Assembly: GCA_964572255.1 (NCBI GenBank) | Contig: CAZNEE010000001.1 | Coordinates: 395,587-459,586 of the forward strand | Origin: an uncultured Planctomycetia bacterium | GTDB lineage: Bacteria; Omnitrophota; Gorgyraeia; Tantalellales; Tantalellaceae | Length of the DNA: 64,000 bases | Direction of reading: 5' to 3' | Shown: positions 1 through 64,000 of the stretch, in pieces | Layout of the letters: each line of letters begins with the position of its first letter | Numbering within the stretch: position 1 is the first letter of the stretch | Translations under genes and position numbers: made by a program | The notes under the pieces: model-generated | Seen by the model: the letters and a program-made list of their open reading frames with translations, nothing else | What the model was told of the DNA's origin: nothing | Database searches by the model: none

Positions 1-658
1 AGATTCACCTCCCAGTTTCGGGTTCTTGACGCTGAATTCCATGTACGCCGCCAATATGATAATTGTCCCGGTGGACCTGAGCTATTTTTCCTTTAACGGA
101 GTTGACAGCGTTTACAGGGTGGCCAATCTTTTAGAGACAGAAACCGGCAGAAAACCTTCGGTGCATTTCGTTCTGAATGTATATGATCAACGTTCCAACT
201 TTGCAAAGAGCTTCGAACAGGATGCAAAACGCAAACTTGGGTCATCGCTTTTCTCTACAAAAATACGTTCAAGCGTAAGGGTAAGGGAAGCGGCCAAGAC
301 CGGTAAAACGATTTTTGAACATGATTCGAAATGTTCGGCAGCGCTTGATTTTTACAATCTTATCAGCGAGATCCTTACAGTGGAAGAAAAAATCTCTGAG
401 ACTATCGTGAGGGAATTCGCGCTGAACGCTCCAAAAGCGGGATCCGTATATGTTCTTGGCGATTTCAACGGCTGGAAAAAAGCGGAAGCAAACCGTCTTG
501 CTAAGGTCGAAGACGGAAAATGGTCGGCTCATTTCAACATCAAAAGAGGGACATATAAATATAAGTTTTTAGTGGATGACAAGTGGATACACGATCCGGG
601 CAATCCAGATACCGAGAAGAACAATTTCGGCACGGTGGATTCTGTTCTTAAGATATAA
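1..658 (+). CDS. ParA/MinD-like P-loop ATPase, C-terminal part, fused to a C-terminal CBM48 / AMPK-beta glycogen-binding domain (5' partial; no stop upstream in frame to position 2)
   Basis: The N-terminal part of the fragment has the ParA/Soj C-terminal pattern (IVPVDLSYFSF..VYDQRSNF..VRVREAAKTGKTIFEHD). The last ~80 aa (VYVLGDFNGWKK...KYKFLVDDKWIHDPGNPDTE..FGTVDSVLKI) match the AMPK1_CBM/CBM48 signature (GsFnnW..YKFxVDGxWxhDP..G..NNvi). The frame is open to the window edge. Confidence 0.6.
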   Translation, partial: DSPPSFGFLTLNSMYAANMIIVPVDLSYFSFNGVDSVYRVANLLETETGRKPSVHFVLNVYDQRSNFAKSFEQDAKRKLGSSLFSTKIRSSVRVREAAKTGKTIFEHDSKCSAALDFYNLISEILTVEEKISETIVREFALNAPKAGSVYVLGDFNGWKKAEANRLAKVEDGKWSAHFNIKRGTYKYKFLVDDKWIHDPGNPDTEKNNFGTVDSVLKI

Positions 659-686
659 GAGAACCGGTATGTGCGGATAGAAATAA

Positions 687-718
687 GGGGGCGTTTCTTA
701 AAAAAGGAAACGCCCTTT
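687..718 (+). terminator. Intrinsic terminator-like hairpin after the ParA-CBM48 gene
   Basis: GGGCGTTTC (689-697) and GAAACGCCC (707-715) form a 9-bp GC-rich stem, followed by TTT. Confidence 0.45.
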
Positions 719-722
719 AGTT

Positions 723-1139
723 ATGACAGCGTTTAATGTGACCCCCAGGAAAGAAAAAACCCTTCGCGAAAAGATGCGGCGTTTCGACGTTAAAGAAAGC
801 GATCTTATTGAGAGATTTGTAAGGTCATCGGGGCGCGGCGGGCAAAATGTCAATAAAGTTGCTACCTGTGTATATCTGAAACATAAGCCTACAGGGATAG
901 AAGTAAAGTGTTCCAGAGAACGTTCACAATCCTTAAATCGTTTTCTTGCCCGCAGGATACTTGTCCAAAAGATAGAGAATACGTTGCTCGGCAAGCTTTC
1001 CGAAGAAAGGAAGAGGATAGAGAAAATACGCAGGCAAAAACGCAAACGGTCCAAACGGGCTAAAGAAAAGATGCTTGAAGAGAAAAAAAAGCGGTCCGAG
1101 AAGAAGACATTGCGGAGAAAAGTGAAATTGGAAGAGTGA
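723..1139 (+). CDS. arfB: Peptidyl-tRNA hydrolase ArfB (ribosome rescue factor, RF-1 domain with GGQ)
   Basis: 138 aa. Contains SSGRGGQNVNKV with the GGQ motif, and a lysine/arginine-rich C-terminal tail typical of ArfB/YaeJ. Confidence 0.7.
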   Translation: MTAFNVTPRKEKTLREKMRRFDVKESDLIERFVRSSGRGGQNVNKVATCVYLKHKPTGIEVKCSRERSQSLNRFLARRILVQKIENTLLGKLSEERKRIEKIRRQKRKRSKRAKEKMLEEKKKRSEKKTLRRKVKLEE

Positions 1140-1152
1140 CACGGGAGGGATA

Positions 1153-2715
1153 ATGGCGAGGAAAATAAGAGACTCATGGGGTTCGCGTCTCGGCGTTATA
1201 ATGGCTGTTGCCGGTTCTGCTGTCGGTCTCGGTAATTTCTTAAGGTTTCCCGTTCAAGCTGCGAAAAACGGAGGAGGCGCTTTCATGATACCGTATTTTG
1301 TTGCGCTTCTTCTTGTCGGTATCCCGATCATGTGGGTTGAGTGGGCTATAGGCAGATACGGCGGCGGTTTTGAACATTCGACCGCGCCGGGAGTTTTTCA
1401 CAGTCTTTGGGAGAAGAACAGGTTCATAAAATATTTCGGCATCATCGGCATCTTCGGTCCGATGGTCATCCTTATTTACTATACTTACATCGAATCGTGG
1501 ACGCTTGCTTACAGTTTTTTCGCCCTTGTTCAGAAATATTCGGGCATAACCAGCCAATCGTCTATGCAGTCCTTTTTAATGGGGTTTCAGGGGCTTGAGA
1601 AAAATCAATATTTCACCAGTATCGCCCCCGCGTATATCTTTTTTGTCATAACTTTCATCATAAACATGGTGGTCCTGAATTACGGCATACGGGGAGGGAT
1701 AGAACGTTTTTGCAAATTTGCCATGCCGACACTTTTTATCTTCGGGATCATATTGGCAATAAGGGTTTTAACTTTAGGGACTCCGGATCCTTCTAAACCC
1801 GGATGGAATATTTTCAACGGATTGGGGTATTTGTGGAATCCCGATTTTTCCCAGCTAAAAAGCGCTAAGATATGGCTGGCAGCGACAGGCCAGATCTTCT
1901 TCACGCTGAGTGTTGGAATAGGCGTGATCCTGACTTATGCGAGTTATTTAAAAAAAGGGGACGATGTTGCGCTTTCAGGGCTCACCGCGGTAAGTACAAA
2001 TGAAATGGCGGAAGTAATACTCGGGGGCAGTATAATCATTCCGGCGGCTTTCGTGTTTTTCGGTCCCATGATGATAGGTAATATCGCAAATTCCGGGGCG
2101 TTTAACCTGGGCTTTGTGACCATGCCGCTTATTTTCGGACATATGCCGTTTTCGGAAGTGTTCGGCTTTTTATGGTTCGGGCTGTTATTTCTCGCGGGCG
2201 TCACTTCATCCGTATCTTTAGCCCAGCCGGCCATAGCTTTTATTGAGGATGAATTTAACCTCACGCGCAAAAAAGCGGTCGCGCTTTTTGGCGCTGTAAC
2301 ATTTTTACTTTGTAACGGAGCGATATTTTTTCTTGGAAAAGGCGTTGTGGATGAACTTGATTTCTGGGGAGGGACATTTTGTCTGGTCCTTTTCGCCACA
2401 ATAGAAGTCATACTTTTCGGCTGGATATTCGGCATTGAAAAAGCCTGGGAAGAAGTGCATCACGGAGCTGATATGCGCATACCGCGTGTTTATAAGTACA
2501 TTATTAAATATATTACCCCTGTTTTCCTCCTGGTAATTTTAGCCGCATGGTTTCTGCAGGAATGGCTGCCGATAATAGGAATGAGCAATGTTTCCGATGC
2601 GAACAGGCCTTACATCATGGCGACCCGAATAGGTTTAATTTTGCTTTTCCTTGTACTTGCCGTTCTCGTGAAGGTCGCCTGGAAGAAAAGGGAAGTGAAG
2701 AGGGGGAAAAAATGA
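1153..2715 (+). CDS. Sodium-dependent transporter, NSS/SNF family (LeuT-like)
   Basis: 520 aa, polytopic. N-terminal GSRLGVIMAVAGSAVGLGNFLRFPVQAAKNGGGAFMIPYF is the NSS family signature. An RBS (GGGAGGGATA) precedes the ATG. Confidence 0.85.
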   Translation: MARKIRDSWGSRLGVIMAVAGSAVGLGNFLRFPVQAAKNGGGAFMIPYFVALLLVGIPIMWVEWAIGRYGGGFEHSTAPGVFHSLWEKNRFIKYFGIIGIFGPMVILIYYTYIESWTLAYSFFALVQKYSGITSQSSMQSFLMGFQGLEKNQYFTSIAPAYIFFVITFIINMVVLNYGIRGGIERFCKFAMPTLFIFGIILAIRVLTLGTPDPSKPGWNIFNGLGYLWNPDFSQLKSAKIWLAATGQIFFTLSVGIGVILTYASYLKKGDDVALSGLTAVSTNEMAEVILGGSIIIPAAFVFFGPMMIGNIANSGAFNLGFVTMPLIFGHMPFSEVFGFLWFGLLFLAGVTSSVSLAQPAIAFIEDEFNLTRKKAVALFGAVTFLLCNGAIFFLGKGVVDELDFWGGTFCLVLFATIEVILFGWIFGIEKAWEEVHHGADMRIPRVYKYIIKYITPVFLLVILAAWFLQEWLPIIGMSNVSDANRPYIMATRIGLILLFLVLAVLVKVAWKKREVKRGKK

Positions 2716-2816
2716 CGGTTTTTGGCTGGATTTTCATTTTTATGTCATGGACGGCGATATTGATCCTTTCTTTTTTCTGTTTTTCAAAGATTTTCAGGAA
2801 AAAGAAGCTGGATTAA
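2712..2816 (+). CDS. Small hydrophobic peptide (34 aa, single TM) translationally coupled to the NSS transporter
   Basis: Its ATG overlaps the transporter stop (ATGA at 2712-2715). A strong RBS, AGGGGGAA, sits just upstream. The product is MTVFGWIFIFMSWTAILILSFFCFSKIFRKKKLD. Confidence 0.35.
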   Translation: MTVFGWIFIFMSWTAILILSFFCFSKIFRKKKLD

Positions 2817-2824
2817 AAATATTT

Positions 2825-2851
2825 TTGCATTTTGGAGAGAATTGTTATAAT
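2825..2851 (+). promoter_or_regulatory. Sigma70-type promoter with extended -10 (TTGCAT ... TGtTATAAT)
   Basis: -35 TTGCAT at 2825-2830 and an extended -10 TGTTATAAT at 2843-2851, with a 15-nt spacer. It lies about 55 bp upstream of the PC4-like gene. Confidence 0.45.
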
Positions 2852-2908
2852 ATATAAACATATAAATATTACGCATTAAAATAATACTCTAGAAAAAAGG
2901 GGGCATAA

Positions 2909-3142
2909 ATGGAAAAAGATGTCGCTTCTTTTGAAAAAAACAAGTACCAGGATATCAAAGTCCGCATATCTGAATTCCAGGGCAATGATGTTATTGACAT
3001 CCGCATCTGGACACAACCTCCGCAGGGCGAGGAGAAAGTGCCGACAGGTAAGGGGATCAATATCAATGTAAAGCTTTTTCCTAAGCTTAAAGAGGCTATC
3101 GAAAAGCTGGAGAAAGAGCTTAAAGACAGTAGCATGATTTAA
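2909..3142 (+). CDS. PC4/YdbC-like small ssDNA-binding protein (transcriptional coactivator p15 fold)
   Basis: 77 aa. The pattern ...KVRISEFQGNDVIDIRIW....KVPTGKGININVKLFPKL.. resembles bacterial PC4-like (PF02229) proteins. RBS AAAAGGGGG. Confidence 0.45.
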   Translation: MEKDVASFEKNKYQDIKVRISEFQGNDVIDIRIWTQPPQGEEKVPTGKGININVKLFPKLKEAIEKLEKELKDSSMI

Positions 3143-3164
3143 AACAGAATGAAAAGGAAAATGT

Positions 3165-3602
3165 ATGGTAGAAGGTAAAGAAAAAAGACGTTTTATCAGA
3201 CATCTTTTGGTCAATCCTCTCGAGTTCCAAGTTGCCGAAGAAGAGCCGGAAAGAACAGAGACGGTCAATGTTTCCGAAGGCGGGCTTATGTTCATGTCGA
3301 AAAAGGATGTTCCCGCGGAAACCCCGATCAAGATACAGATGCCTCTTTACGATAAAGTTTTTCAAATAAAGGCAATCGTTGTGCACAGCACCAAGGACGA
3401 AACTGCCGGGCTGTACAAGATAGGAGTTAAGTTCGAAAGTTTCGCTGACGCGTTCAAGGTTAAACTTATCGAGCAGATATACTTGATCGAAGAATACAGG
3501 ATACTCAGGTCGCTTCAGCTTGGCAAAGAGCTCAGTTTACAGGAAGCGTCAAAAGAATGGATCAAGAGATACTCCAAACGGTTCGAAAAGCTGTACTGGT
3601 AA
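3165..3602 (+). CDS. PilZ-domain c-di-GMP binding protein
   Basis: RRFIRH (RxxxR) is followed by NVSEGGLMF (D/NxSxGG), the two-part PilZ c-di-GMP binding signature. 145 aa. Confidence 0.65.
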   Translation: MVEGKEKRRFIRHLLVNPLEFQVAEEEPERTETVNVSEGGLMFMSKKDVPAETPIKIQMPLYDKVFQIKAIVVHSTKDETAGLYKIGVKFESFADAFKVKLIEQIYLIEEYRILRSLQLGKELSLQEASKEWIKRYSKRFEKLYW

Positions 3603-3626
3603 TTAATTAAGGTTTGTTAAGTTTTA

Positions 3627-3667
3627 AAAAGCCGGTTTCATTATTTATAGTGGAACCGGCTTTTTTA
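3627..3667 (+). terminator. Rho-independent terminator
   Basis: AAAAGCCGGTT (N17) AACCGGCTTTT forms an 11-bp stem (3627-3637 / 3654-3664); the T-run of the 3' arm continues into TTTTTTATTA. Confidence 0.7.
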
Positions 3668-3718
3668 TTATCCCGCCAATAATATTTTTTCAGAAAAAAA
3701 TCAGCCTTGAGATAATAT

Positions 3719-3747
3719 TTGACAAAATATACTTGTATATGTATACT
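3719..3747 (+). promoter_or_regulatory. Near-consensus sigma70 promoter (Pmra) for the dcw cluster
   Basis: TTGACA at 3719-3724, a 17-nt spacer, and TATACT at 3742-3747. Located about 25 bp upstream of mraZ. Confidence 0.65.
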
Positions 3748-3769
3748 TTTTAGTAGATAGTGGAGTAAA

Positions 3770-4225
3770 GTGGAGGAGAGTAGAGTGTTCTACGGAGAGT
3801 ATTCACATACGCTTGATAAGAAAGGACGTTTGATAATTCCGTCCAGATTCCGCGATGTTATCAAGGACAGCGGCATAGAAAAATTGTATGTGACGCGCGG
3901 GTTGGACGAGTGTCTTTTCATATTTTCAGAAGATGAGTGGAGAGTTCAGGAAAATAAATTCAAGTCGATGTCTTTCACAAAAAGAGAAGTAAGAAAGTTC
4001 AGAAGGCTTTTCTTTTCAGGCGCGATCGAAACGGCTCCGGATAAACAATGGCGGATATTGATCCCTGATTATCTTAAAGAGTATGCACATCTTTCCAGGA
4101 GTATTGTTATTATCGGCGTGTCAAACCGTATCGAAGTATGGGACAAAAAGAAATGGAAAGATTTCTATACCACCACCAAAGAAAATTACGAAGATATAGC
4201 TGAGGGGATAATTGAGCCCGAATAA
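3770..4225 (+). CDS. mraZ: Transcriptional regulator MraZ
   Basis: The tandem MraZ/DUF131 motif is present (YGEYSHTLDKKGRLIIPSRFR and a second half). It sits at the head of the dcw cluster. The start is GTG 3770, or alternatively GTG 3785. Confidence 0.85.
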   Translation: MEESRVFYGEYSHTLDKKGRLIIPSRFRDVIKDSGIEKLYVTRGLDECLFIFSEDEWRVQENKFKSMSFTKREVRKFRRLFFSGAIETAPDKQWRILIPDYLKEYAHLSRSIVIIGVSNRIEVWDKKKWKDFYTTTKENYEDIAEGIIEPE

Positions 4226-4251
4226 AAGATGAGTTGCCAAGGGGGAAGGGC

Positions 4252-4443
4252 ATGTACAGAAGATACGCGGTCAAATTTCACAACAAGAAAGCTGAATTCA
4301 TCAATTGCGTGAATATGGTCGAAAGAGAAAAAAAGGCAAGAGCGCTCCATTCGGGAATGTCACATCTTGGCGTTAGAAGATACGTCCTTTCCTCAAGCGG
4401 TATCGGGAAAAAAGGGTTTATCAGGATCAAAGATTGTAAATAA
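4252..4443 (+). CDS. Hypothetical small basic protein (63 aa)
   Basis: ATG preceded by AAGGGGGAAGGG. No recognisable domain. It lies in the normally tight mraZ-rsmH junction. Confidence 0.3.
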   Translation: MYRRYAVKFHNKKAEFINCVNMVEREKKARALHSGMSHLGVRRYVLSSSGIGKKGFIRIKDCK

Positions 4444-4463
4444 ATATATAAAAAGGGGCAAGC

Positions 4464-4646
4464 ATGAAAAAGTATCTTCAAGCATGCGAGGTCGGAGGAT
4501 CGATTTACGGGAAGAAGCGGCAGACAAAAATGCATACTGACCAGGGCAAGAACAAAGTCTTAAAACAGGATGTCATGACTGTCTATAACAAGTTTTACAA
4601 GGATCAGGTTGCCGCTTTATATAAAGCGATCCACAACAGCAAATAA
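4464..4646 (+). CDS. Hypothetical small basic protein (60 aa)
   Basis: ATG preceded by AAAAGGGG. No recognisable domain. Confidence 0.3.
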   Translation: MKKYLQACEVGGSIYGKKRQTKMHTDQGKNKVLKQDVMTVYNKFYKDQVAALYKAIHNSK

Positions 4647-4653
4647 ACATTAA

Positions 4654-5535
4654 ATGCATTTTCCGGTACTTTTAGAAGAAGTTATCTTTAATCTTAAACC
4701 GGAAGTCGGAGATATTATCCTGGATGCTACAGCGGGCGGCGGGGGCCACGCCAGAGCGATACTCGAGAAAATAGCGCCGGGAGGGAAACTTATCACCCTT
4801 GATAGGGATCAAGAAGCCGTCCGGAGGGTCCGAGAGGAACTAAAAGATTTCCAGGAGAACCTTGTAGCTTTAAACGAAAATTTTAAGAATGTAGACAAAG
4901 TTCTTGATTCTTGTAATATAGACCGCATTGACGGAGCGCTTTTTGATCTTGGCATGTCTTCATTTCAGCTTGATGAGCCCGAAAGAGGGTTCAGTTTTTC
5001 CAAAGACGGTTCTCTTGATATGAGGTTCAATACCTCGGAAGGCATGACGGCCTGCGATGTCGTGAATAAATTCAGCATGGCGGATCTGGCCCAGATCATA
5101 AAAAAATACGGGGAAGAACGGCATTCAAAGTTAGTCGCGAAAGCGATCGTTGAATACAGGAGATCCGGGCGGATTCAGACGACAGGTGAATTGGCTGAGA
5201 TCATAAATAAAGCAATAGGCCGGAAATATTCAAGGCTTAAGCTGCATCCGGCGGCAAGAACGTTTCAGGCTTTACGGATATACGTGAATGATGAACTCGG
5301 CGCTCTGGAAGAGGGGGTAAAGAAAGCTTTATCCTTTTTGAGCCCCACAGCAAGGATTTGCGTTATCTCGTTTCATTCTCTTGAAGATAGAATAGTCAAA
5401 AACATCTTCAGGACGATGGCGAGAGTGGGCGATCTGGAGCTCGTGGTAAAAAAGCCTGTAAGGCCGAGCGAGGGGGAAATTGATGAAAATCCCCGGTCAA
5501 GAAGCGCTAAGTTAAGAGTAGCGGAAAAATTATAA
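4654..5535 (+). CDS. rsmH: 16S rRNA (cytosine1402-N4)-methyltransferase RsmH (MraW)
   Basis: LDATAGGGGHARAILEK is the SAM-binding region of MraW. Position within the dcw cluster fits. Confidence 0.9.
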   Translation: MHFPVLLEEVIFNLKPEVGDIILDATAGGGGHARAILEKIAPGGKLITLDRDQEAVRRVREELKDFQENLVALNENFKNVDKVLDSCNIDRIDGALFDLGMSSFQLDEPERGFSFSKDGSLDMRFNTSEGMTACDVVNKFSMADLAQIIKKYGEERHSKLVAKAIVEYRRSGRIQTTGELAEIINKAIGRKYSRLKLHPAARTFQALRIYVNDELGALEEGVKKALSFLSPTARICVISFHSLEDRIVKNIFRTMARVGDLELVVKKPVRPSEGEIDENPRSRSAKLRVAEKL

Positions 5536-5897
5536 TGAAAATATCAAAATTTATTACTATAGGGACCATAATTACAATAATATCTATCGGATATGTTCAC
5601 CAAAGAACAGAAATGATAAAATTGGGATATGCCCTCCAGGACAACAGGATCAAGCTGGCCACTCTCGTTGACCAGAATTCCAAATTAATGTATAATCTTT
5701 CCAAACTGGAATCTCCAAGGACTTTACTCGCTTCATTAGATTGTGAGCAGATAAAATTTGCAAATCACCGGCAGCGGCAAGAGGAAAGTTACCAGCTTAC
5801 CGGCTCAGAGGCCCAGAAAATAAGTTCGACAGAGGCTATCTTTGGACGTTTTTTGGACCTCTTTACTTTAAATGCTGAAGCGAGACCTCGCAAGTAA
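5535..5897 (+). CDS. ftsL: Cell division protein FtsL
   Basis: 120 aa, bitopic (N-terminal TM followed by a coiled coil). Its start overlaps the rsmH stop (TAATG). It lies between rsmH and ftsI. Confidence 0.7.
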   Translation: MKISKFITIGTIITIISIGYVHQRTEMIKLGYALQDNRIKLATLVDQNSKLMYNLSKLESPRTLLASLDCEQIKFANHRQRQEESYQLTGSEAQKISSTEAIFGRFLDLFTLNAEARPRK

Positions 5898-5951
5898 TTC
5901 TTTCACAAGAGGTAAAAAGCTCTATTCCTAAATACTTATTTGCGGAGCGGA

Positions 5952-7640
5952 ATGTTCAAGACACGCCAATATTTTATATTTTTCATCTTAATATTAATTT
6001 TATTCTTCTTATTTGCAAGATTGGCCTATCTGCAGGTTATAAATCGCAAGAAATTCTCAGAGTTAGCCTCCGACCAGCACAACAGTATAATAAAAGTCGA
6101 GCCGAGAAGGGGGACGATATATGACAGGTTCATGGAACCCTTGGCGATCAATCTTGATGTCCCGAGTATTTATGCTGATCCCCGCAGCATCCATGACAAG
6201 AAGTATGTCTCAGATAAGCTTTCCGGTATATTGAACATGAACAGCTCCGTTTTACTCGAAAGATTACAGAAGGATAAGGCTTTTGTCTGGGTAAAACGCA
6301 AAGTCAGCGCCCAAGAGGCGGAGAAGGTGAGGGTGCTCAAACTTGAAGGCGTGAATTTTGTAACGGAGAGTAAACGGCACTATCCGAATGATTCCATGGC
6401 CTGCCATGTTATAGGATTTGCCGGCATCGACAACGAGGGGCTTGAGGGGCTGGAGTTATCATTGAATGATGAGCTTAAGGGGCAGCATGGCTGGAGGTCA
6501 CTTGTCAGGGACGCGAAACGAAGAACAGTTCTTTTTAATGAAAGGGAATCTGTGCCGCCGCAAGACGGTTATAATGTGATCCTTACAATAGATAGTGTGA
6601 TACAATACATTGTAGAGGAAGAAATAAAGGCCATGGCCGAAAAGTATAATGCTTCCTCTGCTTCGTGTGTTGTGATGGAACCTTCAACCGGCAGGATACT
6701 TGCATTGTGCAACTATCCGGGTTTTGATCTTAACTCATTCGGACAGGTGCCTAAAGAAGGGGTCAAAAATGATCCCGTATCCAGCGTTTTTGAACCGGGA
6801 AGCGTTTTCAAGGTCGTTACTGCCGGCGCGTCATTAAACGAGATCGCGGTTGACCCTGAAGAGGAATTTGATTGTGAGAACGGTACCTACAACGTCGGCG
6901 GAAGGATATTGCATGATTACCACCCGTATGGGATATTATCCTTTAAAGAGGTTATTTCAAAATCAAGTAATATAGGCACGGTAAAAGCCGCGTACAAACT
7001 CGGCGATAAGAAATTATATGAATATATAAGAAAATTCGGTTTTGGCGAAAAGACCGGGATCGATCTGCCGGGAGAAGTAGAGGGCATTGTGAGGCCCCCG
7101 TCAACATGGTCAAGAAGCGACATGACAACGATACCTATCGGTCAGGGTATAGCCGTTACTACCATCCAGCTGGCCTGTACGGCAAGTACAATAGCTAATG
7201 GCGGGCTTCTCATGAAGCCGTATATTATCGATAAGATAACTACATGGGAGAACGAGACATTCAGAAAGAACGGTTCCGAACTTAAACGCCGTGTTTTAGA
7301 CGAAGTCACTTGTAACAGGATGAAAAATATAATGCATGAGGTGGTGTTAAACGGGACAGGAAGAAGGGCCGCTTCAAAGATCTACGAGTTTTGCGGAAAA
7401 ACCGGGACAGCGCAGGCAGTTGATCCAAATGGCGGATATTATCCGAATAAATACAACGCTACCTTTATAGGATTTGCTCCCAAAGAAAGACCTTTGGTCA
7501 GTATAGTTGTCACGGCCTATGATCCCCATCCTGTTCATTTCGGCGGGAGTGTGGCGGGGCCGGCTTTCAAGAGAATAGCGGAGCGCACGCTGCAGTATTT
7601 AAAAACAAATGTTCCTATAGCGGAACATGCTGATAATTAA
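5952..7640 (+). CDS. ftsI: Penicillin-binding protein 3 / FtsI transpeptidase
   Basis: SxxK (GSVFKVVTA), SxN (SKSSNIG) and KTG (GKTGTAQ) motifs are all present, plus an N-terminal TM. The ORF track starts at TTG 5940; the ATG at 5952 with a GGAG RBS is the preferred start. Confidence 0.85.
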   Translation: MFKTRQYFIFFILILILFFLFARLAYLQVINRKKFSELASDQHNSIIKVEPRRGTIYDRFMEPLAINLDVPSIYADPRSIHDKKYVSDKLSGILNMNSSVLLERLQKDKAFVWVKRKVSAQEAEKVRVLKLEGVNFVTESKRHYPNDSMACHVIGFAGIDNEGLEGLELSLNDELKGQHGWRSLVRDAKRRTVLFNERESVPPQDGYNVILTIDSVIQYIVEEEIKAMAEKYNASSASCVVMEPSTGRILALCNYPGFDLNSFGQVPKEGVKNDPVSSVFEPGSVFKVVTAGASLNEIAVDPEEEFDCENGTYNVGGRILHDYHPYGILSFKEVISKSSNIGTVKAAYKLGDKKLYEYIRKFGFGEKTGIDLPGEVEGIVRPPSTWSRSDMTTIPIGQGIAVTTIQLACTASTIANGGLLMKPYIIDKITTWENETFRKNGSELKRRVLDEVTCNRMKNIMHEVVLNGTGRRAASKIYEFCGKTGTAQAVDPNGGYYPNKYNATFIGFAPKERPLVSIVVTAYDPHPVHFGGSVAGPAFKRIAERTLQYLKTNVPIAEHADN

Positions 7641-9102
7641 TAAAAAAATGTATAACACGATCGAAAAAATATTAAAACAAACCCCGTTCAATAAGGATAA
7701 CGTAAAGACTGACTCAAGGAAAGTTGCCCCCGGCGATATTTTTGTTGCGATAAAAGGCACGAGATATGATGGCCATGATTATATTCTTGGAGCGTTGAAA
7801 AAAGGCGCAAAACTTGTATTGTGCGAGGAAGAAATTGCCGGCCTGTCAGACGATGACAGAAAAAAAGTCATCAGAGTCGAAGACACTAAAAAAACTCTGG
7901 CGCTTATTGCCAAACATGTTTTTAACGACCCGTCCAATTCACTCAAGGTATATGGGATAACAGGAACTAACGGTAAAACCACGACAGCGTTTCTGATAGA
8001 TAAGATCCTTAATACAGCGGGCACGGACTCCGGGTTCATAACAACAGTTTTCACCAAGACAGCGGGTGAGGAAGTGACGCGTTCATCGATGACAACGCCT
8101 GATTCCGTGACGCTCAACAGTTTGTTAAGAGATATGGCCGCAAACGGCAAGAAAGCCGCTGTGATGGAAGTTTCAAGCCATGCGCTTGATCAGGAGAGGG
8201 TATGCGGGATCGAATTTGCGAGCGCGGTATTTACGAACATTACCCCGGAGCACCTGGATTATCACGGCAGTATGGAGAAATATCTTAAGGATAAGTCCAG
8301 GATATTTGAAAACTTGAAGGCAAACAGCATAGCGGTGCTTAATCAGGATGACCAGTCCGTCAGGAGCATCAAAAGTGCGATAACCGGCAGGGTAGTCACT
8401 TTCGGCATAAAGGAAAGAGCCGATATAATCGCCAGGAACATAAAATTATCATCCGACGGTACTTCTTTTGATCTTATTATTGATAATGCAGGTTCATTAC
8501 ATGTTGAGACAAAACTGATCGGCGAGCATAATGTTTATAATATTCTGGCGTCTGTAGCAGCGCTCGTTGATAGCGGTATCGATCTAAGTGTTTTCGAAAA
8601 GGCGCTGAATGAAGCTGTATCGGTCCCCGGCAGGCTGGAACTGGTTACGGATAAAACCCCTTTTCGGATTTTCGTGGATTATGCGCATACACCTGACGCT
8701 TTGGAGAATGTTTTAAAGTGTCTTAAAGATCTGAGTGAAAACCGGCTTATGTGTGTTTTTGGTTGCGGCGGAGACCGGGATAAGACCAAAAGGCCTGTTA
8801 TGGGGGAAATAGCCAGCAGGATATGCGACAAGGTTATAATAACAAGTGATAATCCGAGAACAGAGGATCCGCGCCAGATCATAAACCAGATCGAAAAAGG
8901 CGTGCTCAAGGGTGCGGACTATAGTATAATATTAGATAGAAAAAAAGCTATCTTTGAGGCAATTGATAAGGCAAAAGAAAAGGATATTATCGTTATCGCG
9001 GGCAAGGGGCACGAGGACTATCAGATCATAGGCGATAAGGTGTTAGAGTTCGACGATAAAAAAGTCGCCCTTGAAATACTAAAAGAATTAAAGTATATAT
9101 AG
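7627..9102 (+). CDS. murE: UDP-N-acetylmuramoyl-L-alanyl-D-glutamate--2,6-diaminopimelate ligase MurE
   Basis: Mur ligase P-loop GITGTNGKTTT. The DNPR motif (SDNPRTEDP) indicates meso-DAP specificity. Confidence 0.9.
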   Translation: MLIINKKMYNTIEKILKQTPFNKDNVKTDSRKVAPGDIFVAIKGTRYDGHDYILGALKKGAKLVLCEEEIAGLSDDDRKKVIRVEDTKKTLALIAKHVFNDPSNSLKVYGITGTNGKTTTAFLIDKILNTAGTDSGFITTVFTKTAGEEVTRSSMTTPDSVTLNSLLRDMAANGKKAAVMEVSSHALDQERVCGIEFASAVFTNITPEHLDYHGSMEKYLKDKSRIFENLKANSIAVLNQDDQSVRSIKSAITGRVVTFGIKERADIIARNIKLSSDGTSFDLIIDNAGSLHVETKLIGEHNVYNILASVAALVDSGIDLSVFEKALNEAVSVPGRLELVTDKTPFRIFVDYAHTPDALENVLKCLKDLSENRLMCVFGCGGDRDKTKRPVMGEIASRICDKVIITSDNPRTEDPRQIINQIEKGVLKGADYSIILDRKKAIFEAIDKAKEKDIIVIAGKGHEDYQIIGDKVLEFDDKKVALEILKELKYI

Positions 9103-9112
9103 CAAGTGTTCG

Positions 9113-9160
9113 GACTATTCCTCGCAGGGACGTCAAAATTCCCCAGCGAGGAATTTTGAC
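9113..9160. repeat. Palindromic repeat family A, copy 1 (core CTCGCAGGGACGTCAAAATTCCCCAGCGAG)
   Basis: A second copy is at 32517-32575. Its flanking stem bases co-vary: TTCCTCGC/GCGAGGAA here versus TTTCTCGC/GCGAGAAA in copy 2. It sits in an unusual ~160 bp gap between murE and murF. Confidence 0.6.
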
Positions 9161-9263
9161 TCAAAAGTTCCCTCGCTCGTCGAGCCAATTTAACGCAGGA
9201 CACCGTGCTCGCTCGGTCACTTATGCCCTGCTCGGAACAGTCCAAACACTTGCAATAAATATT

Positions 9264-10631
9264 ATGTTTAATTTCACTATTACCGACATACTCAAGATCA
9301 CCGGCGGGGAATTGTTTGCCGGAGCCGAAGAGACTCCCGTCAAAGGGTTCTCGATCGATTCAAGGACCATCAAGCCCGGGGATATATTCATTGCCGTAAA
9401 AGGTGAGCATTTTGACGGACATGATTTCATGGACCAGGCAATAAGCAGGGGCGCTTCAGGAATAATCGCAGAAAGACCGCCTTCCGGTTTAATTTCCTCG
9501 AACATGATCAAAGTTGAGAATACGATAGAAGCAATGGTGAGGATCGCCCGTTACTTAAGAGGATTATCGGATATCCCGGTAATATGCATAACCGGAACTA
9601 ACGGGAAAACAACTGTTAAAGATATTCTATCTCACATATTATCGACGAAATACAAAGTTCTTAAAAGCGAAAAGTCTTACAATAATACCATCGGGGTTTG
9701 CCTTACATTGTTTGGATTGGATGCTTCACACCAGATCGCCGTTCTTGAATTGGGGACAAATCATTTTGGCGAGATAAGGAAGCTTGCGGAGATAGCATTG
9801 CCTGATATTGCCGTTATTAATAATATAGGAAGAGGCCACATCGAATTTTTCGGGGACATTGAAGGAGTATTCAAAGAAAAGACGAGTTTACTGGATGTAT
9901 TGCCTGAAAAAGGAACGGTTTTCTTGAACAAGGACGATGCGATGCTTAGTTCCGTAAAGAAGTGTGCGTGCGGGAAAAAATTTTTTGGAAGATCGTCCGG
10001 AAGCGATCTATTGATCTCCGATATTCAAAGGCAAGAAGAAGGGTACAGCTTTCTTGTGAACGGAGAGAAATTCAATATTCCTCTTGAAGGAGAACATAAT
10101 GTTTATAATGCCGCAGCGGCTATTGCGGTGGCGAAAGAGTTCGGGATAGAGAATAGCAAAATAAAAGAAAAGCTGGCAGGTATTTCCCCGCCTGAGATGC
10201 GGCTTCAAAAAATGAAACTTGGCGATGTATTTTTTATCAACGATTCTTATAATGCCAATCCGGATTCTTTTAAAAGTGCGCTCGATGTTCTTTCCGCGGT
10301 ATCTTCAGGCGGCAGAAAAGGGATCATTGCGGGATGCATGATGGAATTGGGCGGCGAAAGCGACCGGATGCATAGAGATCTGGGAGAAGATATCGCGTTG
10401 AAAGGTTTTGATTTCCTGATAACTGTAGGCGGCAACGCAAGGCATATTGCGGAAGGGGCAAAGCATAAAGGGATGGATCCTTCCAATATCTTTGAAGCTG
10501 ACAGCAATAGGACAGCGGCCGATCATATGAAAAACATCACTAAAACGGGCGATGTGGTTCTTTTAAAAGGTTCCAGAAAAGCGAAATTGGAGGAAGTGCT
10601 TACATGTTTTACCACTTGCTGTACCCGTTAA
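9264..10631 (+). CDS. murF: UDP-N-acetylmuramoyl-tripeptide--D-alanyl-D-alanine ligase MurF
   Basis: Mur ligase P-loop ITGTNGKTT, and position after murE. The start is placed at ATG 9264 (MFNFTITDIL...). The upstream extension to 9156 only reads through repeat A. Confidence 0.85.
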   Translation: MFNFTITDILKITGGELFAGAEETPVKGFSIDSRTIKPGDIFIAVKGEHFDGHDFMDQAISRGASGIIAERPPSGLISSNMIKVENTIEAMVRIARYLRGLSDIPVICITGTNGKTTVKDILSHILSTKYKVLKSEKSYNNTIGVCLTLFGLDASHQIAVLELGTNHFGEIRKLAEIALPDIAVINNIGRGHIEFFGDIEGVFKEKTSLLDVLPEKGTVFLNKDDAMLSSVKKCACGKKFFGRSSGSDLLISDIQRQEEGYSFLVNGEKFNIPLEGEHNVYNAAAAIAVAKEFGIENSKIKEKLAGISPPEMRLQKMKLGDVFFINDSYNANPDSFKSALDVLSAVSSGGRKGIIAGCMMELGGESDRMHRDLGEDIALKGFDFLITVGGNARHIAEGAKHKGMDPSNIFEADSNRTAADHMKNITKTGDVVLLKGSRKAKLEEVLTCFTTCCTR

Positions 10632-11692
10632 AAGAATTCTGGTTCGGGTTCAATATTTTCAGATACATAACTTTTCGGGCGAGCATGGCCGTTTTCACAT
10701 CTTTCGCCATTTGCGTGATATTCGGCCCTTTGGTAATAAAATGGCTTAAGGCTTTGCAGGTATGGCAGTATGTCCGCCGTGAACACGTTCATTCGCTGTA
10801 TGATCTGCACAAGCATAAAGAGGGAACCCCGACGATGGGGGGCATAATCATTATTCTTTCCGTCGTTGCTTCGTCATTATTATGGTGCCGCCTGGATAAT
10901 GATCTGGTGCTTCTTACTGTGGGAGGGATGATCTGGCTCGGGCTTGTAGGTTTTGCGGATGACATAATAAAGCTTAACAATAAAAGCGCTAAAGGCATAG
11001 CGGCGGCCACTAAACTTTTCGGCCAAATAACCCTGGCGCTTATCGTGGGCATTTTTGTTGTCAAAGGGAACCTGATAGGTACCGGGCTGTATTTGCCGTT
11101 CGTTAAAAATGCGGTAATGAACTTAGGTCTGTTTTACATGCTTTTAGTGCTTGTTGTAATAGTCGGTTCTTCCAATGCCGTGAACCTTACGGATGGCCTC
11201 GATGGTCTTGCCATAGGTTGCGTGATCTTCGTGGCCTGCACTTATGGCGTGATGAGTTATGTCACGGGCAACTCTGTTATAAGCGGCTATTTGAATGTTT
11301 TTTACCTTCCGGGTTCCGGCGAACTTTCCGTTTTTTGTGCCGCCCTGATAGGCGCGGGATTGGGTTTTTTGTGGTTCAACAGCCACCCGGCAACTGTTTT
11401 TATGGGGGATACAGGGGCGCTTTCTCTCGGCGGGGCAATAGGCATAGTGAGCATATTGATAAAAAAAGAGATACTGCTTTTTTTCGCGGGCGGAATATTT
11501 GTTATCGAAGCTTTATCGGTGATTTTACAGATATTGTCAGTTAAGACCAGAAAAAAAAGAATTTTTCTGATGTCTCCCATTCATCACCATTTTCAGTTAA
11601 AAGGATGGCATGAATCCAAGATCACCATTCGTTTCTGGATAATCGCTGCCATACTGGCTCTCTTGAGCATGGCTACGTTAAAGGTTAGATAA
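10604..11692 (+). CDS. mraY: Phospho-N-acetylmuramoyl-pentapeptide transferase MraY
   Basis: 10-TM protein with the conserved MraY N-terminus (LLYPLKEFWFGFNIFRYITFRA) and the DGLDGLA motif. Confidence 0.9.
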   Translation: MFYHLLYPLKEFWFGFNIFRYITFRASMAVFTSFAICVIFGPLVIKWLKALQVWQYVRREHVHSLYDLHKHKEGTPTMGGIIIILSVVASSLLWCRLDNDLVLLTVGGMIWLGLVGFADDIIKLNNKSAKGIAAATKLFGQITLALIVGIFVVKGNLIGTGLYLPFVKNAVMNLGLFYMLLVLVVIVGSSNAVNLTDGLDGLAIGCVIFVACTYGVMSYVTGNSVISGYLNVFYLPGSGELSVFCAALIGAGLGFLWFNSHPATVFMGDTGALSLGGAIGIVSILIKKEILLFFAGGIFVIEALSVILQILSVKTRKKRIFLMSPIHHHFQLKGWHESKITIRFWIIAAILALLSMATLKVR

Positions 11693-11700
11693 TTTTTCAT

Positions 11701-12987
11701 ATGTTGGATCTTAAAGGCAAAAAAATACTGGTAGTAGGACTCGGCATAAGCGGGTTTTCCGCCGCCAGACTTCTTTCGGGCAAAGGCGCCCTGGTAAAAG
11801 TCACGGAAAACGATGATAACGACACAATAAGGGATTATGCTGAAAAGTTATCTGAGTTTGCTGTTGAAATTGAGATCGGCGGACACACCGAAGATTTTTT
11901 TAAATTTCCGGATATGGTCGTTACAAGCCCCGGGGTGGATAACGGCGCTTTACCTCTTGCATTCGCCCGGAAGAATGATATCCCGGTGATAGGGGAACTT
12001 GAACTGGGCTGGATGTTTTGCGCCTCTCCGATCATTGCGGTAACCGGTACGAACGGTAAAACCACGACAACAGAGCTTATAGGAAAGATCCTGTTAAATT
12101 CCGGAAAAGGAGCGGTCGTTTGCGGTAATATCGGAAATCCCCTGACCGGGGAAATAGAAGATCTTGCGCGGGATAAGATCGCGGTAGTTGAAGTGAGTTC
12201 CTTTCAGCTTGATACGATAAAGAAGTTCAAACCGTACATAGCAGTCCTTCTGAATGTGACCGATGATCATTACGAAAGGCACGAAAATTACGAAAATTAC
12301 AAGAATTCAAAGTTCAGGATATTTCTTAATCAGGACGAAAACGATTGGGCGGTTTTAAATAGTTCGTTCCGCAATGATCAGGCGTTAAGGAATATAAGAA
12401 GCCGTAAGAGTTTTTTTAAAAAAGAGGATTGCGCTGACCTAGAGAGCGTTCCGTTGAAAGGTGACCATAATCTGGAAAATATAGCATGCGCGGTAGCGGT
12501 AGCTGGAATAATGGGTATCAGTAAAGCCGATGCTTACCGGACTATCGCTGCGTTTAAGGGGCTCGGGCACAGATTTGAGATCATAGGTACTTTTGGCGGC
12601 ATTGAATTTATTGACGATTCGAAAGCGACCAATATTGATGCGACCAAGAGGGCTTTGGAATCGGTTGATAAGAAAGTTGTTCTTATAGCCGGCGGCAGAG
12701 ATAAAGGGGGAGATTATCGTTCGGTCTCCTCTGTTATTAAGGAAAAAGTTTCGGCTATGGTGCTTATCGGCGAAGCCGCGGGAAGGATAAAGAACGCTTT
12801 TTCGGATGATGTGAACATTGTTGTCGCTCATACCATGCAGGATGCGGTTCGAAAGGCTTCCTCGATCGCAAAAAAAGGCGAAATAGTCATGCTTTCGCCC
12901 ATGTGTTCGAGTTTTGACATGTTTTCAAGCTACAAACAACGGGGCGAAATATTCAAAAGTTCTGTTTTATCTTTAAAAAGAGATTGA
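11701..12987 (+). CDS. murD: UDP-N-acetylmuramoylalanine--D-glutamate ligase MurD
   Basis: N-terminal Rossmann region KKILVVGLGISG and P-loop VTGTNGKTTTT. Confidence 0.9.
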   Translation: MLDLKGKKILVVGLGISGFSAARLLSGKGALVKVTENDDNDTIRDYAEKLSEFAVEIEIGGHTEDFFKFPDMVVTSPGVDNGALPLAFARKNDIPVIGELELGWMFCASPIIAVTGTNGKTTTTELIGKILLNSGKGAVVCGNIGNPLTGEIEDLARDKIAVVEVSSFQLDTIKKFKPYIAVLLNVTDDHYERHENYENYKNSKFRIFLNQDENDWAVLNSSFRNDQALRNIRSRKSFFKKEDCADLESVPLKGDHNLENIACAVAVAGIMGISKADAYRTIAAFKGLGHRFEIIGTFGGIEFIDDSKATNIDATKRALESVDKKVVLIAGGRDKGGDYRSVSSVIKEKVSAMVLIGEAAGRIKNAFSDDVNIVVAHTMQDAVRKASSIAKKGEIVMLSPMCSSFDMFSSYKQRGEIFKSSVLSLKRD

Positions 12988-13023
12988 GCTGCCTTAAATA
13001 CCGCGTTAAGGATATTCCTTAAG

Positions 13024-14109
13024 ATGAAAAGTGACGCTAAAATAGTTCTATTAATGACATCACTTCTGGTCATGATCGGGATCGTGATGATATATTCATC
13101 CAGTTCCGTTTATGCTTATGGCAATTACGGTGATAGTTTATATTTTGTTAAAAAACATCTCGTTTATTTAATGATAGGCCTTATTGCCGGTATTTTCTGT
13201 ATGAGCGTTTCCGCAAAAGCATTGGAAGAAAATGCAAGAATAGTGATGCTGGCATCAGTGATGCTTCTTTTGATCGTGCTTGTTCCGGGGATAGGAAGCC
13301 AGGCGGGCGGAGCCAGAAGATGGATACGGTTTGCCGGGTTGGGATTTCAGCCTTCGGAATTGACAAAATTAGTGCTTATCATCTATCTCGCGGACCTGAC
13401 TTCCCGGAAAAGATTTCTCATGCAGAATTTCAGGTACGGACTGGTGCCTTCTCTGTTTATCATAGGCCTTACCGGCGGGCTCATTTTATTGGAGCCGGAC
13501 CTGGGAACATCGGTTTCTGTTTTATTTGTCGGCCTTGTTATGTTATTTGCCTCGGGTGTCAGGATAAAGCATCTTGCTTCGATTACAGCTGCGGTACTTC
13601 CTTTCATGATTTTTGTCGTTGTAAGCGCGCCGTACCGTTTAAAGCGTGTAATGACGTTTTTTAACCCGTGGGCTGATGCCAGGGGGGCAGGGTTCCAGCT
13701 TATTCAGTCTTTCATCGCCTTAGGTTCGGGCGGATTTTTCGGTGTAGGGCTCGGAGCGTCGAAACAGAAGCTGTTCTATCTCCCGGAATCTCATACGGAT
13801 TTTATATTTTCTATTATCGGGGAAGAACTCGGTTTTTTCGGCACGGCATTTGTTCTGATGATATTTTCATCCCTTATATGGTTTTTGTTGAGGATAGCTT
13901 TCAGGATCAGAAGAGTTTTCGCGTCACGTGTGGTTTTGGGCGTCACGCTCATGATAGCGTTTGAGGTAATAGTGAACATCGGCGTTTCTACCGGAACGCT
14001 TCCCACTAAGGGGCTGCCGCTTCCTTTTATCAGTTACGGCGGAAGTTCTTTAGTATGCCATCTTGCCGCGATAGGCATTGTTCTTAACATGGCAAGGGAG
14101 GAGGAATAA
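13024..14109 (+). CDS. ftsW: SEDS-family peptidoglycan polymerase FtsW
   Basis: Polytopic FtsW/RodA family protein positioned between murD and murG. Confidence 0.85.
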   Translation: MKSDAKIVLLMTSLLVMIGIVMIYSSSSVYAYGNYGDSLYFVKKHLVYLMIGLIAGIFCMSVSAKALEENARIVMLASVMLLLIVLVPGIGSQAGGARRWIRFAGLGFQPSELTKLVLIIYLADLTSRKRFLMQNFRYGLVPSLFIIGLTGGLILLEPDLGTSVSVLFVGLVMLFASGVRIKHLASITAAVLPFMIFVVVSAPYRLKRVMTFFNPWADARGAGFQLIQSFIALGSGGFFGVGLGASKQKLFYLPESHTDFIFSIIGEELGFFGTAFVLMIFSSLIWFLLRIAFRIRRVFASRVVLGVTLMIAFEVIVNIGVSTGTLPTKGLPLPFISYGGSSLVCHLAAIGIVLNMAREEE

Positions 14110-15212
14110 TGAAAGTTATCCTGGCGGCCGGAGGGAGCGGGGGACATATATTCCCGTCGGTTGCGCTTGCCCGAGAATTGACCGGAAGAGGCGTGAAAGA
14201 TATATATTTTGTCGCGAGTAAAAGAAGATTGGATAAAAGCATCCTGCGAGACGCGGGAAATAAATGTTTTTTTCTCTCGGAAAACCCCATGCCTTATGAA
14301 TTGAATCTTTTCAATGCGGCAGTGTTCGCGTTTAAGCTCTTTGCCGATGCGGTGGTCTCTTTTTTCATAATTGCGGCGATCCGTCCCGATGTTGTTGTGG
14401 GGTTCGGCGGTTATTCGTCCGGTGCTGTTGTAAGATGCGCTAAGATTTTTAACCTCCCCGTTATTATACATGAGCAAAATCTTGTTCCCGGCCGGGCCAA
14501 CAAGCTGCTTTCAAAAGTTGTCGATAAAATAGCGGTGAGCTTTCCGGAATCTTCTGATCATTTTCCGATCAGTCCGGAAAGGATCGTTCATACCGGAAAT
14601 CCCATAAGAGTAGAACTATTGGCTAAAGATAAAATAGAGGCGCTTAAATATTTGGATCTATCGCCTGAGAGGAAAACAGTTCTTGTAATGGGAGGAAGCC
14701 AGGGGTCAACTTTCTTAAATACGACTGTTTCGCAGGCAGCGGGGTTGATAAAAGAAAAAAAAGGTGATAAAGTACAGTTTGTGCATCTTACCGGGAAAAA
14801 AGATTTTGAAAAGATAAAGCAATATTACGAAGAAAAAAAGATCCCGGCAAAAGTTTACTCATTTTTAGACAGAATTGATAAAGCTTATTCGGTATGCGAT
14901 ATTGCGATAAGCAGGTCCGGAGCGGCAGCTATATTTGAGTTGGCGTATTACGCTAAACCGATGTTCTTAGTGCCGTATCCCGGCAAGAAAAATAACCAGA
15001 GATATAATGCTATTTATTTTTCCCGGAAGGGCGCTGCTGTATATAAAGAAGAAGGCGACCTGGCCTCGGGGAGTATTGCGGAAGAAGTTCTTGATATCCT
15101 GGATGATCCGGCAAGTTTAGACAAGATGTGTAAACGCTCCGGACTTTTAAGCAACCCGCAGGCGGGTGAAAAACTTGCCGACGAGGTTATCAAATTAAGC
15201 GGAAAAAAATGA
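14109..15212 (+). CDS. murG: UDP-GlcNAc:undecaprenyl-PP-MurNAc-pentapeptide GlcNAc transferase MurG
   Basis: N-terminal GGSGGHIFP motif. Its start overlaps the ftsW stop (TAATG). Confidence 0.9.
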   Translation: MKVILAAGGSGGHIFPSVALARELTGRGVKDIYFVASKRRLDKSILRDAGNKCFFLSENPMPYELNLFNAAVFAFKLFADAVVSFFIIAAIRPDVVVGFGGYSSGAVVRCAKIFNLPVIIHEQNLVPGRANKLLSKVVDKIAVSFPESSDHFPISPERIVHTGNPIRVELLAKDKIEALKYLDLSPERKTVLVMGGSQGSTFLNTTVSQAAGLIKEKKGDKVQFVHLTGKKDFEKIKQYYEEKKIPAKVYSFLDRIDKAYSVCDIAISRSGAAAIFELAYYAKPMFLVPYPGKKNNQRYNAIYFSRKGAAVYKEEGDLASGSIAEEVLDILDDPASLDKMCKRSGLLSNPQAGEKLADEVIKLSGKK

Positions 15213-16585
15213 AAAAAGTGCATTTCATAGGAATAGGCGGGATCGGCATGAGCGGTCTTGCCTCGATACTTCTTGAAAGAGGCGTTACTGTTTCCGGTTC
15301 CGATCTGAGACCGAATAACCTGACAGATGATCTTGCAAGGAGGGGCGCAAAGATCTATGAAGGGCATGATGCCGCGAATATAGACAGTGATGTGGATGTC
15401 ATTGTCGAGACCACCTGCATAAAAGACGATAATCCGGAAATATTGAGGAGCAAAGACCTGGGCAAGGAGATTATCTCAAGAAGCGCTTTATTGAAGATGA
15501 TGGTGGAATCGTCCCCGGTATCGATAGGGGTTACGGGAACGCATGGAAAAACAACTACAAGTGCCCTCATATCATTCATCATGGATTATTGCGGGAAGAA
15601 TCCCACAGTTGTTGTAGGCGGTGAAATAGACCGGTTCAAAGGCAATGCAAGGGAAGGAAAAGGCGGGATCCTGATCGCTGAAGTGGATGAGAGCGACGGT
15701 TATTTCCGCAACATTTCCACGACTTATGCGGTAGTTACCAACATTGAGCGGGAACACATGGAACACTTCGGTACGTTAGAGAACCTGGTCGGAGCTTATG
15801 AGGAGTTTATCGGCCGCGTATCTCCGGAAGGGTTACTTGTTTACAATGGCGAAGATCCTGTTTTATGTAAAATTGCCGGATCGGTCAATGCGGGGAAAAT
15901 AGATTTCGGGATAGACGGCGATTTTACCGCAACATGCCGGGACCATAAATGCGCGAGATCCATCGAGTTTGATTTTATCGTTTCCGGAAAAAAATACGGC
16001 AGGGTAAAGAGTCCGCTTGTAGGCAGACATAATCTGATGAATATACTTGCAGCGATAACGGTATGCCTTGAAATGGGTCTTGATTTTGAAAGATGCGTAA
16101 AAGCCGTGAACGATTTCCGCGGGGTTAAACGAAGATTCGACGCTGTGGGCAAAGTGGGATCGATCCGAGTTATAGAGGATTACGCGCATCATCCGACAGA
16201 ACTCAAAGCCGTTATAAAAGCGGCCAGGGATTATAACGCCGGAAGGGTGGTCGCTGTTTTTCAGCCGCATCGTTACAGCAGGACAAAGGATCTGGCGGAA
16301 GAATTCGCGAACTGTTTTTATGATGCGGATGTGCTTGTTTTAACCGAGATCTATTCGGCGGATGAAGACCCGTCGGCAGGTGGTGATGTCAGGGATATTT
16401 TCGAATTGGTTGATAAAGATCGTTTCCAGGAAATAGATTTTGTGAAAAAGGATGAGGTGCCCGGACTTGTTTCGGGTTTAGTTAAGGAAAATGATCTTGT
16501 TCTTGTTCTCGGTGCCGGGGACATAAGAGATATAGCGCATTTATTGCTTGATGAAATAAGAAAAAGACAGCCCGATGTTGAGTGA
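15209..16585 (+). CDS. murC: UDP-N-acetylmuramate--L-alanine ligase MurC
   Basis: HFIGIGGIGMSGLA N-terminus and GTHGKTTT P-loop. Confidence 0.9.
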   Translation: MKKVHFIGIGGIGMSGLASILLERGVTVSGSDLRPNNLTDDLARRGAKIYEGHDAANIDSDVDVIVETTCIKDDNPEILRSKDLGKEIISRSALLKMMVESSPVSIGVTGTHGKTTTSALISFIMDYCGKNPTVVVGGEIDRFKGNAREGKGGILIAEVDESDGYFRNISTTYAVVTNIEREHMEHFGTLENLVGAYEEFIGRVSPEGLLVYNGEDPVLCKIAGSVNAGKIDFGIDGDFTATCRDHKCARSIEFDFIVSGKKYGRVKSPLVGRHNLMNILAAITVCLEMGLDFERCVKAVNDFRGVKRRFDAVGKVGSIRVIEDYAHHPTELKAVIKAARDYNAGRVVAVFQPHRYSRTKDLAEEFANCFYDADVLVLTEIYSADEDPSAGGDVRDIFELVDKDRFQEIDFVKKDEVPGLVSGLVKENDLVLVLGAGDIRDIAHLLLDEIRKRQPDVE

Positions 16586-17489
16586 AAACACAATGGAAAA
16601 CTTGAGGAGCATTTCTAAACGTAGTAGCAGCTGTGTTCTGTTTGATGAACCGTTGGCTAAGCATACGACAATATCTATAGGAGGTCCTGCGGAAGCCTTA
16701 TATATGCCTTCTGATCCGGAAGAGCTTTCGGAGCTTTTGGAATTTTTAAGACGCGAAAGTATTGATTTTTTTGTTCTTGGCAACGGAAGCAATGTTCTTG
16801 TTCCCGATGATGGGTTAGATAAAGTAGTGATCAAATTGCAGGGTACGTATTTTGAGAAGAAAGTTTTTACTGATAATTACGTTACAGCCGGGGCGGGGAC
16901 AAAATTAAGCAGTCTGATCAAAGAATGCCGGAAGCGCGGACTTTCCGGTTTAGAGGGCTTGATCGGGATACCCGGAACGGTCGGAGGCGCTCTTTTCAGG
17001 AACGCTTCATACAAGTCATCTATCAGTGATCCATTAGTTAAAGTTCTCGTTATTGACCGGGATTCTGAATTAAGATGGATCGATAAGGAAGAGATCTCTT
17101 TCACGTACAGGGCATCCTCGTTCGGCAAGGCCGAGATAATCCTTGAGGCGATATTTTGTCTTGACAGCCAGCCGAGAGATTCCATCGATCAAAGGATGAA
17201 GGAGTATTTTAAGGAAAAGCTGGAAAGTCAGCCGTTAGGGGCCAGGACCCTGGGGTCTGTTTTTAAAAACCCCGGCGAAGACGATCGTAAAAGCTGGGAA
17301 CTCATTGATAAGTGCGGGTTAAGAGGGCGCTTGCGCGGGGGCGCAAAAGTATCCCAGAAGCATGCGAATTTCATAGTTAATACCGGAGGCGCGACCTCTC
17401 AGGATTTTAAGACTTTACTTGATGAGGTCAGCTCGGCGGTGAAGGAAAAGTTTTCGATAGAGCTCACACCCGAAGTGGAGATACTGTAG
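16575..17489 (+). CDS. murB: UDP-N-acetylenolpyruvoylglucosamine reductase MurB
   Basis: FAD-binding MurB fold, about 300 aa, in the dcw position after murC. Confidence 0.85.
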   Translation: MLSENTMENLRSISKRSSSCVLFDEPLAKHTTISIGGPAEALYMPSDPEELSELLEFLRRESIDFFVLGNGSNVLVPDDGLDKVVIKLQGTYFEKKVFTDNYVTAGAGTKLSSLIKECRKRGLSGLEGLIGIPGTVGGALFRNASYKSSISDPLVKVLVIDRDSELRWIDKEEISFTYRASSFGKAEIILEAIFCLDSQPRDSIDQRMKEYFKEKLESQPLGARTLGSVFKNPGEDDRKSWELIDKCGLRGRLRGGAKVSQKHANFIVNTGGATSQDFKTLLDEVSSAVKEKFSIELTPEVEIL

Positions 17490-18434
17490 ATGTCAAAAGA
17501 ATTGGAAATATTAGGAAAACACAGAATAGGCGTTTTGGCCGGCGGAACTTCCAGCGAGCGGGAGATAAGCATTAAAAGCGGCAGGGCCGTATTTGAATCC
17601 CTGAAAGAAAACGGCCTTAATGTCGATTTTATCGATATCAAAGAAGATAATCCCGAGTGGCTGGATAGAACAGATATAGACACCGCTTTTATCGCCCTGC
17701 ATGGGCGGTTCGGAGAAGATGGCACTGTGCAGAGGATGCTTGATGAAAAAAATATTATTTATACAGGGTCGGATCCGGAAGCGTCATATCTTGCTTTGGA
17801 CAAGATAGCCTCAAAAAAGATCTTTTTAAAAGAAGGCCTCCGCATACCGGAATATAAAGTTATACCGGAAGCGAGCGGCCCCGGGTCTATTGAGGACATT
17901 TGGATCCCGTGTGTTGTAAAGCCCCAGCATGAAGGTTCAAGTATAGGCCTTTCTATCGTGGATTCAAAAGATCAGCTTGCCGAAGCAATAAAGAACGCTT
18001 CGGCATATAGAGGAGATGTTATTGTCGAGAGATTTATCCCGGGGCGTGAGATAACGGTCGGATTGATAGAAGGAGAAGCGCTTCCGGTAATAGAGATCAT
18101 AGCGGCGAATAATTGTTATGACTACAATGCCAAATATCTCGCGAAAGATACAAAATATATCGTGCCGGCGGAATTAGACAACGGTATCGCCGAAAAAGCT
18201 CAGGAGATCGCCCTTAGAGCGCATAACGCTCTTGGATGCGAAGGATTTTCGCGTGTTGATATGCGGCTGGCTGATTCGGGCGATATATATGTTCTTGAGG
18301 TCAATACCATACCCGGCCTTACCGAAAGAAGCCTTCTGCCCATGGCAGCCCGGGCAGCCGGTATAGATTTTTTTGATCTGTGTGTTAAAGTATTGTATGA
18401 AGCAGTGAACAGAAATAGGATAAAGGGGGAATGA
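17490..18434 (+). CDS. ddl: D-alanine--D-alanine ligase Ddl
   Basis: ATP-grasp enzyme with a Ddl-type N-terminus (GVLAGGTSSEREISIKSG). Confidence 0.9.
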   Translation: MSKELEILGKHRIGVLAGGTSSEREISIKSGRAVFESLKENGLNVDFIDIKEDNPEWLDRTDIDTAFIALHGRFGEDGTVQRMLDEKNIIYTGSDPEASYLALDKIASKKIFLKEGLRIPEYKVIPEASGPGSIEDIWIPCVVKPQHEGSSIGLSIVDSKDQLAEAIKNASAYRGDVIVERFIPGREITVGLIEGEALPVIEIIAANNCYDYNAKYLAKDTKYIVPAELDNGIAEKAQEIALRAHNALGCEGFSRVDMRLADSGDIYVLEVNTIPGLTERSLLPMAARAAGIDFFDLCVKVLYEAVNRNRIKGE

Positions 18435-18435
18435 C

Positions 18436-19227
18436 GTGGCAAGGAAGAAAAGATCTTCATCAAGAAAGAAAAAGAAAAGAATAAGCATGCCGTTCAAAAA
18501 CGTGTTTGCGAATAAAGGAGTTCTCATTTTCGCAGTATGTGCGGTACTGCTTGCCGGTATTATTTACGGACTGGGATATTTTTTCCTTAACAGTTCTTTT
18601 TTTAATATTAAAGAGATATCCGTGAATAAAGAACGCGGATATTCTTTTACTGAGGGCAAGGCAAAGCTGAATGATCTTTACCTCGGACATAATATTTTCA
18701 GGGTTGACCTTAAACAGGTAGAGCGTTTCGTGAAAGACAGATATCCCCATCTTAAAAAAGTTGAGGTACGGAGGATGTTCCCTGACCAGATCGAGGTGGA
18801 TATTGTCCCGAGGCAATCGGTGGCGTACATAAGCGCGGGATACAATGTGGTGATCGATAAGGAAGGAATAATATTGGGAAAGAGCGATGACGTAAAAAAC
18901 CTTGTGGAAATAAAAGGGATAAATTTCTTTTTTACCCCGAAAAGGGGGGAGAAGATAAAAGATAAACGTGTGGCGTCAGCTCTTGACCTTTTGGACGGAT
19001 TGAATAAGAATTTATCGAGGGTTTACAGGAATTTTGAATTTATTGATATTTCAGACAAAAGAAACCTCATACTCGGGATAGACGGAATGACTGTTAAGAT
19101 GGGAAGCAGCGATTTTACGGGAAAAGTAAGAAAACTCAGGCAGATATTAAGCGACCCGGATATTGATCTAAAGGATATAAACTATATTGATCTCAGATTT
19201 GATGATGCTGTGATCTCGCCAAAATAG
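18436..19227 (+). CDS. ftsQ: Cell division protein FtsQ (POTRA domain) with lysine-rich N-terminal tail
   Basis: A lysine/arginine-rich cytoplasmic tail (MARKKRSSSRKKKKR), one TM, then POTRA-like and FtsQ domains. Lies between ddl and ftsA. Confidence 0.75.
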   Translation: MARKKRSSSRKKKKRISMPFKNVFANKGVLIFAVCAVLLAGIIYGLGYFFLNSSFFNIKEISVNKERGYSFTEGKAKLNDLYLGHNIFRVDLKQVERFVKDRYPHLKKVEVRRMFPDQIEVDIVPRQSVAYISAGYNVVIDKEGIILGKSDDVKNLVEIKGINFFFTPKRGEKIKDKRVASALDLLDGLNKNLSRVYRNFEFIDISDKRNLILGIDGMTVKMGSSDFTGKVRKLRQILSDPDIDLKDINYIDLRFDDAVISPK

Positions 19228-19238
19228 GATGAATTTAT

Positions 19239-20291
19239 ATGGATAAACAGATCGTATCGATGCATATTGGCTCGGGAGAGATAACGGTAGTTTCCGCTCA
19301 TTGGGCAAGGGGCGGCGAGTATGTATTGGACGGTTTTTACAGGACCGGCGCAAAAGGCTTGCGGGAAGGAGTTGTTACCGATACGAACGAGGCCATAGAT
19401 TCCATTGCCAGGTCATTAAATGGAATAAGGGGGAGAACCGGCATCAAGTTCAGGGAGGTCTATACCGGGATAACATCCCCGTCAGTGGATATGATGCCTG
19501 CCATGGGAGATGTTCTGCTGTCAAAGTACGGAAGGGAGATAAATCCCGGCGATATGAAAAAATGCGTGGAAATGGGGTCGGTGATCAAACTTCCTTTAGA
19601 GAGGGAATCTTTGCATAAGCTGGTCAGCGAATTTTATGTAGACGGAGAAAAAGGCATTAAAAATCCCGTAAATCTTGAAGCGGTAAAGCTCGGAGTGAAG
19701 ATCAATATTATAACGATAAGATCCAATATTCTGAATAATCTTATAAAATGCATAAATATGGCAGGATATCTTTCTTCAGGATTTGTTCTTTCCGGGCTTG
19801 CTTCTTCGTACAGGACGCTTACTCAGGAAGACAAAAATGAAGGGGCGGCGCTCATACGCATTTCTAAAGAGATCACGGAGATCCTCTTTTTCAATAAAGG
19901 GGTCATGACGAACTGCAAGGTCCTTGCTAAAGGCGCGGATAACATCATGGCAAGCGACAATACGATCAATGAAGATGTGCTGGGTGAACTTACATCAAGG
20001 ATCAGGCAATATCCTGAGTGGAAACAGACCAAAAGAATAGTTTTGACAGGGGAAGGATCCATGTATGAAGGCATGTTAGAGTCATGGGAAAGTTCATTGA
20101 ACTCGCCGGTGAAAATCGGGAATTGCCTTGCAAGGCCGTTCGAAAACCTGCCTGAAGACAGAATGGGTTATATCGTAAGCCTCGGCATTTTAGACCATCT
20201 TTATCGGGAAAAACAGCAAAACCGGCTCGCCAACAATCTCATCAACGGGGCATTTTACAGAGTAACGGGATTTATCGATAAGTACTTTTAA
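19239..20291 (+). CDS. ftsA: Actin-like cell division protein FtsA (short form, 350 aa)
   Basis: FtsA-type N-terminus (IVSMHIGSGEITVV...GLREGVVTDTNEAIDSIARS) and position after ftsQ. It is shorter than typical FtsA (~420 aa). Confidence 0.65.
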   Translation: MDKQIVSMHIGSGEITVVSAHWARGGEYVLDGFYRTGAKGLREGVVTDTNEAIDSIARSLNGIRGRTGIKFREVYTGITSPSVDMMPAMGDVLLSKYGREINPGDMKKCVEMGSVIKLPLERESLHKLVSEFYVDGEKGIKNPVNLEAVKLGVKINIITIRSNILNNLIKCINMAGYLSSGFVLSGLASSYRTLTQEDKNEGAALIRISKEITEILFFNKGVMTNCKVLAKGADNIMASDNTINEDVLGELTSRIRQYPEWKQTKRIVLTGEGSMYEGMLESWESSLNSPVKIGNCLARPFENLPEDRMGYIVSLGILDHLYREKQQNRLANNLINGAFYRVTGFIDKYF

Positions 20292-20310
20292 TATTGACTT
20301 TGTTTTAGAA

Positions 20311-20382
20311 GTACAGTGCATTTCCTACCAGGGCCCCTCCGCCCGGTGTGGATCCTCCCTGTACGGAAATACACTGTACTTT
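20311..20382 (+). repeat. Structured repeat family B, copy 1 (core GGGCCCCTCCGCCCGGTGTGGATCCTCCC inside a 16-bp outer stem; core-sense on plus strand)
   Basis: The 27-nt core is identical to the copies at 31412-31481 and, in reverse complement, 32625-32695. A 43-nt stretch is identical to copy 3. Outer stems co-vary between copies. The hairpin is followed by TTTT, so it may also serve as the ftsA terminator. Confidence 0.7.
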
Positions 20383-20499
20383 TGAATAAAAGTAAAGCAG
20401 AAAAGTACTTGGCGCTAGATTCCCTTTGCTATTGACATGTATATAAAATTATGCTACTTTTAACCATTAAAATTATTAATATTATAGGGAAAATATGCC

Positions 20500-21300
20500 A
20501 TGAAGAATCTTAAGTTGGGCGTTATAGGCTGCGGTAACATGGGAAGCGCAATAGTGAGGGGCGTGACCAAAAAGGGCATTATCGAAAGCGAGAACATCCT
20601 TATAAATGATGAGGATACAGATAAAGCCGCTTCTCTCGCAAGCGAAACAGGCTGCCGTTCGGCAGAGCTTCCGGATCTGGCAGGCAAGGCCGACTATTTA
20701 CTTTTTGCTGTCAAACCCCAGGATTTTGATGCTCTGGCTGACCGGATAAAGGATCAAATCTCCGGCCAGACTATAGTATCCATTATGGCGGGCGTTACTA
20801 TCGAAGCCATTACCGAAAAAATTGGGAAGGAAACACCTGTAATAAGGGCAATGCCTAACATGGCGGCATTTGCTTCTTCCGGGGTTACTTGCATCTCCTG
20901 CAATAAGCTGGTTGACGATCTTCAGGATGTGAAAGATATTTTCAGGGCCGTAGGCGAGGTGATGGAAGTTGAAGAGGATGATCTGGATGCCGTCACCGCT
21001 ATTTCCGGTTCGGGGCCTGCGTATCTGTTCTTTCTCGCGGATGCCATGATATCTGCCGGCGAAAAGTCAGGGCTAAGCAGGGAAAAGGCGGAAGAGCTTG
21101 TAAAACAAACCTTATACGGTTCGTCCGTTCTTTTAAAGGATTCGAAGGATCTGCCTTCAGAGCTTATTGGTAAGGTTGCTTCTAAAGGCGGTACTACAGA
21201 AGCGGCGCTGTCGGTTCTTAAGGACAGAGACGTGAAAGGTGCGATAATAGAGGCTGTCATAAAAGCAAAGAAAAGGTCCGAAGAATTATCCGGGAGATAA
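20500..21300 (+). CDS. proC: Pyrroline-5-carboxylate reductase ProC
   Basis: NADP-binding LKLGVIGCGNMGSAIVRG and a P5CR C-terminal dimerisation region. Confidence 0.85.
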   Translation: MKNLKLGVIGCGNMGSAIVRGVTKKGIIESENILINDEDTDKAASLASETGCRSAELPDLAGKADYLLFAVKPQDFDALADRIKDQISGQTIVSIMAGVTIEAITEKIGKETPVIRAMPNMAAFASSGVTCISCNKLVDDLQDVKDIFRAVGEVMEVEEDDLDAVTAISGSGPAYLFFLADAMISAGEKSGLSREKAEELVKQTLYGSSVLLKDSKDLPSELIGKVASKGGTTEAALSVLKDRDVKGAIIEAVIKAKKRSEELSGR

Positions 21301-21304
21301 ATTT

Positions 21305-21601
21305 ATGTTTATTCTAAGCGAATTATTCAGGTCTTTAGCGCTCTTGGTCTCACTTGTTTTCAATATACTCTATTTTTTGCTGGTGATCAGGATAATCATC
21401 TCATGGGTCGGGGCAGATCCGTATAACGAGATCGTAAGGATCATCTACACCATAACCGAACCCATACTTGCTCCTTTCAGAAGATTGCCTCTTCAGGTGG
21501 GAGGGATAGACTTTTCACCTATATTGGCTTTTATAGTTTTGAGTGTATTGAGAAATTTTATTGTCAACATACTTTACCAGATAGCATATCGCTTAGGGTA
21601 G
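21305..21601 (+). CDS. YggT family membrane protein (YlmG/Ycf19)
   Basis: 98 aa with two TMs and a YggT-like core (IISWVG...ITEPILAPFRRL). Conserved linkage with proC. Confidence 0.7.
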   Translation: MFILSELFRSLALLVSLVFNILYFLLVIRIIISWVGADPYNEIVRIIYTITEPILAPFRRLPLQVGGIDFSPILAFIVLSVLRNFIVNILYQIAYRLG

Positions 21602-21603
21602 AA

Positions 21604-21828
21604 GTGATGAGGATAGAACTTAAAGTGTTCCCCAAGTCGTCGCAGGAGAAGCTTGTGACAGACGGAGACCTGATCAAAGCATACGTAAAAGCTCCTCCGG
21701 ACAAAGGCAAGGCAAATAAGGCGCTGATAGAACTCTTGGCCAGGGAATATAAGGTTTCAAAGAGCAGTATAAAGATAATTAAAGGGCAAACCGGCAGGAA
21801 CAAGGTAGTGGAGGTAAATAAAACGTGA
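21604..21828 (+). CDS. DUF167 (YggU) family protein
   Basis: 74 aa. MRIELKVFPKSS...VKAPPDKGKANKALIELLAREYKVSKSSIKIIKGQTGRNKVVEV matches the UPF0235/YggU pattern. Confidence 0.7.
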   Translation: MMRIELKVFPKSSQEKLVTDGDLIKAYVKAPPDKGKANKALIELLAREYKVSKSSIKIIKGQTGRNKVVEVNKT

Positions 21829-22691
21829 GCAAAATAGGAATAATAGGCGGAAGCGGACTTTACCAAATGGAGGGGCTTGATATAACCGAGAGAAAAACTG
21901 TTGATACGCCTTTCGGAAAACCTTCTGATGAGTTTGCAATAGGAAAATTTAACGGAAAAGAAATAGTATTCCTGCCGCGTCATGGCCGCAACCACGAAAT
22001 ATCCCCGACGGAAATAAATAACAGGGCGAATATATATGCTTTGAAAGTCCTCGGTGTTGATAGGATCATATCCGTAGCCGCGGTAGGCAGTCTTAAAGAA
22101 GATATACATCCTTTGGACATGGTCCTTGTTGACCAGTTTATCGACAGGACGAACCAGGCAAGACCCGCCACTTTTTTCAGTGACGGCATAGTTGTCCACA
22201 TACAATTTGCCGAACCCGTGTGCAGCGAATTGCAGCAGCTGATATACAAGAGCAATAAACATCTTGATGCGACAATACATAACGGCGGGACATATGTTAA
22301 CATGGAAGGCCCCGCGTTCTCCACAAAAGCGGAATCTTTCTTATATAAAAGCTGGGGCGCGGATGTGATCGGCATGACGAATATGCCTGAAGCGCGTCTG
22401 GCGCGCGAGGCGGGGATCTGTTACGCGTTGATAGCCATGATAACCGATTATGACTGCTGGCATCTCGGCACGGAGATCGAAGCTGTTTCGGTGGAAATGA
22501 TCCTTGAGAACCTTAAAAAAAGCGTAGAAACTGCCAAAACAATGCTTAAAAATGTTCTCGAAAACATGCCGGATGGACCCGCTTGCGGATGCAAAGATAC
22601 ACTCCGTAATGCTATAGTGACTCCAAAGGATGCCATGCCGAAAGAGACAGTCGAAAAATTGAGACCGATAATTGAAGGGTTTATCAAATAG
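21825..22691 (+). CDS. mtnP: S-methyl-5'-thioadenosine phosphorylase (MTAP/PNP family)
   Basis: MTAP-type N-terminus KIGIIGGSGLY...FGKPSDEF..G...G.EIVFLPRHG. Confidence 0.8.
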   Translation: MSKIGIIGGSGLYQMEGLDITERKTVDTPFGKPSDEFAIGKFNGKEIVFLPRHGRNHEISPTEINNRANIYALKVLGVDRIISVAAVGSLKEDIHPLDMVLVDQFIDRTNQARPATFFSDGIVVHIQFAEPVCSELQQLIYKSNKHLDATIHNGGTYVNMEGPAFSTKAESFLYKSWGADVIGMTNMPEARLAREAGICYALIAMITDYDCWHLGTEIEAVSVEMILENLKKSVETAKTMLKNVLENMPDGPACGCKDTLRNAIVTPKDAMPKETVEKLRPIIEGFIK

Positions 22692-22706
22692 CTTAAGATC
22701 AGAAGA

Positions 22707-25520
22707 ATGAAAAAAGAAACTCAAAAGACAGGATACAAAGAAACGCTGAACCTTCCGAAAACTTCATTCCCCATGAAAGCCGATCTTCCAAAAAGGGAGC
22801 CGGAAATACTTAAAAAATGGGAAGAGGGCGATATTTACAGATCGATAATCGATGAACGCAAAGATTCGGGAAGGACTTTCATCCTGCATGACGGCCCGCC
22901 TTATGCTAACGGCCATATTCATATGGGGCATGTGCTTAATAAGATCCTCAAGGATATGTGCGTGAAGTACTTTTCCATGAAGGGGAACCTTTCTCCGTTC
23001 GTGCCGGGATGGGATTGTCACGGCCTTCCGGTCGAGCACCAGCTGCTGAAGGAATTGAATATAGATAAAAAAGATATCGGCAAGATCGAATTCCGCAAAA
23101 AAGCGTATGATTATGCCATGAAATTCGTAAAGATCCAGTCGGAAGAATTCAAAAGGCTGGGAGTGTTCGGCGACTGGGAGAAACCTTATCTTACCCTGAC
23201 GAAAGAGTATGAAGCGGATATCCTTCTGGCGCTTGCTGAACTTTGCGAAAAAGGATATATATATAAAGGGAAAAAACCTGTCAACTGGTGCAAGTCATGC
23301 GGTACCGCGCTGGCGGAAGCTGAAGTGGAATATGAGGATAAAACATCGCCTTCGATATACGTGAAATTCCCCGCAGGTGACGGCAAAGACAAAAAAACTT
23401 CTTTTTTGATCTGGACCACCACGCCATGGACGCTTATCGCTAACGTCGCCATAGCACTTCATCCGGAGTTTGTATATTCCTTTGTGGCTGTCGGGGATGA
23501 AGAGTGGATCATGGCTTCGGACCTGGTGGGTCCTATCATGGAGAAATTCGCCATCAAGGATTACAGCGTTGCAAAAACGCTGACCGGAGACGAGGTCGCT
23601 AAAGAAATAAAAAAAGCCGAACATCCTTTCATCGAACGGGATTCGTTTGTAGTCACTGCCGATTATGTCACAAAAATGGAAGGCACGGGTTGTGTCCACA
23701 CTGCTCCGGGACACGGGCAGGAAGATTATATTACAGGCATGAAATACAAGCTCCCGATGATCATGCCGGTCGATAGCGAAGGCAAGTTCACAAAAGAAGC
23801 GGGCCAGTTCAGCGGGCAGGATGTCCTGGAGGCAAATCCAAAAATCATGGAAAAAATGCGCTCGAACGGCACGCTCATTTTATCGGAAGATGTAGTGCAT
23901 TCATACCCGCATTGCTGGCGTTGTAAATTGCCGATAATATTCAGGGCTACGGAACAGTGGTTCATGAGCGTTGATCATGATGATCTCAGGACGAAGATGA
24001 TAGATACGATCAATAAAGAAGTTGAATGGATACCTCAAGCAGGGATGGAACGCATAAGTTCAATGGTGGAGGGAAGGCCGGACTGGTGTCTTTCCAGGCA
24101 GCGTTACTGGGGCGTGCCTATACCCGCCTTTAAGTGCGAATCCTGCGGGGAAGCGTTTACGAACGCTGATATCGTAAAGAGGGTGGCGGAACTTACCAGG
24201 AAGCATGGCGCGGATGTCTGGTTCGAGAAGAAAACGGAAGAATTATTTCCTCAAGGCCTTAAATGCGAGAGCTGCGGGAGCAACAAACTGTCCAAAGAAG
24301 ACAATATCCTTGATGTCTGGTTTGATTCGGGCGTAAGCCATAAAGCGGTTCTTGACGCAAGGAGCGATCTTGCCTTTCCTGCGGATCTTTATCTTGAAGG
24401 TTCCGACCAGCATAGGGGATGGTTCCAGGCGGCTTTAATAACTTCCATGGCCGCTAAAGGTGAGGCGCCGTACAAAAAGGTGCTTACTCACGGTTTTGTC
24501 GTGGACGGTGAAGGAAAGAAAATGTCGAAATCCATAGGCAATGTTATCAGCCCTCAGGATGTCATGAAAAAATACGGGGCGGACATTTTAAGGCTGTGGG
24601 TGGCTTCCAGCGATTATGAAGGGGATATCAAGCTTTCCGAGGAGATACTTGCAAGGCTTGCTGACGGGTACAGGAAGATAAGAAATACTTTCAGGTATCT
24701 TTTGAGCAATCTTTATGATTTCGATCCTTCAGAGGACAGTATAGATTTTAAGGATCTCTCCGAACTTGATAAATGGATGCTTTCCCGTCTCAGCAAACTT
24801 GTTATCAGCGCTACTGAATATTACGACAAGTGGGAATTCTACAAGGTTTACAGAGCCGTATATGATTTTTGCGTTTACGAAGTAAGCGCTTTTTATCTTG
24901 ACGTGCTTAAGGATATATTGTATATATTGGCACCGGGCTCGCGCGAGAGGCGTTCCGGCCAAACGGTTATTTTCAATGTGCTCAACGCGTTAAGTGTTAT
25001 CATGGCGCCCGTTCTTTCATTTACAACAGAGGAGGTCTGGAGCTTCATGGATTTTGCCGGCAGGGGCAAAAGCGTTCATATGGCAAACTGGCCCGATGTC
25101 GAAGATATGAAAAAATGGAGGAACGGGGAACTGGATGAAAAATGGGACAAAATCCTTGATATACGCGACAATGTGATGAAATTCCTTGAAATAAAACGTG
25201 AAAAGGATATCATAGGTAGTTCACTGGAAGCGAAAATAATTTTATACACGGAGGATGACGGGCTTGAGAGTTTCATCCGCGAGAATATCGATCTTTTTCC
25301 GCCTCTTTTTAAAGTATCACAGGCAGAGGTAGCAGATTCCCGCGGTGAAGAGATGGAGAAGTCGCAGGATCTTCCTCTTGAAGTCTCGATCAAAAAAGCT
25401 GACGGTCAGAAATGTCCGAGGTGCTGGAACTTTAGCGAAAAGGTAGGAAGCAGTAAGGAGTTTCCCGAACTTTGTGAAAGATGCAGCAGCGTAATGTCAG
25501 AAAGGAGTGATAATGGTTAG
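22707..25520 (+). CDS. ileS: Isoleucine--tRNA ligase IleS
   Basis: HIGH variant (HIHMGHVLN), KMSKS (KKMSKSIGN), an editing domain, and a C-terminal zinc knuckle (CPRCW...CERC). 937 aa. Confidence 0.95.
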   Translation: MKKETQKTGYKETLNLPKTSFPMKADLPKREPEILKKWEEGDIYRSIIDERKDSGRTFILHDGPPYANGHIHMGHVLNKILKDMCVKYFSMKGNLSPFVPGWDCHGLPVEHQLLKELNIDKKDIGKIEFRKKAYDYAMKFVKIQSEEFKRLGVFGDWEKPYLTLTKEYEADILLALAELCEKGYIYKGKKPVNWCKSCGTALAEAEVEYEDKTSPSIYVKFPAGDGKDKKTSFLIWTTTPWTLIANVAIALHPEFVYSFVAVGDEEWIMASDLVGPIMEKFAIKDYSVAKTLTGDEVAKEIKKAEHPFIERDSFVVTADYVTKMEGTGCVHTAPGHGQEDYITGMKYKLPMIMPVDSEGKFTKEAGQFSGQDVLEANPKIMEKMRSNGTLILSEDVVHSYPHCWRCKLPIIFRATEQWFMSVDHDDLRTKMIDTINKEVEWIPQAGMERISSMVEGRPDWCLSRQRYWGVPIPAFKCESCGEAFTNADIVKRVAELTRKHGADVWFEKKTEELFPQGLKCESCGSNKLSKEDNILDVWFDSGVSHKAVLDARSDLAFPADLYLEGSDQHRGWFQAALITSMAAKGEAPYKKVLTHGFVVDGEGKKMSKSIGNVISPQDVMKKYGADILRLWVASSDYEGDIKLSEEILARLADGYRKIRNTFRYLLSNLYDFDPSEDSIDFKDLSELDKWMLSRLSKLVISATEYYDKWEFYKVYRAVYDFCVYEVSAFYLDVLKDILYILAPGSRERRSGQTVIFNVLNALSVIMAPVLSFTTEEVWSFMDFAGRGKSVHMANWPDVEDMKKWRNGELDEKWDKILDIRDNVMKFLEIKREKDIIGSSLEAKIILYTEDDGLESFIRENIDLFPPLFKVSQAEVADSRGEEMEKSQDLPLEVSIKKADGQKCPRCWNFSEKVGSSKEFPELCERCSSVMSERSDNG

Positions 25521-26013
25521 AAAAAGAGCAAAAGCCAAGGCAGCCAAGAAAAAAACTGCTTCTAAAAAAGCGACCCGTAAAGGCGCAAAAAAGAAAACAG
25601 TCTTAAAAAAGAAGGTTGTTATAAAAGGGCCTTTTAAAAAGAACGAACTTGCCAAGGTCAGACAGGACCTTCTTAAGAAGAAAGCGAAGATCCTTGAGGA
25701 ACTGATGATACTTAAAGGGCAGTCGCTCAATACTTCATTCAAAGATGCCTCAGGGGACCTTTCCGGATATACATTTCATATGGCGGATATGGCTACCGAT
25801 CTTTATGATCGTGAATTTTCCCTGGAGTTGGCCGAAGGCGAAAGAGAACAGCTTTACGCTTTAGATGATGCCATAAAACGCATCGATGAGGGCATTTACG
25901 GCGTATGTGAAAGCTGCGGATGCAATATTAAGAAGCAGCGCTTAAAAGTTATGCCGGAGGCAAAATGCTGTATAAAATGCCAGGAAGAGGAAGAACAATC
26001 CGCGGGTAGATAA
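25513..26013 (+). CDS. DksA/TraR-family C4 zinc-finger protein with histone-H1-like lysine-rich N-terminal tail
   Basis: C-terminal CESCGCNI...CCIKC matches the TraR/DksA zinc finger. The N-terminal 45 aa are about 50% Lys/Ala. Placement between ileS and lspA is conserved. The ATG at 25513 has an AAAGGAG RBS. Confidence 0.65.
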   Translation: MVRKRAKAKAAKKKTASKKATRKGAKKKTVLKKKVVIKGPFKKNELAKVRQDLLKKKAKILEELMILKGQSLNTSFKDASGDLSGYTFHMADMATDLYDREFSLELAEGEREQLYALDDAIKRIDEGIYGVCESCGCNIKKQRLKVMPEAKCCIKCQEEEEQSAGR

Positions 26014-26015
26014 AG

Positions 26016-26459
26016 TTGGCTTTTATCATAATTCTCGCTATATTCATTCTTGATCAGGCTTCCAAATTATACGCTGTAAGGATGCTTTCCGCATCAGAAA
26101 GCATCCCGGTCATAAAAAACGTCTTTCACCTGACCCTCGTGTACAATACCGGAGCGGCTTTCGGCATATTCAGGTCCCAATCACATCTTTTTATCGTTGT
26201 AGCCGTGCTTTCGGTATTTTTCATCCTTTTTCTTGTAACCAGAAAAGCGCACGCGTTTAATTCCTTTGAGAAAACGGCATTATATTTCATTTTAGGCGGT
26301 ACGTTGGGAAATCTGACCGATCGTTTAAGATTGGGTCATGTTACAGACTTTATTGATCTCAGAGTGTGGCCGGTCTTTAATATTGCGGACAGTTTTATCA
26401 CTGTCGGCGCTATAATGCTGGCGTTATCGATCATATTAAGAGGAAGAAAGAGACAATAA
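26016..26459 (+). CDS. lspA: Lipoprotein signal peptidase II LspA
   Basis: NTGAAFG and FNIAD motifs, four TMs. Confidence 0.85.
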   Translation: MAFIIILAIFILDQASKLYAVRMLSASESIPVIKNVFHLTLVYNTGAAFGIFRSQSHLFIVVAVLSVFFILFLVTRKAHAFNSFEKTALYFILGGTLGNLTDRLRLGHVTDFIDLRVWPVFNIADSFITVGAIMLALSIILRGRKRQ

Positions 26460-27196
26460 TGTACCCCGTATTATTCAAGATAGGATCCGTTTCAATATAT
26501 TCTTATGGTTTATTTGTTGCCGCAGGCTTTTTGATCGCGTCTTTTCTCATGTTAAGAGATTCCGCGAAAGAGGGGCTTCCCAGGGAAAGCGTATTGGACT
26601 CGCTTATTGCGATTCTTGCGGGCGGCGTGATAGGCGGAAGACTGTTATATGTTGTCATTAATTGGGGATATTTTTCATCTGATCCCATCAAGATGATCAT
26701 GCTTAATGAAGGGGGCATGGCTATCCATGGAGCGATCGTCCTGGGGTTTATAGCCGGGGTCGTGACAGCGAGAATAAAAGGACTTCCTGTCTGGAAGACA
26801 GCTGATATCATAGCGCCGTATATAGCATTGGGGCAGGCGATCGGGAGGATCGGCTGCTTTTTTAACGGATGTTGTTACGGCAGGGAATACGACGGTCTTT
26901 TCAGTGTTACATTTCCTCAGGATACGGTATCCAGAGTGCCGACACAGATCTGTCTAAGCGCAGGGTTGCTTGCGATCTATATAATGCTGAGAGTTGCCGG
27001 CAGAGGCGGAAAGTATAACGGCCGGATCTTTGCTTTGTATCTGATCCTCTATTCCATTTTCAGGTTTTTCGTGGATTTTCTAAGAGGCGATAATCCGCTC
27101 GTATTTTCCGGATTGACCCTCGCGCAAGTTATAAGCATTATCATCTTTGCATGCGGATTATTTTTATTCGCGATAAGAAAACATGGAAGAACTTAA
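26459..27196 (+). CDS. lgt: Prolipoprotein diacylglyceryl transferase Lgt
   Basis: Polytopic membrane protein with an Lgt-type N-terminus and a G-rich signature (GGRLLYV). It follows lspA. Confidence 0.8.
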   Translation: MYPVLFKIGSVSIYSYGLFVAAGFLIASFLMLRDSAKEGLPRESVLDSLIAILAGGVIGGRLLYVVINWGYFSSDPIKMIMLNEGGMAIHGAIVLGFIAGVVTARIKGLPVWKTADIIAPYIALGQAIGRIGCFFNGCCYGREYDGLFSVTFPQDTVSRVPTQICLSAGLLAIYIMLRVAGRGGKYNGRIFALYLILYSIFRFFVDFLRGDNPLVFSGLTLAQVISIIIFACGLFLFAIRKHGRT

Positions 27197-28088
27197 ATTT
27201 AAAGTAACACAGGAAGAGGCCGGGATGCGCGTCGATAAATGCATCGCGCTCAGGCTCGGCGAAGGATATTCCCGTACATTCGTCAAGGACCTGATCGATA
27301 AAAAGCTTGTAAAAGTTAACGGCAAAAGTATCAAGCCCAGCTATGAGGCAAATGAAGGCGATCGGATCCTGGCAGCCATACCTCCCCCTGAAAAAAGCGA
27401 TCTCGAGCCGGAAGATATTCCTCTGAATGTAATTTACGAAGACGAGTGGATCATTGTTATTGATAAGCCCGCGGGAATGGTCGTTCACCCCGGAGCGGGC
27501 AACAGGAAGGGAACGCTGGTTAACGCACTTCTGCATTATTCGGAAAAGCTCGCGGATACGGGGGATGAATCGAGGCCCGGCATTGTCCACAGGCTTGATA
27601 AGGACACTTCAGGCATTATAGTTGTCGCGAAAAATGACCGCGCATTGAGATCTCTTTCAAAGCAGTTCCAGAAACGCGCGGTAAAAAAAAGATATGCAGC
27701 GATTGTAAAAGGGCGCCTTGAGCTGGATAACGGCGTTGTAGAGCTTCCCCTTGCGAGGCATTCTACCGACAGAAAAAAAATGGCTGTCGAGCATGCAAGA
27801 GGAAAAAAAGCTAAGACAGTTTATCATGTCCGAAAACGTTTTAAGGATTTTACTTTACTGGATATCGAGCTTCATACAGGCAGGACCCATCAGATAAGGG
27901 TCCACATGAAACATATAGGTCATCCTGTTCTCGGCGATATTACTTACGGAAGGTCCGACGGGGTAAAAAGACAGGCGCTTCACGCCCAAATGCTGGGGTT
28001 CACTCACCCTGATACGGGTGAATATATCGAATTCCATTCACCGATCCCGAAAGACATGAAAGAGATCATTGAGAAAGGTGAAATTTAG
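27183..28088 (+). CDS. rluD: 23S rRNA pseudouridine synthase, RluD/RluA family (S4 domain N-terminal)
   Basis: Catalytic HRLDKDTSGIIVVAKN motif and an N-terminal S4 domain. Confidence 0.85.
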   Translation: MEELKFKVTQEEAGMRVDKCIALRLGEGYSRTFVKDLIDKKLVKVNGKSIKPSYEANEGDRILAAIPPPEKSDLEPEDIPLNVIYEDEWIIVIDKPAGMVVHPGAGNRKGTLVNALLHYSEKLADTGDESRPGIVHRLDKDTSGIIVVAKNDRALRSLSKQFQKRAVKKRYAAIVKGRLELDNGVVELPLARHSTDRKKMAVEHARGKKAKTVYHVRKRFKDFTLLDIELHTGRTHQIRVHMKHIGHPVLGDITYGRSDGVKRQALHAQMLGFTHPDTGEYIEFHSPIPKDMKEIIEKGEI

Positions 28089-28105
28089 TGGTATAGTAGC
28101 TGATT

Positions 28106-29398
28106 ATGGACTGGAAAATAAAAAAAGCTAAGAGGTTGAATGGAGAGCTGACAGTACCTGCGGATAAAAGTATCTCGCATCGCGCTGTCATGTTCGGCTC
28201 CATAGGAAAAGGGAAATGCCGCATTGATAATTTTCTTTCAGGAGAGGACTGCATGCGTACATTCGATGCTTTTCGTGCTATGGGGGTTGATATCGAAAGA
28301 GACGGGGATACCGTCATTGTTAAGGGTAATGGTTTAAAAGGGTTAAAAGCTCCGGAAAAAGATCTTTATTTGGGCAATTCCGGCACGACTATGCGTATAA
28401 TCTCCGGCATTCTTGCGGGACAAGGTTTCGCTACAACTCTTACGGGAGATGAATCGTTATCAAAGCGTCCGATGAAGAGAATAATGGAACCGTTAACTCT
28501 TATGGGGGGAAAAATAGAAGCTTTAGAAGGAGGGGATCATGCGCCTTTAAGAATAGAAGGTACCGGCAGGCCCCTTGCTCCGATCGATCATAAAACTCCT
28601 GTGGCCAGCGCGCAGGTAAAATCCTGCATCCTCGCTGCGGGACTTTACGCTGATGGGGTTACTTCCGTGACAGAACCTTTTCAGTCCAGGGACCATACTG
28701 AAAGGATGCTTGAATATTTTTCAGCTGATATTAAAAGAGAAGGGCTTAAGACAGAGATAAAAGGATTAAAAGAACTTTCGCCTAAAGACGTGAAGATCCC
28801 GGGAGACATTTCCGGCGCGGCGTTCTTTATCGTAGCGTCTCTCATTTTGGGAGGATCAAGTATCATAATACGGAATGTAGGATTAAATTCAACGCGAAGA
28901 GGATTGTTGGATGTTCTGGAGCGCATGGGCGCCGGCATAGAGATCCTTGATGTACATGACGGGCTTGAACCGGCAGGGGACCTGGAAGTAAAAAGTTCTG
29001 CGTTAAAAGGCACAACGGTGGAAGAGGCGGAGGTCCCTCTTCTTATAGATGAGATACCGATACTTGTTATTGCCGCAGCTTTTGCCGGGGGACAAACTGT
29101 CATAAAAGGGATAAAAGAGCTGAAGGTGAAAGAGTCGGACAGGATAAGGGCCATGACAGAGAACCTGAGAGGCATGGGCGTCACTCTGGAAGAAAAAGAA
29201 AATTCCCTTATTATACACGGAGGCGCGGAGGCGCTTGAGGCTTCCGAACTTGATAGTTTTGCGGATCATCGTATCGCGATGAGCATGGCGATCGCGGCGC
29301 TTACCTCAGATGGCGAATGTGTTATCAGGAACACTGCCTGTGTTGATACTTCGTATCCCGCCTTTTTAAGCGATCTGGAAAAGCTTATTGTCCGCTAG
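28106..29398 (+). CDS. aroA: 3-phosphoshikimate 1-carboxyvinyltransferase (EPSP synthase) AroA
   Basis: LGNSGTTMR motif. 430 aa. Confidence 0.9.
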   Translation: MDWKIKKAKRLNGELTVPADKSISHRAVMFGSIGKGKCRIDNFLSGEDCMRTFDAFRAMGVDIERDGDTVIVKGNGLKGLKAPEKDLYLGNSGTTMRIISGILAGQGFATTLTGDESLSKRPMKRIMEPLTLMGGKIEALEGGDHAPLRIEGTGRPLAPIDHKTPVASAQVKSCILAAGLYADGVTSVTEPFQSRDHTERMLEYFSADIKREGLKTEIKGLKELSPKDVKIPGDISGAAFFIVASLILGGSSIIIRNVGLNSTRRGLLDVLERMGAGIEILDVHDGLEPAGDLEVKSSALKGTTVEEAEVPLLIDEIPILVIAAAFAGGQTVIKGIKELKVKESDRIRAMTENLRGMGVTLEEKENSLIIHGGAEALEASELDSFADHRIAMSMAIAALTSDGECVIRNTACVDTSYPAFLSDLEKLIVR

Positions 29399-31325
29399 AA
29401 GAAGGTTCCTCTAAAGGGAGTTCTTCTTCAGGGAGCTCCTCTACAGAAATTTCTTCTGCAGGAATAACGGGAACTTCTCCTACAGGGACAACGGGTTTGC
29501 CTTCCAATTCATTAAGCCGGGTTTGAAGATATCCCGATTTTGGATCGAGAGATATGGCCTTTTCCAAGAGGGTGATCGCTTTTTCCTTATCTCCCATTTT
29601 TAAGTGCACTTCAGCAAGAGTGTCGATAAAAGTAGGAAAGTTGTTTGACAGTTCAACTGCCCGCTCGGCGTATTTTAAAGCAGCATCTAAATTTGTCCCT
29701 TTCTGCGCGTAATCCCAGGCCAGGTTGTTCAGGGAAGCCGGCATATCCGGATTGATGGCGATAGCTTTTTCATAACAGACGATCGCATTATCCCGATCAT
29801 CTTGCTTGCCGTAAACCATTCCCAGGGATTCCCAGGCCCTGTTAAAATCGGGATATGTTGCAGTAAGTTCCACAAGCTCTTTTTTCGCCAGGTCGAGCCG
29901 GGCATTGCGAAAGTAGAGCTGCGCCAGGGTGAGCTTTACCACCTTGTTATTTGGATCTTTATCCAGGAGGTCCTTAAAAAAAGTTATCATCGAGTTTATA
30001 TCTCCGCCCTTAAACCTGACGGGCCCGAAAAGAAAATTCTTAAAATACTGTATTTTTTCTTTGGGATCCGCGCCTTTATCCAGTATTTTTATAAGTTCGG
30101 GTCTTTTTTTCTCAAGATATTCCATCAATCCGCTTTTTAATTCCGAAGCTTTTTCCGGGTTCTCGCCGGCGATATTTTTAAGTTCGTGAGGGTCATTTTC
30201 AAGATCATATAGTTCAGCTTCGGGGAGTTCGATATATTTAAAACCGTCAAGAATCAAGCCCACCACAGGCGCCCAGCCGAAGTTATAATAACCTTCCAGA
30301 GATTCAAGGTAAATAGATCTGGACCGGACTTTTTCTTCCTTTTCTTTCATGAGTTCCAGAAGACTTCCGCCGTCGAATTCTTCATCCGCATAGCTGATAT
30401 TGATAATATCCAGGATCGTGGGGGCAATATCCGGATTTGAAGCAGGGGTCTTGATCTTTTTGGCTTTAAGATCTTCCGGGAACTTTATGATGAGAGGGAC
30501 TCTTACAGTCGCATCATACAGAAATATACCGTGAGTCGGTTCCCCGTGTTCATTTAGACTTTCACCGCTTGTCGCGGTGAATATTATGATAGTGTTGTCG
30601 CTCAGGCCTAATTTCTCTATTCCGTCCAGAAGTTTCGAAACTTCGTCATCTAACAGCAAAATTTGCCTGTCATAAGGAAAATCGTCTTTCGCCTTTTCAA
30701 AAGTTTCAGGCACCTTGTAGGGGAATTGGGGGATAGGGTAGCTTACCCATATAAATGCGGGATCTCCTTTTTCGTTAGATTCCTTAAGTATTTCCAGCAC
30801 GCCATCTGTCAATTTATTCCAGCGTTCGGGAAGTTCTTCCTGGGGGAGATCTTCCATGACACCTTCAAATAGGTCAAATTCCTTATCATATCCAAATCTT
30901 TTCATGAAAGTAGTGTTAAGCATAACCGCGGCTCTGGTATATTCTTTTGTTTTTAAATATTTTCCCAAAGTGTTATAAGAATCATCAAGATCAAAAGCAT
31001 CTCCGCGTTTGGAAATGACCGAACCGCCGTTTTTCCCGCTAAAGATCGTCGCATAACTATAAAAAGGAACGGGGGCGTTGCAGTATACATTTTCAAATAA
31101 AACACCGTTCTCTGCAAGTTTGTCTATGGATCCTGTTTTTACATGCTCATAACCGTAAGAGCTCAAGTGGTCCGGTCGTAAGGAGCCTGCGGTTATCAGG
31201 AGGATGTTCGGTTTATCATATGAGACTCTAACTTTAGAAGGTATCTTTGAGTAGAGGAATACGGCGGCAGAGATGACCGCCACGATCAGAATTATAATAA
31301 AGATAGTTTTTAAAAGTTTGCCCAT
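29385..31325 (-). CDS. Sulfatase-like (alkaline-phosphatase superfamily) membrane-anchored protein with C-terminal TPR repeats
   Basis: N-terminal TM (MGKLLKTIFIIILIVAVISAAVF), then PNILLITAGSLRPDHLSSYGY and LAENGVLFENVY, which resemble the sulfatase N-terminal region. The canonical C/S-x-P-x-R motif is not obvious. The C-terminal ~200 aa are TPR repeats ending in a Pro/Glu-rich tail. The start is placed at ATG 31325 with an AAGGGGGGAG RBS; the ORF-track start at 31478 reads through repeat B. Confidence 0.7.
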   Translation of the reverse strand: MGKLLKTIFIIILIVAVISAAVFLYSKIPSKVRVSYDKPNILLITAGSLRPDHLSSYGYEHVKTGSIDKLAENGVLFENVYCNAPVPFYSYATIFSGKNGGSVISKRGDAFDLDDSYNTLGKYLKTKEYTRAAVMLNTTFMKRFGYDKEFDLFEGVMEDLPQEELPERWNKLTDGVLEILKESNEKGDPAFIWVSYPIPQFPYKVPETFEKAKDDFPYDRQILLLDDEVSKLLDGIEKLGLSDNTIIIFTATSGESLNEHGEPTHGIFLYDATVRVPLIIKFPEDLKAKKIKTPASNPDIAPTILDIINISYADEEFDGGSLLELMKEKEEKVRSRSIYLESLEGYYNFGWAPVVGLILDGFKYIELPEAELYDLENDPHELKNIAGENPEKASELKSGLMEYLEKKRPELIKILDKGADPKEKIQYFKNFLFGPVRFKGGDINSMITFFKDLLDKDPNNKVVKLTLAQLYFRNARLDLAKKELVELTATYPDFNRAWESLGMVYGKQDDRDNAIVCYEKAIAINPDMPASLNNLAWDYAQKGTNLDAALKYAERAVELSNNFPTFIDTLAEVHLKMGDKEKAITLLEKAISLDPKSGYLQTRLNELEGKPVVPVGEVPVIPAEEISVEELPEEELPLEEPSSSGQ

Positions 31326-31411
31326 TTCTCCCCCCTTAATTGTTGATACATTGTGTATACCATAAAAGGCGATGCGAGTCAAATAGTTGATGAGAATCTC
31401 AATATTAAAGT

Positions 31412-31481
31412 GAGTGGTAGGTACCTTTCGTGGGCCCCTCCGCCCGGTGTGGATCCTCCCACTCAAGGCACCTACCACTCG
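31412..31481 (+). repeat. Structured repeat family B, copy 2 (core-sense on plus strand)
   Basis: The identical 27-nt core GGGCCCCTCCGCCCGGTGTGGATCCTCCC. The outer stem is different but still self-complementary: GAGTGGTAGGTACC / GGCACCTACCACTC. Confidence 0.7.
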
Positions 31482-31542
31482 CTTTAATTAAGAAGATCCA
31501 CTGCTCGCTTCGATGGCGGGTGAAAAAGATCATGAAAAAATT

Positions 31543-31572
31543 TGACAATGGAAAATTATATGGCATACTTTA
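31543..31572 (+). promoter_or_regulatory. Candidate sigma70 promoter driving the riboswitch leader
   Basis: TTGACA, a 16-17 nt spacer, then CATACT/ATACTT. Located about 40 bp upstream of the aptamer. Confidence 0.35.
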
Positions 31573-31599
31573 AGAGATAGCAAAGTAAGATTAGAAATG

Positions 31600-31700
31600 T
31601 GTTTTTATTACGAATCGTAAACCATTCGAAAGAGTGGGGCACAAAGCCAGGGGGCGTAAGGCCGGCCGGCTACCGTTTTAACACTGTCGTAAAGTGTTGA
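31600..31700 (+). ncRNA. c-di-GMP-I (GEMM) riboswitch aptamer
   Basis: AAACCATTCGAAAGAGTGGG at 31619-31638 is identical over 20 nt to the P2 hairpin of the Vibrio cholerae Vc2 GEMM-I aptamer. GCACAAAGCC at 31639-31648 is the Vc2 ACGCAAAGCC motif with its first two bases swapped. A GGCGTAAGG tetraloop-receptor-like P3 follows. It sits in a ~200-nt leader. Confidence 0.65.
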
Positions 31701-31728
31701 TTGGGAAAACCCATTCTTTTGGATTTAT

Positions 31729-31760
31729 GTCCCAACCTTACGATAGGTTGGGTTTTTGTT
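31729..31760 (+). terminator. Intrinsic terminator acting as riboswitch expression platform
   Basis: CCCAACC (31731-37), loop TTACGATA, GGTTGGG (31746-52), then TTTTTGTTTATT. It lies immediately 5' of the AGGAGA RBS and ATG of the downstream gene. Confidence 0.6.
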
Positions 31761-31776
31761 TATTAGGAGACTGAAG

Positions 31777-32397
31777 ATGAAAGAAACATGCGATCTTATC
31801 ATTATATTGCTGATGACTATACTGCTCGGGGGTGTTGCGTTCGCGTCCGAAAGTAAACCGGATCTGTACGAGATCACCGGTTACGAAGGAACGCAAGGGA
31901 TCGTTTCATCAGATTATGAAAAGTTAAATACTACAAAAGCGGAAACTGTTTTTCAGATACTGTTGGAAGACGCGGGCTATTGCGACGAAAATATTTTTGG
32001 TATTTACAGTTTTACTGATATTGATGGGATGATAACTGTGGATGTTATGCATCAAATATTCAAAGGGACAGATGCCCCGGGTAGTGAGAAAAACATCTAC
32101 CCCGGGATAAATTCTGAGATAGGGTTTTATCTCACAACACCGCAAGGCTATACGTATTATAGCCATACGTCTTTGAATCCCGATCGAGAGCAGCACATGC
32201 TGCTGTTCTCTTATTCTGATGTCAGCGATTCTGAGAGTTTTGTTGTTGCATGTGAGGACCTGTATGGTTTGGGTGACTGCGATTATAATGATCTTGTTGT
32301 TAAAGCAAGCGACGTACAAGGCAATCCCGAACCGGCTACAATATTATCGTTCTTCCTAGCCGGACTTGGTCTGGCATTTAGAAAAATGAGAAAATAA
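31777..32397 (+). CDS. Secreted PEP-CTERM protein (exosortase substrate), riboswitch-controlled
   Basis: Signal peptide MKETCDLIIILLMTILLGGVAFA. The C-terminal NPEPATILSFFLAGLGLAFRKMRK has PEP followed by a TM helix and a basic cluster. An internal EDLYGLGDCDYNDLVV motif is DUF4114-like. Confidence 0.6.
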   Translation: MKETCDLIIILLMTILLGGVAFASESKPDLYEITGYEGTQGIVSSDYEKLNTTKAETVFQILLEDAGYCDENIFGIYSFTDIDGMITVDVMHQIFKGTDAPGSEKNIYPGINSEIGFYLTTPQGYTYYSHTSLNPDREQHMLLFSYSDVSDSESFVVACEDLYGLGDCDYNDLVVKASDVQGNPEPATILSFFLAGLGLAFRKMRK

Positions 32398-32417
32398 TCA
32401 TTTTTCTCATCACCACT

Positions 32418-32456
32418 AAAAGCCCGCTATGCAAAAGCATAGCGGGCTTTATTATT
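32418..32456 (+). terminator. Rho-independent terminator
   Basis: AAAGCCCGCTATGC-AAAA-GCATAGCGGGCTTT forms a perfect 14-bp stem, followed by ATTATT. Confidence 0.65.
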
Positions 32457-32516
32457 CAGTTGGTTCACAAAAGAAAAAGAAGATTCTTTTCCCCTGAGAA
32501 TTATTAATTATAAACA

Positions 32517-32575
32517 GCCGTTTAAACTATTTCTCGCAGGGACGTCAAAATTTCCCAGCGAGAAACAGTTCAAAC
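32517..32575. repeat. Palindromic repeat family A, copy 2 (extended stem CCGTTTAAACTATTTCTCGC...GCGAGAAACAGTTCAAACGG)
   Basis: It shares the core CTCGCAGGGACGTCAAAAT(T)TCCCAGCGAG with 9113-9160. The stem bases are co-varying. Confidence 0.6.
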
Positions 32576-32624
32576 GGCCGTAATAATGGATAATGTCAAA
32601 TATCTCGCTGATTTTGCTTTTTAA

Positions 32625-32695
32625 AGTGCAGTATGTTTCCGTACAGGGAGGATCCACACCGGGCGGAGGGGCCCTGGTAGGAAATATACTGCACT
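32625..32695 (-). repeat. Structured repeat family B, copy 3 (core on minus strand)
   Basis: Its reverse complement is identical to copy 1 over a 43-nt stretch. The outer stem differs at two base pairs, both with compensatory changes (A-T to G-C, and G-C to A-T). Confidence 0.7.
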
Positions 32696-32750
32696 TCTGA
32701 ATAAACATAAAGTCAGAATTTTTTTTGACATTATGCCTCAACGAATGTTA

Positions 32751-32779
32751 TTGACAAAAAAAACAATATTTGTTACCAT
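32751..32779 (+). promoter_or_regulatory. Candidate sigma70 promoter for the mreB operon (TTGACA, 17-nt spacer, TGtTACCAT)
   Basis: TTGACA at 32751-56 and an extended -10 TGTTACCAT at 32771-79. Confidence 0.4.
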
Positions 32780-32853
32780 TTTTATCGGCTTAATGGCTGT
32801 CTATATAAAAATAATTTTTAAGATAAGTTATTATAGTAAGGGATTGGGGCGTT

Positions 32854-33915
32854 ATGATTCTTAAAAAAGTTTCAAATTGGCTTGAAAATCTTGTAGGCGT
32901 TTTTTCCTCGGATATGGGCATAGATCTCGGCACCGCGTCGACACTTGTCTATATCAAGAACGAAGGCATAGTCCTCTGCGAACCTTCCGTTGTAGCGGTT
33001 GAAGCCGGGACATCCACAGTGCTTGCGGTGGGCGAGGAAGCTAAGCGCATGCTTGGCAGGACCCCGGGAACTATTGTCGCGATAAGACCGATGAGAGACG
33101 GCGTTATCACGGATTTTGAAGTCACCGAAAGCATGCTCAGATATTTCATCAAGAAAGTTCATCACTCCCGCAGTTTTGTCCGCCCCCGGATCGTGGTTGC
33201 GATACCTTCCGGCATCACAGAAGTTGAAAAACGCGCCGTGAAAGATTCAGCTCTTCATGCGGGCGCCAGAGAAGTTTTCATGATCGAGGAACCCGTGGCA
33301 GCTTCCATCGGAGTAGGCCTTCCGATACAGGAACCTTCAGGCAACATGATAATAGATATAGGCGGCGGCACGACAGAAATGGCCGTTATATCACTTGCCG
33401 GCGTGGTATTCTCCAAATCTATCCGCATAGGCGGCGATGAAATGGATGAAGCTATCATGAACTATTTGAAGAGAACTTATAATCTCATGGTGGGAGAGAG
33501 GACGGCCGAGGAAATAAAGATCAGGATCGGTTCCGGTTATCCTATGGAAGAAGAGCTTACCATGGAAGTAAGAGGCCGGGATCTTGTTGCCGGATTGCCG
33601 AAGATGATAACGATAACAAGCGAAGAGGTCCGTGAAGCTCTTGCGGAACCTATTGCGCAGATAATAGAAGCTGTAAGGATAACTCTGGAGAGGACTCCCC
33701 CGGAACTTTCAGCTGATCTGATCGAAAAAGGTTTGATCCTCGCGGGGGGCGGTTCGCTCCTGAGAGGGTTGGATAAACTTATATCAGAAGAGACAGGCCT
33801 TCCGGTCCATCTTGCGGATGACCCTTTAACAGCGGTTGTTTTAGGTACAGGCAAGGTTTTAAGTGAGCTTAAGTACCTGAAGAGGATAACGGTCGGGCCT
33901 AAACTTCACAAATAG
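32854..33915 (+). CDS. mreB: Rod shape-determining actin homolog MreB
   Basis: MreB N-terminus ([17 protein letters not shown]) and actin-fold phosphate motifs. 353 aa. Confidence 0.95.
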
Positions 33916-33931
33916 TTTATAGACATTCGAT

Positions 33932-34711
33932 GTGCCTAAAGGAAAATTCCGAAAAAATAAAAGACAAGCACTCATCGTTTTCGCGGCAGCGATCGTTCTA
34001 TTGCTGTTCCTGACCACACCGCTTTTTTCCCATTTTAAAAGATTTTCTCTCAAAGTTTTTTTGTTTCCCGTCAAGGTAATGTCTCAAGTGGGAAAGTATT
34101 TTTCCAGCAAAGATCTTCTGATGGAGGAGAACCAGGCTCTCAGAAAGAGAGTCGCGGACCTTTCGATCGAAATAGTTCGTTCACAGGATCTTAAAAGAGA
34201 GAATGAACGGCTCAGGGGACTTTTAAATTTTCAAAATAAATTCGATTTCGAGACCGTTTCAGCTGAAATAATAGCAAGAAATCCCAACGATTGGTTAGGA
34301 TCGATAGTTATCAACAAAGGGTCAAATGATGGTGTCAGGATAAATTCCGCGGTATGTTCCGCGAACGGCCTTATAGGAAAGATCGTTGATGTTAACAGGG
34401 ACACGAGTTCAGTAATGCTCATGACACATCCCGGTTTTAAAGCGGGGGGGATGATAAAAGATACAAGGGTGAATGCTATCGTGGTAGGCGGCGGCAAGGA
34501 TGCCTTGGAGATGATGTACATACCCCTTGAGGCGGATGTTTATAAAGGTTCGATCGTTGTAACTTCAGGTTACAGCCGTATATTTCCCAAAGGCATAAAG
34601 ATCGGCACGATAGCTTCTGTCGAGAAAAGCAAGACAGGTCTTTATAAGCATGCCGTTATAAAACCCTCCGCGAGTTCTGTTGGCCTGGAAGAAGTTCTTT
34701 GCGTTAAATAA
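33932..34711 (+). CDS. mreC: Rod shape-determining protein MreC
   Basis: Bitopic protein with a coiled coil (LENQALRKRVADL) and a beta-rich C-terminal domain. It follows mreB. Confidence 0.8.
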   Translation: MPKGKFRKNKRQALIVFAAAIVLLLFLTTPLFSHFKRFSLKVFLFPVKVMSQVGKYFSSKDLLMEENQALRKRVADLSIEIVRSQDLKRENERLRGLLNFQNKFDFETVSAEIIARNPNDWLGSIVINKGSNDGVRINSAVCSANGLIGKIVDVNRDTSSVMLMTHPGFKAGGMIKDTRVNAIVVGGGKDALEMMYIPLEADVYKGSIVVTSGYSRIFPKGIKIGTIASVEKSKTGLYKHAVIKPSASSVGLEEVLCVK

Positions 34712-34732
34712 TTTGCTTCGCAATCACTGGAC

Positions 34733-35209
34733 ATGGACACACGAAAATATTTATATTCACTATTGGTCTCTTCCGTTCTTATTCAAGTAACGGCGACGAA
34801 ATATTTCGCCTGCTTTCCGGATCTTATTATTGCCGCTGTAGTGTTCACGGGTATCTTTTACGGCTTGGGCAGGGGATTTGAGCTTGGGCTTGCAGCGGGC
34901 ATTCTTAGAGGCATTTTTTCAGCAGAGACAATATCAGTAGATGTACTTATCCTTCCCGCGGTGGGCATGATCTCAGCGTTGCTTGCGCGCATGGTCTACC
35001 GTCACAATCCCTTTGTGCAGCTGGTAATAACTTTCGTTGCGGTCTTCATGACCGTTCTGTTCCATACAGTTTATCTGAATTTGATATACGGAAATGATCT
35101 TAATTATTTGTCGGTTTTTGCTAAAAGTTGGCGCCCCATTGCGGCAACTGTCTTTTTTTCGCCGTTTCTTTTCGCCTTTCTGAAAAGATCATTAAAAGTA
35201 GAATCGTAG
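34733..35209 (+). CDS. mreD: Rod shape-determining protein MreD
   Basis: 158 aa polytopic membrane protein in the mreD position. Confidence 0.65.
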   Translation: MDTRKYLYSLLVSSVLIQVTATKYFACFPDLIIAAVVFTGIFYGLGRGFELGLAAGILRGIFSAETISVDVLILPAVGMISALLARMVYRHNPFVQLVITFVAVFMTVLFHTVYLNLIYGNDLNYLSVFAKSWRPIAATVFFSPFLFAFLKRSLKVES

Positions 35210-35210
35210 T

Positions 35211-36929
35211 ATGCGGATCAGGATATTCACTCTTATATTGGTTTTTTGCCTGGCATTTTTGCTGGTGGGATTATTCTCTTTTCAAGTGTTACGGCATGAT
35301 AATTACCGTGTTATGTCCGAGGAGAACAGGCTCAAAGTCACGCCTCTTATGGCTCCAAGGGGGAACATCTACGACAGGAACGGCAAGTATCTGGTAAAGA
35401 ACAAGTTAAGTTTTAATCTATGCGCGGTTTACAATCAGATAAAAGACATAGATGCGTTATCCGGTGTTCTGTCTTTGGTGCTTGATACGGATCAGGATAA
35501 GATAAAAGAAAATATAACCAGGGGAAAGAGGAATCCGTACACTCCTTTTTGCATAGCTTCGGATATAGGGGTTGAAAAAGCGATCTATCTGGAAGAGATA
35601 AGCAATGACTATCCCGGTCTTTTCGTTGACGTTTCCGCTAAGCGGGAATATGTAAATGGGGGGAGCGCTTCGGCCGTCATAGGATATCTGGGGCTCATAA
35701 ACCAGCCTGAATTTGAAAGGCTGAAACATTACGGATACAGGATAGATGATCTTGTGGGAAGGGACGGAGTTGAAAAATATTATGATAATTACTTAAGAGG
35801 CGTACACGGAGGTAAACAGGTAGAGGTCGATCATCTCAGCCGGGAATTGAGGGTTTTGGGATACAAGGAACCAATACCCGGCAAGGATATTTACCTGACT
35901 TTGGATGCGGAACTTCAGGAGTATTGCGATCAATTACTGGAAGGAAAAAAAGGCGCTATTATTGTCATGGACTCTAATACGGGCGCGATACTCGCGCTGG
36001 CGAGCGCTCCCGTATATGATCCCGGGGTTTTTATCGATAGAAAACGTTCCGAGGAACTGAAACATATACTCGGGGATGAGGATTATCCGCTTATCAACCG
36101 CGCCATTTCAGGTGCTTATCCGCCCGGTTCCGTGTTCAAGGTTGTTATTGCGTCTGCCGGTCTTGAGCTTAAAAAAATAGATCTCGAAAGTTCGTTCAAT
36201 TGTGACGGTACTTTAGTCCTGGGAAGAAAGGTATTCAGGTGCTGGTATGAAAAAGGGCACGGCGTTCAGACGATAAAAGAAGCCTTAAAAAATTCCTGTA
36301 ATGTGTTTTTTTACCGGCTCGGGCTTCTTCTCGGGGTTGATAACATAGCGGGGTTTTCATCAAAATTCAATTTGGGCGATCCCACGGGGATCGATCTGCC
36401 CGGAGAAAAGGGAGGCGTTCTGCCTTCGCGCAAGTGGAAAAGAAAAAATCTTAACGATAAATGGTATAAGGGAGAGACCGTCAATTATGCCATAGGCCAG
36501 GGATACCTTCTTTGCACGCCGCTTCAGATAGCAAGAGTGATGGCGGTTTTTGCGAATGAAGGCATTCTTTTAAAACCATATGTGGTATCAAAAGTGGGGA
36601 ATATTGACGTGAGGCCGGACGGCGAGACGAATATTGAGATCTCCCGGGAAACTATCGAGATCGTAAGGGACGGCCTTAAGAAAGTCGTGAATGATCCCAG
36701 GGGCACGGGGATGAAAGCAAAGTTGGAAGATGTTGTAGTCGCGGGCAAAACCGGTACGGCGCAGACATCACGGGGTAAAAGCCATGGGTGGTTTGCGGGT
36801 TTCGCGCCTTTTGAGGATTCGAAAATAACGGTTGTAATTTTTGACGAGTATGGAGGAAAGGGAGGATATTACGCCGCGCAGACTGCGGGAAAAGTATTCA
36901 AGAAAGCCAAATCGTTGGAGTTGATATAA
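35211..36929 (+). CDS. mrdA: Penicillin-binding protein 2 (elongasome transpeptidase) MrdA
   Basis: SxxK (GSVFKVVIA), SxN (KNSCNVF) and KTG (GKTGTAQ) motifs. It lies between mreD and rodA. Confidence 0.85.
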   Translation: MRIRIFTLILVFCLAFLLVGLFSFQVLRHDNYRVMSEENRLKVTPLMAPRGNIYDRNGKYLVKNKLSFNLCAVYNQIKDIDALSGVLSLVLDTDQDKIKENITRGKRNPYTPFCIASDIGVEKAIYLEEISNDYPGLFVDVSAKREYVNGGSASAVIGYLGLINQPEFERLKHYGYRIDDLVGRDGVEKYYDNYLRGVHGGKQVEVDHLSRELRVLGYKEPIPGKDIYLTLDAELQEYCDQLLEGKKGAIIVMDSNTGAILALASAPVYDPGVFIDRKRSEELKHILGDEDYPLINRAISGAYPPGSVFKVVIASAGLELKKIDLESSFNCDGTLVLGRKVFRCWYEKGHGVQTIKEALKNSCNVFFYRLGLLLGVDNIAGFSSKFNLGDPTGIDLPGEKGGVLPSRKWKRKNLNDKWYKGETVNYAIGQGYLLCTPLQIARVMAVFANEGILLKPYVVSKVGNIDVRPDGETNIEISRETIEIVRDGLKKVVNDPRGTGMKAKLEDVVVAGKTGTAQTSRGKSHGWFAGFAPFEDSKITVVIFDEYGGKGGYYAAQTAGKVFKKAKSLELI

Positions 36930-36931
36930 AT

Positions 36932-38008
36932 ATGGGAAGAGTTGACAAATTAATGCTTTTGGTGGTTTTTCTGATCACGATCCTTGGAGTTGTGTTCATT
37001 TACAGCGCGACCTGGGACAGGGATAATAGCGGTATAACTCTTAATAAATTCGTGATGAAGCAGTGTTTGTTCGTTGTGATCGGGTTCATTCTTCTTTTTA
37101 TCATAATGAACGCGGATTACATGAAAATGCTGGATTTCGCGTATCTTGCATACGCGATAAACCTGGCCGCGCTTCTTTTTCTTTTGATCTTCGGCGGTGA
37201 GCGTTTCGGCGCAAAGAGATGGATAAGTTTAGGTCCTTTCTCCCTCCAGCCTTCGGAATTCGTAAAGATAACCGTTATATTCGCGCTCGCCATATTTTTG
37301 GGAGATAGGAGAGAAAAAATAGGGACGGTTAAAAATTACTTTTACTCCATCGGCATTGTTTTGCCTGCTTTTATCCTGATCTTCCTCCAGCCGGATCTCG
37401 GGACGGCCTTTGTTCTTATCCCTATTCTTCTTGCTGTTCTTTTTATTTGCGGCGAAAGAGTGAAGTATATGGCTTTTACTGTTTTAGCGGGGCTTGCAAG
37501 CATGCCGATCTTCTGGAGTTTCCTTAAGAGTTATCAGAAGAACCGTCTCTTGGTATTTTTGAACCCGAATATAGATCCTTTGGGAGCGGGGTATACCATC
37601 ATACAGTCCAAAATAGCGATCGGGTCGGGAGGCATTCTCGGAAAAGGCTGGCTTGCCGGAACCCAGAGCCATCTTAAATTTTTGCCTGAACGGCATACAG
37701 ATTTTATTTTTTCGGTTATAGGGGAAGAATGGGGGTTCGTCGGCGGAGTGATACTGATCCTTCTTTATACGTTCGTGATAATGCGCGGGATAAGGATCAT
37801 AAACAACACCGATGATATCTACGGAAGGGCCATTGCAACGGGCATAGTCACTTTATTGGCTTTTCAGGTCCTTGTTAATATAGCGATGACCATAGGGCTC
37901 ATGCCGGTCGTGGGTCTGCCTTTACCGGCGATAAGCTACGGCGGTTCAAATACCGTGACATTTCTCATAGCCATGGGATTTCTTTTAAATGTGGGGCGAA
38001 GAGCGTAA
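36932..38008 (+). CDS. rodA: SEDS-family peptidoglycan polymerase RodA (MrdB)
   Basis: FtsW/RodA family protein, paralogous to the ORF at 13024. It follows mrdA. Confidence 0.85.
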   Translation: MGRVDKLMLLVVFLITILGVVFIYSATWDRDNSGITLNKFVMKQCLFVVIGFILLFIIMNADYMKMLDFAYLAYAINLAALLFLLIFGGERFGAKRWISLGPFSLQPSEFVKITVIFALAIFLGDRREKIGTVKNYFYSIGIVLPAFILIFLQPDLGTAFVLIPILLAVLFICGERVKYMAFTVLAGLASMPIFWSFLKSYQKNRLLVFLNPNIDPLGAGYTIIQSKIAIGSGGILGKGWLAGTQSHLKFLPERHTDFIFSVIGEEWGFVGGVILILLYTFVIMRGIRIINNTDDIYGRAIATGIVTLLAFQVLVNIAMTIGLMPVVGLPLPAISYGGSNTVTFLIAMGFLLNVGRRA

Positions 38009-38013
38009 AGATA

Positions 38014-39756
38014 ATGAATAAATTGCATGACATCCTGAGCAGGGTCCAAAAGCCCGCGAGATATATCGGCGGAGAAATAAACTCATCCGGCAAGACTTTT
38101 TCTGAAGAGAAAGTCACGTTTGCGCTGGCATATCCGGATCTCTATGAGATAGGCATGAGCTATCTGGGCCTGAAGATCATATATCATCTTCTTAATGAGA
38201 TGGATGATTGCGTTTGTGAACGTGTTTTTGCCCTATGGGAAGATATGGAAAATGAGCTCCTCTCATCAAGAATGAAACTTTTTTCCCTTGGATCAAAGAC
38301 TGAAATAAACAAATTCGATATTTTGGGTTTTTCTCTTTCTTACGAACTTACCTTTACCGGGGCATTGAACATGCTGCATCTTTCGGGGATAACTTTAAGA
38401 GCGGAAGACCGGAAGGAAGACGAACCGTTTGTTATTGCCGGAGGCGCGTGCTGTTACAATCCCGAACCGATGGCCGAATTTATCGATCTCTTTATCGTCG
38501 GTGACGCGGAAGAGATCATGCCCCGATTTATCCGGGAGTACAAGGTGCTGAAGAAGAAAAAAATGGCGAGAAAAAAGAAATTAAAAATTCTTTCGCGCCT
38601 TCCGGGAGTATATGTGCCTTCGCTGTATGAGGCGGAATATCTTGATGATGATTTCCTCAGACTTGCTCCGAAAGATGAAGATGCGCCTTTGAAAGTAAAA
38701 AAAGTTTATGTGGAGGATCTTGATAAAACATATTATCCCGAGAGGCAGATAGTACCGTTCATCAATATTGTCCACGATAGGATCGCCGTCGAGATAATGA
38801 GGGGCTGCCCCAACAGTTGCCGCTTCTGCCAGGCAAGCGCTGTTAACCGGCCTGTAAGGCTGAGGAGCCGGGAAACAATAAAAAATATTTGCGAGAATAC
38901 TTACCGTCACACAGGATATGAGCAGATATCGCTTCTGTCCCTCTCCAGCGTTAATTATCCTCATCTTGAAGGCCTTGTAAGGGATCTTACGGAGATCTTC
39001 AAGGAAAAAGGCGTGGGGCTTTCCATCCCGTCGCTCAGGGTCGATGAGTCTTTTTACAGACTGCCGGAGATGATCTCGACGATCCGTAAAGCCGGGCTTA
39101 CTTTTGCTCCGGAAAGCGCTGATGAGGTGATCAGAAATTCAATAGGAAAAAATATCGACAATGAGATCTTGTGCAAGTCTGCCAGGCTGGCTTTTGAGCA
39201 TGGGTGGAGGAAACTTAAACTTTATTTCATGGTGGGTTTTCCGCTTGATGAGAAAGATGAAGCCGAAAAAATACTTATATTAGCCAAGAAACTTTCGAAC
39301 ATGAAGAGAGATGTGTCGAAAGGTTCAGCCGAAATAAATTTAAGCGTTAACCCCTTTGTCCCGAAGCCGCATACGCCTTTCCAGTGGCTGGGGATGCAGC
39401 CGAGAGAAGTCCTCAAGAGAAAAAAAAGAATGTTGCTGGAAGGCGCGGGAAAGAAGATAAAAATGGCTTTTCATGATATAGACAGGTCGATATTGGAAGG
39501 CTGTCTTTCACGGGGTGACAGGAGATTATCAAAAGTGATATACGCTGCGTGGAAGAAGGGAGCAAGATTGGAAGGCTGGAATGAGTTCTTTAAATTTTCT
39601 GTTTGGGAAGAGTCTTTCAAAGAGAACGATCTTAACATTGACGAGATTTCCACACGCTCATTTTCTCCTAATGATCCATTGCCTTGGGGACATATAGATA
39701 CCGGATCAAATGGAAGATATCTTGAAAAAGAGTTTGAAAAAAGCGGACTTCAATAG
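38014..39756 (+). CDS. Radical SAM protein, TIGR03960-like (B12-binding-like N-domain); usual partner of DUF2344 and RNase G/E
   Basis: CPNSCRFCQA is the CxxxCxxC iron-sulfur cluster motif. The N-terminal LAYPDLYEIGMSYLGLKIIYHLLNE is characteristic of this family. 580 aa. Confidence 0.7.
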   Translation: MNKLHDILSRVQKPARYIGGEINSSGKTFSEEKVTFALAYPDLYEIGMSYLGLKIIYHLLNEMDDCVCERVFALWEDMENELLSSRMKLFSLGSKTEINKFDILGFSLSYELTFTGALNMLHLSGITLRAEDRKEDEPFVIAGGACCYNPEPMAEFIDLFIVGDAEEIMPRFIREYKVLKKKKMARKKKLKILSRLPGVYVPSLYEAEYLDDDFLRLAPKDEDAPLKVKKVYVEDLDKTYYPERQIVPFINIVHDRIAVEIMRGCPNSCRFCQASAVNRPVRLRSRETIKNICENTYRHTGYEQISLLSLSSVNYPHLEGLVRDLTEIFKEKGVGLSIPSLRVDESFYRLPEMISTIRKAGLTFAPESADEVIRNSIGKNIDNEILCKSARLAFEHGWRKLKLYFMVGFPLDEKDEAEKILILAKKLSNMKRDVSKGSAEINLSVNPFVPKPHTPFQWLGMQPREVLKRKKRMLLEGAGKKIKMAFHDIDRSILEGCLSRGDRRLSKVIYAAWKKGARLEGWNEFFKFSVWEESFKENDLNIDEISTRSFSPNDPLPWGHIDTGSNGRYLEKEFEKSGLQ

Positions 39757-39807
39757 GGGAGAAAAGATATTTTCTTAAGCATATCTAACTTTACTTTAAA
39801 CTTTATG

Positions 39808-39836
39808 TTGACTTCAGGCCGGTTATTGTGTATTAT
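39808..39836 (+). promoter_or_regulatory. Strong sigma70 promoter upstream of pilT (TTGACT, 17-nt spacer, TATTAT)
   Basis: TTGACT at 39808-13 and TATTAT at 39831-36, about 55 bp upstream of the pilT ATG. Confidence 0.55.
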
Positions 39837-39890
39837 ATCCATAAGGGTAGTTATCCATAATAAGCACCTATTGACTTAATGGAGGGGGTC

Positions 39891-40958
39891 ATGACAGACA
39901 ATGTCCAAAAACTTTTCGTGGAGATGAAGGATAAGAACGCTTCAGATATCCACATAACCGCAAATTCACCCATACATTTCAGGATTGATGAAGAGCTTGT
40001 AAAGGTGAATGACAATATCTTAACACCCGATGAAACCAAGACCATTGCTTACAGTCTTATGAGCGATTTCCAGAAGAAAAAATTTGAAGAAGAGAAGGAG
40101 CTGGACTTTTCATTTTCACTGGAAGATATGGGACGTTTCAGGGTAAATATTTTTATGCAGAGATTTTGCGTAGGTTGTGCTATACGAAGAATACCGCCTG
40201 AGATAATGAGTATCGAGGAATGTGGTTTGCCGATCGACGTGGTTAAAGGTTTTTGTCATACCCCTAAAGGTCTGGTCCTCGTAACGGGCGCAACAGGAAG
40301 CGGCAAATCGACCACTCTCGCGGCCATGGTCGATGAGATAAACAAGACCCGCAAGTGTCACATCGTAACGGTGGAAGATCCGATAGAATTCGTCCACCAG
40401 AACAAGCAGGCCGTAGTTGACCAGAGAGAAGTGTTTTCCGACACGTTTTCGTTTAACAACGCTCTCAGGAATGTTCTAAGACAAGACCCTGATGTTATTC
40501 TGATAGGCGAACTTCGCGACCTGGAAACGATCCAGCAGGCAATGATCATTGCCGATACCGGACACCTCGTTCTAGGTACATTACACACATCAGACAGCGT
40601 GCAGACCATAAACCGTATAATTGACGTTTTTCCGTCACACCAGCAAAGGCAGATCAGGGTCCAGCTTTCTTTCGTTCTGACGGGGCTGATTTCCCAGCAG
40701 CTCATACAGTATAAAGACGGGTCGGGCATGGAGCTTGCGACAGAGATACTTGTCGCGACACCGGCGATAAGAAGCATGATCCGGGAAGATAAGGTGCACC
40801 AGATATATTCCATCATGCAGACTTCTCAGAATCTCGGAATGAGAACGATGAACCAGGCTCTCTTTGAGTTATACTCAGCCGGCAAAATATCCTACGATAG
40901 CGCGATATCGAAATCAGGAGATGTGGAAGAATTGCTTAAAATGATAGAAAAAATATAA
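39891..40958 (+). CDS. pilT: Type IV pilus retraction ATPase PilT
   Basis: Walker A LVTGATGSGKSTT, PilT-type Asp/His boxes. About 355 aa with no long N-terminal domain. GGAGGGGG RBS. Confidence 0.85.
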   Translation: MTDNVQKLFVEMKDKNASDIHITANSPIHFRIDEELVKVNDNILTPDETKTIAYSLMSDFQKKKFEEEKELDFSFSLEDMGRFRVNIFMQRFCVGCAIRRIPPEIMSIEECGLPIDVVKGFCHTPKGLVLVTGATGSGKSTTLAAMVDEINKTRKCHIVTVEDPIEFVHQNKQAVVDQREVFSDTFSFNNALRNVLRQDPDVILIGELRDLETIQQAMIIADTGHLVLGTLHTSDSVQTINRIIDVFPSHQQRQIRVQLSFVLTGLISQQLIQYKDGSGMELATEILVATPAIRSMIREDKVHQIYSIMQTSQNLGMRTMNQALFELYSAGKISYDSAISKSGDVEELLKMIEKI

Positions 40959-40971
40959 AAAGGAGATAAAC

Positions 40972-41421
40972 GTGATACTGAAAAGACAATTGGATGAAAG
41001 GCTCGGGGAAATACTTATCCGCAACGGCAATATTTCTGATGAGCAGCTGGGCAAGGCGCTGGATCTCCAGAAACGCGAAGGCGGGCTTCTGGGCGAAGTC
41101 CTTTCGAAGCTTGGTTATGTAAAGGAACTGGAGATCGTTCAGGCGCTTACCGCGCAATACGGGTTTCCGTACATTCCGCTGGAAAATTATGAATTGAACA
41201 AAAAGTGCGCGGAAATAGTTTCCGAAGATCTTGCCAGGCAGCATAATCTTGTTCCGCTTGATGTGATCGGGGGCCTGTTGACGGTCGCGATGTCTAATCC
41301 GCTGAACAAAAAGTCGATCGAGGAGACAGAGTCGCTTACGGGAAAAAAGATCCAGATCTTCATATCCACTGCTTCATCGATAAATGATTCTATCAATGAA
41401 CTCTATAGGAAAGAAGAATAA
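40972..41421 (+). CDS. Standalone MshEN (c-di-GMP-binding) plus GspE-N1 domain protein, with no ATPase domain
   Basis: Two canonical 24-aa MshEN motifs are separated by a 5-aa spacer: RLGEILIRNGNISDEQLGKALDLQ, then KREGG, then LLGEVLSKLGYVKELEIVQALTAQ. A T2SSE_N-like fold follows. GTG start with an AAAAGGAG RBS. Confidence 0.65.
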   Translation: MILKRQLDERLGEILIRNGNISDEQLGKALDLQKREGGLLGEVLSKLGYVKELEIVQALTAQYGFPYIPLENYELNKKCAEIVSEDLARQHNLVPLDVIGGLLTVAMSNPLNKKSIEETESLTGKKIQIFISTASSINDSINELYRKEE

Positions 41422-43139
41422 TGACAGACTCATTGCCGGGCAAAATATGTGATTTTCTTATAAAGAACAACCTTGTCACGGAAGAGGACCTTAACAAGTC
41501 CCGCGAGATATGCAAGGAGCAGGGCGGGAGTCTGGGCGATGTCCTGGTGAAGATGAACGCTCTTTCAAGGGAAGATCTTCTGACCGCGATGAGCGAAGGT
41601 CTGGGTTTTGCCCCGCTTGATCTGTCACGTTTCAATATTGACGAGGGAGTCATCAAACTTATCCCGCAAAAGATCTGTCAACGCCATCAGGTGCTTCCCG
41701 TCTCCAGGATCGGGAATATCCTTACTGTCGCTATGGTCGATCCGATGAATATATCGGCTCTTGATGACATAAAAGCTATCACCAAGATGGAAGTGGTGCA
41801 GGTGGTAGTCGATCAGGACAACATGCGGGAAGCTATCAGCAAATATTTCGAAAGATCCGCGAATGAAGAGATAAGCGAGATCATGGGCGATATAAGGACC
41901 TCGCAGATGGAGATGGTTACCGAATCGGATGAGGATGTCAGCTCCAGCGAACTTTTGCGCAGCGCTGAAGAAGCTCCGGTCGTAAAACTTACCAATCTCA
42001 TATTAAGCCGTGCGGTAAAAGACGGAGCCAGCGATATACTTATTGAGCCGATGGATAAGACCGCAAGAGTAAGGTATCGCATAGACGGCGTGCTCAGGGA
42101 AAATATGGAACCCCCAAAAAAACTTCACAGAGCCATAGTATCCCGCCTTAAGGTCATGTCGAATCTCAATATTGCGGAAAGAAGGCTGCCTCAGGACGGA
42201 CGCTTTAAAATACGGATAGAGAACAGGCGCGTGGATTTCAGGGTTTCCGTGATACCGTCCAGCATGGGGGAGAAGATCGCTTTACGTATTCTTGATAAAG
42301 CTCAGGCGACGCTGGATGTTGACAAGCTTGGGTTCAGCGAAGACGGAAAAAAGAAGCTCATCAGAGCTTCCTCAAAGCCACACGGAATGATCTTGGTGTG
42401 CGGTCCCACAGGCTGCGGTAAAACGACCACACTTTATTCGATAATGAATTACATAGATTCTCCCGAGCTGAATCTGGTTACGGTAGAAGATCCCGTAGAA
42501 TATGAACTGAAAGGCGTGAACCAGGTTTCCGTAAAGGAGGATATGGGCCTGACCTTCGCCGCCTGTTTGCGTTCTATTCTTAGGCAGGACCCGGATATTA
42601 TTTTGGTAGGAGAGATAAGAGATCTGGAGACCGTTGACACAGCTATCAAATCCGCGTTAACGGGGCACCTTGTACTCAGCACTTTACACACGAATACCGC
42701 CAGCGGTTCTATTGTAAGGCTTGTTAATATGGGAGTGGAGCCGTTTTTGATATCTTCATCGGTCGAGCTTGTCGCGGCACAGGCGCTTTTAAGAAGATTA
42801 TGTCCGGATTGCAAGGAAGCATATACGCCCGCAAAGGAGATCGCCGACAGGTATAAACTTTTTGATGAGAGCGGGGGAATTGCGAAAATTTATAAGCCGA
42901 AAGGCTGTAAGAACTGCGGTGATACCGGATATCAGGGCCGCGAAGGCATAATTGAATGCTTGGAGTTGACGCCCACTATCAAAGAACTTATTTTCCGGAG
43001 AGCCGAGGAACTCGAAATTGAAAGAACCGCGAAAAAAGAGGGCATGTCCACGTTAAGGCAGAACGGCATCGCAAAAGTACTTAAAGGCATTACATCGCTC
43101 GAAGAAGTATTAAGGGTCACGATGGAAGACAGAGGGTAA
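41421..43139 (+). CDS. pilB: Type IV pilus assembly ATPase PilB/GspE paralog 1
   Basis: Walker A LVCGPTGCGKTTT and a C-terminal tetracysteine (CPDC...CKNCGDTG). The N-terminal MshEN-like motifs are degenerate. Confidence 0.85.
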   Translation: MTDSLPGKICDFLIKNNLVTEEDLNKSREICKEQGGSLGDVLVKMNALSREDLLTAMSEGLGFAPLDLSRFNIDEGVIKLIPQKICQRHQVLPVSRIGNILTVAMVDPMNISALDDIKAITKMEVVQVVVDQDNMREAISKYFERSANEEISEIMGDIRTSQMEMVTESDEDVSSSELLRSAEEAPVVKLTNLILSRAVKDGASDILIEPMDKTARVRYRIDGVLRENMEPPKKLHRAIVSRLKVMSNLNIAERRLPQDGRFKIRIENRRVDFRVSVIPSSMGEKIALRILDKAQATLDVDKLGFSEDGKKKLIRASSKPHGMILVCGPTGCGKTTTLYSIMNYIDSPELNLVTVEDPVEYELKGVNQVSVKEDMGLTFAACLRSILRQDPDIILVGEIRDLETVDTAIKSALTGHLVLSTLHTNTASGSIVRLVNMGVEPFLISSSVELVAAQALLRRLCPDCKEAYTPAKEIADRYKLFDESGGIAKIYKPKGCKNCGDTGYQGREGIIECLELTPTIKELIFRRAEELEIERTAKKEGMSTLRQNGIAKVLKGITSLEEVLRVTMEDRG

Positions 43140-43162
43140 TTTAAAAAATAAAGGCAAAAAAG

Positions 43163-44872
43163 ATGAGTACATCTATAAGAAGCAGGATATTGAAGGCGAT
43201 CGAAAAGAGCGAATTTGTAGACAAGAATCGCTATCAGAATTTCCTGAACAAGAGCAAGGGAGGGAAGGAAGAGGATATCCTTAGGAGCCTTGTTGAGGAG
43301 GATGTTATTTCCGCGCAGAACCTGCTTACGGTATTGAGCGAAGAATTGGGCCTTCCCGCGATAGATGTATCTAAGATAGAACTTGATGATTCTGCGATGA
43401 GGACGATACCGGAACGCCTCGTGAGAAAATACAAAATTATACCCCTTTCACGCATCGGAAATTCACTCACTCTTGTCGTGTCAGATCCGACCGATGTCAT
43501 GGCTATCGACGATGTGCGCACCATAACAGGGTGCGAGATCAGTTTAGTTATTGCCGATCAGGCTGATCTGGAGAAAAAATTACTTTCGTATTACGAAGGC
43601 GAAGAGGATGATATTACCGACATCATTGACGAGGAAGCCGAAAGCGATGATATCGAGGTTTTGGGAAGATCGGAAAATCTTGATGTAGCGGATATTACCA
43701 AGAAAAGCAAGCAGGCGCCGATAGTCAAGATGGTGAACCTTATAATAAGCGAGGCCTTGAAGAACAGGGCAAGTGATATACACGTCGAGCCTCAGGAAAA
43801 ATCGGTAAGGATAAGGAACAGGATAGACGGCGCGCTTCAGGAAGCTTTTGATCTTCCGAAGAAGAACCAGAACGCGGTCATAGCGAGACTTAAGATCATG
43901 TCAAATCTTGACATAACGGAGAACCGGGTGCCTCAGGACGGCAGGTTCAGGATAAACATGGACGGAAGGGATATAGATTTTCGTGTATCGATCCTTCCCT
44001 GCAGGTTCGGCAATAAGATCGTTTTAAGAGCGTTGGATAAGAGCGGCCTTTCTTTCGGGCTGGAAACTTTGGGATTCCTTCCTGATACAATGAATGATTT
44101 CAAGCAGGCTCTTTCCAAACCGTTCGGGATCATACTTGTGACAGGGCCTACCGGAAGCGGGAAATCAACGACTCTTTATTCTGTCCTTAACGAAATGAAT
44201 GTGCCGGAGAGAAATATTGTTACCATTGAAGATCCCGTCGAGTATCAGGTGCAGGGCATAACCCAGATACCGGCTCGCCCGGACATAGGGCTCAATTTCG
44301 CGAGCGGCTTAAGATCGGTTTTGCGCCAGAGCCCCGATGTCATAATGGTCGGAGAGATCAGGGATTATGAGACGGCGGATATAGCGATCAAAGCTTCGCT
44401 TACGGGTCACATGGTCCTCAGCACTTTACATACCAACGACGCTGTGGGAGCGATCACGCGTTTGGTCAACATGGGAGTGGAGCCTTTTCTCATCGCTTCA
44501 AGTCTTGTTATGGCATGCGCCCAGAGGCTTCTCCGCAAGATCTGTCCGCATTGCAAAGTTAAAGCGGATCTTCCAAAAGAAGTATTAAGTGGTCTGAGAG
44601 AGAAGTATCCTGATATAATGGAACAGACAGATACGTTTTACAAAGGCAAGGGGTGCCAGAAATGCAACGATACCGGTTATCTGGGGCGTTTCGCGACTTT
44701 AGAAACAGTGCTGGTCGATGAGAAGATAAATGGAATGATCAACCGGAAAAAGTCTGAAGAAGAGATCAAAAAATACCTCAGATCAAAAGGTGTCAGGACG
44801 CTTCGTGAAAACGCGCTGATAAAATTCTGTAAAGGCTGGACGACTTACGAAGAGGTTTTAAGGGTAACTTAA
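43163..44872 (+). CDS. pilB: Type IV pilus assembly ATPase PilB/GspE paralog 2
   Basis: Walker A LVTGPTGSGKSTT and a tetracysteine (CPHC...CQKCNDTG). The N-terminal GspE_N domain lacks the RLG motif. Confidence 0.85.
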   Translation: MSTSIRSRILKAIEKSEFVDKNRYQNFLNKSKGGKEEDILRSLVEEDVISAQNLLTVLSEELGLPAIDVSKIELDDSAMRTIPERLVRKYKIIPLSRIGNSLTLVVSDPTDVMAIDDVRTITGCEISLVIADQADLEKKLLSYYEGEEDDITDIIDEEAESDDIEVLGRSENLDVADITKKSKQAPIVKMVNLIISEALKNRASDIHVEPQEKSVRIRNRIDGALQEAFDLPKKNQNAVIARLKIMSNLDITENRVPQDGRFRINMDGRDIDFRVSILPCRFGNKIVLRALDKSGLSFGLETLGFLPDTMNDFKQALSKPFGIILVTGPTGSGKSTTLYSVLNEMNVPERNIVTIEDPVEYQVQGITQIPARPDIGLNFASGLRSVLRQSPDVIMVGEIRDYETADIAIKASLTGHMVLSTLHTNDAVGAITRLVNMGVEPFLIASSLVMACAQRLLRKICPHCKVKADLPKEVLSGLREKYPDIMEQTDTFYKGKGCQKCNDTGYLGRFATLETVLVDEKINGMINRKKSEEEIKKYLRSKGVRTLRENALIKFCKGWTTYEEVLRVT

Positions 44873-44923
44873 TTCGTTTTCTTTAGATTTAACCAATCAT
44901 ACATATATAACGGGGGTCGGGGA

Positions 44924-46144
44924 ATGGCGAAATTCACATATATCGCAAAGAACAAAGAGGGCGCTACGGTAAAGGGCGAACTTGACGCGCCGGAGAAAGG
45001 TCAGGCGCTTGATATTCTGCGGGGCAAAGGGTTTTTGATCCTCAAACTTGAGCAGCTGCGGGAACTCTCCAATATTTTTTCCTCTTTTAAATTCAGAAAA
45101 GGCAAAAAAGTCTCCCTTGATGATCTTGTGGTTTTTTCAAGGCAATTGGCGACATTGATCGAATCAGGCATACCTGTTGTAAGTTCGCTGGATATACTTT
45201 CCGAACAGGCGGATAATGAGACCTTGAAGAGCGTTTTAATAGATGTAAGAGATTCGGTTAATACGGGATCCAGCCTTTCGGATGCGCTGCTTAAACATTC
45301 GGCTCTCTTTTCGTCCCTGTTCGTGAACATGGTAAGGGCCGGCGAATCCAGCGGTTCGCTGGACGTGGTTCTTGACAGGATCGCGACTTATCAGGAAAAA
45401 AAGAGCGCTTTGCAGAAAAAGATCAAGTCAGCTCTTATTTATCCTATGGTTGTTTCCGGCATGGCCGTTGCGATCACGCTCATTATGCTCTTGAAGGTAA
45501 TACCTGTTTTTAAGGATATTTTTTCAGGTTTCGGCGCTAAACTTCCCACGCCTACACAGCTTTTGATCAACCTCAGCGATTTTCTGATAAACAATTTTGT
45601 ACTGCTGATAATATTTTTTATCGTTCTTGGCATAGCTGTCAAAAAGTATGTAGATACGCCAAAAGGAAGGGCATTGATCGACAGGTACAAACTGCGGCTT
45701 CCTATCGTCGGTTCCTTAGCGACAAAAGTCGCCATAAGTAAATTCACCCGCACATTAAGCACTTTACTGAATAGCGGTGTGCCGATATTGACGGCTCTTG
45801 AGATCGTGGCCAAGACTTCGGGCAACGTTATTGTAGAACGGTCCGTTGACAATGTCAAAGAAAGCGTAAGAGAAGGAGAGAGCGTGGCAACCCCCATGGA
45901 AAGAAGCGGGATTTTTCCCCGCATGGTAACAAGAATGGTATCAGTCGGCGAAAAGACAGGGGAACTGGAGAAGATGCTCGCGAAAATATCGGATTTTTAT
46001 GATGAACAGGTTGACACGTCGGTGGAAGGCCTGACAAGTTTGATAGAACCTCTTGTTATCGCGTTTCTTGGTATTGTTATCGGAGGCATAGTTATCTGTA
46101 TGTTCCTCCCGATATTCAAGATATCGACCATAATCAATTTTTAG
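44924..46144 (+). CDS. pilC: Type IV pilus inner-membrane platform protein PilC (GspF family)
   Basis: 406 aa with two GspF repeats and three TMs. It follows the pilB genes. Confidence 0.85.
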   Translation: MAKFTYIAKNKEGATVKGELDAPEKGQALDILRGKGFLILKLEQLRELSNIFSSFKFRKGKKVSLDDLVVFSRQLATLIESGIPVVSSLDILSEQADNETLKSVLIDVRDSVNTGSSLSDALLKHSALFSSLFVNMVRAGESSGSLDVVLDRIATYQEKKSALQKKIKSALIYPMVVSGMAVAITLIMLLKVIPVFKDIFSGFGAKLPTPTQLLINLSDFLINNFVLLIIFFIVLGIAVKKYVDTPKGRALIDRYKLRLPIVGSLATKVAISKFTRTLSTLLNSGVPILTALEIVAKTSGNVIVERSVDNVKESVREGESVATPMERSGIFPRMVTRMVSVGEKTGELEKMLAKISDFYDEQVDTSVEGLTSLIEPLVIAFLGIVIGGIVICMFLPIFKISTIINF

Positions 46145-46293
46145 GGCTTAACTTTTGTACGGCTAACCGGTAAAAATTTCTTCCTATCGGTTTGCTTTTC
46201 TCAGTTTCAAAATGTAAACTAAAATCGAGGGTAGGTATATCTGGAAACAAATAAAACTTTTAAAAAGAGTCATAGAAAGGAGGTGAGGATAAA

Positions 46294-46641
46294 ATGATCA
46301 GAATGCGCAAATTACTAGGAAAGGGTGGTTTTACGCTTGTTGAAATTATGATTGTTGTCGCAATTATAGGTTTATTAGCCGCAGTGGCCATCCCGAACTT
46401 CATGCGTGCAAGACAAAGAGCGCAGACAAACGCTTGTATCGCGAATCTGAAACAGATGGACGGCGCGAAGACATTGTGGGCGCTGGATACAGGTGCTGCC
46501 AGCGGTGCTGCAGTGACCATGGCAAACCTTGTTACTGCGTACATAAAATCAACACCGTCTTGTCCCGCAAACGGTACTTACACGATCGGTGCAATAGGGA
46601 CTACTCCTACATGCACTGTTTCAGGCCACGCGCTGCCGTAA
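46294..46641 (+). CDS. pilA: Type IV pilin (prepilin-type N-terminal cleavage/methylation domain), tandem copy 1
   Basis: GKGG then FTLVEIMIVVAIIGLLAAVAIPNF is the class III signal. A C-terminal Cys pair (disulfide-loop region) is present. 115 aa. It has its own strong terminator. Confidence 0.8.
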   Translation: MIRMRKLLGKGGFTLVEIMIVVAIIGLLAAVAIPNFMRARQRAQTNACIANLKQMDGAKTLWALDTGAASGAAVTMANLVTAYIKSTPSCPANGTYTIGAIGTTPTCTVSGHALP

Positions 46642-46677
46642 TTACGGTAACGGTTTCAGCGGGCGCAAAATGTTTAT

Positions 46678-46714
46678 AAAAGGAGGCGATTCTTATCGCC
46701 TCCTTTTATATTTT
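46678..46714 (+). terminator. Rho-independent terminator after pilin 1
   Basis: GGAGGCGAT-TCTT-ATCGCCTCC forms a 9-bp stem, followed by TTTTATATTTT. Confidence 0.7.
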
Positions 46715-46781
46715 ATAACTTATGAAACTTTAGTAGGATTTGCCTTTTGCGCATATGATGGTATACTTAAGGCAAAAATTT

Positions 46782-47120
46782 ATGCTTACGATCAGAAAAA
46801 AACAGGGTTTTACGCTTGTTGAAATAATGATAGTTGTTGCCATTATCGGCTTATTGGCAGCGGTGGCTATACCGAATTTTATGCGCTCGAGGGAAAGAGC
46901 GCAGACCAATGCCTGCATTTCGAACTTGAAGCAGATAGCGGGAGCGAAGACATTATGGGCGATCGATTACGGCGCTATTACAGGAGATCCCGTTATGATG
47001 TCTGATCTGTGCACGGCATATTTTAAGACCGCACCTCAATGCCCCGCGGGGGGAACATACACACTGGGAGCGGTAGGGACCGAACCGACATGCAGTGTTT
47101 CCGGACATGAATTGCCTTAG
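46782..47120 (+). CDS. pilA: Type IV pilin, tandem copy 2
   Basis: KKQG then FTLVEIMIVVAIIGLLAAVAIPNF. A paralog of copy 1, identical over the N-terminal helix. Confidence 0.75.
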   Translation: MLTIRKKQGFTLVEIMIVVAIIGLLAAVAIPNFMRSRERAQTNACISNLKQIAGAKTLWAIDYGAITGDPVMMSDLCTAYFKTAPQCPAGGTYTLGAVGTEPTCSVSGHELP

Positions 47121-47138
47121 ATTTACAAGTCTTATCAC

Positions 47139-47486
47139 ATGAAAGTGATCTATCAAAAAAAAGGTTTCACTCTCATCGAAATAGTGCTTGTCGCCACTGT
47201 TATTGCCTTTTTGGTGGCTCTGGTCGTTCCGAATGCCATGCGCGCCAGGCAAAGATCACAGACGAATACATGCATTACGAATTTAAAACAGATAGCGGGC
47301 GCAAAAACCTTATGGGCTATTGAGGGGGGCCTGGTGAGCGGGGATACGATAGATCTTGCCGACATTATTTCGGCGTATTTCAAGGAAACGCCTGTCTGCC
47401 CCGCGGGAGGTACTTATACCATAGGAATGGTCGGTGTTGATCCCGCTTGCAATGTTCCGGGCCATGTTCTTCCGGAAAATGAATAG
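47139..47486 (+). CDS. pilA: Type IV pilin, tandem copy 3
   Basis: QKKG then FTLIEIVLVATVIAFLVALVVPN. More diverged paralog. Confidence 0.75.
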   Translation: MKVIYQKKGFTLIEIVLVATVIAFLVALVVPNAMRARQRSQTNTCITNLKQIAGAKTLWAIEGGLVSGDTIDLADIISAYFKETPVCPAGGTYTIGMVGVDPACNVPGHVLPENE

Positions 47487-47515
47487 ATCAAGATGAGCCG
47501 CGTCCCGTCATATTT

Positions 47516-49372
47516 ATGCATACACGTCGCGAAAATATATTAATCATTCTCATTCTTTTTACCGCTTGCGTTGTAACGTATCTGGCATCGGTCAATTTCG
47601 GGTTTATCTGGGATGACGAGTATTTAGTCGTCAATAACGCTCTTATCAGAGCTCCTTTATGGTCGTTCCAGCCGTTCAAGCAGGACATAATAAATTCGAA
47701 TTTTGTCTACACGATATACTATCGGCCCCTCCAGATATTAAGTTACGCTGTTGATTACCGCATTTGGGGGCTATCGCCGTTCGGGTTTCATCTTTCGAAT
47801 ATTTTATTTCATTTTTTGAACGGGCTGCTCGTTTTTGCGCTCACCTTTAAACTCACGGATAAAAAAGACATAGCGGCCCTTACGGCGATCTTTTTCCTGG
47901 TGTATCCGCTGCACGCGGGAGCCGTATCATACGTTTCGGGGAGAGCGGACCTGGTGTCATTCTTTTTCGGGTTTTTATTTTTTATTTTCTTTTTGCTTTT
48001 TAAAGAGAAGGGGAAGATCGGTCTATTCGCGGGCAGTGTGATCTTTCTCTTGGCCGCCGTTCTGAGCAAGGAAATAGCTCTTATATTTCCGGTACTGCTT
48101 CTTCTGGCGGATTATATCATGCTTAAGGGGAAGTACAGGTTCAGGATCATCCATCACGTGCCGAATTTTATTTTAGCCGCTTCTTATATTTTCCTTCATC
48201 ACGCCCTTTTCAGCGGAAGATATTCACCGCTGTTAAAAGGCGGCTTTTTAAAAAAGGCCCTTGATTACTTCACCATGACAGGAGAATTTTTTCTTCTTAG
48301 CTTTGCTCCCGTAAATCTCTACATGCGGCGGGAGATCCACATGACCTCTTTCGAGCTGGCAGGACTGATGATCCTTTTAGGCATCATCTTTTTTCTCATG
48401 TTCCGTTTTAAAGACATCAGGAGGATATCCTTTTTCGGTATCATGTTTTTCGCAGCGGCGCTTATTCCTCTTGTATTTGTCATGGATCATTTCGGCGTTT
48501 TCGCGGAACACTGGATGTATGTTGCCAGTTACGGCGTATTTCTTCTTATCTCCGCGGTCTTGATAAGGCTTTTCCGGCAAAAAAATGTTTTCCAAAAAGT
48601 ATTAGCGGTCGCTTTAATTTTGTTTTTAATATTTTTTCACGCTTCCGGAACGGTCGGCCAGGTTGCTCACTGGAGGGATGATGTCGCCTTGAGCGACCTG
48701 ATTCTCGCCTCTTCCGGAAAGGATTCGGCCGCCGTGTTCTACAAGGCAGCTTCTTTTATGAGAAATAGATCGCCTTTGCGGTCGATAGAGTTGATGGATG
48801 AATATGTCGGACAAAGCCCCTCGGATCTCAGAACGCTTTATATAAGAGGAAGGCTTAATTTGGCGGCGGGGAACACGGAAAAAGCGGTTAAGGATTTTAA
48901 AAGAGCGATCGAGATAAATCCTCTTTACGATAATGGGCATTTGGGCATGGCATACGCGTCTTTTATTTATGGCGATGATGAAAAGGGGATAAGTTATCTG
49001 GAACGCGTAATTGAAATAAACCCGAAGCACAGAGAGGCGCTTTTGGTCTTGAGCACGGCATACTCTTCGGCGGGCGAGAATGAAAAGGCCCTGGAGGCGG
49101 CTGAAAAAGCTAAAAAAATGAATCCTTATGATTACAACGCCATTGTGAATTTGGGCACCGCGTATTCACGCATGGGGGGCCTGCAGGAAGCGGCGACACT
49201 TTATTTAAAAGCTATTGATCTTTATCCGGAAAGGCCCGTTCCATATTATAACCTGGGCTATGTTTTTTATCTGGGAGGGGAGAAAGAAGAAGCTGAGATA
49301 TATCTTCGGAAGGCTTTGGAAATAGACCCCAATTTCCGGCAGGCGATCGAGCTGTTAAACAAACTAAAATGA
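47516..49372 (+). CDS. TMTC-like GT-C membrane glycosyltransferase (DUF1736/PMT-like) with C-terminal TPR repeats; candidate pilin O-glycosyltransferase
   Basis: N-terminal FIWDDEYLVVNN...YYRPLQILSYAVDYRIWGLSPFGFHLSNILFH matches the TMTC family signature (DD(E) loop and YRPL motif). About 10 TMs, then TPR repeats. It lies directly 3' of the three pilin genes. Confidence 0.55.
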   Translation: MHTRRENILIILILFTACVVTYLASVNFGFIWDDEYLVVNNALIRAPLWSFQPFKQDIINSNFVYTIYYRPLQILSYAVDYRIWGLSPFGFHLSNILFHFLNGLLVFALTFKLTDKKDIAALTAIFFLVYPLHAGAVSYVSGRADLVSFFFGFLFFIFFLLFKEKGKIGLFAGSVIFLLAAVLSKEIALIFPVLLLLADYIMLKGKYRFRIIHHVPNFILAASYIFLHHALFSGRYSPLLKGGFLKKALDYFTMTGEFFLLSFAPVNLYMRREIHMTSFELAGLMILLGIIFFLMFRFKDIRRISFFGIMFFAAALIPLVFVMDHFGVFAEHWMYVASYGVFLLISAVLIRLFRQKNVFQKVLAVALILFLIFFHASGTVGQVAHWRDDVALSDLILASSGKDSAAVFYKAASFMRNRSPLRSIELMDEYVGQSPSDLRTLYIRGRLNLAAGNTEKAVKDFKRAIEINPLYDNGHLGMAYASFIYGDDEKGISYLERVIEINPKHREALLVLSTAYSSAGENEKALEAAEKAKKMNPYDYNAIVNLGTAYSRMGGLQEAATLYLKAIDLYPERPVPYYNLGYVFYLGGEKEEAEIYLRKALEIDPNFRQAIELLNKLK

Positions 49373-49497
49373 GCATGTCAAGTTAGCACTCTTTCTTGAC
49401 ATTATATTAGCCATATGATACTCTTAATTGAAATATATACTATTATTTTTAATTATTTTATGAGTTTTCGCATTAGACACATATACCCTGATTGAAT

Positions 49498-50523
49498 ATG
49501 ATCGTTAAATTTGGCCAAAAAACCCAGGAATCTGTAGGGCTCGATATAGGGGACTATTCTATCAAGGTAAGTTCCATCAAAAAAGAAGCCGACAGGAACA
49601 TTCTTACCTCATATAATTTAAAAAAGATCCCCCCGGAAGGAAACAAGGCGGAGAAACTTTCTCAGCTGATCAAAGAGACGCTGGATGAAGTGGGGGTTGC
49701 CCCGGAAGACGTGAATTTCTCTGTGTCGGGCTCTGATGTTATAGTGAGATTCATCGATCTTCCCAAGATGACCAAAGAACAGCTGGACAATTCAATGGCT
49801 TATGAGGCCGAAAAATATATACCGTTTAACGTGAATGAAGTGGTAATGGATTCGGTGATACTCGGACGGGCTTCAGAAGCGGGGCAGATGAGGGTCCTTC
49901 TTGCGGCGGTGAAGAAAGATTATCTCGAATCAAGGATCAAAGTGGTGGATAAGCTCGGCTTCGGGGTCAATGTAGTGGATATAGATCCTTTTGCCGAGTT
50001 CAATGCTTTTTTAGCCGCGAAGAACAATCTCCCCAAGGATAAAGGGACCGCCTTTTTTGATTTCGGGCATACGCATACCAATATGCTGATATCCATAGGC
50101 GAAGCCCCGTGTTTCATGAGGCAGATACAGATAGGCGGCGCGGACATAACAAATACGATAGCGGAGGACCTGGGGATCTCCGCTAAAGAAGCCGAAGAAT
50201 TGAAGACCAAAAGCGATGAAGAGACGAAAAATAAAGTCTCCCGGTCAACTTTTTCGGTTCTCGATGAACTTATCAAGGAGATGCAGCTTTCATTCGGCTA
50301 TTTTGAGAACAGGTTCAATGAGCCCATCGGCAACTTTTATTGTTCCGGGGGGCAGACATACCAGCAGGGAGTTATTGAATATATACAGGAAAAGGTCGGT
50401 GCTAAAGTGGACAGATGGGACCCGACTGCCGGAATGGTCTTGGCCGAAGACCTTTCAAAAGAAGCGGTCAGTTCCATCGGCTCTCAGCTTGCGGTAAGTA
50501 TCGGATTAGCATTAAGAGGTTGA
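49498..50523 (+). CDS. pilM: Type IV pilus assembly protein PilM (actin-like ATPase fold)
   Basis: VGLDIGDYSIKVS N-terminus, about 340 aa. It is followed by pilNOPQ. Confidence 0.8.
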   Translation: MIVKFGQKTQESVGLDIGDYSIKVSSIKKEADRNILTSYNLKKIPPEGNKAEKLSQLIKETLDEVGVAPEDVNFSVSGSDVIVRFIDLPKMTKEQLDNSMAYEAEKYIPFNVNEVVMDSVILGRASEAGQMRVLLAAVKKDYLESRIKVVDKLGFGVNVVDIDPFAEFNAFLAAKNNLPKDKGTAFFDFGHTHTNMLISIGEAPCFMRQIQIGGADITNTIAEDLGISAKEAEELKTKSDEETKNKVSRSTFSVLDELIKEMQLSFGYFENRFNEPIGNFYCSGGQTYQQGVIEYIQEKVGAKVDRWDPTAGMVLAEDLSKEAVSSIGSQLAVSIGLALRG

Positions 50524-50591
50524 TAGTAGTAAGCGGATTACGCGAAAGGTATCCACTATTCGCGTAGCCCACTCACAACATATAACGAATT

Positions 50592-51263
50592 ATGATAGAG
50601 ATAAATTTACTGCCGAAAGAACTCAGGAAAAAGAAGAAGAAAGCGAAAGAGGTTTCGGTTTCCTCTATTTCTCTGCCGGTTTTTGAGGCGCAGATCCTGC
50701 CGATATGCGCGGGCGTGATAGGCCTTTTTATCTCGCTCAATATCATCGTGTCGTTCTTGACCGGCGTCAACAATTTCAGGGCCGCGAGGATGGGGTCCAC
50801 GTGGACCGAACTCCAGCCTCAAAAAGAAATAATGGATAGAATGAAAAAAGAGAGAGGCGAGCTTGAAATAAAATTGGGGCTGGCCAACAAGGTCAGCAAT
50901 CCTTATGTCCAATGGACGCGATTGCTCAGCGGGCTTAATCAGTCGGTGATCCCCGGAATTTGGCTAGAGTCTTTCAAACCGGTTTTTCCCGCGGCAGGCA
51001 GGAAGGGCAGCGCGGAGAGCGCTAAATTCCCCACAATGCTTAAACTTAACGGGTATGCTTTAGGGGAGAGCGAGGTGGCGACCGCGACCGTCGCGAGATT
51101 CATAAACAGCCTCAAGAGCAATGAAGATTTTTCCACGTTTTTTGATGATATCGAGATGCAGGATATACGGAGCAAAGTGATGGACGGCAAGGAAGCCATG
51201 CAGTTCGATATTTTGTGTAGATTTAAACCAAGGGGAACGGCCCCCGCGGCCGGGAAAAGGTAA
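50592..51263 (+). CDS. pilN: Type IV pilus assembly protein PilN
   Basis: MIEINLLPKE N-terminus (INLLP motif) and a single TM. Confidence 0.75.
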   Translation: MIEINLLPKELRKKKKKAKEVSVSSISLPVFEAQILPICAGVIGLFISLNIIVSFLTGVNNFRAARMGSTWTELQPQKEIMDRMKKERGELEIKLGLANKVSNPYVQWTRLLSGLNQSVIPGIWLESFKPVFPAAGRKGSAESAKFPTMLKLNGYALGESEVATATVARFINSLKSNEDFSTFFDDIEMQDIRSKVMDGKEAMQFDILCRFKPRGTAPAAGKR

Positions 51264-51265
51264 AA

Positions 51266-51880
51266 ATGGCGAATATAAATCCGGGCCTGGATGAGCTTAC
51301 GGAAAAAATTCAGGTGTTTCTCAGCGATGAGAAACACAGGACCTATACGATTATCGGCGGAACTGTCCTCATAGCGGTATTTTACACCATGTTCGCCGTT
51401 ATCCCCGGCATAGGCAGGCTGTCGGAAGCTTCCGGAAAAGCCGGTGTTCTAAAGAAAAAGATCAATATCGTCAGAAAACATGCCGCGCAAATGAATAATT
51501 TCCAGGCTCAGCTTGAAACGCTCAAAACGCGCGACAAAAGCTATGCCAAGCAGTTCTCCGATAAAAAAGAAACAACGGTTCTCCTGGAAGAGTTCGCCCA
51601 GATGGCGCGGAAATATGATGTTGATATAGTGAGCATCACCCCTTTAGAACCGGCGAAACCGGCCCAACAGGCGGATAAAACAAAACAATATTTTGAGGAG
51701 ATGCCGCTTCTTATAACGGCTAAAAGCGGGTATCACCAGCTCGCGCATTTCGTGAACGATCTTGAAAGCGGGAGCCGCCTCATAACTGTCGAGGATCTTG
51801 AGATAACCGATGATAAGAAGAATGCCTGGCGGCATAACGTAAGAATCGTTTTAAAAACATATATTGCGGCGAGCCTATAA
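51266..51880 (+). CDS. pilO: Type IV pilus assembly protein PilO
   Basis: Bitopic protein with a coiled coil and a C-terminal GYHQLAHFVNDLE...RLITVEDLEI pattern. Confidence 0.7.
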   Translation: MANINPGLDELTEKIQVFLSDEKHRTYTIIGGTVLIAVFYTMFAVIPGIGRLSEASGKAGVLKKKINIVRKHAAQMNNFQAQLETLKTRDKSYAKQFSDKKETTVLLEEFAQMARKYDVDIVSITPLEPAKPAQQADKTKQYFEEMPLLITAKSGYHQLAHFVNDLESGSRLITVEDLEITDDKKNAWRHNVRIVLKTYIAASL

Positions 51881-51881
51881 T

Positions 51882-52244
51882 ATGAAAGCAGCAAGTACAA
51901 TATTGATCATTTTATTTTTATGCCCGGCGGTTGTTCTTGCCGGCAAAGAAGTCCCCGCGGAGAAATTCAAGTATAATTCGTACGGACGGAGGGATCCCTT
52001 TGTTCCTCTTGTCGGCATAAAAGAGCGCAGAGGGACAGGAGGGGTCGCGAGCATCCTTACGGTGGAGGATATTTCGCTTCAAGGGATCCTGACAAATCCT
52101 GACGGGACAAAAAGCGTTGTTATAAACGGCGATATAATGAAAGAAGGAGATCAGATAGAACGCCTGAAAGTCGTGCAGATAGGCGAAAATTCCGTGAAAG
52201 TAGAACTTAATGACACAAATTACGATCTAAAACTGTATAAATAG
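51882..52244 (+). CDS. pilP: Type IV pilus assembly lipoprotein PilP
   Basis: Signal peptide with LFLC lipobox, an RRDPF motif, and a beta-domain (VVINGDIMKEGDQI...VVQIGENSVKVEL). Confidence 0.65.
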   Translation: MKAASTILIILFLCPAVVLAGKEVPAEKFKYNSYGRRDPFVPLVGIKERRGTGGVASILTVEDISLQGILTNPDGTKSVVINGDIMKEGDQIERLKVVQIGENSVKVELNDTNYDLKLYK

Positions 52245-52263
52245 ATCACAAAAGGGGGAGGGT

Positions 52264-53883
52264 ATGGTTACCACTAGAACAAATGCGGCAATAAAGATCC
52301 TGAGCGTTATTCTTGTTTTCGTTTTCGCGACTTTCAATATCGAAAGCTGCGCGTTTGCCCAGAGCGAGGGTTCCGCGGGGCAGATGCAGCCGGACATGCC
52401 GAAACCGGGCAATGTCACCGTGAACTTCAAGGACGTCGATATTTTATCCGTCCTCAACTATCTTTCGGAAGTAAGCGGTGTGGATATTGTCCCGTCACCC
52501 GGCGTCGATGCCGTGGTCACGATGAAATTGAGGGATAAACCCTGGGAAGTCGCGCTGGATATCGTGACAAGGAATTATGGTTACGTTTATTCTCGCGAGG
52601 GGAATATAATCCGCGTTGTTCCGAAAAGCAAACTGCAGATGGAAGAAGCTATTACGGAGGTTATTCCTCTGAACTATGTTGTTGAGGATACCGAGGGCAA
52701 GGAAAAGAATATAACGAAACTAATGGAAGCGGTTACATATATCATTGACGAGAGGGCAGGCGAAAAGGCGACTTTTCTTCCGAGTGCGAACGCTATGGTA
52801 GTGACAACTATTCCCACGAGAATGACCGCTATAAAAGAGATGGTGAATAAGGTCGATAAGAAAACGCCGCAGATCATGCTGGAAGCGAAGGTCATAGAGA
52901 TCACACTGGACAGGAACGATCAGTTCGGCGTGGATTGGAATGCCGTTGTTACTGCTGCGGGCGCTCAAAGGCCAACTACTTTTCCTTTCACGAATACTGG
53001 TATTTTAAATTTTTTACCTGGAGAACAAAGAAGATATTTTCCAACTGATACAACGGGTATCGACAGTGCCGTTTTTCCTCTTACGGATACCACCCCGATA
53101 AGTGCAGTTACGGTTGCAGAATATTTTCAATATGGCACTCTTGATTTCAGCACTTTTACTGCAACACTCAGACTCATTGATGAATGGGATAATACGAACA
53201 TCATATCAAGCCCCAGAATTACAACATTGAACAACCAAACTGCCGTAATAAAAGTCATAACCAATTTATACCTACAGAAGCAGCAGAAAACTACAGATAC
53301 AGCAACGACGGTTACCGTTGAATTCGAAAAAGATCCAAGAGAAATTGGTGTTATTCTTGAAGTTACCCCTCACGTTAATGATAGAGGTGAGATAGCAGTA
53401 AATCTTAAACCGGAAGTTTCCAGTGACATCACCTTTCAGACATTAGAAGTGCAAGGCGGCAATCAAACCCAAGCTTTAAGGTATAACACCAGATCCGCAG
53501 ATACTCAGATAATGGTTAAAGACGGAGAGACTATTTTTATTGGTGGCCTTATAAGCGAGACGATCACAAAAGAGGACCATAAGCTTCCTATTTTGGGCGA
53601 TCTTTTCGGGGGGATACCGGTTATTGGCAGTGCCTTCAAGTACGAACAGGATAATAAAGATAAAACTGAAGTTGTTTTCTTTGTTACTGTCCATTTGTTA
53701 AAAGACGGTGTACATTCAATAAAAGCATCAGATACAGTTGATGAGTATAATAAGCATTTTCCGAAGAAAGAGCCCATTATACTGCAGGGGCAAGTAAAGT
53801 CTGTAGAGCATCAGGAAGAGATAGCAGTAGCCGCGGCGGAAGAAAAAAAATATAAACCGTTTTTGGATTTCAGGAAAAAATAA
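52264..53883 (+). CDS. pilQ: Type IV pilus secretin PilQ
   Basis: C-terminal secretin domain (TPQIMLEAKVIEITLDRNDQFGVDW ... GETIFIGGL...LPILGDLFGGIPVIGSAFK...TEVVFFVTVHLL). 539 aa. Confidence 0.85.
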   Translation: MVTTRTNAAIKILSVILVFVFATFNIESCAFAQSEGSAGQMQPDMPKPGNVTVNFKDVDILSVLNYLSEVSGVDIVPSPGVDAVVTMKLRDKPWEVALDIVTRNYGYVYSREGNIIRVVPKSKLQMEEAITEVIPLNYVVEDTEGKEKNITKLMEAVTYIIDERAGEKATFLPSANAMVVTTIPTRMTAIKEMVNKVDKKTPQIMLEAKVIEITLDRNDQFGVDWNAVVTAAGAQRPTTFPFTNTGILNFLPGEQRRYFPTDTTGIDSAVFPLTDTTPISAVTVAEYFQYGTLDFSTFTATLRLIDEWDNTNIISSPRITTLNNQTAVIKVITNLYLQKQQKTTDTATTVTVEFEKDPREIGVILEVTPHVNDRGEIAVNLKPEVSSDITFQTLEVQGGNQTQALRYNTRSADTQIMVKDGETIFIGGLISETITKEDHKLPILGDLFGGIPVIGSAFKYEQDNKDKTEVVFFVTVHLLKDGVHSIKASDTVDEYNKHFPKKEPIILQGQVKSVEHQEEIAVAAAEEKKYKPFLDFRKK

Positions 53884-53898
53884 ATTCAAACTCCTCCT

Positions 53899-54234
53899 AT
53901 GAATATCCGCTATGAAGCAGTCTTCCATAAGAAGGGAGATATGAAATATATCTCCCATCTGGATCTCATGAAACTTTTTCGCAGGGCGATGAGAAGAACG
54001 GATCTCCCCGTTGTCCTCACGAAAGGGTTCACTCCGAGAGTCAAGATCAGCATACCTAAAGCGCTTAAGCTGGGCGCTGAAAGCGATAATGAGAACATGT
54101 CCTTGTGGATGACCGAAAAGATAGAACCTGAGCGGGTACAAAAAACCATAAACGCCGAACTGCCCAACGGCATAAAAATACTGATACTGGGGACGTCCTA
54201 TTCAGGGACACCCCTAAGCACAGAAAAAGAATAA
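53899..54234 (+). CDS. DUF2344 (TIGR03936-like) protein, short form; usual partner of the TIGR03960 radical SAM and RNase G/E
   Basis: MNIRYEAVFHKKGDMKYISHLDLMKLFRRAMRRTDLPVVLTKGFTPRVKISIPKALKLGAES matches the DUF2344 N-terminus. Only 111 aa. Confidence 0.55.
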   Translation: MNIRYEAVFHKKGDMKYISHLDLMKLFRRAMRRTDLPVVLTKGFTPRVKISIPKALKLGAESDNENMSLWMTEKIEPERVQKTINAELPNGIKILILGTSYSGTPLSTEKE

Positions 54235-54269
54235 TTTTGCGGGTTTTTATATATTTTAGAAAGGCATAA

Positions 54270-55817
54270 ATGCATACGAGAAGATCAGGAGCAAAAGAAC
54301 ATAAAAAGACGGGCAAAGAAGTCATTGTAAATGTAGGCCCCGTTGAGAAACGGATCGCGCTTTTAGCTGACGGAAAATTGGCGGATTTTTTCATGGAACG
54401 GGAAGGGATCGAGCAGCACGCCGGAAGCATTTATAAGGGGAAAGTGAGCTCGATCATACCCGGCATCGAAGCCGCTTTTGTCGATATAGGGCATAAGAAG
54501 AACGCGTTTCTTCATGTAAGCGATGTCGTGGATAAAAGTTCAGTGCTTAAGGAGATACTTCCGGATGAAGATGAGCCGGTCATACAGGTACAAAAAAAAG
54601 GGAAACAGCCCAGGATACAGGATATCCTGAAAACCGGCCAGGAGATCATGGTGCAGATCGTAAAGGAATCCATCGGCACAAAAGGGGCGAGGGTGACATC
54701 ATACATAAGTATTCCGGGCAGGTATCTGGTCCTCACGCCTTTTGACGGAGGATTCGGAGTCTCGCGGCGCATAGGAAACAGAGAAGAACGGAAACGGATC
54801 AGGGAAATATTGACCAAGATAAAAGCCCCCTCCGATGTGGGATGTATAGTCAGGACGGTCGCGGAGAACAGGTCCGAAAAAGAGCTTAAAGACGAGTTCA
54901 GATATCTTCTGAATCTGTGGGAAAGGGTCAGGAACAGAGAGAAACGCCAGCCGGCGCCTGCCATGATCTATGAAGAATACGGTATTATACTCAGGATGAT
55001 ACGCGACCGTTTTACCGAAGACATAAGCCAGTTCATAGTTGATTCAAAAGACGAGTATAACCGCATCATCAAATTTCTCAAAGCTTTCATGCCGTCGCTC
55101 AGGCAGAAAGTGAAGTTATATAACGGTAAAGTCCCCCTTTTTCAGAAATATGATATAGAAAAAGAAGTGGACATGATATTCGAGAGGAAGATCCCTCTTA
55201 AGAGCGGGGGGTATCTCGTTATTGAACAAACGGAAGGCCTTGTTGCTATCGATGTAAACACCGGAAGCTATACCGGGAAAAAGGGCTTGGAATACACCGC
55301 TTTCAGGACCAACATTGAAGCGGCGGAAGAGATACCGAGACAATTGCTTTTAAGGGATGTCGGCGGGATAATCATCATTGATTTCATTGATATGGAAGAG
55401 AAACATCACCGTGATAAAGTTTTCGAAAAACTCCAGGAAAACCTGCGCGGCGATAAAGCAAGGATAAATGTAAGAGGCATATCCCAGTTCGGCATAGTCG
55501 AGATGACGCGCCAGAGGCAGAGAAAAAGCATAGAAAGCACTTCCCACATCGAATGCCCTTATTGCGGGGGAAAGGGTTCGGTAAAGAGCTCAGAGACAAT
55601 AGCCATTGAAACGGCGAGAGAGGTCGATAAAGTGCTTTCAAAAAGCGCCAAGAAACATAAACATATAACTGTTACGATGCATCCGCATATTCACGCGGTA
55701 CTGGTGTCGGATCAGGCAAGGGTATTGCGTGACATACAGAGAAAATACCGCTGCAAGATAGATCTTAGGGAAGACAGATTATTGCATGTCGAGGATGTTA
55801 TAATAGAAGAAGCATAA
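54270..55817 (+). CDS. rng: Ribonuclease G (RNase E/G family)
   Basis: S1 domain (GSIYKGKVSSIIPGIEAAFVDIGHKKNAFLHVSDV), a DNase-I-like catalytic region, and a Zn-link CPYCGGKG. 515 aa. Confidence 0.85.
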   Translation: MHTRRSGAKEHKKTGKEVIVNVGPVEKRIALLADGKLADFFMEREGIEQHAGSIYKGKVSSIIPGIEAAFVDIGHKKNAFLHVSDVVDKSSVLKEILPDEDEPVIQVQKKGKQPRIQDILKTGQEIMVQIVKESIGTKGARVTSYISIPGRYLVLTPFDGGFGVSRRIGNREERKRIREILTKIKAPSDVGCIVRTVAENRSEKELKDEFRYLLNLWERVRNREKRQPAPAMIYEEYGIILRMIRDRFTEDISQFIVDSKDEYNRIIKFLKAFMPSLRQKVKLYNGKVPLFQKYDIEKEVDMIFERKIPLKSGGYLVIEQTEGLVAIDVNTGSYTGKKGLEYTAFRTNIEAAEEIPRQLLLRDVGGIIIIDFIDMEEKHHRDKVFEKLQENLRGDKARINVRGISQFGIVEMTRQRQRKSIESTSHIECPYCGGKGSVKSSETIAIETAREVDKVLSKSAKKHKHITVTMHPHIHAVLVSDQARVLRDIQRKYRCKIDLREDRLLHVEDVIIEEA

Positions 55818-55818
55818 T

Positions 55819-56220
55819 ATGCAGAATAATAAAGGTATAACGCTTATTGAAGTTGTAGTATCAATAGCTCTGGCAGCTGTGGTGATAGTTTCTGTCCTTG
55901 TCGTTGTCGCCCAGAACGCTACTTTTTCCGTTAGGATAGATTTGGTTTATGATTGCGCTAACCTTGCCAGAAAACAGATAGATGATCTTAAGCGTTACAA
56001 TTTTAGAGATCTCGACAGAGCGGCTGAAGTGAATACACGTGTTGATGAAGAGGGGCAACCTGACATCAGCGGTAATTATTATAGAACAACAGCGATCACA
56101 GAGGACTACGGCGGAAATGATTATCTTACAAAGGTGAAGGTGAGTGTGGATAAGATAATAGACGAGAAGGCTTCCGGCCATCCGGTTATTATAGAGACAT
56201 TATTTGCGGATGTAGACTGA
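55819..56220 (+). CDS. Minor pilin / pseudopilin (prepilin-type N-terminal methylation domain)
   Basis: NNKG then ITLIEVVVSIALAAVVIV is the class III signal. 133 aa. Confidence 0.65.
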   Translation: MQNNKGITLIEVVVSIALAAVVIVSVLVVVAQNATFSVRIDLVYDCANLARKQIDDLKRYNFRDLDRAAEVNTRVDEEGQPDISGNYYRTTAITEDYGGNDYLTKVKVSVDKIIDEKASGHPVIIETLFADVD

Positions 56221-58481
56221 TGAATAGAATGCTAAAGAACCAAAAAGGATTTACGTTTACTGAAGTCATGGTGGTGGCTGTGATATTCCTTTTTGTAATA
56301 AGCACGATCCTTTCGGCGTGGCTTTTTACTTACAGAAGCTGGTCTGTTGAAGGTAAGCGCACGAATCTTCGTATTGATCTCATGAAAGCACTTGAGACTG
56401 TGCAAAGTGATATACGCCTCTCAAGTGCGACATATATGTCATTTTATCCCGCAACGGGAGGTGTCTACACTGCTGTAAGCATGCCTTTGGCTGAAGTCGA
56501 TGCAAGCGGTTTTCTTACGCTTGATGCTAACGGGGATATACAGTGGGATAAGACAGTCGTATATCATATTTTTACGGAATTAGATGGCAGTAAAACTTTA
56601 AGAAGGACGGTTTTTGATCCGAGAGATAATACATTGGATCATGACGAGCGTTTTGCCCAATTGTCTAATGTTATTACTAACGGAGAAGGCAGTGGAAGCT
56701 ATACTACTGATAAGGAGTTTCTTGAGGATCTTGAGACATTCGATATCACACCTCTTCCTATAGTAGTGGATTTTTACGAGAATGACTCGGATCCGGTAAG
56801 GGTCGGCAAGGTCACGTTTGGCTGGATAAGGCTGGATAGCGGGGATCATACGATACGTTTTGAAGTCTCAGGGCAGAATGCTTCTTCATCCGGCTACGGC
56901 TTTGGTTTAGATTATATACGTCTTGAACCTTGCGGAAGCAGAAGGGAAGTTGAGTATTACGATTCATCATTTGCCCCATCTGGTGCTCTTGACTCAAGCG
57001 GAGATACTATAACAAGGGTCCATGATAATACCTGGAGCAATGAAAACTTTCTTGAATATGATGCATCAGCTGTCGGTGATTACCTGGAGATCACTGATTA
57101 TTATGATCTTTGGCGCGAGTCTGCGTTCGATAACGTTAACATGAATAATGCCATGGAGTATGGCGAGGAAGTGCGCGTGAAACTGGAACTGCCCCAAGAC
57201 AGAGAGACAGGCAAGGAAAACATCAGCTGGTATGCATATGCGGAAGCCGGGTATACTGTGCAGGAAGGCACCGACGCCAACCTTCCCACATATCCCATAA
57301 CGATACGCACGATAGTTACGAATAGTTTTATTGATTCTGAAGCGGACCTTGTTAGGGTGAAGTTTAAATCATCTTCAGAGAATCCCCTTAAAATAACCGC
57401 TGCTTATATAACCCGCAGGAATTCCGATGAAGACGGCCTGGCAAACCAGTCAACAGGAGGCCTTGATATAGAGGAATATCACAGACACCAGCAGCTTTTC
57501 TTCCAGGATGTACATGATGGTGATAATGACAGCGATACAGATGAGATATTAGCTGCAGGGTGGGTGCCGGTAGATTCGGAACTCTGGAGCGAATGGATAG
57601 CATTTCCCCTTGTTAAAAATGTTGGAGGAACAGATTACGATTATTTTATTACAATTTGCATACCAAATTTAGATACAGCAGTTTTTCCTTCGGCATGGGA
57701 CAGCTATGATCCTTTTGATACTAATTGCAAATATTGGATAGGAGCGTCAACTCATTCTTATTATGTAACAGGAGATTATACTACAGTTGTTCTTCCTGCA
57801 GCTGGAACAACTGATTGGAGCGGATACACGGTCAATGCTTCTAACAATATATATGTAACTGCCGAAATAGATACGTGGAGGAAACAAGGTTCGGTCGAGT
57901 CGGATATATTGGACACAGGGATTGATGATCCATCGTATAACGAAGTTAAGTGGTCCGAGGATAATCCTTCGGGGACTGAAGTTCTTATGAAGGCGCGTTC
58001 AGCTGATGACCAATTTATGGATACAGCTACTGATTGGAGCGCTATTGCAGGCTCTACAGGCAATCCTGCCGGACTTGCGATCGGGAGCGGTCGGTACGTA
58101 CAGTTTTATGCAGAGCTTTCAACCGAGCCGTTTTGGACAGCATCCGGATCAAACTTGAGTTACGCGGACTATGTGGACACGCAGGTAGGTTTAGGCGCTG
58201 ACCGGCTTTTTCCGGCAAGCGGAGGAGAATATTATGTTACGGGACTGTATTCAACATGGATAGATGATGTGGAGATCGACTGGCCCGGAGATGACCGTAT
58301 GTGTGTTTTAAGCGGATATATCGCAAGAAAAGACGATTACGGCCAGACTAAAATTACGGTTGACGGAAGAGACCTCATAAAAGTTTTAAATATTGATATG
58401 AGCGTTACAGTGGAATATGAAGATAAGACAATACGGCAGGAAAATAATATGGAAGTCGAACCCAGGAATACGGGAAGATAA
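56220..58481 (+). CDS. Large pilin-like protein (PilW-like N-terminus with ~700-aa extension), putative pilus tip/adhesin subunit
   Basis: KNQKG then FTFTEVMVVAVIFLFVIS prepilin signal, then a 753-aa Asp/Thr/Ser-rich extracellular region. Confidence 0.55.
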   Translation: MNRMLKNQKGFTFTEVMVVAVIFLFVISTILSAWLFTYRSWSVEGKRTNLRIDLMKALETVQSDIRLSSATYMSFYPATGGVYTAVSMPLAEVDASGFLTLDANGDIQWDKTVVYHIFTELDGSKTLRRTVFDPRDNTLDHDERFAQLSNVITNGEGSGSYTTDKEFLEDLETFDITPLPIVVDFYENDSDPVRVGKVTFGWIRLDSGDHTIRFEVSGQNASSSGYGFGLDYIRLEPCGSRREVEYYDSSFAPSGALDSSGDTITRVHDNTWSNENFLEYDASAVGDYLEITDYYDLWRESAFDNVNMNNAMEYGEEVRVKLELPQDRETGKENISWYAYAEAGYTVQEGTDANLPTYPITIRTIVTNSFIDSEADLVRVKFKSSSENPLKITAAYITRRNSDEDGLANQSTGGLDIEEYHRHQQLFFQDVHDGDNDSDTDEILAAGWVPVDSELWSEWIAFPLVKNVGGTDYDYFITICIPNLDTAVFPSAWDSYDPFDTNCKYWIGASTHSYYVTGDYTTVVLPAAGTTDWSGYTVNASNNIYVTAEIDTWRKQGSVESDILDTGIDDPSYNEVKWSEDNPSGTEVLMKARSADDQFMDTATDWSAIAGSTGNPAGLAIGSGRYVQFYAELSTEPFWTASGSNLSYADYVDTQVGLGADRLFPASGGEYYVTGLYSTWIDDVEIDWPGDDRMCVLSGYIARKDDYGQTKITVDGRDLIKVLNIDMSVTVEYEDKTIRQENNMEVEPRNTGR

Positions 58482-59639
58482 ATGCTGAAGAAAAAAATGA
58501 AAGTAACAAGCCTTAAGCTGATAAAAAATCAAGAGGGAGCTGTACTTGTTATCGTTATGACATTTATGGCTCTTATGCTTCTTAGCGCAATATACCTTGC
58601 CAACATGATAAAGGGAGACGCTGAACTCATCGGCAGGGTCAAGACCGTTGAGCAAGCTAAATACATGGCGGAAGCCGGGATAAATCATGCCCTTGGAAGG
58701 ATAAAGAATACCAATTTTGGGAACAGGACCGATTTTAGTAATGCGTTGGATACAGGTTCATACAGCGTTACTTTTTCTGAATCGGGAGGAAGATATCTTA
58801 TAACTTCCGTAGGAACGGCCGGAAGCGTTTCAAGAACGGCTTCACTTGAGATAGAGGACCTTACCCCAACGGCACTTAAATATGTGACTGGGGCGGGGAA
58901 TGATTTCAGGACAAACTCATTTATTGCCGGAGCTGAAATGAACGGGGATATACATGCCAATAACGATGTTTACCTGAAATCGGGGTTCCTTATTTCATGG
59001 CTGAGGATCACGGGGGATGTTTCCGCAACGGGTATTGTCATTGAAGGCACTGTACATAATGATGGCTCTTGGGATTGGTGGGACGACCATGTCGTTATAA
59101 ACGGTAATGCGGATGACACAGCGACAGTTTTTGAGGGAGAGAGAAGAATTGTATTCCCGACATTTAATTATGACAAGTACAGGCAAGAGGCCATAGATTC
59201 GGGGGACTATTACGATACGGACCAAGTCTTTAATGGCGCGACACTCAGCCCGGCTAACGGAATAGTTTTTGTTGACGGAGATGTAGATTTTCAGGGAAAT
59301 AATACCATAAATGGCGGGATAATCGCCGACGACATAACGATATGGGGAACTTTGAGCCAGAACAAGTCAGGCAACAGGAACGTTGTTATTGCAAGAGACG
59401 GCGATATAGGAATACTCGGAAGACTTTACACGGAAGAAGCACTTGTATATGCCGATAGGGACATAAGGTCTCTGCAGGTTTTAGCTGATATAGAAATAAA
59501 CGGGATCATCCTTGCCAGAAGAGATATATATATGTGGAATTTTCTTACTCTTATAGATTACGATTATGTTGAGACTTATCCCGCCGATATAGGCAGCGAA
59601 GAAGACCAGTCCTTCGGTATAATCAGCTGGAACAGATAA
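58482..59639 (+). CDS. PilX-like minor pilin (PilX N-terminal domain)
   Basis: KNQEGAVLVIVMTFMALMLLSAIYLANMIKGDAELIGRVKTVEQAKYMAEAGINHAL is the PilX_N pattern. 385 aa. Confidence 0.55.
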   Translation: MLKKKMKVTSLKLIKNQEGAVLVIVMTFMALMLLSAIYLANMIKGDAELIGRVKTVEQAKYMAEAGINHALGRIKNTNFGNRTDFSNALDTGSYSVTFSESGGRYLITSVGTAGSVSRTASLEIEDLTPTALKYVTGAGNDFRTNSFIAGAEMNGDIHANNDVYLKSGFLISWLRITGDVSATGIVIEGTVHNDGSWDWWDDHVVINGNADDTATVFEGERRIVFPTFNYDKYRQEAIDSGDYYDTDQVFNGATLSPANGIVFVDGDVDFQGNNTINGGIIADDITIWGTLSQNKSGNRNVVIARDGDIGILGRLYTEEALVYADRDIRSLQVLADIEINGIILARRDIYMWNFLTLIDYDYVETYPADIGSEEDQSFGIISWNR

Positions 59640-59670
59640 TCGGCTCTTAATTTCCAAAATTCAAATATCC

Positions 59671-59699
59671 TTGACAATAAAACCTCTATCTGTTAATAT
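59671..59699 (+). promoter_or_regulatory. Near-consensus sigma70 promoter for rplU-rpmA-obg (TTGACA, 17-nt spacer, TAATAT)
   Basis: TTGACA at 59671-76 and TAATAT at 59694-99. Confidence 0.6.
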
Positions 59700-59783
59700 T
59701 ATTCTACTTATTTTTAATAATATACTACTAGTGCGGGCATAAGCACTTGTAAAATAATAACTTAGACAAACAGGAGACGATAA

Positions 59784-60104
59784 ATGTACGCTGTAATAGA
59801 AGTTAAAGGTGCTCAGATACTTGTTGAGAAAAACGATAAGATAGTAGTGAACCGTCTTAAGCCGGAAGAGAGAAAATCAAAAGAGATAAAAATAGATAAA
59901 GTTCTTCTTGCGAAAAAAGGCAACTCGATCCATATCGGCGAGCCTTATATTAAAGGCGCGTATGTAAAGTGCGAAGTGATCGGCGATAAGAGAGCAAAAA
60001 AAGTTATCGCTTTTAAATACAGGGACAGAAAAAGTTCCCAGTCCAAAAGAGGGCACAGGCAGGATCAGACGGAACTTAAAGTGACGGATATACATTTTGA
60101 ATAG
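59784..60104 (+). CDS. rplU: 50S ribosomal protein L21
   Basis: MYAVIEVKGAQILVEKNDKI N-terminus. 106 aa. Confidence 0.9.
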   Translation: MYAVIEVKGAQILVEKNDKIVVNRLKPEERKSKEIKIDKVLLAKKGNSIHIGEPYIKGAYVKCEVIGDKRAKKVIAFKYRDRKSSQSKRGHRQDQTELKVTDIHFE

Positions 60105-60122
60105 AAAAATCAGGAGATACTA

Positions 60123-60365
60123 ATGGCGCATAAAAAAGGACAAGGAGCTTCACGTAACGGACGAGATTCCGCGGGTCAAAGGCTTGGCGTAAAAAGGTTC
60201 GGCGGTGAAACAGTTACCCCGGGATGCATTCTTGTCAGGCAAAGAGGCACACAATATAGACCGGGCGTTAATGTGAAAAAAGGAAAAGACGATACGTTAT
60301 TTGCCAAGTGCGATGGCGTAGTTTCTTTTTCGGGGAAACGCGTGGTAAACGTCATCCCAAAATGA
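60123..60365 (+). CDS. rpmA: 50S ribosomal protein L27
   Basis: [29 protein letters not shown]. 80 aa. Confidence 0.95.
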
Positions 60366-60366
60366 G

Positions 60367-61356
60367 ATGCTTATAGATCAGGCTAAAATCTATGTAAGCG
60401 GCGGACGCGGCGGTAACGGATGCAGCAGCCTTTACAAAGATATCTTCCACCGAAAGGGCATCCCTGATGGGGGTGACGGCGGCGATGGTGGGGATGTGAT
60501 CATCAAAAGCGATCCTAATCTTCAAACCCTTCTTGATTTTAAATACAATCAGCACTATCGTGCCGGAAGCGGCAAGCACGGCGGTTCAAACAAAAAATTC
60601 GGTAAAAGAGGAGAGGACCTGCTTGTAAAGGTGCCTGCGGGTACTATTATCAGGGACGCTGAGGAGGATCTTGTCCTTAAGGACCTTGCGGCAATTGATG
60701 AGGCGGTCACTGTTGCCAGAGGCGGTTCCGGCGGGTTAGGGAACGCCAAAAAACGTGAAGCGACTCAAGGCGAACCGGGCGAAGAACGCACGCTTTTATT
60801 GGAGCTTAAACTTGTAGCGGATGTGGGGATAATAGGTTTTCCCAATGCGGGCAAATCGACTATAGTATCGCGCATATCAAAGGTGCATACAAAGATCGCC
60901 CCGTATCCTTTTACGACAAAAAGTCCTAAACTTGGGGTTGTCAGCTTCGATGACGATTCGTTCGTTGCGGCCGATATGCCCGGGCTGATCGAAGGCGCTC
61001 ATGCAGGAAAGGGCCTTGGCGACAGGTTTTTGCGTCATATAGAAAGAACGCTCGTACTTGTTCATGTGGTGGATATAGCCCCGCTTGACGGGACCGATCC
61101 GGCGGATAACTATTTTAAGCTTGAAAAAGAGCTCGAATTATACGGGCATAATGTTTCCGGCAAGGAACGGGTAATTGTAATTAACAAAATGGACATGCCG
61201 GGCTCGGAAGAGAAACTCAAGGAGTTCAAAGATAAAATAAATAAAGAGGTTATTTCCATCTCAGCCATAAAAGGCGAAGGATTGAAGGATCTCGTATCTT
61301 TTGTATATAAGAAGGTGAAAGATGTCAAAAAAGAAAAGCAAGAGAATAACGGTTAA
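60367..61356 (+). CDS. obg: GTPase Obg/CgtA
   Basis: Gly-rich Obg fold (GGRGGNG...GGDGGDGGD) and G-domain GFPNAGKST. 329 aa. Confidence 0.9.
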   Translation: MLIDQAKIYVSGGRGGNGCSSLYKDIFHRKGIPDGGDGGDGGDVIIKSDPNLQTLLDFKYNQHYRAGSGKHGGSNKKFGKRGEDLLVKVPAGTIIRDAEEDLVLKDLAAIDEAVTVARGGSGGLGNAKKREATQGEPGEERTLLLELKLVADVGIIGFPNAGKSTIVSRISKVHTKIAPYPFTTKSPKLGVVSFDDDSFVAADMPGLIEGAHAGKGLGDRFLRHIERTLVLVHVVDIAPLDGTDPADNYFKLEKELELYGHNVSGKERVIVINKMDMPGSEEKLKEFKDKINKEVISISAIKGEGLKDLVSFVYKKVKDVKKEKQENNG

Positions 61357-62428
61357 GATCGGGACGCGAGTCCTCACGGATCAAAGGAACAGGCTTGACC
61401 GGAAAATAATAAAAAGTCTGGCGGATCAGATATCGTCCCTGATGGATAAAGGGACAGAAGTTATAGTTGTCTCATCCGGCGCGATAGGGGCGGGACTCGG
61501 CATACTTAAAGTCGACAAAAAACACAAGAGTCTTTCCGAACTTCAGGCGATAGCCAGCGTGGGGCAGAACCATCTGATGGATATCTATAACGAGTATTTC
61601 AATAAAAAAGGGTATAAAGCCGGCCAGATATTGCTCACGCAGGAGGATTTTAACGATCGCAGGAGGTTTCTTAATATACGCTATACCCTGAACACGCTTT
61701 TAAAATATAAAGCCATTCCTGTTATCAACGAGAACGATTCAGTGTCCACCGAGGAGATAAAATGCGGGGATAATGACAGGCTTTCGTCTTTGGTGGCGGA
61801 TCTGGCCAATTCGGACACTTTTATCATACTTACTGATGTGGACGGGCTTTACGATAACGAAGGCAATCTTATCGAAAGCGTTGAAAAAATAACCAAAGAC
61901 ATAAAAGCTTTCTGTAAAGGCAAAGGCTGCGATGAAAGCACCGGAGGGATGATCACGAAACTCGAGGCGGTGCAGAACGCCGCGGGATCAGGAATTGAAA
62001 GCGTTATCGCCCGGGGGAGACGCAAGGATGTGGTGGTTGATATAGCAGAAGGTAAAAAGGTCGGCACCAGATTCCTCGCTTCGAAGAAAACCATCAAAGC
62101 GAGAAAGCGCTGGATAGCTTTCAGCAAAAAAGCGAAAGGCGCGCTTATTATTGATGAAGGCGCCGAGAAAGCGCTCACAGAGAGCAATAAAAGCCTTCTT
62201 CCGAGCGGCGTAATGAAGGTAAGCGGAGAATTTAACGAAGGGGACGTTGTTGATGTCGTGTCGCAGGAGAAAAAAATAGTAGCCAGAGGTCTTATAAACT
62301 ATTCATCGGATGAGATGAATAGAATCAAGGGGTTAAGGACGGACAGGATAGAGGGCGTGCTGGGTTATAAAGATTATGATGAAGTGATACACAGGGACAA
62401 TCTGGCGGTCATTGAAAAGGGAGATTAG
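61322..62428 (+). CDS. proB: Glutamate 5-kinase ProB (with PUA domain)
   Basis: Amino-acid kinase fold (VVVSSGAIGAG) and a C-terminal PUA domain. It is followed by proA. Confidence 0.85.
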   Translation: MSKKKSKRITVKIGTRVLTDQRNRLDRKIIKSLADQISSLMDKGTEVIVVSSGAIGAGLGILKVDKKHKSLSELQAIASVGQNHLMDIYNEYFNKKGYKAGQILLTQEDFNDRRRFLNIRYTLNTLLKYKAIPVINENDSVSTEEIKCGDNDRLSSLVADLANSDTFIILTDVDGLYDNEGNLIESVEKITKDIKAFCKGKGCDESTGGMITKLEAVQNAAGSGIESVIARGRRKDVVVDIAEGKKVGTRFLASKKTIKARKRWIAFSKKAKGALIIDEGAEKALTESNKSLLPSGVMKVSGEFNEGDVVDVVSQEKKIVARGLINYSSDEMNRIKGLRTDRIEGVLGYKDYDEVIHRDNLAVIEKGD

Positions 62429-62433
62429 GAACA

Positions 62434-63696
62434 ATGGATGCTAAGGGAAAAATGAAAGATATAACGGACAGGGCGAAAAAAGCGGCCCGTGTTTTGAGCA
62501 TAATGTCCGCGGATGAGAAGAACAGGATATTGCTTGCCATGGCGGAAGCGATCAAAAAAGAAAAAGATGCCATAAAGCAAGCTAACGTTCAGGACGCGGA
62601 AGCCGCAAGAAAGAACGGAAAGAACGAGGCGTTTATCGATCGCCTGACTTTAACTGATAAACGTATCGACGGAATGTATTCGATGATCAGGGATGTCGCG
62701 TCATTAGAAGATCCGGTAGGCAAAACAATAGAAAAGACCAAAAGGCCGAACGGTCTTGTTATAGAGAAAATCCGCGTGCCGATAGGCGTGATAGGAATCA
62801 TATATGAATCCCGTCCGAATGTGACAGCGGATTGCGCGGCGCTTTGCTTTAAATCAGGCAATTCCGTGATCCTGCGCGGCGGCAGCGATTCCGTGCGGTC
62901 AAATACGGCCATATATAAGGCATTGAAAAAAGCCGCTGAAAGCGAAGGGCTTAAAGAAGACGCCTTTATTTTGATTGAAGATACTTCGCGTGATATGGTT
63001 GACGCTATGCTTGAAGCTGCCGGCGATATAGATCTTATCATGCCCAGAGGCGGAGAATCGCTTATCAGGCAGGTTGCCGAAAAAAGCAGAGTGCCTGTAA
63101 TAAAACATTACAAGGGAATATGCCATGTTTATGTGGATAAAGATGCGGACCTTAAAATGGCTGAGGGGATCTGCATGAATGCCAAGATCCAAAGGCCCGG
63201 GGTCTGCAATGCGATGGAGACCATGCTTGTTCACGAGGGTGTAGCCGGCCAGTTCCTGCCGATGATCGCCAAGAAAATGACGGAAGCCGGGGTGAAGCTC
63301 AAGGGATGCTCGAGAACGAGGGAGATACTCGAGGGTACAGACGTGGAAGAAGCGACAGATGAAGACTACATGACGGAATATCTGGACCTTATTCTTAATA
63401 TTCGTGTAGTGGGATCGCTGGATGAGGCCATTAAACACATCGCAAAATATGGCTCAAACCATTCCGATGCGATCGTGACGCAGAATCGCGGAAACGGCCT
63501 TGAATTTACAAAAAGAGTTGATTCGTCTGCGGTTTACATCAATGCTTCGACACGCTTTACTGACGGCGGCGAGTTCGGTAAAGGCGCCGAGATCGGTATT
63601 TCCACCGATAAGCTGCATGCGCGCGGTCCCATGGGGCTGGAAGAGCTTACCAGCTATAAGTATGTAGTGCATGGTAAAGGACACGTCAGGCAATAA
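62434..63696 (+). CDS. proA: Gamma-glutamyl phosphate reductase ProA
   Basis: Aldehyde dehydrogenase fold with the catalytic Cys region (GICHVYVD...VCNAMETMLVH). 420 aa. Confidence 0.9.
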   Translation: MDAKGKMKDITDRAKKAARVLSIMSADEKNRILLAMAEAIKKEKDAIKQANVQDAEAARKNGKNEAFIDRLTLTDKRIDGMYSMIRDVASLEDPVGKTIEKTKRPNGLVIEKIRVPIGVIGIIYESRPNVTADCAALCFKSGNSVILRGGSDSVRSNTAIYKALKKAAESEGLKEDAFILIEDTSRDMVDAMLEAAGDIDLIMPRGGESLIRQVAEKSRVPVIKHYKGICHVYVDKDADLKMAEGICMNAKIQRPGVCNAMETMLVHEGVAGQFLPMIAKKMTEAGVKLKGCSRTREILEGTDVEEATDEDYMTEYLDLILNIRVVGSLDEAIKHIAKYGSNHSDAIVTQNRGNGLEFTKRVDSSAVYINASTRFTDGGEFGKGAEIGISTDKLHARGPMGLEELTSYKYVVHGKGHVRQ

Positions 63697-63733
63697 TGAA
63701 GATCAAATCGCGAAGAAGGAAGGACGATAGTCT

Positions 63734-64000
63734 ATGAAAATAGGGCTTCTGGGAGGGACATTTAATCCGATCCATACAGGGCACCTTATCCTGGCCCAGG
63801 AATGCTGGCACAGGCTTGGTCTAGATAAGGTAATATTTATTCCGGCGTTCATACCTCCTTTAAAGGACGCAAAGCCGGAAGTTGGTCCCGCGGACAGACT
63901 GAACATGGTACGCCTGGCTCTCGAAGGTGACGATCGGTTTGAGATATCGACATATGAACTGGATAAAAAGGGGACGTCTTATTCAATAGACACGATCAAG
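63734..64000 (+). CDS. nadD: Nicotinate-nucleotide adenylyltransferase NadD (3' partial, runs off window)
   Basis: IGLLGGTFNPIHTGHL contains the (H/T)xGH nucleotidyltransferase motif. Confidence 0.8.
   Translation, partial: MKIGLLGGTFNPIHTGHLILAQECWHRLGLDKVIFIPAFIPPLKDAKPEVGPADRLNMVRLALEGDDRFEISTYELDKKGTSYSIDTIK

What the first reader, a model, noticed from the sequence alone, without database searches (positions are those of the whole stretch)
31543..31776. c-di-GMP-I (GEMM) riboswitch with terminator expression platform in the leader of a PEP-CTERM gene
The leader contains AAACCATTCGAAAGAGTGGG followed by GCACAAAGCC. This is nearly identical, over about 30 nt, to the P2 hairpin plus the conserved ACGCAAAGCC core of the Vibrio cholerae Vc2 c-di-GMP-I aptamer. 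The P2 hairpin CCATTC-GAAA-GAGTGG with its GNRA tetraloop is fully preserved. A GGCGTAAGG tetraloop-receptor-like segment follows. An intrinsic terminator (CCCAACC...GGTTGGG-TTTTT) sits immediately 5' of the RBS, so c-di-GMP probably gates read-through. The window also holds a PilZ protein (3165-3602) and a standalone MshEN receptor in the pilus locus, so c-di-GMP control of surface and secreted functions looks like a local theme.
Basis: partly seen in the sequence, partly recalled or inferred. Interest (0 to 1): 0.8.

Follow-up and report, generated by a model that had tools for sequence, protein, structure and literature searches.

The report
Cyclic-di-GMP-type riboswitch before surface-protein gene
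The leader of a small secreted-protein gene in an uncultured Omnitrophota bacterium carries a genuine GEMM-I (cyclic-di-GMP class I) riboswitch followed by a terminator, an ordinary kind of element, except that one of the three bases that normally touch the ligand is a C instead of the usual G.

Summary
Rfam's c-di-GMP-I model (RF01051) matches window 31606-31677 (+) at 48.3 bits (gathering 35, E 2e-6). It is the only RNA family hit in the 64 kb. A sigma-70-like promoter lies upstream (31542-31569). A strong intrinsic terminator (31731-31757) and RBS/ATG (31765/31777) lie downstream. The gene is a monocistronic 206-aa signal-peptide + DUF4114 + PEP-CTERM protein.

Nearly every conserved aptamer position is present, but the ligand-contact position 20 is C (31616), not G or A. 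J1/2 is 2 nt shorter than consensus, and P3 is truncated, keeping only the 5' half of the tetraloop receptor. So membership of the fold is secure, while c-di-GMP as the ligand is likely but unproven.

The platform fits two mutually exclusive states that are nearly equal in energy before the terminator's 3' half emerges. In one, the aptamer forms together with an antiterminator (31685-99:31733-46). In the other, a 15-bp helix destroys P2 (31624-38:31710-24), and hairpin H and the terminator form. I infer a kinetically controlled ON switch.

Comparative support is missing: six assemblies carry an identical leader. The element is a new member of a known kind, with a possibly interesting binding-site variant.

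The parts
31542..31569 (+). Sigma-70-like promoter: TTGACA, 16 nt spacer with TG, CATACT. The predicted transcription start is at about 31576-31578.
   Evidence: Consensus scan, 10 of 12 matches. Prediction only. Identical in six assemblies.
31606..31677 (+). GEMM-I (c-di-GMP-I family) aptamer.
   Evidence: RF01051 at 48.3 bits, gathering 35, E 2.2e-6, model positions 1-87.
31599..31612 (+). P1 5' strand. ACG (31610-12) pairs with CGU (31674-76). GUGUU (31599-603) can pair with AACAC (31680-84) as a P1 extension. UUA (31605-07) can alternatively pair with UAA (31679-81).
   Evidence: Constrained fold with P2/P3 fixed picks ACG:CGU plus GUGUU:AACAC. Not significant against shuffles (538 of 2000), so this is inferred.
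31613..31616 (+). J1/2 = AAUC (consensus aaAAAG, 2 nt longer). C31616 occupies ligand-contact position 20 (G in c-di-GMP sensors, A in c-GAMP sensors).
   Evidence: cmscan alignment. Register is fixed by G31617-C31642 and U31618-A31641, followed by A47-49 at 31643-45. The role of G20 is from PMC6140456 and PMC3764141.
31622..31637 (+). P2 hairpin CCAUUC-GAAA-GAGUGG with a GNRA tetraloop. It is flanked by the internal loop AAA (31619-21) / GGC (31638-40) and the P1a pairs 31617-42 and 31618-41.
31643..31645 (+). J2/3 A47-A48-A49. A47 intercalates between the ligand bases in Vc2.
   Evidence: cmscan alignment; roles from PMC3764141.
31645..31671 (+). Truncated P3: AGCC-A-GG-G-GGC [GUAAG] GCC-GG-CCGGCU. 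The GG at 31664-65 aligns with the bulged G83, partner of C44 (= C31640). The loop CGUAAG aligns to the 5' half of the tetraloop receptor.
   Evidence: cmscan alignment and MFE; conserved-position list in PMC3764141.
31673..31673 (+). C92 equivalent (Watson-Crick partner of the second ligand guanine).
   Evidence: cmscan alignment ...GGCU-A-C-CG.
31678..31700 (+). Hairpin H (UUAACACU-GUCGUAA-AGUGUUGA). Its 5' strand overlaps the P1 3' strand. Its loop and 3' strand form the 5' half of the antiterminator.
   Evidence: Co-transcriptional MFEs. Cross-complementarity to the terminator region is -18.5 kcal/mol against -6.2 +/- 2.2 in shuffles, 1 of 2000.
31710..31724 (+). Anti-P2 strand CCCAUUCUUUUGGAU. 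It forms a 15-bp helix with 31624-31638 (P2 5' strand, tetraloop and 3' strand). Its 5' part can instead close a small hairpin with 31699-31705.
   Evidence: MFE of the full leader. Duplex energy -21.2 against -11.1 +/- 2.7 in shuffles, 8 of 2000.
31685..31746 (+). Predicted antiterminator. 31685-31699 (UGUCGUAAAGUGUUG) pairs with 31733-31746 (CAACCUUACGAUAG): 13 bp with two 1-nt bulges. It encloses 31700-31732.
   Evidence: It is the MFE whenever the transcript ends before 31747 and AACAC is unavailable, and also when AACAC is free. Barrier to the terminator is about 12.7 kcal/mol.
31731..31761 (+). Intrinsic terminator CCCAACCU-UACGAU-AGGUUGGG followed by UUUUUGUUU.
   Evidence: Terminator scan: 8 pairs, 5 of them G-C. 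Forms in every full-length MFE.
31765..31779 (+). RBS AGGAG (31765-69) and start codon ATG (31777-79).
31777..32397 (+). Regulated gene: 206 aa with an N-terminal signal peptide, a DUF4114 domain and a C-terminal PEP-CTERM sorting signal (PEPATILSFFLAGLGLAFRKMRK).
   Evidence: Pfam PF13448 at 36 bits; TIGR02595 at 18.5 (cut-off 16); homologue alignment.
32419..32456 (+). The gene's own terminator, AAAGCCCGCTATGC-AAAA-GCATAGCGGGCTTT + ATTATT. It makes the unit monocistronic.
   Evidence: Perfect 14-nt inverted repeat I7; sequence. mreB has its own promoter-like site at 32751-32779.

Best explanation
This is a cis-acting riboswitch of the GEMM-I fold (Rfam RF01051, clan CL00126). It sits in the roughly 200-nt leader of a monocistronic gene for a secreted DUF4114 protein with a PEP-CTERM (exosortase) sorting signal, in a Candidatus Omnitrophota bacterium. 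It most likely senses c-di-GMP and controls premature transcription termination at the hairpin 31731-31752 plus U-run.

Shown:
- The aptamer match, and all conserved core positions except position 20.
- A canonical terminator.
- Two statistically non-random alternative pairings: P2 with 31710-24, and hairpin H with the terminator region.

Inferred: the leader toggles between two global folds that cannot coexist.
- OFF fold: a small hairpin at 31608-20 sequesters J1/2 and P1a; the 15-bp helix 31624-38:31710-24 destroys P2; hairpin H (31678-31700) forms; the terminator then forms and transcription stops.
- ON fold: P1, P2 and P3 (the ligand-bound aptamer) form. P1 takes the 5' strand of H. That leaves the H loop and 3' strand (31685-99) free to pair with the terminator's 5' half and loop (31733-46) as they emerge. 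This antiterminator leaves GGUUGGG unpaired and the polymerase reads through.

The two folds are within 2 kcal/mol of each other just before the terminator's 3' half is made. Computed barriers of 12-15 kcal/mol separate them. Ligand binding energy would therefore decide the outcome kinetically: ligand present means gene ON.

High c-di-GMP turning on a PEP-CTERM/exopolysaccharide-associated surface protein fits the usual biology of this messenger.

My confidence differs by step:
- GEMM-I-fold riboswitch acting on this terminator: about 0.8.
- Ligand is c-di-GMP: about 0.65.
- Direction is ON: about 0.55.

The single confidence value given (0.55) is for the composite statement.
For: Aptamer:
- RF01051 scores 48.3 bits (gathering 35), E 2.2e-6, full model.
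- The positions listed as highly conserved in PMC3764141 map as follows: A23, A25, G32, A35, G42, C44, A47-49, C59, G79, G83 and C92 are all present, and C22-G45 is replaced by a compensated U-A pair.
- The P1a pair also differs while staying paired in two other lineages: CC/GG in L003 and L039, GC/GC in the consensus.

Context:
- Promoter and terminator scans.
- The gene has its own terminator.
- The organism encodes PilZ and MshEN c-di-GMP receptors in the same window.
- Two other DUF4114/PEP-CTERM genes carry GEMM-I aptamers directly upstream: Desulfonema limicola, next to a GNVR/kinase/sugar-transferase EPS cluster, and the marine contig L039.

Platform:
- The leader folds far better than shuffles (z = -4.5).
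- The 15-bp P2:31710-24 helix appears in the MFE as soon as it is transcribed and is non-random (8 of 2000).
- H-to-terminator cross-complementarity is non-random (1 of 2000).
- The antiterminator is the MFE before 31747.
- Energies at 31746: ON -43.4, OFF -41.5. After the terminator is complete: OFF -54.9.
- Barriers: antiterminator to terminator 12.7 kcal/mol; A:B+H to P2+antiterminator about 14.5; P2 to A:B 7-11.
- Locking the aptamer cuts the terminator state's advantage from 7 to about 2 kcal/mol.
Against: - Position 20 is C, not G or A. In Vc2 a pyrimidine there (G20U) drops c-di-GMP affinity to low micromolar (PMC4686816). The ligand, or even binding competence, is therefore not assured.
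- J1/2 is 2 nt short, and P1 is weak and not distinguishable from shuffles.
- P3 lacks the 3' half of the tetraloop receptor.
- There is no comparative support for the platform. The leader is identical in six assemblies, whose flanks are also 99-100% identical. The two other lineages with an aptamer have unrelated platforms.
- In every equilibrium calculation the terminator forms in both the ligand-free and the aptamer-locked state. Regulation therefore rests on kinetics that I estimated only with nearest-neighbour energies and direct-path barriers, without tertiary, ligand, pseudoknot or polymerase terms.
- The barrier H to antiterminator (7.3 kcal/mol) is low enough that H alone may not block antitermination.
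- The barrier P2 to A:B (up to 10.8) may be too slow for the decision window.
- A B. thuringiensis precedent (Bc1, PMC11218506) shows that a downstream terminator can mask a c-di-GMP response entirely.
Confidence: 0.55

Rival explanations
1. OFF switch. Ligand binding locks the aptamer, so that the terminator 31731-52 (and perhaps the weak upstream hairpin 31699-31716 with its UUUU run) forms. Without ligand, aptamer segments pair with the terminator's 5' half and act as the antiterminator.
For: Aptamer segments are complementary to the terminator 5' region:
- UGGGGCA (31635-41) with UGUCCCA (31728-34), -12.7 kcal/mol.
- GGGGCGUAA (31651-59) with UUAUGUCCC (31725-33).
- AUCGUAA (31614-20) with UUACGAU (31738-44).

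The unconstrained MFE at transcript length 31745 uses the last two (-50.0 against -46.3). Aptamer versus T5 region scores 32 of 2000 in shuffles. The small hairpin 31699-31716 followed by UUUU can form only when 31710-16 is not held by P2, that is, in the ligand-bound state.
Against: The anti-P2 strand is transcribed before the terminator and captures 31631-38, removing the strongest of these antiterminators. The others require invading the stable P3 hairpin. The ligand-free full-length MFE has the terminator with a 7 kcal/mol advantage. The upstream hairpin is weak (U-U mismatch, 4 U) and is not called by the terminator scan. High c-di-GMP repressing a PEP-CTERM/EPS-type protein would be biologically less expected.
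Confidence: 0.15
2. Altered-specificity variant. With C at position 20 (triad C20-A47-C92) and a shortened J1/2, the aptamer prefers another cyclic dinucleotide. One candidate is 3',3'-cGAMP, since neutral C offers the same acceptor-N plus amino-donor pattern as the A20 of c-GAMP riboswitches. Alternatively it binds c-di-GMP only at much higher concentration.
For: - C31616 sits at position 20 in a register fixed by flanking pairs.
- It is identical in six independent assemblies, so it is not a sequencing error.
- G20A is what converts GEMM-I to c-GAMP sensing, and A20 binds c-di-GMP only when protonated (PMC6140456).
- G20U Vc2 binds c-di-GMP only at low micromolar (PMC4686816).
- Rfam already separates GGC and UAU binding-site variants within the clan (consensus).
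- The other two DUF4114-associated aptamers have G20, so C20 is a derived state.
Against: It is found in a single lineage only, with no sign of a recurrent class. C20 is also part of the CGUAA motif that pairs with UUACG in the OFF-state hairpin (31608-20), so it may be selected for switching rather than for ligand choice. C could pair with guanine (Watson-Crick, or C+ Hoogsteen) and keep c-di-GMP specificity. The genome context shows c-di-GMP receptors, and no c-GAMP synthase was looked for or seen.
Confidence: 0.15
3. Decayed or non-responsive element. The aptamer no longer binds a ligand usefully, and the terminator acts as a constitutive attenuator, or is controlled by something else (a protein, or RNA stability as for Vc2).
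For: A key contact (G20) is lost, P1 is weak and P3 is truncated. The terminator forms in all equilibrium folds. The cassette is a recent lineage-specific insertion between aroA and mreB. Bc1 of B. thuringiensis binds c-di-GMP yet does not regulate, because its second terminator stays folded (PMC11218506). Vc2 acts through RNA stability rather than termination (bioRxiv 10.1101/617340).
Against: All other conserved core and tertiary-contact positions are intact, including a compensated pair. The platform contains two long alternative helices that are non-random and two near-isoenergetic exclusive states. That is hard to explain without selection for switching.
Confidence: 0.15

Closest known systems
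Vibrio cholerae Vc2 and other canonical c-di-GMP-I (GEMM-I, Rfam RF01051) riboswitches
   Same: Three-helix junction. P2 with a GAAA tetraloop and an AAA/GNC internal loop. A47-A49 in J2/3. C92. The C44...G83 inter-helix pair candidates. A 5'-UTR location. Scores above the family's gathering threshold.
   Different: C instead of G at ligand-contact position 20. J1/2 is 4 nt rather than 6. The C22-G45 pair is replaced by U-A. P3 is cut down to 9 bp with a GUAAG loop, so only half of the 11-nt tetraloop receptor remains. P1 is weak and interrupted.
c-AMP-GMP (GEMM-Ib) riboswitches of Geobacter (e.g. Gs1761)
   Same: Same fold. Specificity is changed by the identity of position 20 alone, with C92 and A47 kept (PMC6140456). 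Deltaproteobacterial or anaerobic sediment setting and extracellular-protein target genes.
   Different: Those have A at position 20, while this one has C. No evidence here for c-GAMP synthesis or binding.
Rfam c-di-GMP-I-GGC (RF03167) and c-di-GMP-I-UAU variants (clan CL00126)
   Same: Short P3 as in the GGC model. A 5'-truncated copy of this aptamer (L001) scores best against the GGC model (39.6 bits). The two other DUF4114-associated aptamers also score best to it (59.6 and 53.2 bits). The concept of binding-site variants within the fold is shared.
   Different: The full-length window aptamer scores best to RF01051. It has A, not G, at position 47, and C, not G or U, at position 20. It is below RF03167's gathering score of 59.
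Bc1 c-di-GMP-I riboswitch of Bacillus thuringiensis (long expression platform with two terminators; PMC11218506)
   Same: A long platform, with more than 50 nt between aptamer and main terminator. A weaker hairpin plus U-run (31699-31720) lies upstream of a strong terminator. The terminator stays folded in equilibrium regardless of aptamer state.
   Different: There is no sequence relationship. Here the upstream hairpin is marginal, and an explicit antiterminator (31685-99:31733-46) against the main terminator is available.

Membership tests
GEMM-I fold / Rfam RF01051 c-di-GMP-I | Covariance-model score at or above the curated gathering score | tested here: met
   48.3 bits against 35; E 2.2e-6; model positions 1-87 of 87.
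GEMM-I fold / Rfam RF01051 c-di-GMP-I | P2 (P1b) hairpin with GNRA tetraloop, internal loop A23-A25 / G42-N-C44, and the two junction-proximal pairs 21-46 and 22-45 | tested here: met
   CCAUUC-GAAA-GAGUGG at 31622-37. AAA at 31619-21 opposite GGC at 31638-40. G31617-C31642 and U31618-A31641, the latter a compensated change from C-G.
GEMM-I fold / Rfam RF01051 c-di-GMP-I | J2/3 A47-A48-A49 and J3/1 C92 | tested here: met
   A31643-45 and C31673 in the cmscan alignment. Roles per PMC3764141 and PMC6140456.
c-di-GMP-sensing subclass (binding triad G20-A47-C92) | G at position 20, whose Watson-Crick edge reads the Hoogsteen edge of one ligand guanine | tested here: not met
   C31616 occupies the position, and the register is fixed by flanking pairs. 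It is identical in six assemblies. This lowers the claim 'it senses c-di-GMP like Vc2', not the claim of fold membership, since RF01051 also holds A20 members.
c-AMP-GMP-sensing subclass (GEMM-Ib, triad A20-A47-C92) | A at position 20 | tested here: not met
   C31616.
GEMM-I fold / Rfam RF01051 c-di-GMP-I | P3 with bulged G83 pairing to C44, and a tetraloop receptor (C59/G79 A-minor, CUAAG...UAUG) for the P2 tetraloop | tested here: inconclusive
   GG at 31664-65 aligns with A-G83 and C31640 with C44. C31655-G31661 aligns with C59-G79. But P3 ends in a GUAAG loop, and the receptor's 3' half is deleted (8+7 model positions unaligned). Docking cannot be tested in silico here.
GEMM-I fold / Rfam RF01051 c-di-GMP-I | P1 helix closing the junction (needed for stable ligand binding; PMC11705072) | tested here: inconclusive
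   ACG:CGU (3 bp) plus either GUGUU:AACAC or UUA:UAA beyond an internal loop. The energy is not different from shuffles (538 of 2000).
GEMM-I fold / Rfam RF01051 c-di-GMP-I | Covariation supporting the helices among relatives of this particular element | tested here: inconclusive
   Six assemblies carry an identical leader. Only cross-lineage comparison with L003 and L039 shows the P1a and P2 pairs changing while staying paired.
Riboswitch (any class) | Direct, selective ligand binding that changes expression of the downstream gene | not testable with these tools
   Needs in-line probing or ITC, and transcription or reporter assays.
Riboswitch (any class) | Sense-strand 5'-UTR position, with an expression platform whose structure is mutually exclusive with the aptamer | tested here: met
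   Order is promoter 31542-69, aptamer, terminator 31731-57, RBS. The 15-bp helix 31624-38:31710-24 excludes P2. H excludes P1 and the antiterminator. The antiterminator excludes the terminator.
Rfam RF03167 c-di-GMP-I-GGC | G at position 47 and score at or above 59 bits | tested here: not met
   A31643 is at position 47. RF01051 outscores RF03167 on the full element. The truncated copy L001 reaches only 39.6 bits.

The most novel reading that the evidence does not exclude
The C20-A47-C92 aptamer, with its 2-nt-shorter J1/2 and half tetraloop receptor, is a functional specificity variant of GEMM-I. It would sense something other than canonical nanomolar c-di-GMP. Candidates are 3',3'-cGAMP or another cyclic dinucleotide read by a neutral C. 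Alternatively it would sense c-di-GMP through a C-G or C+-G pair with a deliberately high threshold. Either case would add a fifth binding-site type to the clan, beside GAC, AAC, GGC and UAU, and reveal second-messenger control of exosortase substrates in Omnitrophota.
Probability: 0.15. Interest if true: 0.7.

Novelty: new member of a known kind. Interest (0 to 1): 0.35.

Why it matters
On its face this is a routine Rfam-level riboswitch annotation. It has three modest points of value.

1. It places cyclic-dinucleotide riboswitch control in Candidatus Omnitrophota, an uncultured phylum. It ties that control to a secreted DUF4114/PEP-CTERM protein. That association recurs independently in Desulfonema limicola and a marine contig, suggesting that this uncharacterised protein family belongs to the c-di-GMP/biofilm-matrix regulon.

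2. The natural C at ligand-contact position 20 is a ready-made test of how far the GEMM-I pocket tolerates, or exploits, a pyrimidine there. The only change at this position so far shown to switch specificity is G to A.

3. The platform is a clean, fully enumerable two-state design. It has an anti-P2 strand and an anti-antiterminator hairpin, so it makes specific mutational predictions for kinetic riboswitch control.

Tried and rejected
1. Covariation from close relatives. Five further assemblies carrying the gene (L002, L060-L063) have a leader identical from -35 to ATG apart from 0-2 substitutions. Their flanks are equally identical (mreB 99.6-99.8%), so conservation says nothing.

2. Homologous leaders through the protein family. 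15 homologues were found. Alignment-based scans of genome and metagenome collections gave 52 loci (the first attempt failed). Rfam scans of 39 of these 52 loci (the 12 TARA-like loci L048-L059 and L015, a duplicate of L002, were not scanned) found an aptamer only in L039, and an earlier scan found one upstream of the D. limicola homologue (L003/L004). Both have G20 and unrelated platforms, so they do not inform this platform.

3. Synteny in related Omnitrophota (AroA 69% identical). aroA is followed directly by mreB, so the cassette is absent there.

4. A census of position 20 from a degenerate pattern scan of viral contigs. Only 3 of 120 matches were real aptamers (G, G, A), so this was abandoned.

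5. Primary papers for G20 mutant affinities and natural position-20 frequencies (Smith 2009 and 2010, Kellenberger 2015, Nelson 2015, Weinberg 2017 PNAS) are not held. I used secondary statements from held papers instead.

6. Checking the Vc2 sequence identity by text search found nothing.

7. A custom covariance model was not built, because the three-sequence MAFFT alignment was misregistered in J1/2.

8. I considered and rejected a pseudoknotted antiterminator (31699-705 with 31730-35) coexisting with the full 15-bp anti-P2 helix. The 6-nt connecting loop cannot span 15 bp.

9. I considered that the 29-nt perfect inverted repeats bracketing the unit make it an invertible phase-variation switch. 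This is unlikely, because the promoter and gene would invert together, and the core is a dispersed repeat.
Full report

Yes.
- AAACCATTCGAAAGAGTGGG at 31619-31638, then GCACAAAGCC at 31639-31648
- GGCGTAAGG at 31653-31661
- CCCAACCTTACGATAGGTTGGG + TTTTT at 31731-31757
- AGGAG at 31765-69 and ATG at 31777

A scan of the whole window against all 4227 Rfam families gives one hit at gathering threshold. It is RF01051 c-di-GMP-I at 31606-31677 (+), 48.3 bits (gathering 35), E 2.2e-6, covering the full model. A permissive rescan (E <= 0.5) finds no second member of the clan in the 64 kb.

The consensus scans call TTGACA-16-CATACT at 31542-31569 and the terminator at 31731-31752.

The downstream ORF (ATG 31777 to stop at 32397, 206 aa) has three parts: a signal-peptide-like N-terminus, a DUF4114 domain (36 bits against 27), and a PEP-CTERM sorting signal (TIGR02595 18.5 against 16; the Pfam PEP-CTERM model is just under its cut-off).

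The context remarks are also right. A PilZ protein with intact RRxxR/NxSxxG motifs is at 3165-3602. A stand-alone MshEN-domain ORF is at about 40948-41418.

**2. Anatomy of the aptamer**

The cmscan alignment, read in Vc2 numbering, was compared with two sources: the list of highly conserved positions and tertiary contacts in PMC3764141, and the contacts described in PMC6140456 and PMC11705072. The mapping is:
- P1a pairs: G21-C46 = G31617-C31642, and C22-G45 = U31618-A31641, a change on both sides that keeps the pair
- A23-A25 = 31619-21
- P2 = CCAUUC/GAGUGG with G32-A35 = GAAA (31628-31)
- G42-N-C44 = GGC (31638-40)
- A47-A49 = 31643-45
- P3 base = AGCC/GGCU
- the bulged G83 that pairs with C44 = one of G31664/65
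- the C59-G79 pair that receives A35 = C31655-G31661
- C92 = C31673
- the P1 apex pair G14-C93 = G31612-C31674

Three things deviate.

(a) Position 20 is C31616. [quoted passage not shown] The register cannot be shifted, because it is pinned by the two P1a pairs followed immediately by AAA.

(b) J1/2 is AAUC: 4 nt against the consensus 6.

(c) P3 is truncated to 9 bp and ends in a GUAAG loop.

The C at position 20 is not an assembly error. Six independent assemblies carry it.

**3. Organism and evolutionary setting**

The best named relatives of the window's AroA are all Candidatus Omnitrophota/Omnitrophica, at 60-70% identity.

In three such relatives aroA is followed directly by mreB-mreC-mreD-PBP2-rodA. 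In the window, about 3.4 kb lies between aroA and mreB. It holds a divergent sulfatase/TPR gene, the riboswitch and the DUF4114 gene. The unit is therefore a lineage-specific insertion.

The DUF4114 gene has its own strong terminator (32419-32450), and mreB has its own promoter-like site. The riboswitch therefore governs one gene.

**4. Related sequences**

The protein has few relatives. Across roughly 45 loci encoding relatives that were scanned, Rfam finds a GEMM-I-type aptamer directly upstream in only two other lineages.
- Desulfonema limicola (L003 2856-2933, 59.6 bits to the short-P3 GGC model, but with G20/A47/C92). There the gene heads a GNVR / tyrosine-kinase-like / sugar-transferase exopolysaccharide cluster.
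- A marine contig (L039 1815-1899, 53.2 bits, G20/A47/C92).

Thirty-eight scanned loci have none.

The gene-riboswitch association is thus recurrent but sporadic. C20 is a derived state of this lineage. The P1a and P2 pairs differ between lineages while staying paired. The platforms of the other two are unrelated.

Among the near-identical strains the leader is invariant, but so are the flanks (mreB 99.6-99.8%). No covariation or selective-constraint argument can therefore be made for this particular element.

**5. The expression platform**

The leader folds much better than shuffles (-67.4 kcal/mol, z = -4.5). Growing-transcript folds show the following order of events. P2 and P3 form first. 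Hairpin H (31678-31700) follows. As soon as 31710-31724 (CCCAUUCUUUUGGAU) is made, the minimum-energy fold replaces P2 by a 15-bp helix with 31624-31638, which is the P2 5' strand, the GAAA loop and the 3' strand.

That helix is non-random: -21.2 against -11.1 +/- 2.7 kcal/mol, 8 of 2000 dinucleotide shuffles.

Separately, hairpin H and the terminator hairpin are near reverse complements of each other: -18.5 against -6.2 +/- 2.2, 1 of 2000. The H loop plus 3' strand (31685-99) pairs with the terminator's 5' half plus loop (31733-46), 13 bp with two bulges. This antiterminator is the minimum-energy fold of the platform for any transcript that ends before 31747.

The 5' strand of H (UUAACAC, 31678-84) overlaps the 3' strand of P1. 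With P2 and P3 fixed, the best closing helix is ACG:CGU plus GUGUU(31599-603):AACAC(31680-84), although P1 is too weak to stand out from shuffles.

The anti-P2 strand lies inside the antiterminator's loop. The anti-P2 helix and the antiterminator therefore cross, and cannot coexist as nested structure. The connecting loops (8-10 nt) are too short for a pseudoknot across a 15-bp helix.

**6. Two-state model**

Everything fits two global folds.
- OFF: a 31608-20 hairpin (UUACG-AAU-CGUAA, which buries C20 and P1a), the anti-P2 helix, P3, H, and then the terminator.
- ON: P1 (with extension), P1a, P2 and P3, plus the antiterminator.

Evaluated on 31590-31746, just before the terminator's 3' half appears, ON is -43.4 and OFF is -41.5 kcal/mol with no ligand term. 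On 31590-31760, OFF with terminator is -54.9 and ON stays at -43.4.

Direct-path barrier estimates:

| Transition | Barrier (kcal/mol) |
|---|---|
| antiterminator to terminator | 12.7 |
| anti-P2+H to or from P2+antiterminator | about 14.5 |
| P2 to anti-P2 | 7.4-10.8 |
| H to antiterminator | 7.3 |

Locking the aptamer reduces the terminator state's equilibrium advantage from 7 to about 2 kcal/mol.

Near-degenerate, mutually exclusive folds separated by high barriers at the decision point are what a kinetically controlled riboswitch should look like. Ligand binding energy on the aptamer side would push the leader into the antiterminated fold. I therefore infer an ON switch.

A plausible detail, which is inference only, concerns the toehold. 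The anti-P2 strand starts its invasion on the GAAA loop (UUUU:GAAA), and docking of that loop on P3 in the bound state would hide it.

**7. Caveats**

The terminator forms in every equilibrium fold, ligand-free or aptamer-locked. The argument is therefore kinetic. It rests on nearest-neighbour energies without tertiary, ligand, pseudoknot or polymerase terms.

Aptamer segments are also complementary to the terminator's 5' region (32 of 2000), which keeps an OFF model alive.

The Bc1 riboswitch of B. thuringiensis shows that a long platform with a persistent downstream terminator can make a ligand-binding c-di-GMP aptamer regulatorily silent (PMC11218506). Vc2 itself works through RNA stability rather than termination (bioRxiv 10.1101/617340).

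**8. Ligand**

A47 and C92 are canonical, and the genome uses c-di-GMP receptors. c-di-GMP is therefore the most likely ligand.

Position 20 matters, however. G20A is what turns the fold into a c-GAMP sensor, and A20 binds c-di-GMP only when protonated (PMC6140456). Vc2 G20U retains only low-micromolar c-di-GMP affinity (PMC4686816).

From base chemistry (my inference), C20 has three possible readings:
- It could pair with guanine, either Watson-Crick or as C+ on the Hoogsteen edge, and keep c-di-GMP.
- As neutral C, it could mimic A20's acceptor/donor pattern and favour an adenine-containing dinucleotide.
- It could merely raise the threshold.

C20 is also needed for the OFF-state hairpin (C31616-G31612), so it may be selected for switching.

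**9. Comparison with known families, and verdict**

By Rfam's criterion this is a member of RF01051 (clan CL00126), and it works like a transcription-terminating GEMM-I riboswitch.

Its binding triad C-A-C matches none of the described types:
- G-A-C, c-di-GMP
- A-A-C, c-AMP-GMP
- G-G-C (consensus seen) and U-A-U, the Rfam variant families; that these names denote positions 20/47/92 is my recollection of Weinberg et al. 2017, which is not held

I therefore file it under the fold, not under the proven c-di-GMP-sensing subclass.

It is known from one lineage only, so I rate it a new member of a known kind with a potentially interesting variant. Interest is 0.35. The variant-specificity reading has a probability of about 0.15 and would merit about 0.7 if true.

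Noticed in passing
window 31404-31488, 32624-32696 and 20305-20382 (cores 31432-31460, 32646-32674, 20331-20359): A dispersed intergenic palindromic element. An exactly conserved 29-nt core, GGGCCCCTCCGCCCGGTGTGGATCCTCCC, sits at the tip of 75-85-nt hairpins whose stems differ or co-vary (RNA fold -48.9 kcal/mol, z = -7.6). Two copies form perfect inverted repeats 1185 nt apart that bracket the whole promoter-riboswitch-gene unit. In sister assemblies (L002, L060, L061) the upstream copy is present in the opposite orientation. It is REP- or MITE-like and may be linked to the insertion of the cassette.
   Followed up: partly
window 31777-32397 compared with L060, L061, L062: The DUF4114/PEP-CTERM coding sequence is the most variable stretch among otherwise near-identical strains. 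There are 17 mismatches in 621 nt in L062, where the leader, the upstream intergenic region and the sulfatase 5' end are 100% identical. There are 27-28 mismatches in L060/L061, against 99.6% identity for mreB in L060. This suggests diversifying selection or recombination on a surface protein.
   Followed up: partly
window 29385-32850 compared with L068, L070, L071: The sulfatase/TPR gene, riboswitch and DUF4114 gene form a lineage-specific insertion of about 3.4 kb between aroA and mreB. Related Omnitrophota have aroA directly followed by mreBCD-PBP2-rodA.
   Followed up: yes
window 32514-32581 and 32590-32734: There are further long inverted repeats in the intergenic region before mreB: I3 with 29-nt arms at 86%, and I5 with 26-nt arms at 73%. 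L002 differs from the window here by gaps totalling 83 nt. The weak two-strand Rfam sub-threshold hits (Bp2_287, 32383-32490) lie further upstream, over the gene's own terminator palindrome at 32419-32450.
   Followed up: no
L003 2856-2933 (Desulfonema limicola CP061799) and L039 1815-1899: Two other DUF4114/PEP-CTERM genes carry GEMM-I aptamers that score best to the c-di-GMP-I-GGC model (59.6 and 53.2 bits). They nevertheless have the canonical G20/A47/C92 triad. The GGC model seems to capture short-P3 canonical aptamers too.
   Followed up: partly
window 31608-31620, 31655-31659, 31687-31691, 31738-31743: The pentamer CGUAA occurs three times in the leader: in J1/2-P1a, in the P3 loop and in the H loop. 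Its complement UUACG(A) occurs twice: in the P1 5' strand and in the terminator loop. The H loop and the terminator loop are fully complementary over 7 nt, so a kissing contact is also possible.
   Followed up: partly
window 40948-41418 and 3165-3602: A stand-alone MshEN-domain ORF (157 aa) and a single-domain PilZ protein are both present, both with intact c-di-GMP-binding motifs. No GGDEF motif was seen in the window by a simple regex search. A relative (L068) has a HAMP-GGDEF gene after rodA.
   Followed up: partly

What the first reader, a model, noticed from the sequence alone, without database searches (positions are those of the whole stretch)
31777..32397. Riboswitch-controlled secreted PEP-CTERM protein with DUF4114-like motif
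The 206-aa product has a signal peptide and a C-terminal PEP-CTERM sorting signal: PEP, then the TM helix ATILSFFLAGLGLAF, then RKMRK. This implies an exosortase system elsewhere in the genome. Pairing this protein class with a GEMM riboswitch is uncommon and suggests a c-di-GMP-regulated surface or matrix protein. An acidic motif, EDLYGLGDCDYNDLVV, resembles the DUF4114 calcium-binding signature.
Basis: partly seen in the sequence, partly recalled or inferred. Interest (0 to 1): 0.55.

Follow-up and report, generated by a model that had tools for sequence, protein, structure and literature searches.

The report
c-di-GMP riboswitch-gated secreted lectin-like PEP-CTERM protein
A cyclic-di-GMP-class riboswitch sits in front of a small secreted, calcium-lectin-like surface protein with a PEP-CTERM sorting tail in an uncultivated Omnitrophota bacterium; all parts are real but each is a known kind, so it is a tidy, moderately interesting example rather than a new system.

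Summary
The ORF at 31777-32397 encodes 206 aa with an AFA|S signal peptide. It matches DUF4114 (36 bits, cut-off 27). Its PEP-CTERM tail passes TIGR02595 (18.5 vs 16) but narrowly misses Pfam (18.1 vs 20.7).

A GEMM-I aptamer (RF01051, 48.3 bits vs 35) lies at 31606-31677. It follows a sigma70-like promoter and precedes an intrinsic terminator and the RBS.

New here:
- The source is a Candidatus Omnitrophota genome.
- The predicted fold matches LecB/PA-IIL Ca-dependent lectins. The acidic motif aligns residue for residue with LecB's Ca loop.
- The family is large (441 clusters at 1e-30). It is normally under sigma54/PrsK-PrsR control: 25 of 32 relatives have a -24/-12 element, against 2.8% of shuffles. 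Only this lineage and Desulfonema limicola carry the riboswitch.
- The aptamer has C, not G or A, at ligand-contact position 20, so the ligand is probably, but not certainly, c-di-GMP.

Not resolved: the switch polarity, and whether this genome has an exosortase (none in the 64 kb). c-di-GMP riboswitches before PEP-CTERM genes are already recorded (Methylophaga GP59).

Verdict: a new member of a known kind.

The parts
31542..31569 (+). Sigma70-like promoter: TTGACA, 16-nt spacer, TG-extended CATACT. The predicted transcription start is near 31576-31578.
   Evidence: Consensus scan, 10 of 12 matches plus the TG extension. It is 100% conserved in L007. No sigma54 -24/-12 element occurs in the 400 nt upstream of the gene, unlike in most relatives. 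Function is inferred, not shown.
31606..31677 (+). GEMM-I (c-di-GMP-I class) riboswitch aptamer. The first hairpin is 31622-31637 with a GAAA tetraloop at 31628-31631. The equivalents of ligand-contact positions are C31616 (Vc2 G20), A31643 (A47) and C31673 (C92). The short P1 is 31610-31612 paired with 31674-31676.
   Evidence: RF01051 at 48.3 bits against gathering 35, E 2.2e-6, full-length model match 1-87. The sequence is identical in L007 and L001. Position numbering follows PMC6140456.
31710..31724 (+). Anti-aptamer strand. It forms 15 consecutive pairs (3 of them G-U) with 31624-31638, which is the 5' side, loop and 3' side of the aptamer's first hairpin.
   Evidence: It is present in the unconstrained MFE of the leader (-67.4 kcal/mol, z -4.5). 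It forms co-transcriptionally from about nt 31722 in the model.
31731..31757 (+). Intrinsic terminator of the expression platform: CCCAACCU / UACGAU loop / AGGUUGGG, then UUUUU.
   Evidence: Terminator scan: 8 pairs, 5 of them GC, followed by a T-run. It is formed in every full-length fold.
31765..31770 (+). Ribosome-binding site AGGAGA, 6 nt before the ATG.
   Evidence: Read directly from the sequence. L007 has AGGAGG at the same place.
31777..32397 (+). CDS of 206 aa: a secreted protein with a LecB-like / DUF4114 domain and a PEP-CTERM tail.
   Evidence: ORF. Homologs: 15 by the word-indexed search, and 441 representative clusters at E<=1e-30. AF2 model: mean pLDDT 72.5, with 70-92 over most of residues ~31-180.
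31777..31845 (+). Signal peptide, residues 1-23, with predicted cleavage at AFA|SE.
   Evidence: Sequence inspection. A23 is invariant in alignment A1. The model shows an N-terminal helix at residues 3-17. No SignalP run was available.
32149..32304 (+). DUF4114 Pfam match, residues 125-176. It includes the Ca-loop motif E160-D161...G166-D167-x-D169-Y-N171-D172-L-V-V (nt 32254-32301).
   Evidence: PF13448 at 36 bits against 27. hhalign places window residues 163-178 on LecB residues 95-110, so D167/D169/N171/D172 correspond to LecB D99/D101/N103/D104. The LecB sequence was verified against PDB 1OUR.
32326..32394 (+). PEP-CTERM sorting domain, residues 184-206: PEP, the TM helix ATILSFFLAGLGLAF, then RKMRK.
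   Evidence: TIGR02595 at 18.5 against 16. PF07589 at 18.1 against 20.7. PEP is invariant in the family. It is the only PEP-CTERM-like tail among all ORFs of the window.
32419..32450 (+). The gene's own terminator-like hairpin: 14-bp perfect stems AAAGCCCGCUAUGC / GCAUAGCGGGCUUU, followed by a U-rich tail. It makes the unit monocistronic.
   Evidence: Inverted repeat I6, 100% complementary. It is conserved in L007 with one change in the loop.

Best explanation
This is a self-contained, monocistronic unit in a Candidatus Omnitrophota chromosome. It lies between a divergently oriented sulfatase-TPR gene (beyond it, aroA) and mreBCD-mrdA-rodA.

Regulation. A sigma70-like promoter drives a leader of about 200 nt. 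Its GEMM-I aptamer binds a cyclic dinucleotide, most likely c-di-GMP. Ligand binding decides whether RNA polymerase stops at the intrinsic terminator 31731-31757 or reads into the gene. Without ligand, segment 31710-31724 invades the aptamer's first hairpin and the terminator forms. My preferred polarity is an ON switch, where ligand allows read-through (about 60:40). This polarity is inferred, not shown.

Product. The protein is exported by Sec and held in the inner membrane by its PEP-CTERM helix. It is then presumably cleaved at PEP by an exosortase and released to the cell surface or exopolysaccharide matrix. Its single domain has the LecB/PA-IIL beta-sandwich fold with a conserved two-calcium loop. 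It most likely acts as a Ca-dependent carbohydrate-binding (lectin or matrix cross-linking) protein.

Evolution. Compared with its relatives, this lineage has exchanged the family's usual sigma54/PrsK-PrsR control for a sigma70 promoter plus a riboswitch.

Shown: the aptamer, the terminator, the domains, the fold similarity, and the family-wide sigma54 pattern. Inferred: the ligand, the polarity, exosortase processing, and sugar binding.
For: Leader elements:
- Aptamer above the Rfam gathering score.
- Promoter-like site and terminator.
- Anti-aptamer helix and a leader fold with z -4.5.
- Leader 100% identical across independent samples, while the flanking DNA varies.

Conservation of the pairing:
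- A GEMM-I-clan aptamer also precedes the 34%-identical Desulfonema limicola homolog. That gene heads a GNVR / Tyr-kinase-like / Bac_transf / Poly_export EPS locus.

Protein:
- DUF4114 and TIGR02595 hits.
- Invariant PEP and Ca-loop residues.
- The top 12 Foldseek PDB hits are all LecB-family lectins, E 7.5e-5 to 9e-4, TM 0.58-0.68 normalised on the target.
- The motif aligns with the LecB Ca loop.
- DUF4114 was proposed as a Ca-dependent sugar-binding module in PilY1.1 (PMC9109919).

Family context:
- Relatives lie next to PrsK (545 bits), PrsR (642 bits), the PEP-CTERM-system CAAX-like protein and further PEP-CTERM paralogs.
- A sigma54 -24/-12 element is present in 25 of 32 relatives, against 2.8% of shuffles, and is absent from the window.
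- Three MshEN (c-di-GMP receptor type) domains occur in the window's pilus cluster, so c-di-GMP signalling in this organism is plausible.

Polarity:
- In the nascent-transcript model (to 31744), the terminator's 5' arm is sequestered when the aptamer is locked. It is half free when the aptamer is not locked.
Against: - Position 20 of the aptamer is C, not G (c-di-GMP) or A (cGAMP).
- The distal half of P2, where the tetraloop receptor normally lies, is deleted in the alignment.
- Equilibrium folding forms the terminator whether or not the aptamer is locked. No convincing anti-terminator was found.
- The Desulfonema leader model leans weakly the other way, with the RBS less accessible when the aptamer is excluded.
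- No exosortase, EPS gene or second PEP-CTERM protein occurs in 64 kb.
- The Pfam PEP-CTERM score is below gathering.
- There is no sequence-level match to any solved lectin. The hhalign probability is only 7% because the aligned stretch is 16 residues.
- The model's mean pLDDT is only 72.5.
Confidence: 0.62

Rival explanations
1. Orphan tail. The gene was acquired horizontally by an Omnitrophota genome that has no exosortase. The PEP-CTERM segment then works only as a C-terminal inner-membrane anchor, and the lectin-like domain stays tethered in the periplasm.
For: - All close relatives are from Desulfobacterota or Gammaproteobacteria-type MAGs, while the host is Omnitrophota.
- The gene has the lowest CAI of 44 genes in the window, and its GC3 z-score is -1.75.
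- It is a lone PEP-CTERM gene with no EPS or exosortase neighbours.
- Its PEP-CTERM score is weaker than in relatives: below the Pfam gathering score, with PF07589 not precomputed for P0001 and P0002.
- The unit is bracketed by turnover-prone palindromic elements.
Against: - PEP, the TM helix and the basic cluster are all intact, and TIGR02595 is passed.
- The tail is conserved between strain variants.
- The composition deviation is under 2 sd.
- Only 64 kb of a contig of at least 527 kb was visible.
Confidence: 0.2
2. The aptamer senses a ligand other than c-di-GMP, for example 3',3'-cGAMP or another cyclic dinucleotide. The reason would be that the Galpha-reading nucleotide is C instead of G.
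For: - C31616 aligns with Vc2 G20.
- A single change at this position (G20A) switches or broadens specificity to cGAMP (PMC6140456).
- The Desulfonema aptamer scores best with a variant model, RF03167, at threshold (59.6 against 59).
Against: - A47 and C92 equivalents are canonical.
- G20 and C92 are reported to be less conserved than A47, and mutants retain binding with reduced affinity (PMC9049102).
- My inference from triplex chemistry: a protonated C can present the same amino and imino donors to the Hoogsteen edge of G. This is analogous to the protonated A20 shown in PMC6140456.
- The Desulfonema aptamer has G at position 20 and A at position 47.
Confidence: 0.15
3. The riboswitch is decoupled from the gene. 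The leader would always terminate at 31757, giving a short stand-alone RNA. The gene would then be expressed from elsewhere or hardly at all.
For: The terminator forms in all equilibrium models, with or without a locked aptamer.
Against: - No credible promoter lies between the terminator and the ATG. The next promoter-like sites are inside the ORF.
- The aptamer-terminator-RBS-ATG arrangement is the standard attenuator layout.
- The leader is perfectly conserved together with the gene.
- The same aptamer-gene pairing occurs in Desulfonema.
Confidence: 0.05

Closest known systems
c-di-GMP riboswitches upstream of PEP-CTERM / VPLPA-CTERM genes in Methylophaga nitratireducenticrescens GP59 (PMC12530212)
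   Same: A c-di-GMP-class riboswitch lies directly in front of a gene for a PEP-CTERM sorting-domain protein. The setting is exopolysaccharide and biofilm biology.
   Different: - There, four riboswitch-gene pairs are clustered within 18 kb, next to EPS biosynthesis and export genes in a gammaproteobacterium. Here there is a single isolated unit between housekeeping clusters in Omnitrophota.
- The passenger domain here is DUF4114/LecB-like.
- The aptamer here has C at position 20.
GEMM-I riboswitches Vc2 (Vibrio cholerae), Cd1 (Clostridioides difficile, OFF) and Geobacter GEMM-Ib (cGAMP, ON)
   Same: - The same Rfam family or clan.
- A first hairpin almost identical to that of Vc2 (AAACCAUUCGAAAGAGUGGG). 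The Vc2 sequence is recalled from my own knowledge.
- A47 and C92 equivalents are present.
- The expression platform is terminator-based, as in Cd1 and the Geobacter pilM switch (PMC9262584, listed).
   Different: - Position 20 is C, where c-di-GMP switches have G and cGAMP switches have A.
- P2 is truncated.
- P1 is only about 3 bp.
- The alternative helix attacks the first hairpin rather than P1.
- The polarity is unknown.
PrsK/PrsR-RpoN-controlled PEP-CTERM genes, e.g. the floc protein PepA of Zoogloea and Aquincola (PMC9850573; Haft 2006, PMC1569441)
   Same: - A small secreted protein with a PEP-CTERM tail, presumably sorted by exosortase XrtA into the EPS matrix.
- Relatives of this protein sit beside PrsK, PrsR and the PEP-CTERM-system CAAX-like protein, and carry -24/-12 promoters.
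   Different: - In this lineage the sigma54 promoter is absent and a sigma70-like promoter plus riboswitch takes its place. Desulfonema has both.
- The passenger domain is unrelated to PepA.
LecB / PA-IIL family lectins (Pseudomonas aeruginosa LecB, RS-IIL, CV-IIL, BclA, BC2L-C C-terminal domain)
   Same: - The predicted beta-sandwich fold (Foldseek E 7.5e-5 to 9e-4).
- The D-x-D-Y-N-D-x-V-V calcium loop.
   Different: - There is no detectable overall sequence similarity.
- The domain here is about 155 aa with insertions, against 114 aa.
- The loop has three extra residues after the E-D pair.
- LecB uses its C-terminal Gly carboxylate at the Ca site, whereas here the chain continues into a linker and the PEP-CTERM tail.
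- LecB has no signal peptide or sorting tail (my own knowledge).
DUF4114 domain of Myxococcus xanthus PilY1.1 (PMC9109919)
   Same: The same Pfam family. A Ca-binding Asp is required for function, and the domain is proposed to bind exopolysaccharide.
   Different: There it is an N-terminal module of a large pilus-tip protein. Here it is the whole mature protein and is coupled to PEP-CTERM sorting.

Membership tests
GEMM-I / c-di-GMP-I riboswitch (Rfam RF01051) | Covariance-model score at or above the curated gathering score | tested here: met
   48.3 bits against 35, E 2.2e-6, model positions 1-87 of 87.
GEMM-I / c-di-GMP-I riboswitch (Rfam RF01051) | First hairpin capped by a GNRA tetraloop, plus the intercalating adenine A47 | tested here: met
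   GAAA at 31628-31631. A31643 aligns with A47. A47 is described as universally conserved (PMC9049102).
GEMM-I / c-di-GMP-I riboswitch (Rfam RF01051) | Tetraloop receptor in the second hairpin (P2) | tested here: inconclusive
   About 15 consensus positions of distal P2 are deleted in the cmscan alignment. The remaining P2 (31645-31671) folds as a short hairpin. Whether a docking site remains cannot be judged from sequence.
GEMM-I / c-di-GMP-I riboswitch (Rfam RF01051) | G20 (reads Galpha) and C92 (pairs with Gbeta) for c-di-GMP specificity | tested here: not met
   The C92 equivalent, C31673, is present. The G20 equivalent is C31616 (roles from PMC6140456). This lowers confidence in c-di-GMP specificity. 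It does not lower membership of the structural family.
GEMM-I / c-di-GMP-I riboswitch (Rfam RF01051) | Ligand binding and ligand-dependent gene control | not testable with these tools
   This needs in-line probing or ITC and transcription assays.
PEP-CTERM sorting domain (TIGR02595 / PF07589; Haft 2006) | HMM score above the curated cut-off | tested here: met
   TIGR02595 at 18.5 against 16. Pfam PF07589 at 18.1 against 20.7 is just below. 13 of 15 family members carry PF07589 in the precomputed table, including 12 of the 13 more distant relatives.
PEP-CTERM sorting domain (TIGR02595 / PF07589; Haft 2006) | Pro-Glu-Pro, then a hydrophobic helix of about 14 residues, then a basic cluster, at the extreme C-terminus | tested here: met
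   PEP at 184-186, ATILSFFLAGLGLAF, RKMRK, then the stop codon. Criteria are from PMC1569441.
PEP-CTERM sorting domain (TIGR02595 / PF07589; Haft 2006) | N-terminal signal peptide and no internal TM segment | tested here: met
   By inspection: hydrophobic core at residues 7-23 and an AFA|S site, with A23 invariant. The model shows only beta strands between residues 28 and 180. SignalP was not available.
PEP-CTERM sorting domain (TIGR02595 / PF07589; Haft 2006) | Cognate exosortase (EpsH/XrtA family) in the same genome | not testable with these tools
   None in the 64-kb window. The rest of the contig (at least 527 kb) and genome could not be fetched. Indirect support: relatives lie next to PrsK, PrsR and the PEP-CTERM-system CAAX-like protein.
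PEP-CTERM sorting domain (TIGR02595 / PF07589; Haft 2006) | Several PEP-CTERM paralogs per genome, often near EPS genes | tested here: inconclusive
   There is only one PEP-CTERM tail and no EPS genes in the window. Relatives have adjacent paralogs. The Desulfonema homolog heads an EPS locus.
DUF4114 (Pfam PF13448) | HMM score above the gathering score | tested here: met
   36 bits against 27, residues 125-176, profile positions 30-81 of 85.
LecB / PA-IIL Ca-dependent lectins | Fold | tested here: met
   The top 12 Foldseek PDB hits are all from this family. E 7.5e-5 to 9e-4, probability 1.00, TM 0.58-0.68 on the target. The query model has a moderate pLDDT of 72.5.
LecB / PA-IIL Ca-dependent lectins | Calcium-coordinating loop E95, D99, D101, N103, D104 (ligand roles are my own knowledge of the LecB structures) | tested here: met
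   D167, D169, N171 and D172 align with D99, D101, N103 and D104. E160 and D161 lie three residues further upstream than E95. E160, D161, G166, D167 and D172 are invariant, and D169 is at least 90% conserved.
LecB / PA-IIL Ca-dependent lectins | Sequence-level family membership | tested here: not met
   Neither the profile nor the single sequence finds any lectin in the PDB at E<=10. So I describe it as 'works like / folds like LecB', not as a member of that family.
LecB / PA-IIL Ca-dependent lectins | Ca-dependent binding of fucose or mannose | not testable with these tools
   This needs recombinant protein, ITC and a glycan array.

The most novel reading that the evidence does not exclude
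The unit would be a portable 'riboswitch + matrix lectin' cassette that entered an Omnitrophota genome by horizontal transfer. In doing so it replaced the family's enhancer-dependent sigma54/PrsKR control with a self-contained RNA sensor. Its unusual C20 aptamer would read the ligand through a protonated cytosine. That would give either pH-dependent c-di-GMP sensing or specificity for a different cyclic dinucleotide.
Probability: 0.1. Interest if true: 0.6.

Novelty: new member of a known kind. Interest (0 to 1): 0.4.

Why it matters
Four points would matter if the reading is correct.

1. It gives a concrete, testable function, a Ca-dependent matrix or surface lectin, to a large uncharacterised family of small DUF4114 + PEP-CTERM proteins (441 clusters at 50% identity).

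2. It links that family to cyclic-di-GMP control in two lineages.

3. It offers a natural example of one gene family governed either by sigma54/PrsK-PrsR, by a riboswitch, or by both. That is useful for studying how regulatory modules are exchanged.

4. It provides a natural GEMM-I variant with a pyrimidine at the Galpha-reading position, and a first handle on c-di-GMP signalling and surface biology in the uncultivated phylum Omnitrophota.

None of these overturns current understanding.

Tried and rejected
1. Switch polarity. I tried unconstrained folds, aptamer-locked folds, co-transcriptional folds and nascent-transcript folds, plus an RBS-accessibility comparison with the Desulfonema leader. 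The terminator forms at equilibrium in both states. The hints conflict: the window's nascent model leans ON and the Desulfonema RBS model leans OFF. I also considered an attenuator-style scheme in which GAUUGGGA (31699-31706) pairs with the terminator's 5' arm while the anti-aptamer helix stands. I rejected it because it needs a pseudoknot whose 5-nt loop would have to span a 15-bp helix.

2. The riboswitch as a family trait. Rejected. No GEMM hit occurs in 6 genome loci, 38 metagenome loci or L004, L006 and L008.

3. Sequence-level link to solved structures. None was found. Only the fold search and a short profile alignment connect the protein to LecB.

4. Finding the source genome or an exosortase. 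The genome-collection scan did not return the source contig. The encoding-contig look-up returned only a 946-bp Logan contig. The held literature has nothing on exosortases in Omnitrophota.

5. Clear-cut horizontal transfer from composition. The gene lies only at the low edge, with z about -1.7 to -1.9. I do not claim it.

6. The flanking 29-nt-core palindromes as cassette ends or a phage-derived element. There is no match in viral contigs. A third copy sits 11 kb away, next to unrelated genes. I treat them as a genome-wide repeat family, not as part of the unit.

7. The first attempt at search for related loci, using the 15-sequence alignment, failed for lack of a conserved stretch. I repeated it with 7 sequences.
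Full report
OBSERVATION

The ORF reported at 31777-32397 is real. It runs from ATG 31777 to TAA 32395-32397 and encodes 206 aa. An AGGAGA site lies 6 nt upstream of the ATG.

The N-terminus is MKETCDLIIILLMTILLGGVAFA|SE. The C-terminus is N-PEP-ATILSFFLAGLGLAF-RKMRK.

HMM tests gave these results:
- DUF4114 (PF13448): 36 bits, gathering 27, residues 125-176.
- PEP-CTERM TIGR02595: 18.5 bits, cut-off 16, a pass.
- Pfam PF07589: 18.1 bits, gathering 20.7, a narrow miss.

A scan of the whole window against Rfam gave a single gathering-level hit. It is c-di-GMP-I (RF01051) at 31606-31677, with 48.3 bits against 35 and E 2.2e-6.

ANATOMY OF THE UNIT

Reading from 5' to 3', the unit contains:
- A sigma70-like promoter, TTGACA-16-TGxCATACT, at 31542-31569.
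- The aptamer at 31606-31677.
- A small hairpin at 31678-31700.
- A 15-nt segment, 31710-31724, that is fully complementary (3 G-U pairs) to the aptamer's first hairpin at 31624-31638.
- A canonical intrinsic terminator, CCCAACCU-loop-AGGUUGGG-UUUUU, at 31731-31757.
- The RBS, then the ATG.
- After the stop codon, a perfect 14-bp hairpin at 32419-32450.

The unit is therefore monocistronic.

The leader folds far better than shuffled sequence (z -4.5). The stretch from the promoter to the RBS is 100% identical on an independent metagenome contig (L007). On that contig the surrounding intergenic DNA is rearranged.

THE APTAMER IN DETAIL

I used the Vc2 numbering as explained in PMC6140456.
- The intercalating A47 corresponds to A31643.
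- The Gbeta-pairing C92 corresponds to C31673.
- The Galpha-reading position 20 is C31616.

c-di-GMP switches have G at position 20, and cGAMP-sensing GEMM-Ib switches have A. Position 20 is reported to be less conserved than A47, and mutants retain binding with lower affinity (PMC9049102).

By analogy with the protonated A20 shown in PMC6140456, a protonated cytosine could offer the same donor pair to the Hoogsteen edge of G. This is my inference.

The distal part of P2 is missing.

I therefore call the RNA a member of the GEMM-I structural family. c-di-GMP is the probable but unproven ligand.

POLARITY

Equilibrium models form the terminator whether or not the aptamer is locked.

Three observations bear on the direction:
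- Without ligand, the model shows the anti-aptamer helix plus a formed terminator. That is a default-off leader.
- In a nascent-transcript model truncated at 31744, the terminator's 5' arm is sequestered only when the aptamer is locked.
- The independent Desulfonema leader shows slightly lower RBS accessibility when its aptamer is excluded.

The first two favour an ON switch. The third favours OFF. I commit to ON at about 60:40 and mark it as unresolved.

THE PROTEIN

A word-indexed search found 15 homologs, almost all with DUF4114 + PEP-CTERM and 230-260 aa long.

The exhaustive profile search found 441 representative clusters at E<=1e-30 and 2,458 at 1e-10. The listed top hits are nearly all 220-270 aa. 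This is a large, unstudied family, and the window's member is a shortened one. It lacks about 30 residues in the middle.

An AlphaFold2 model has mean pLDDT 72.5, with 70-92 over most of the core. It is a beta-sandwich.

The 12 best PDB matches are all Ca-dependent fucose/mannose lectins of the LecB/PA-IIL family: CV-IIL, PA-IIL, RS-IIL, BclA and the BC2L-C C-terminal domain. E-values run from 7.5e-5 to 9e-4.

A profile alignment places window 163-178 (YGLGDCDYNDLVVKAS) on LecB 95-110 (EDGTDNDYNDAVVVIN). I verified my recalled LecB sequence against PDB 1OUR. D167, D169, N171 and D172 thus correspond to LecB's Ca ligands D99, D101, N103 and D104. These residues and E160/D161 are invariant or nearly so in the family.

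There is no overall sequence similarity to the lectins. I therefore say it folds and probably works like LecB, not that it belongs to that family.

This agrees with the published proposal that DUF4114 in PilY1.1 is a Ca-dependent sugar-binding module (PMC9109919).

CONTEXT AND SOURCE

All named relatives of the window's IleRS are Candidatus Omnitrophota. The best non-self identity is 71%.

The unit lies between two groups of genes.
- Upstream: a dcw cluster (mraW, ftsI, murE/F, mraY, murD, ftsW, murG, murC, ftsQ, ftsA-like), then proC, ileS, lspA, lgt, rluD, aroA and a divergent sulfatase-TPR gene.
- Downstream: mreBCD-mrdA-rodA, followed by a type IV pilus cluster.

The 64 kb contain no exosortase, no EPS gene and no second PEP-CTERM tail. 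The rest of the genome could not be reached, so the exosortase prediction remains untested.

The gene's composition is at the low edge of the window. GC3 has z -1.75, and CAI is the lowest of 44 genes. This is compatible with foreign origin but does not prove it.

COMPARATIVE EVIDENCE ON REGULATION

The 34%-identical homolog in Desulfonema limicola also has a GEMM-I-clan aptamer about 70 nt upstream. It heads an EPS export locus.

No other relative has one. I checked 6 genome loci, 38 metagenome loci and three further contigs.

Relatives on long contigs instead lie next to three markers of the XrtA system, and next to further PEP-CTERM paralogs:
- PrsK (TIGR02916): 545 bits against 300.
- PrsR (TIGR02915): 642 bits against 503.
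- The PEP-CTERM-system CAAX-like protein (TIGR03008).

25 of 32 non-redundant relatives carry a sigma54-type -24/-12 element (TGGCAC-N5-TTGC, at most 2 mismatches) within 400 nt upstream. Only 2.8% of shuffled upstream regions do.

The window has no such element. Desulfonema has one upstream of its aptamer.

The family norm is therefore sigma54/PrsKR control. Desulfonema adds a riboswitch, and the Omnitrophota lineage has a sigma70-like promoter plus a riboswitch.

COMPARISON WITH WHAT IS KNOWN

c-di-GMP riboswitches directly upstream of PEP-CTERM and VPLPA-CTERM genes beside EPS genes are already tabulated for Methylophaga nitratireducenticrescens GP59 (PMC12530212). The pairing is thus not new in kind. 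Within this particular family it is rare.

GEMM-I switches of both polarities with terminators are known (PMC9262584, listed). PEP-CTERM features and the EpsH link are as defined by Haft et al. 2006 (PMC1569441).

VERDICT

The work here adds:
- the LecB-like fold and Ca loop;
- the Omnitrophota source;
- the sigma54-to-riboswitch regulatory contrast;
- the non-canonical C at position 20.

It is a new member of a known kind, with an interest of about 0.4.

Noticed in passing
window 20304-20386, 31404-31488, 32624-32696: Three long, very stable hairpin elements (-37 to -50 kcal/mol, z -6 to -9). All share an invariant 29-nt apex, GGGCCCCTCCGCCCGGTGTGGATCCTCCC; 0 copies are expected by chance. 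The stems differ between copies by compensatory changes, and copy B has unrelated stem sequences. Two copies bracket the riboswitch-gene unit in inverted orientation. All three are intergenic. There is no Rfam hit and no match in viral contigs. The pattern looks like a genome-specific REP/MITE-like palindromic family or a structured RNA.
   Followed up: partly
window 31404-31525 versus L007 121-210: L007 is a strain variant that is otherwise about 99% identical. At this position its palindromic element is in the opposite orientation. Its stems differ from the window's by C>T and G>A transitions, two of them fully compensated. The window also keeps an extra partial stem copy (about 31509-31525). 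This points to element replacement, inversion or gene conversion at a hot spot.
   Followed up: partly
window 32515-32583 versus L007: This is a second long hairpin (-33.4 kcal/mol, z -9) downstream of the gene's terminator. L007 has an 82-bp insertion at its apex and better-matched stems. The window's stem mismatches are A-C on the + strand, which would be G-U on the - strand.
   Followed up: no
window 40972-44872: Three consecutive genes in the type IV pilus cluster carry MshEN domains: one stand-alone 149-aa protein and two PilB-like ATPases. From my own knowledge, MshEN is a c-di-GMP-binding domain. This suggests c-di-GMP also controls pilus assembly in this organism.
   Followed up: no
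window 19239-21300: The dcw cluster ends with ftsQ and a short FtsA-like gene (350 aa, with only the SHS2_FTSA domain detected). It is followed by a palindromic element and proC. No ftsZ lies at the usual position. I did not check whether ftsZ lies elsewhere.
   Followed up: no
L016 3001-3711 and L017 509-1219: The closest non-self relatives by the N-terminal domain (40% identity) end in ...VPIPGAALLLGSGLMGLAGFRRLLAR. That is a Pro-Ile-Pro-Gly variant in place of PEP. They also lack the sigma54 element. They may use a different sorting-signal subtype.
   Followed up: no
L002 4784-4933 (Desulfonema limicola CP061799): A sigma54-type -24/-12 element (TGGCAC-N5-ATGC) lies about 58 nt upstream of the GEMM-I-clan aptamer of the homologous gene. 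This implies stacked control by an enhancer-binding protein and a riboswitch. The aptamer scores at threshold with the variant model RF03167 (59.6 against 59) but has the canonical G20 and A47.
   Followed up: partly
window 29388-31325 (- strand): The divergent neighbour is a membrane-anchored sulfatase fused to a long TPR region, with an acidic, proline-rich C-terminus. It may also act on surface glycans, but it was not examined further.
   Followed up: no

Follow-up and report, generated by a model that had tools for sequence, protein, structure and literature searches.

A 149-aa protein made of a single MshEN domain is encoded within a type IV pilus locus of Omnitrophota, and with moderate confidence we read it, from sequence and predicted structure, as a c-di-GMP sensor of the pilus extension motor, a subunit that has been split off naturally and acts in trans. 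The gene (40972..41421, +) lies in the 64,000-nucleotide stretch of DNA analyzed here, which we call the window, and was recognized from the ORF list, matches to PF05157 and NF053729, an AlphaFold2 model, and Foldseek comparisons. The initial annotation had described a GTG start with a good ribosome binding site, and indeed the ORF starts with GTG and sequence reading finds a Shine-Dalgarno-like AAGGAG at 40960..40965 (+), 6 nt ahead of it. The stop codon of pilT occupies 40956–40958, 13 nt before the gene, and at the other end the TAA at 41419–41421 shares 1 nt with the ATG of pilB1 at 41421 (“TAATG”). The MshEN-only gene and pilB1 are probably carried on one transcript, with translational coupling.

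The neighboring genes are those of a type IV pilus, all on the forward strand. The retraction ATPase gene pilT (39879..40958, +) was assigned from TIGR01420 (462.7 bits; cut-off 319) and conserved synteny. Downstream of the MshEN-only gene come two genes for full-length extension ATPases, pilB1 (41421..43139, +) and pilB2 (43163..44872, +), followed by the platform protein gene pilC (44924..46144, +), which matches PF00482 (T2SSF) in two stretches. Next are three small pilin genes in tandem (46294–46641, 46740–47120, and 47139–47486, +), recognized from the N_methyl motif and the ORF list, and finally pilM, a pilN-like gene, pilO, a small ORF, and the pilQ secretin gene (49492..53883, +), identified from PilM_2, Secretin, and PilO matches together with the ORF list. 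Because pilM, pilO, and the secretin are also present downstream, we regard the window as holding a complete type IVa pilus locus. Both ATPases align to nearly the whole of TIGR02538, PilB1 with 664 bits (residues 9 to 568) and PilB2 with 622 bits. Each has its own PF05157 domain, and Walker A, the catalytic Glu box, the His box, and the tetracysteine are all intact in both.

The 149-aa protein begins with the two tandem 24-residue motifs of the published MshEN pattern. Motif I, RLGEILIRNGNISDEQLGKALDLQ (aa 10–33; 40999..41070, +), and motif II, LLGEVLSKLGYVKELEIVQALTAQ (aa 39–62; 41086..41157, +), are separated by the 5-residue spacer KREGG and are aligned together, over aa 10–62, by NF053729, NCBIfam’s dedicated 53-residue “c-di-GMP_motif” model, with 60.8 bits (cut-off 38). 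The same model matches 76/76 members of the stand-alone family at E ≤ 1e-9. The sole departure from the consensus is N20 of motif I, a hydrophobic position at which the family mostly has V, L, or I. The remainder of the chain is the α/β subdomain called MshEN_C or T2SSE_N1 (aa 63–148; 41158..41415, +), delimited by PF05157, by conservation, and by the secondary structure of the model, with the conserved blocks QYGFPYLPLENYE, PENVARQY, and MSNPLN. The PF05157 search that the initial annotation had called for gave a match over exactly this part, aa 63–148, with an E value of 4.7e-19 and 68.6 bits (cut-off 23.1). PF05157 is the sole Pfam family found, and a Pfam search showed no T2SSE ATPase domain (no PF00437 match). 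With TIGR02538 the protein reaches just 75 bits (cut-off 675) and aligns to model positions 2–139 only, the chain ending at residue 149. On these matches, the protein is assigned to the MshEN domain family and not to the PilB/MshE/GspE-type secretion ATPases.

An AlphaFold2 model built with 118 homologues has a mean pLDDT of 91.5 and a pTM of 0.80. In this model, four helices precede an α/β unit with a β-α pattern. A Foldseek search of the PDB indicates that the best structural equivalent is 5HTL, the N-domain of V. cholerae MshE with c-di-GMP, at a TM score of 0.80–0.86 and an R.M.S.D. of 2.0–2.1 Å. The next matches are the GSPII domains of Thermus PilF and then the X. citri PilB-N/PilZ complex (7LKO); 2BH1 and 4PHT are weak structural matches. 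The initial annotation had pictured two 24-residue motifs with a 5-aa spacer and an N1-like fold lacking an ATPase, and PF05157, NF053729, the AlphaFold2 model, and 5HTL all bear that picture out. The conserved motif positions also align as it expected: in the stand-alone family G12, L15, and Q33 vary little or not at all, G41 and Q62 are invariant in 76–120 homologues, and among the 120 best matches all five positions are invariant. Mean column identity across the stand-alone family is 61–75%, and the PENVARQY and MSNPLN blocks are conserved as well as the ligand motif.

Among 5.8 billion proteins searched, 305 matched the MshEN-only protein. The best 120 of these are 141–210 aa long (almost all 141–176) and, besides the query’s own 100% cluster, 54–71% identical to it, and every named member among them comes from a Candidatus Omnitrophota metagenome-assembled genome (MAG). 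When stand-alone relatives outside Omnitrophota were sought by way of cluster names, the names were again Omnitrophota only, most clusters being nameless. Some homologues carry the label “PilB” from JGI pipelines. The identical 149-aa protein occurs on 7 contigs from different samples, one of them 527 kb long. We also scanned one genome per GTDB species and found relatives in 241 genomes, the best 80 of which are MAGs of Omnitrophota, with “uncultured Planctomycetia” as the deposited name in some cases. In 80/80 of these best species loci, wherever the contig reaches, the order is pilT, MshEN-only gene, pilB1, pilB2, pilC, and pilins, and this holds down to 40% identity. The median gaps in related loci are 17 nt between pilT and the MshEN-only gene, 15 nt between the latter and pilB1, and 5 nt between pilB1 and pilB2; rodA and a radical-SAM gene usually lie upstream of the module. 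The arrangement is rare in the literature and not in nature, and it typifies the Omnitrophota loci that we examined.

The gene is real, and a chance ORF is excluded, since the protein has over 300 homologues of equal length, relatives in the genomes of 241 GTDB species, and a fold modeled with high confidence. There is next to no prospect that it is an artefact or a product of decay, whether the 5′ end of pilB1 cut off by a frameshift or what is left of a third pilB that has degraded. Such an origin might be suspected from the stop/start overlap with pilB1 and from the “PilB” label on some homologues. Against it, PilB1 is complete, aligned over residues 9–568 with an N-domain and PF05157 match of its own, and the small gene keeps its length and its place in 80/80 species loci. 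The functional residues are also invariant within a family of high column identity, identical copies were recovered from different samples, and the protein is only 22% identical to the N-domain of PilB1. We therefore reject a split or frameshifted pilB1, a verdict that the initial annotation had anticipated. A recent duplication of a neighboring N-domain was likewise rejected, since identity is just 22% to PilB1-N and 26% to PilB2-N and several foreign PilB N-domains, including those of Geobacter PilB and Thermus PilF, score above both.

What distinguishes the small protein from the two adjacent ATPases is the state of the c-di-GMP motif. In a pairwise alignment with the stand-alone protein, PilB1 of the window has the changes G12C, G19N, L30R, Q33C, and Q62G, and NF053729 finds it borderline, with 36.6 bits for the full-length protein and 39.9 bits for the N-terminal 150 aa (cut-off 38). 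The c-di-GMP motif of PilB2 is not recognizable, and NF053729 gave no match to it in the window. The description of PilB1 as degenerate and of PilB2 as devoid of the motif, also made in the initial annotation, thus stands.

We then aligned the stand-alone proteins and the N-domains of PilB1 and PilB2 from about 63–77 species and scored the constrained motif positions. G12 is present in 100% of the stand-alone proteins, 1% of PilB1 (which has C, S, or T instead), and 0% of PilB2 (L, I, or A instead). For G41 the values are 100%, 29%, and 16%. Q33 is found in 99% of the stand-alone proteins and is less frequent in the ATPases, where 68% of PilB1 and 69% of PilB2 obey the relaxed motif at this position. 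At position 62, the stand-alone proteins have Q in 100%, whereas PilB1 and PilB2 mostly have Glu, with 19% and 8% obeying the relaxed motif. As a control, we ran a metagenome scan with PilB1 as the seed in place of the small protein. Among PilB1-seeded loci at ≥52% identity, the stand-alone gene lies upstream in 5/5 and pilB2 downstream in all three loci that were long enough. The other 75 loci, at 43–49% identity, have a single pilB-pilC pair and neither the stand-alone gene nor pilB2. Across 68 distinct outgroup PilBs from such single-pilB loci the motif is kept, with G12 in 67, Q33 in 67, R39 in 64, G41 in 65, and Q62 in 67. Taken together, the complementary pattern and the outgroup control indicate that PilB lacks the motif in precisely those loci that have the detached domain.

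Separation of the families by HMM is partial, as NF053729 at E ≤ 1e-9 also matches 57/75 PilB1 and 23/64 PilB2 N-domains. Because the model divides presumed binders from non-binders only in part, we moved the argument to the level of residues. The backbone amides at the Gly positions of the MshEN motif form hydrogen bonds to the guanine bases, and mutagenesis of V. cholerae MshEN showed that G11L abolishes binding, while G40I and Q61A weaken it 72-fold and 12-fold. Our designation of PilB1 as a non-binder rests on its residue changes set against these published mutants; judged by sequence, PilB1 may retain residual c-di-GMP binding, as replacing the Gly by Cys, Ser, or Thr is a milder change than the Leu that was tested.

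The same comparison bears on whether the small protein binds a ligand at all. It might instead serve the PilB1/PilB2 motor only as a ligand-independent scaffold or assembly factor and keep the motif for folding, and there is precedent in GSPII-A of T. thermophilus PilF, which adopts this fold without binding c-di-GMP. However, PilB1-N and PilB2-N remain within the PF05157 fold family while exactly the ligand-contacting Gly and Gln positions are gone, so the fold does not require them. Their retention at 99–100% in stand-alone proteins, even those as little as 40% identical, speaks for ligand binding, and we consider the scaffold role improbable.

The first residue of each motif may indicate the affinity class. 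Motif I begins with K in the stand-alone family and with R in the window, and motif II begins with Leu (L39), which aligns with L196 of Thermus PilF GSPII-B. That domain carries the pair K167/L196 and binds c-di-GMP at 6 nM, and the MshEN consensus has been extended to (R/K/L)LGxx(L/V/I)(L/V/I)xxG(L/V/I)(L/V/I)xxxxLxxxLxxQ (PMC11731258). In light of both, Leu at the start of motif II is not a defect, and from the K/R...L variant of GSPII-B we predict sub-micromolar or better affinity for the MshEN-only protein. Against this, the more divergent half of the stand-alone family has Q or T in place of K or R as the first motif residue, and only 51% obey the relaxed motif there. The MshEN_N subdomain of V. 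cholerae binds c-di-GMP unaided in isolation.

Use of c-di-GMP by the organism is shown by the window itself, as a c-di-GMP-I riboswitch aptamer (31606..31677, +; RF01051, 48.3 bits, gathering score 35) precedes the gene for a DUF4114 protein (31756–32397), 9 kb upstream of the MshEN-only gene. A HAMP-GAF-GGDEF gene (~470 aa) lies directly upstream of pilT in 57/61 related loci with enough flank by an automatic test, and the remaining 4 also have it, overlapped there by an over-extended pilT ORF. The active-site signature of this operon-linked GGDEF protein is degenerate in most species, with SGDEF or GGDEF in a subset of mostly lower-identity loci, and it has no RxxD I-site. We therefore do not claim it as an active cyclase and local source of c-di-GMP. 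In the window genome the gene is missing from the position upstream of pilT, and a search of the 64-kb window with PleD, WspR, and RocR sequences as probes found no GGDEF or EAL domain; the check for HD-GYP was limited to a crude regular expression.

The non-canonical active site of the GGDEF protein in most species also brings up a different or additional dinucleotide such as 3′3′-cGAMP, with the protein otherwise acting as a motor sensor in trans. Some GGDEF variants make other dinucleotides. A Results section of the 2016 MshEN paper bears the heading “MshEN can also bind cGAMP.” We nevertheless hold such a ligand to be about as doubtful as the scaffold role, since all of the residues that define the c-di-GMP motif are present, NF053729 scores well above its cut-off and matches every stand-alone family member tested, and the riboswitch in the window is of the c-di-GMP-I class.

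Further evidence comes from P0140 (L084), a distant relative of 765 aa from a metagenome, encoded on a contig of 62% GC and the only fused homologue that we verified. Its first MshEN domain is 39% identical to the stand-alone protein and shares with it the signature ALTxQ(Y/F)G(F/V)PYLxLExYE. A low-complexity linker follows, and then a PilB1-like part (48% identity) whose own MshEN domain is degenerate. Genes for a PilB2-like protein (45%) and for PilC (44%) lie 3′ of it. This fusion is Rosetta-stone evidence from which we argue that the small protein functions as a unit with PilB1; read in this way, the sequence argues that the Omnitrophota state amounts to a split (MshEN)2-T2SSE ATPase, cut at the linker between the two domains.

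We propose the following mechanism for the sensor subunit. A PilB with two MshEN domains would have been split into the 149-aa sensor and PilB1, whose N-domain would be blind to the ligand. Monomeric c-di-GMP would bind between the two 24-residue motifs of the sensor, and the liganded sensor would dock non-covalently on the PilB1 or PilB1/PilB2 hexamer, or on the PilM/PilC platform, coupling pilus extension to the c-di-GMP level. By analogy with V. cholerae MshE, M. xanthus PilB, and Thermus PilF, the sign of regulation is probably positive. In T. thermophilus PilF, the GSPII domains are dispensable for PilMN binding and GSPII-C is needed for stimulation. The docking site is uncertain in this model, because no PilF GSPII domain is required for PilM binding. 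The initial annotation had suggested that sensing was outsourced to a protein acting in trans, and the complementary motif loss (~75 species, with the outgroup control), the fused MshEN~PilB1 protein, and the riboswitch all favor this suggestion, as far as sequence comparison can.

The main rival to the subunit reading is a role as competitor or selector at the platform, in which free MshEN/N1 would stay off the motor as a c-di-GMP-dependent decoy. It would contend for PilM/PilC with the PilB1 and PilB2 N1 domains, or compete with PilT, and so would serve as a ligand-gated inhibitor or as a selector of the ATPase that engages. The N1 (MshEN_C) domain of GspE-type ATPases is a known contact for GspL, a PilM homologue, and structures of this kind (2BH1 and 4PHT) are the weak Foldseek matches given above. 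The gene also sits between pilT and two pilB paralogues, and so three ATPases must share one platform, and the PENVARQY and MSNPLN blocks of the C-subdomain are no less conserved than the ligand motif. However, P0140 tethers the domain in cis to a PilB1-like ATPase, which is a better fit to a subunit; the tight coupling to pilB1 (a median gap of 15 nt, and overlap in the window) suggests matched stoichiometry; and in T. thermophilus the GSPII domains are not required for binding PilMN. We judge the decoy unlikely, though well short of negligible. Slightly more credit, still on a tentative footing, goes to the idea that the free domain is a shared, dissociable c-di-GMP “clutch” that chooses among PilT, PilB1, and PilB2 for the single platform or licenses a PilB1/PilB2 hetero-hexamer.

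Like the N-domain of V. cholerae MshE (5HTL), the MshEN-only protein has the two-subdomain fold, tandem 24-residue motifs with a 5-residue spacer, and a link to a type IV pilus extension ATPase. However, the domain of MshE is covalently fused to its T2SSE ATPase, whereas the Omnitrophota domain is a separate 149-aa chain. With Thermus PilF it shares K (or R) and L as the first residues of motifs I and II, as in GSPII-B (8PDK/8PKZ), and PilF GSPII-A/B/C likewise places competent and incompetent MshEN-type domains in one motor. Unlike PilF, in which all domains lie in cis on one 889-aa chain, the domain predicted to be competent here stands alone, and a pair of paralogous ATPases carries those thought incompetent by their residues. 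As a stop codon parts the MshEN-only protein from PilB1 in the window and in 80/80 species loci, this is not an in-cis array of the PilF type.

Two MshEN domains ahead of one ATPase are likewise found in the (MshEN)2-T2SSE ATPases, among them P0140 and, from Suppl. Table 4 of Wang 2016, the Clostridia Cthe_1107 type; in P0140 the first domain resembles the stand-alone protein and the second PilB1-N. They are single fused genes, however, and the Omnitrophota version is split. In the FimX-PilZ-PilB systems of Xanthomonas and Pseudomonas, a separate receptor also signals to a non-sensing PilB by docking on its N-domain (PMC8389850). That receptor is built from a degenerate GGDEF-EAL protein and a PilZ adaptor, two proteins of unrelated folds, whereas Omnitrophota uses one MshEN protein, and the FimX and PilZ genes are not translationally coupled to pilB, unlike the MshEN-only gene. 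With PF05157 as its sole Pfam family, the MshEN-only protein has neither the PilZ fold nor the degenerate GGDEF-EAL domains that mark FimX/PilZ-type receptors. The likeness is one of function and not of membership, as here the ATPase’s own ancestral sensor domain is used.

MshEN-type receptors without an ATPase or other enzymatic output domain are known from P. aeruginosa PA3740 (MshEN - xT2SSE_N1) and Cyanothece cce_1044 ((MshEN_N)2). PA3740 differs in its extra divergent N1 domain and cce_1044 in having two N-subdomains and no N1; the 149 aa of the Omnitrophota protein hold exactly one N and one C subdomain, and no second divergent T2SSE_N1. Wang 2016 does not report that either protein shares an operon with pilB genes whose motifs are degenerate, and the MshEN architectures in Suppl. 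Table 4 of that paper include no plain MshEN-only form. The literature that we searched in full text on stand-alone MshEN, Omnitrophota, PA3740, and GSPII also does not describe the arrangement, in keeping with the initial annotation, which had called it not commonly described.

A 2024 review calls the contribution of MshEN/N1 to PilB signaling “poorly understood.” A sensor physically apart from its motor, with the N-domains of the motor blinded, would be a natural system for reconstitution in trans, and the MshEN-only case is useful for dissecting MshEN control of pilus motors as well as being a solid case in comparative genomics. Since the K/L variant is associated with nanomolar affinity, the 149-aa domain could serve as a compact c-di-GMP biosensor scaffold. 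The clutch, if true, would mean that a pilus motor is controlled by ligand-gated exchange of subunits in place of allostery inside a single chain. The protein is also a first concrete, albeit predicted, c-di-GMP effector for the Omnitrophota, a phylum both widespread and uncultured, and it is tied to pili that these bacteria probably use for contact with surfaces or hosts. A clutch of this kind would gate pilus-mediated contact in ultra-small, probably host-attached cells.

The two PilB paralogues encoded in tandem in the window (PilB1, 41421-43139; PilB2, 43163-44872) are both full-length, with intact ATPase and Zn motifs. The tandem pair is kept across the related Omnitrophota loci, which come from the best 80 of 241 genomes with relatives. 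The N-domain has diverged further in PilB2, with a mean column identity of 47% vs 59% for the N-domain of PilB1. Separately, the MAG isolate nzgw286 carries a module of MshEN-only gene, pilB1, and pilB2 on each of two contigs (L070 and L078), reflecting either module duplication or strain mixing in the bin.

A fused relative of the stand-alone MshEN protein and PilB1, P0140, is encoded on a metagenomic contig with a GC content of 62% (L084:8001-10298). Its stand-alone-like MshEN domain is joined by a G/N/K-rich linker to a PilB1-like ATPase. A PilB2-like gene (L084:10305-12017) lies 3' of the P0140 gene and is followed by a PilC gene (L084:12052-13263). The genes on the 5' side differ, encoding a glycoside hydrolase, a deacetylase, and a GT2 protein, and pilT is not among the neighbors of P0140 on this contig.

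MshEN also occurs in other settings. Three loci not of the Omnitrophota type encode 397-416 aa proteins in which MshEN is the N-terminal domain and the C-terminal half has no annotation (L092:2523-3716, L099:2582-3832, and L100:2582-3832). Directly 3' of each is a single pilB with the canonical c-di-GMP motif intact, and these proteins may be a further class of non-ATPase MshEN partner. Two unusual fusions were seen among the closest representatives: P0179 (454 aa) joins MshEN to a DnaA-type ATPase domain, and P0229 (723 aa) has the architecture MshEN-PilZ-DUF7305, combining two different c-di-GMP receptor domains (MshEN and PilZ) in a single protein.

Directly 5' of pilT, an automatic test found a gene for a HAMP-GAF-GGDEF protein of ~470 aa in 57 of 61 related loci (e.g., L052:5465-6901, L006:5416-6828, and L062:2101-3516), and inspection showed that it is likewise present upstream of pilT in the remaining four. 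The GGDEF signature is degenerate in most loci (e.g., RFDFDEF and RLSGDTF), it reads SGDEF or GGDEF in some, and the RxxD I-site is absent from these proteins in the related loci. In the window genome the gene is missing upstream of pilT, and there is a 122-bp gap instead (39757-39878).

A c-di-GMP-I (GEMM-I) riboswitch aptamer with a shortened second hairpin is present on the + strand at 31606-31677 (48.3 bits vs a gathering score of 35). It lies ~80 nt 5' of a gene for a 213-aa DUF4114-domain protein (31756-32397), after which comes the mreB-mreC-pbp2-rodA cluster.

The pilus operon, from 39879 onward, includes three small pilin genes in tandem (46294-46641, 46740-47120, and 47139-47486). 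Their 115-126 aa products are 55-72% identical to one another, and each closes with a common Cys-containing C-terminal block, CPxGGTYTxGxxGxxPxCxVxGHxLP. The operon sits directly 3' of a stretch (32854-39756) that holds mreB-mreC-(mreD)-pbp2-rodA together with a gene of the radical-SAM type, which matches PF19864 and PF04055. Because the order rodA, radical-SAM gene, pilT is also kept in the related Omnitrophota loci, this arrangement suggests that the association of the cell-shape and pilus loci is of long standing.
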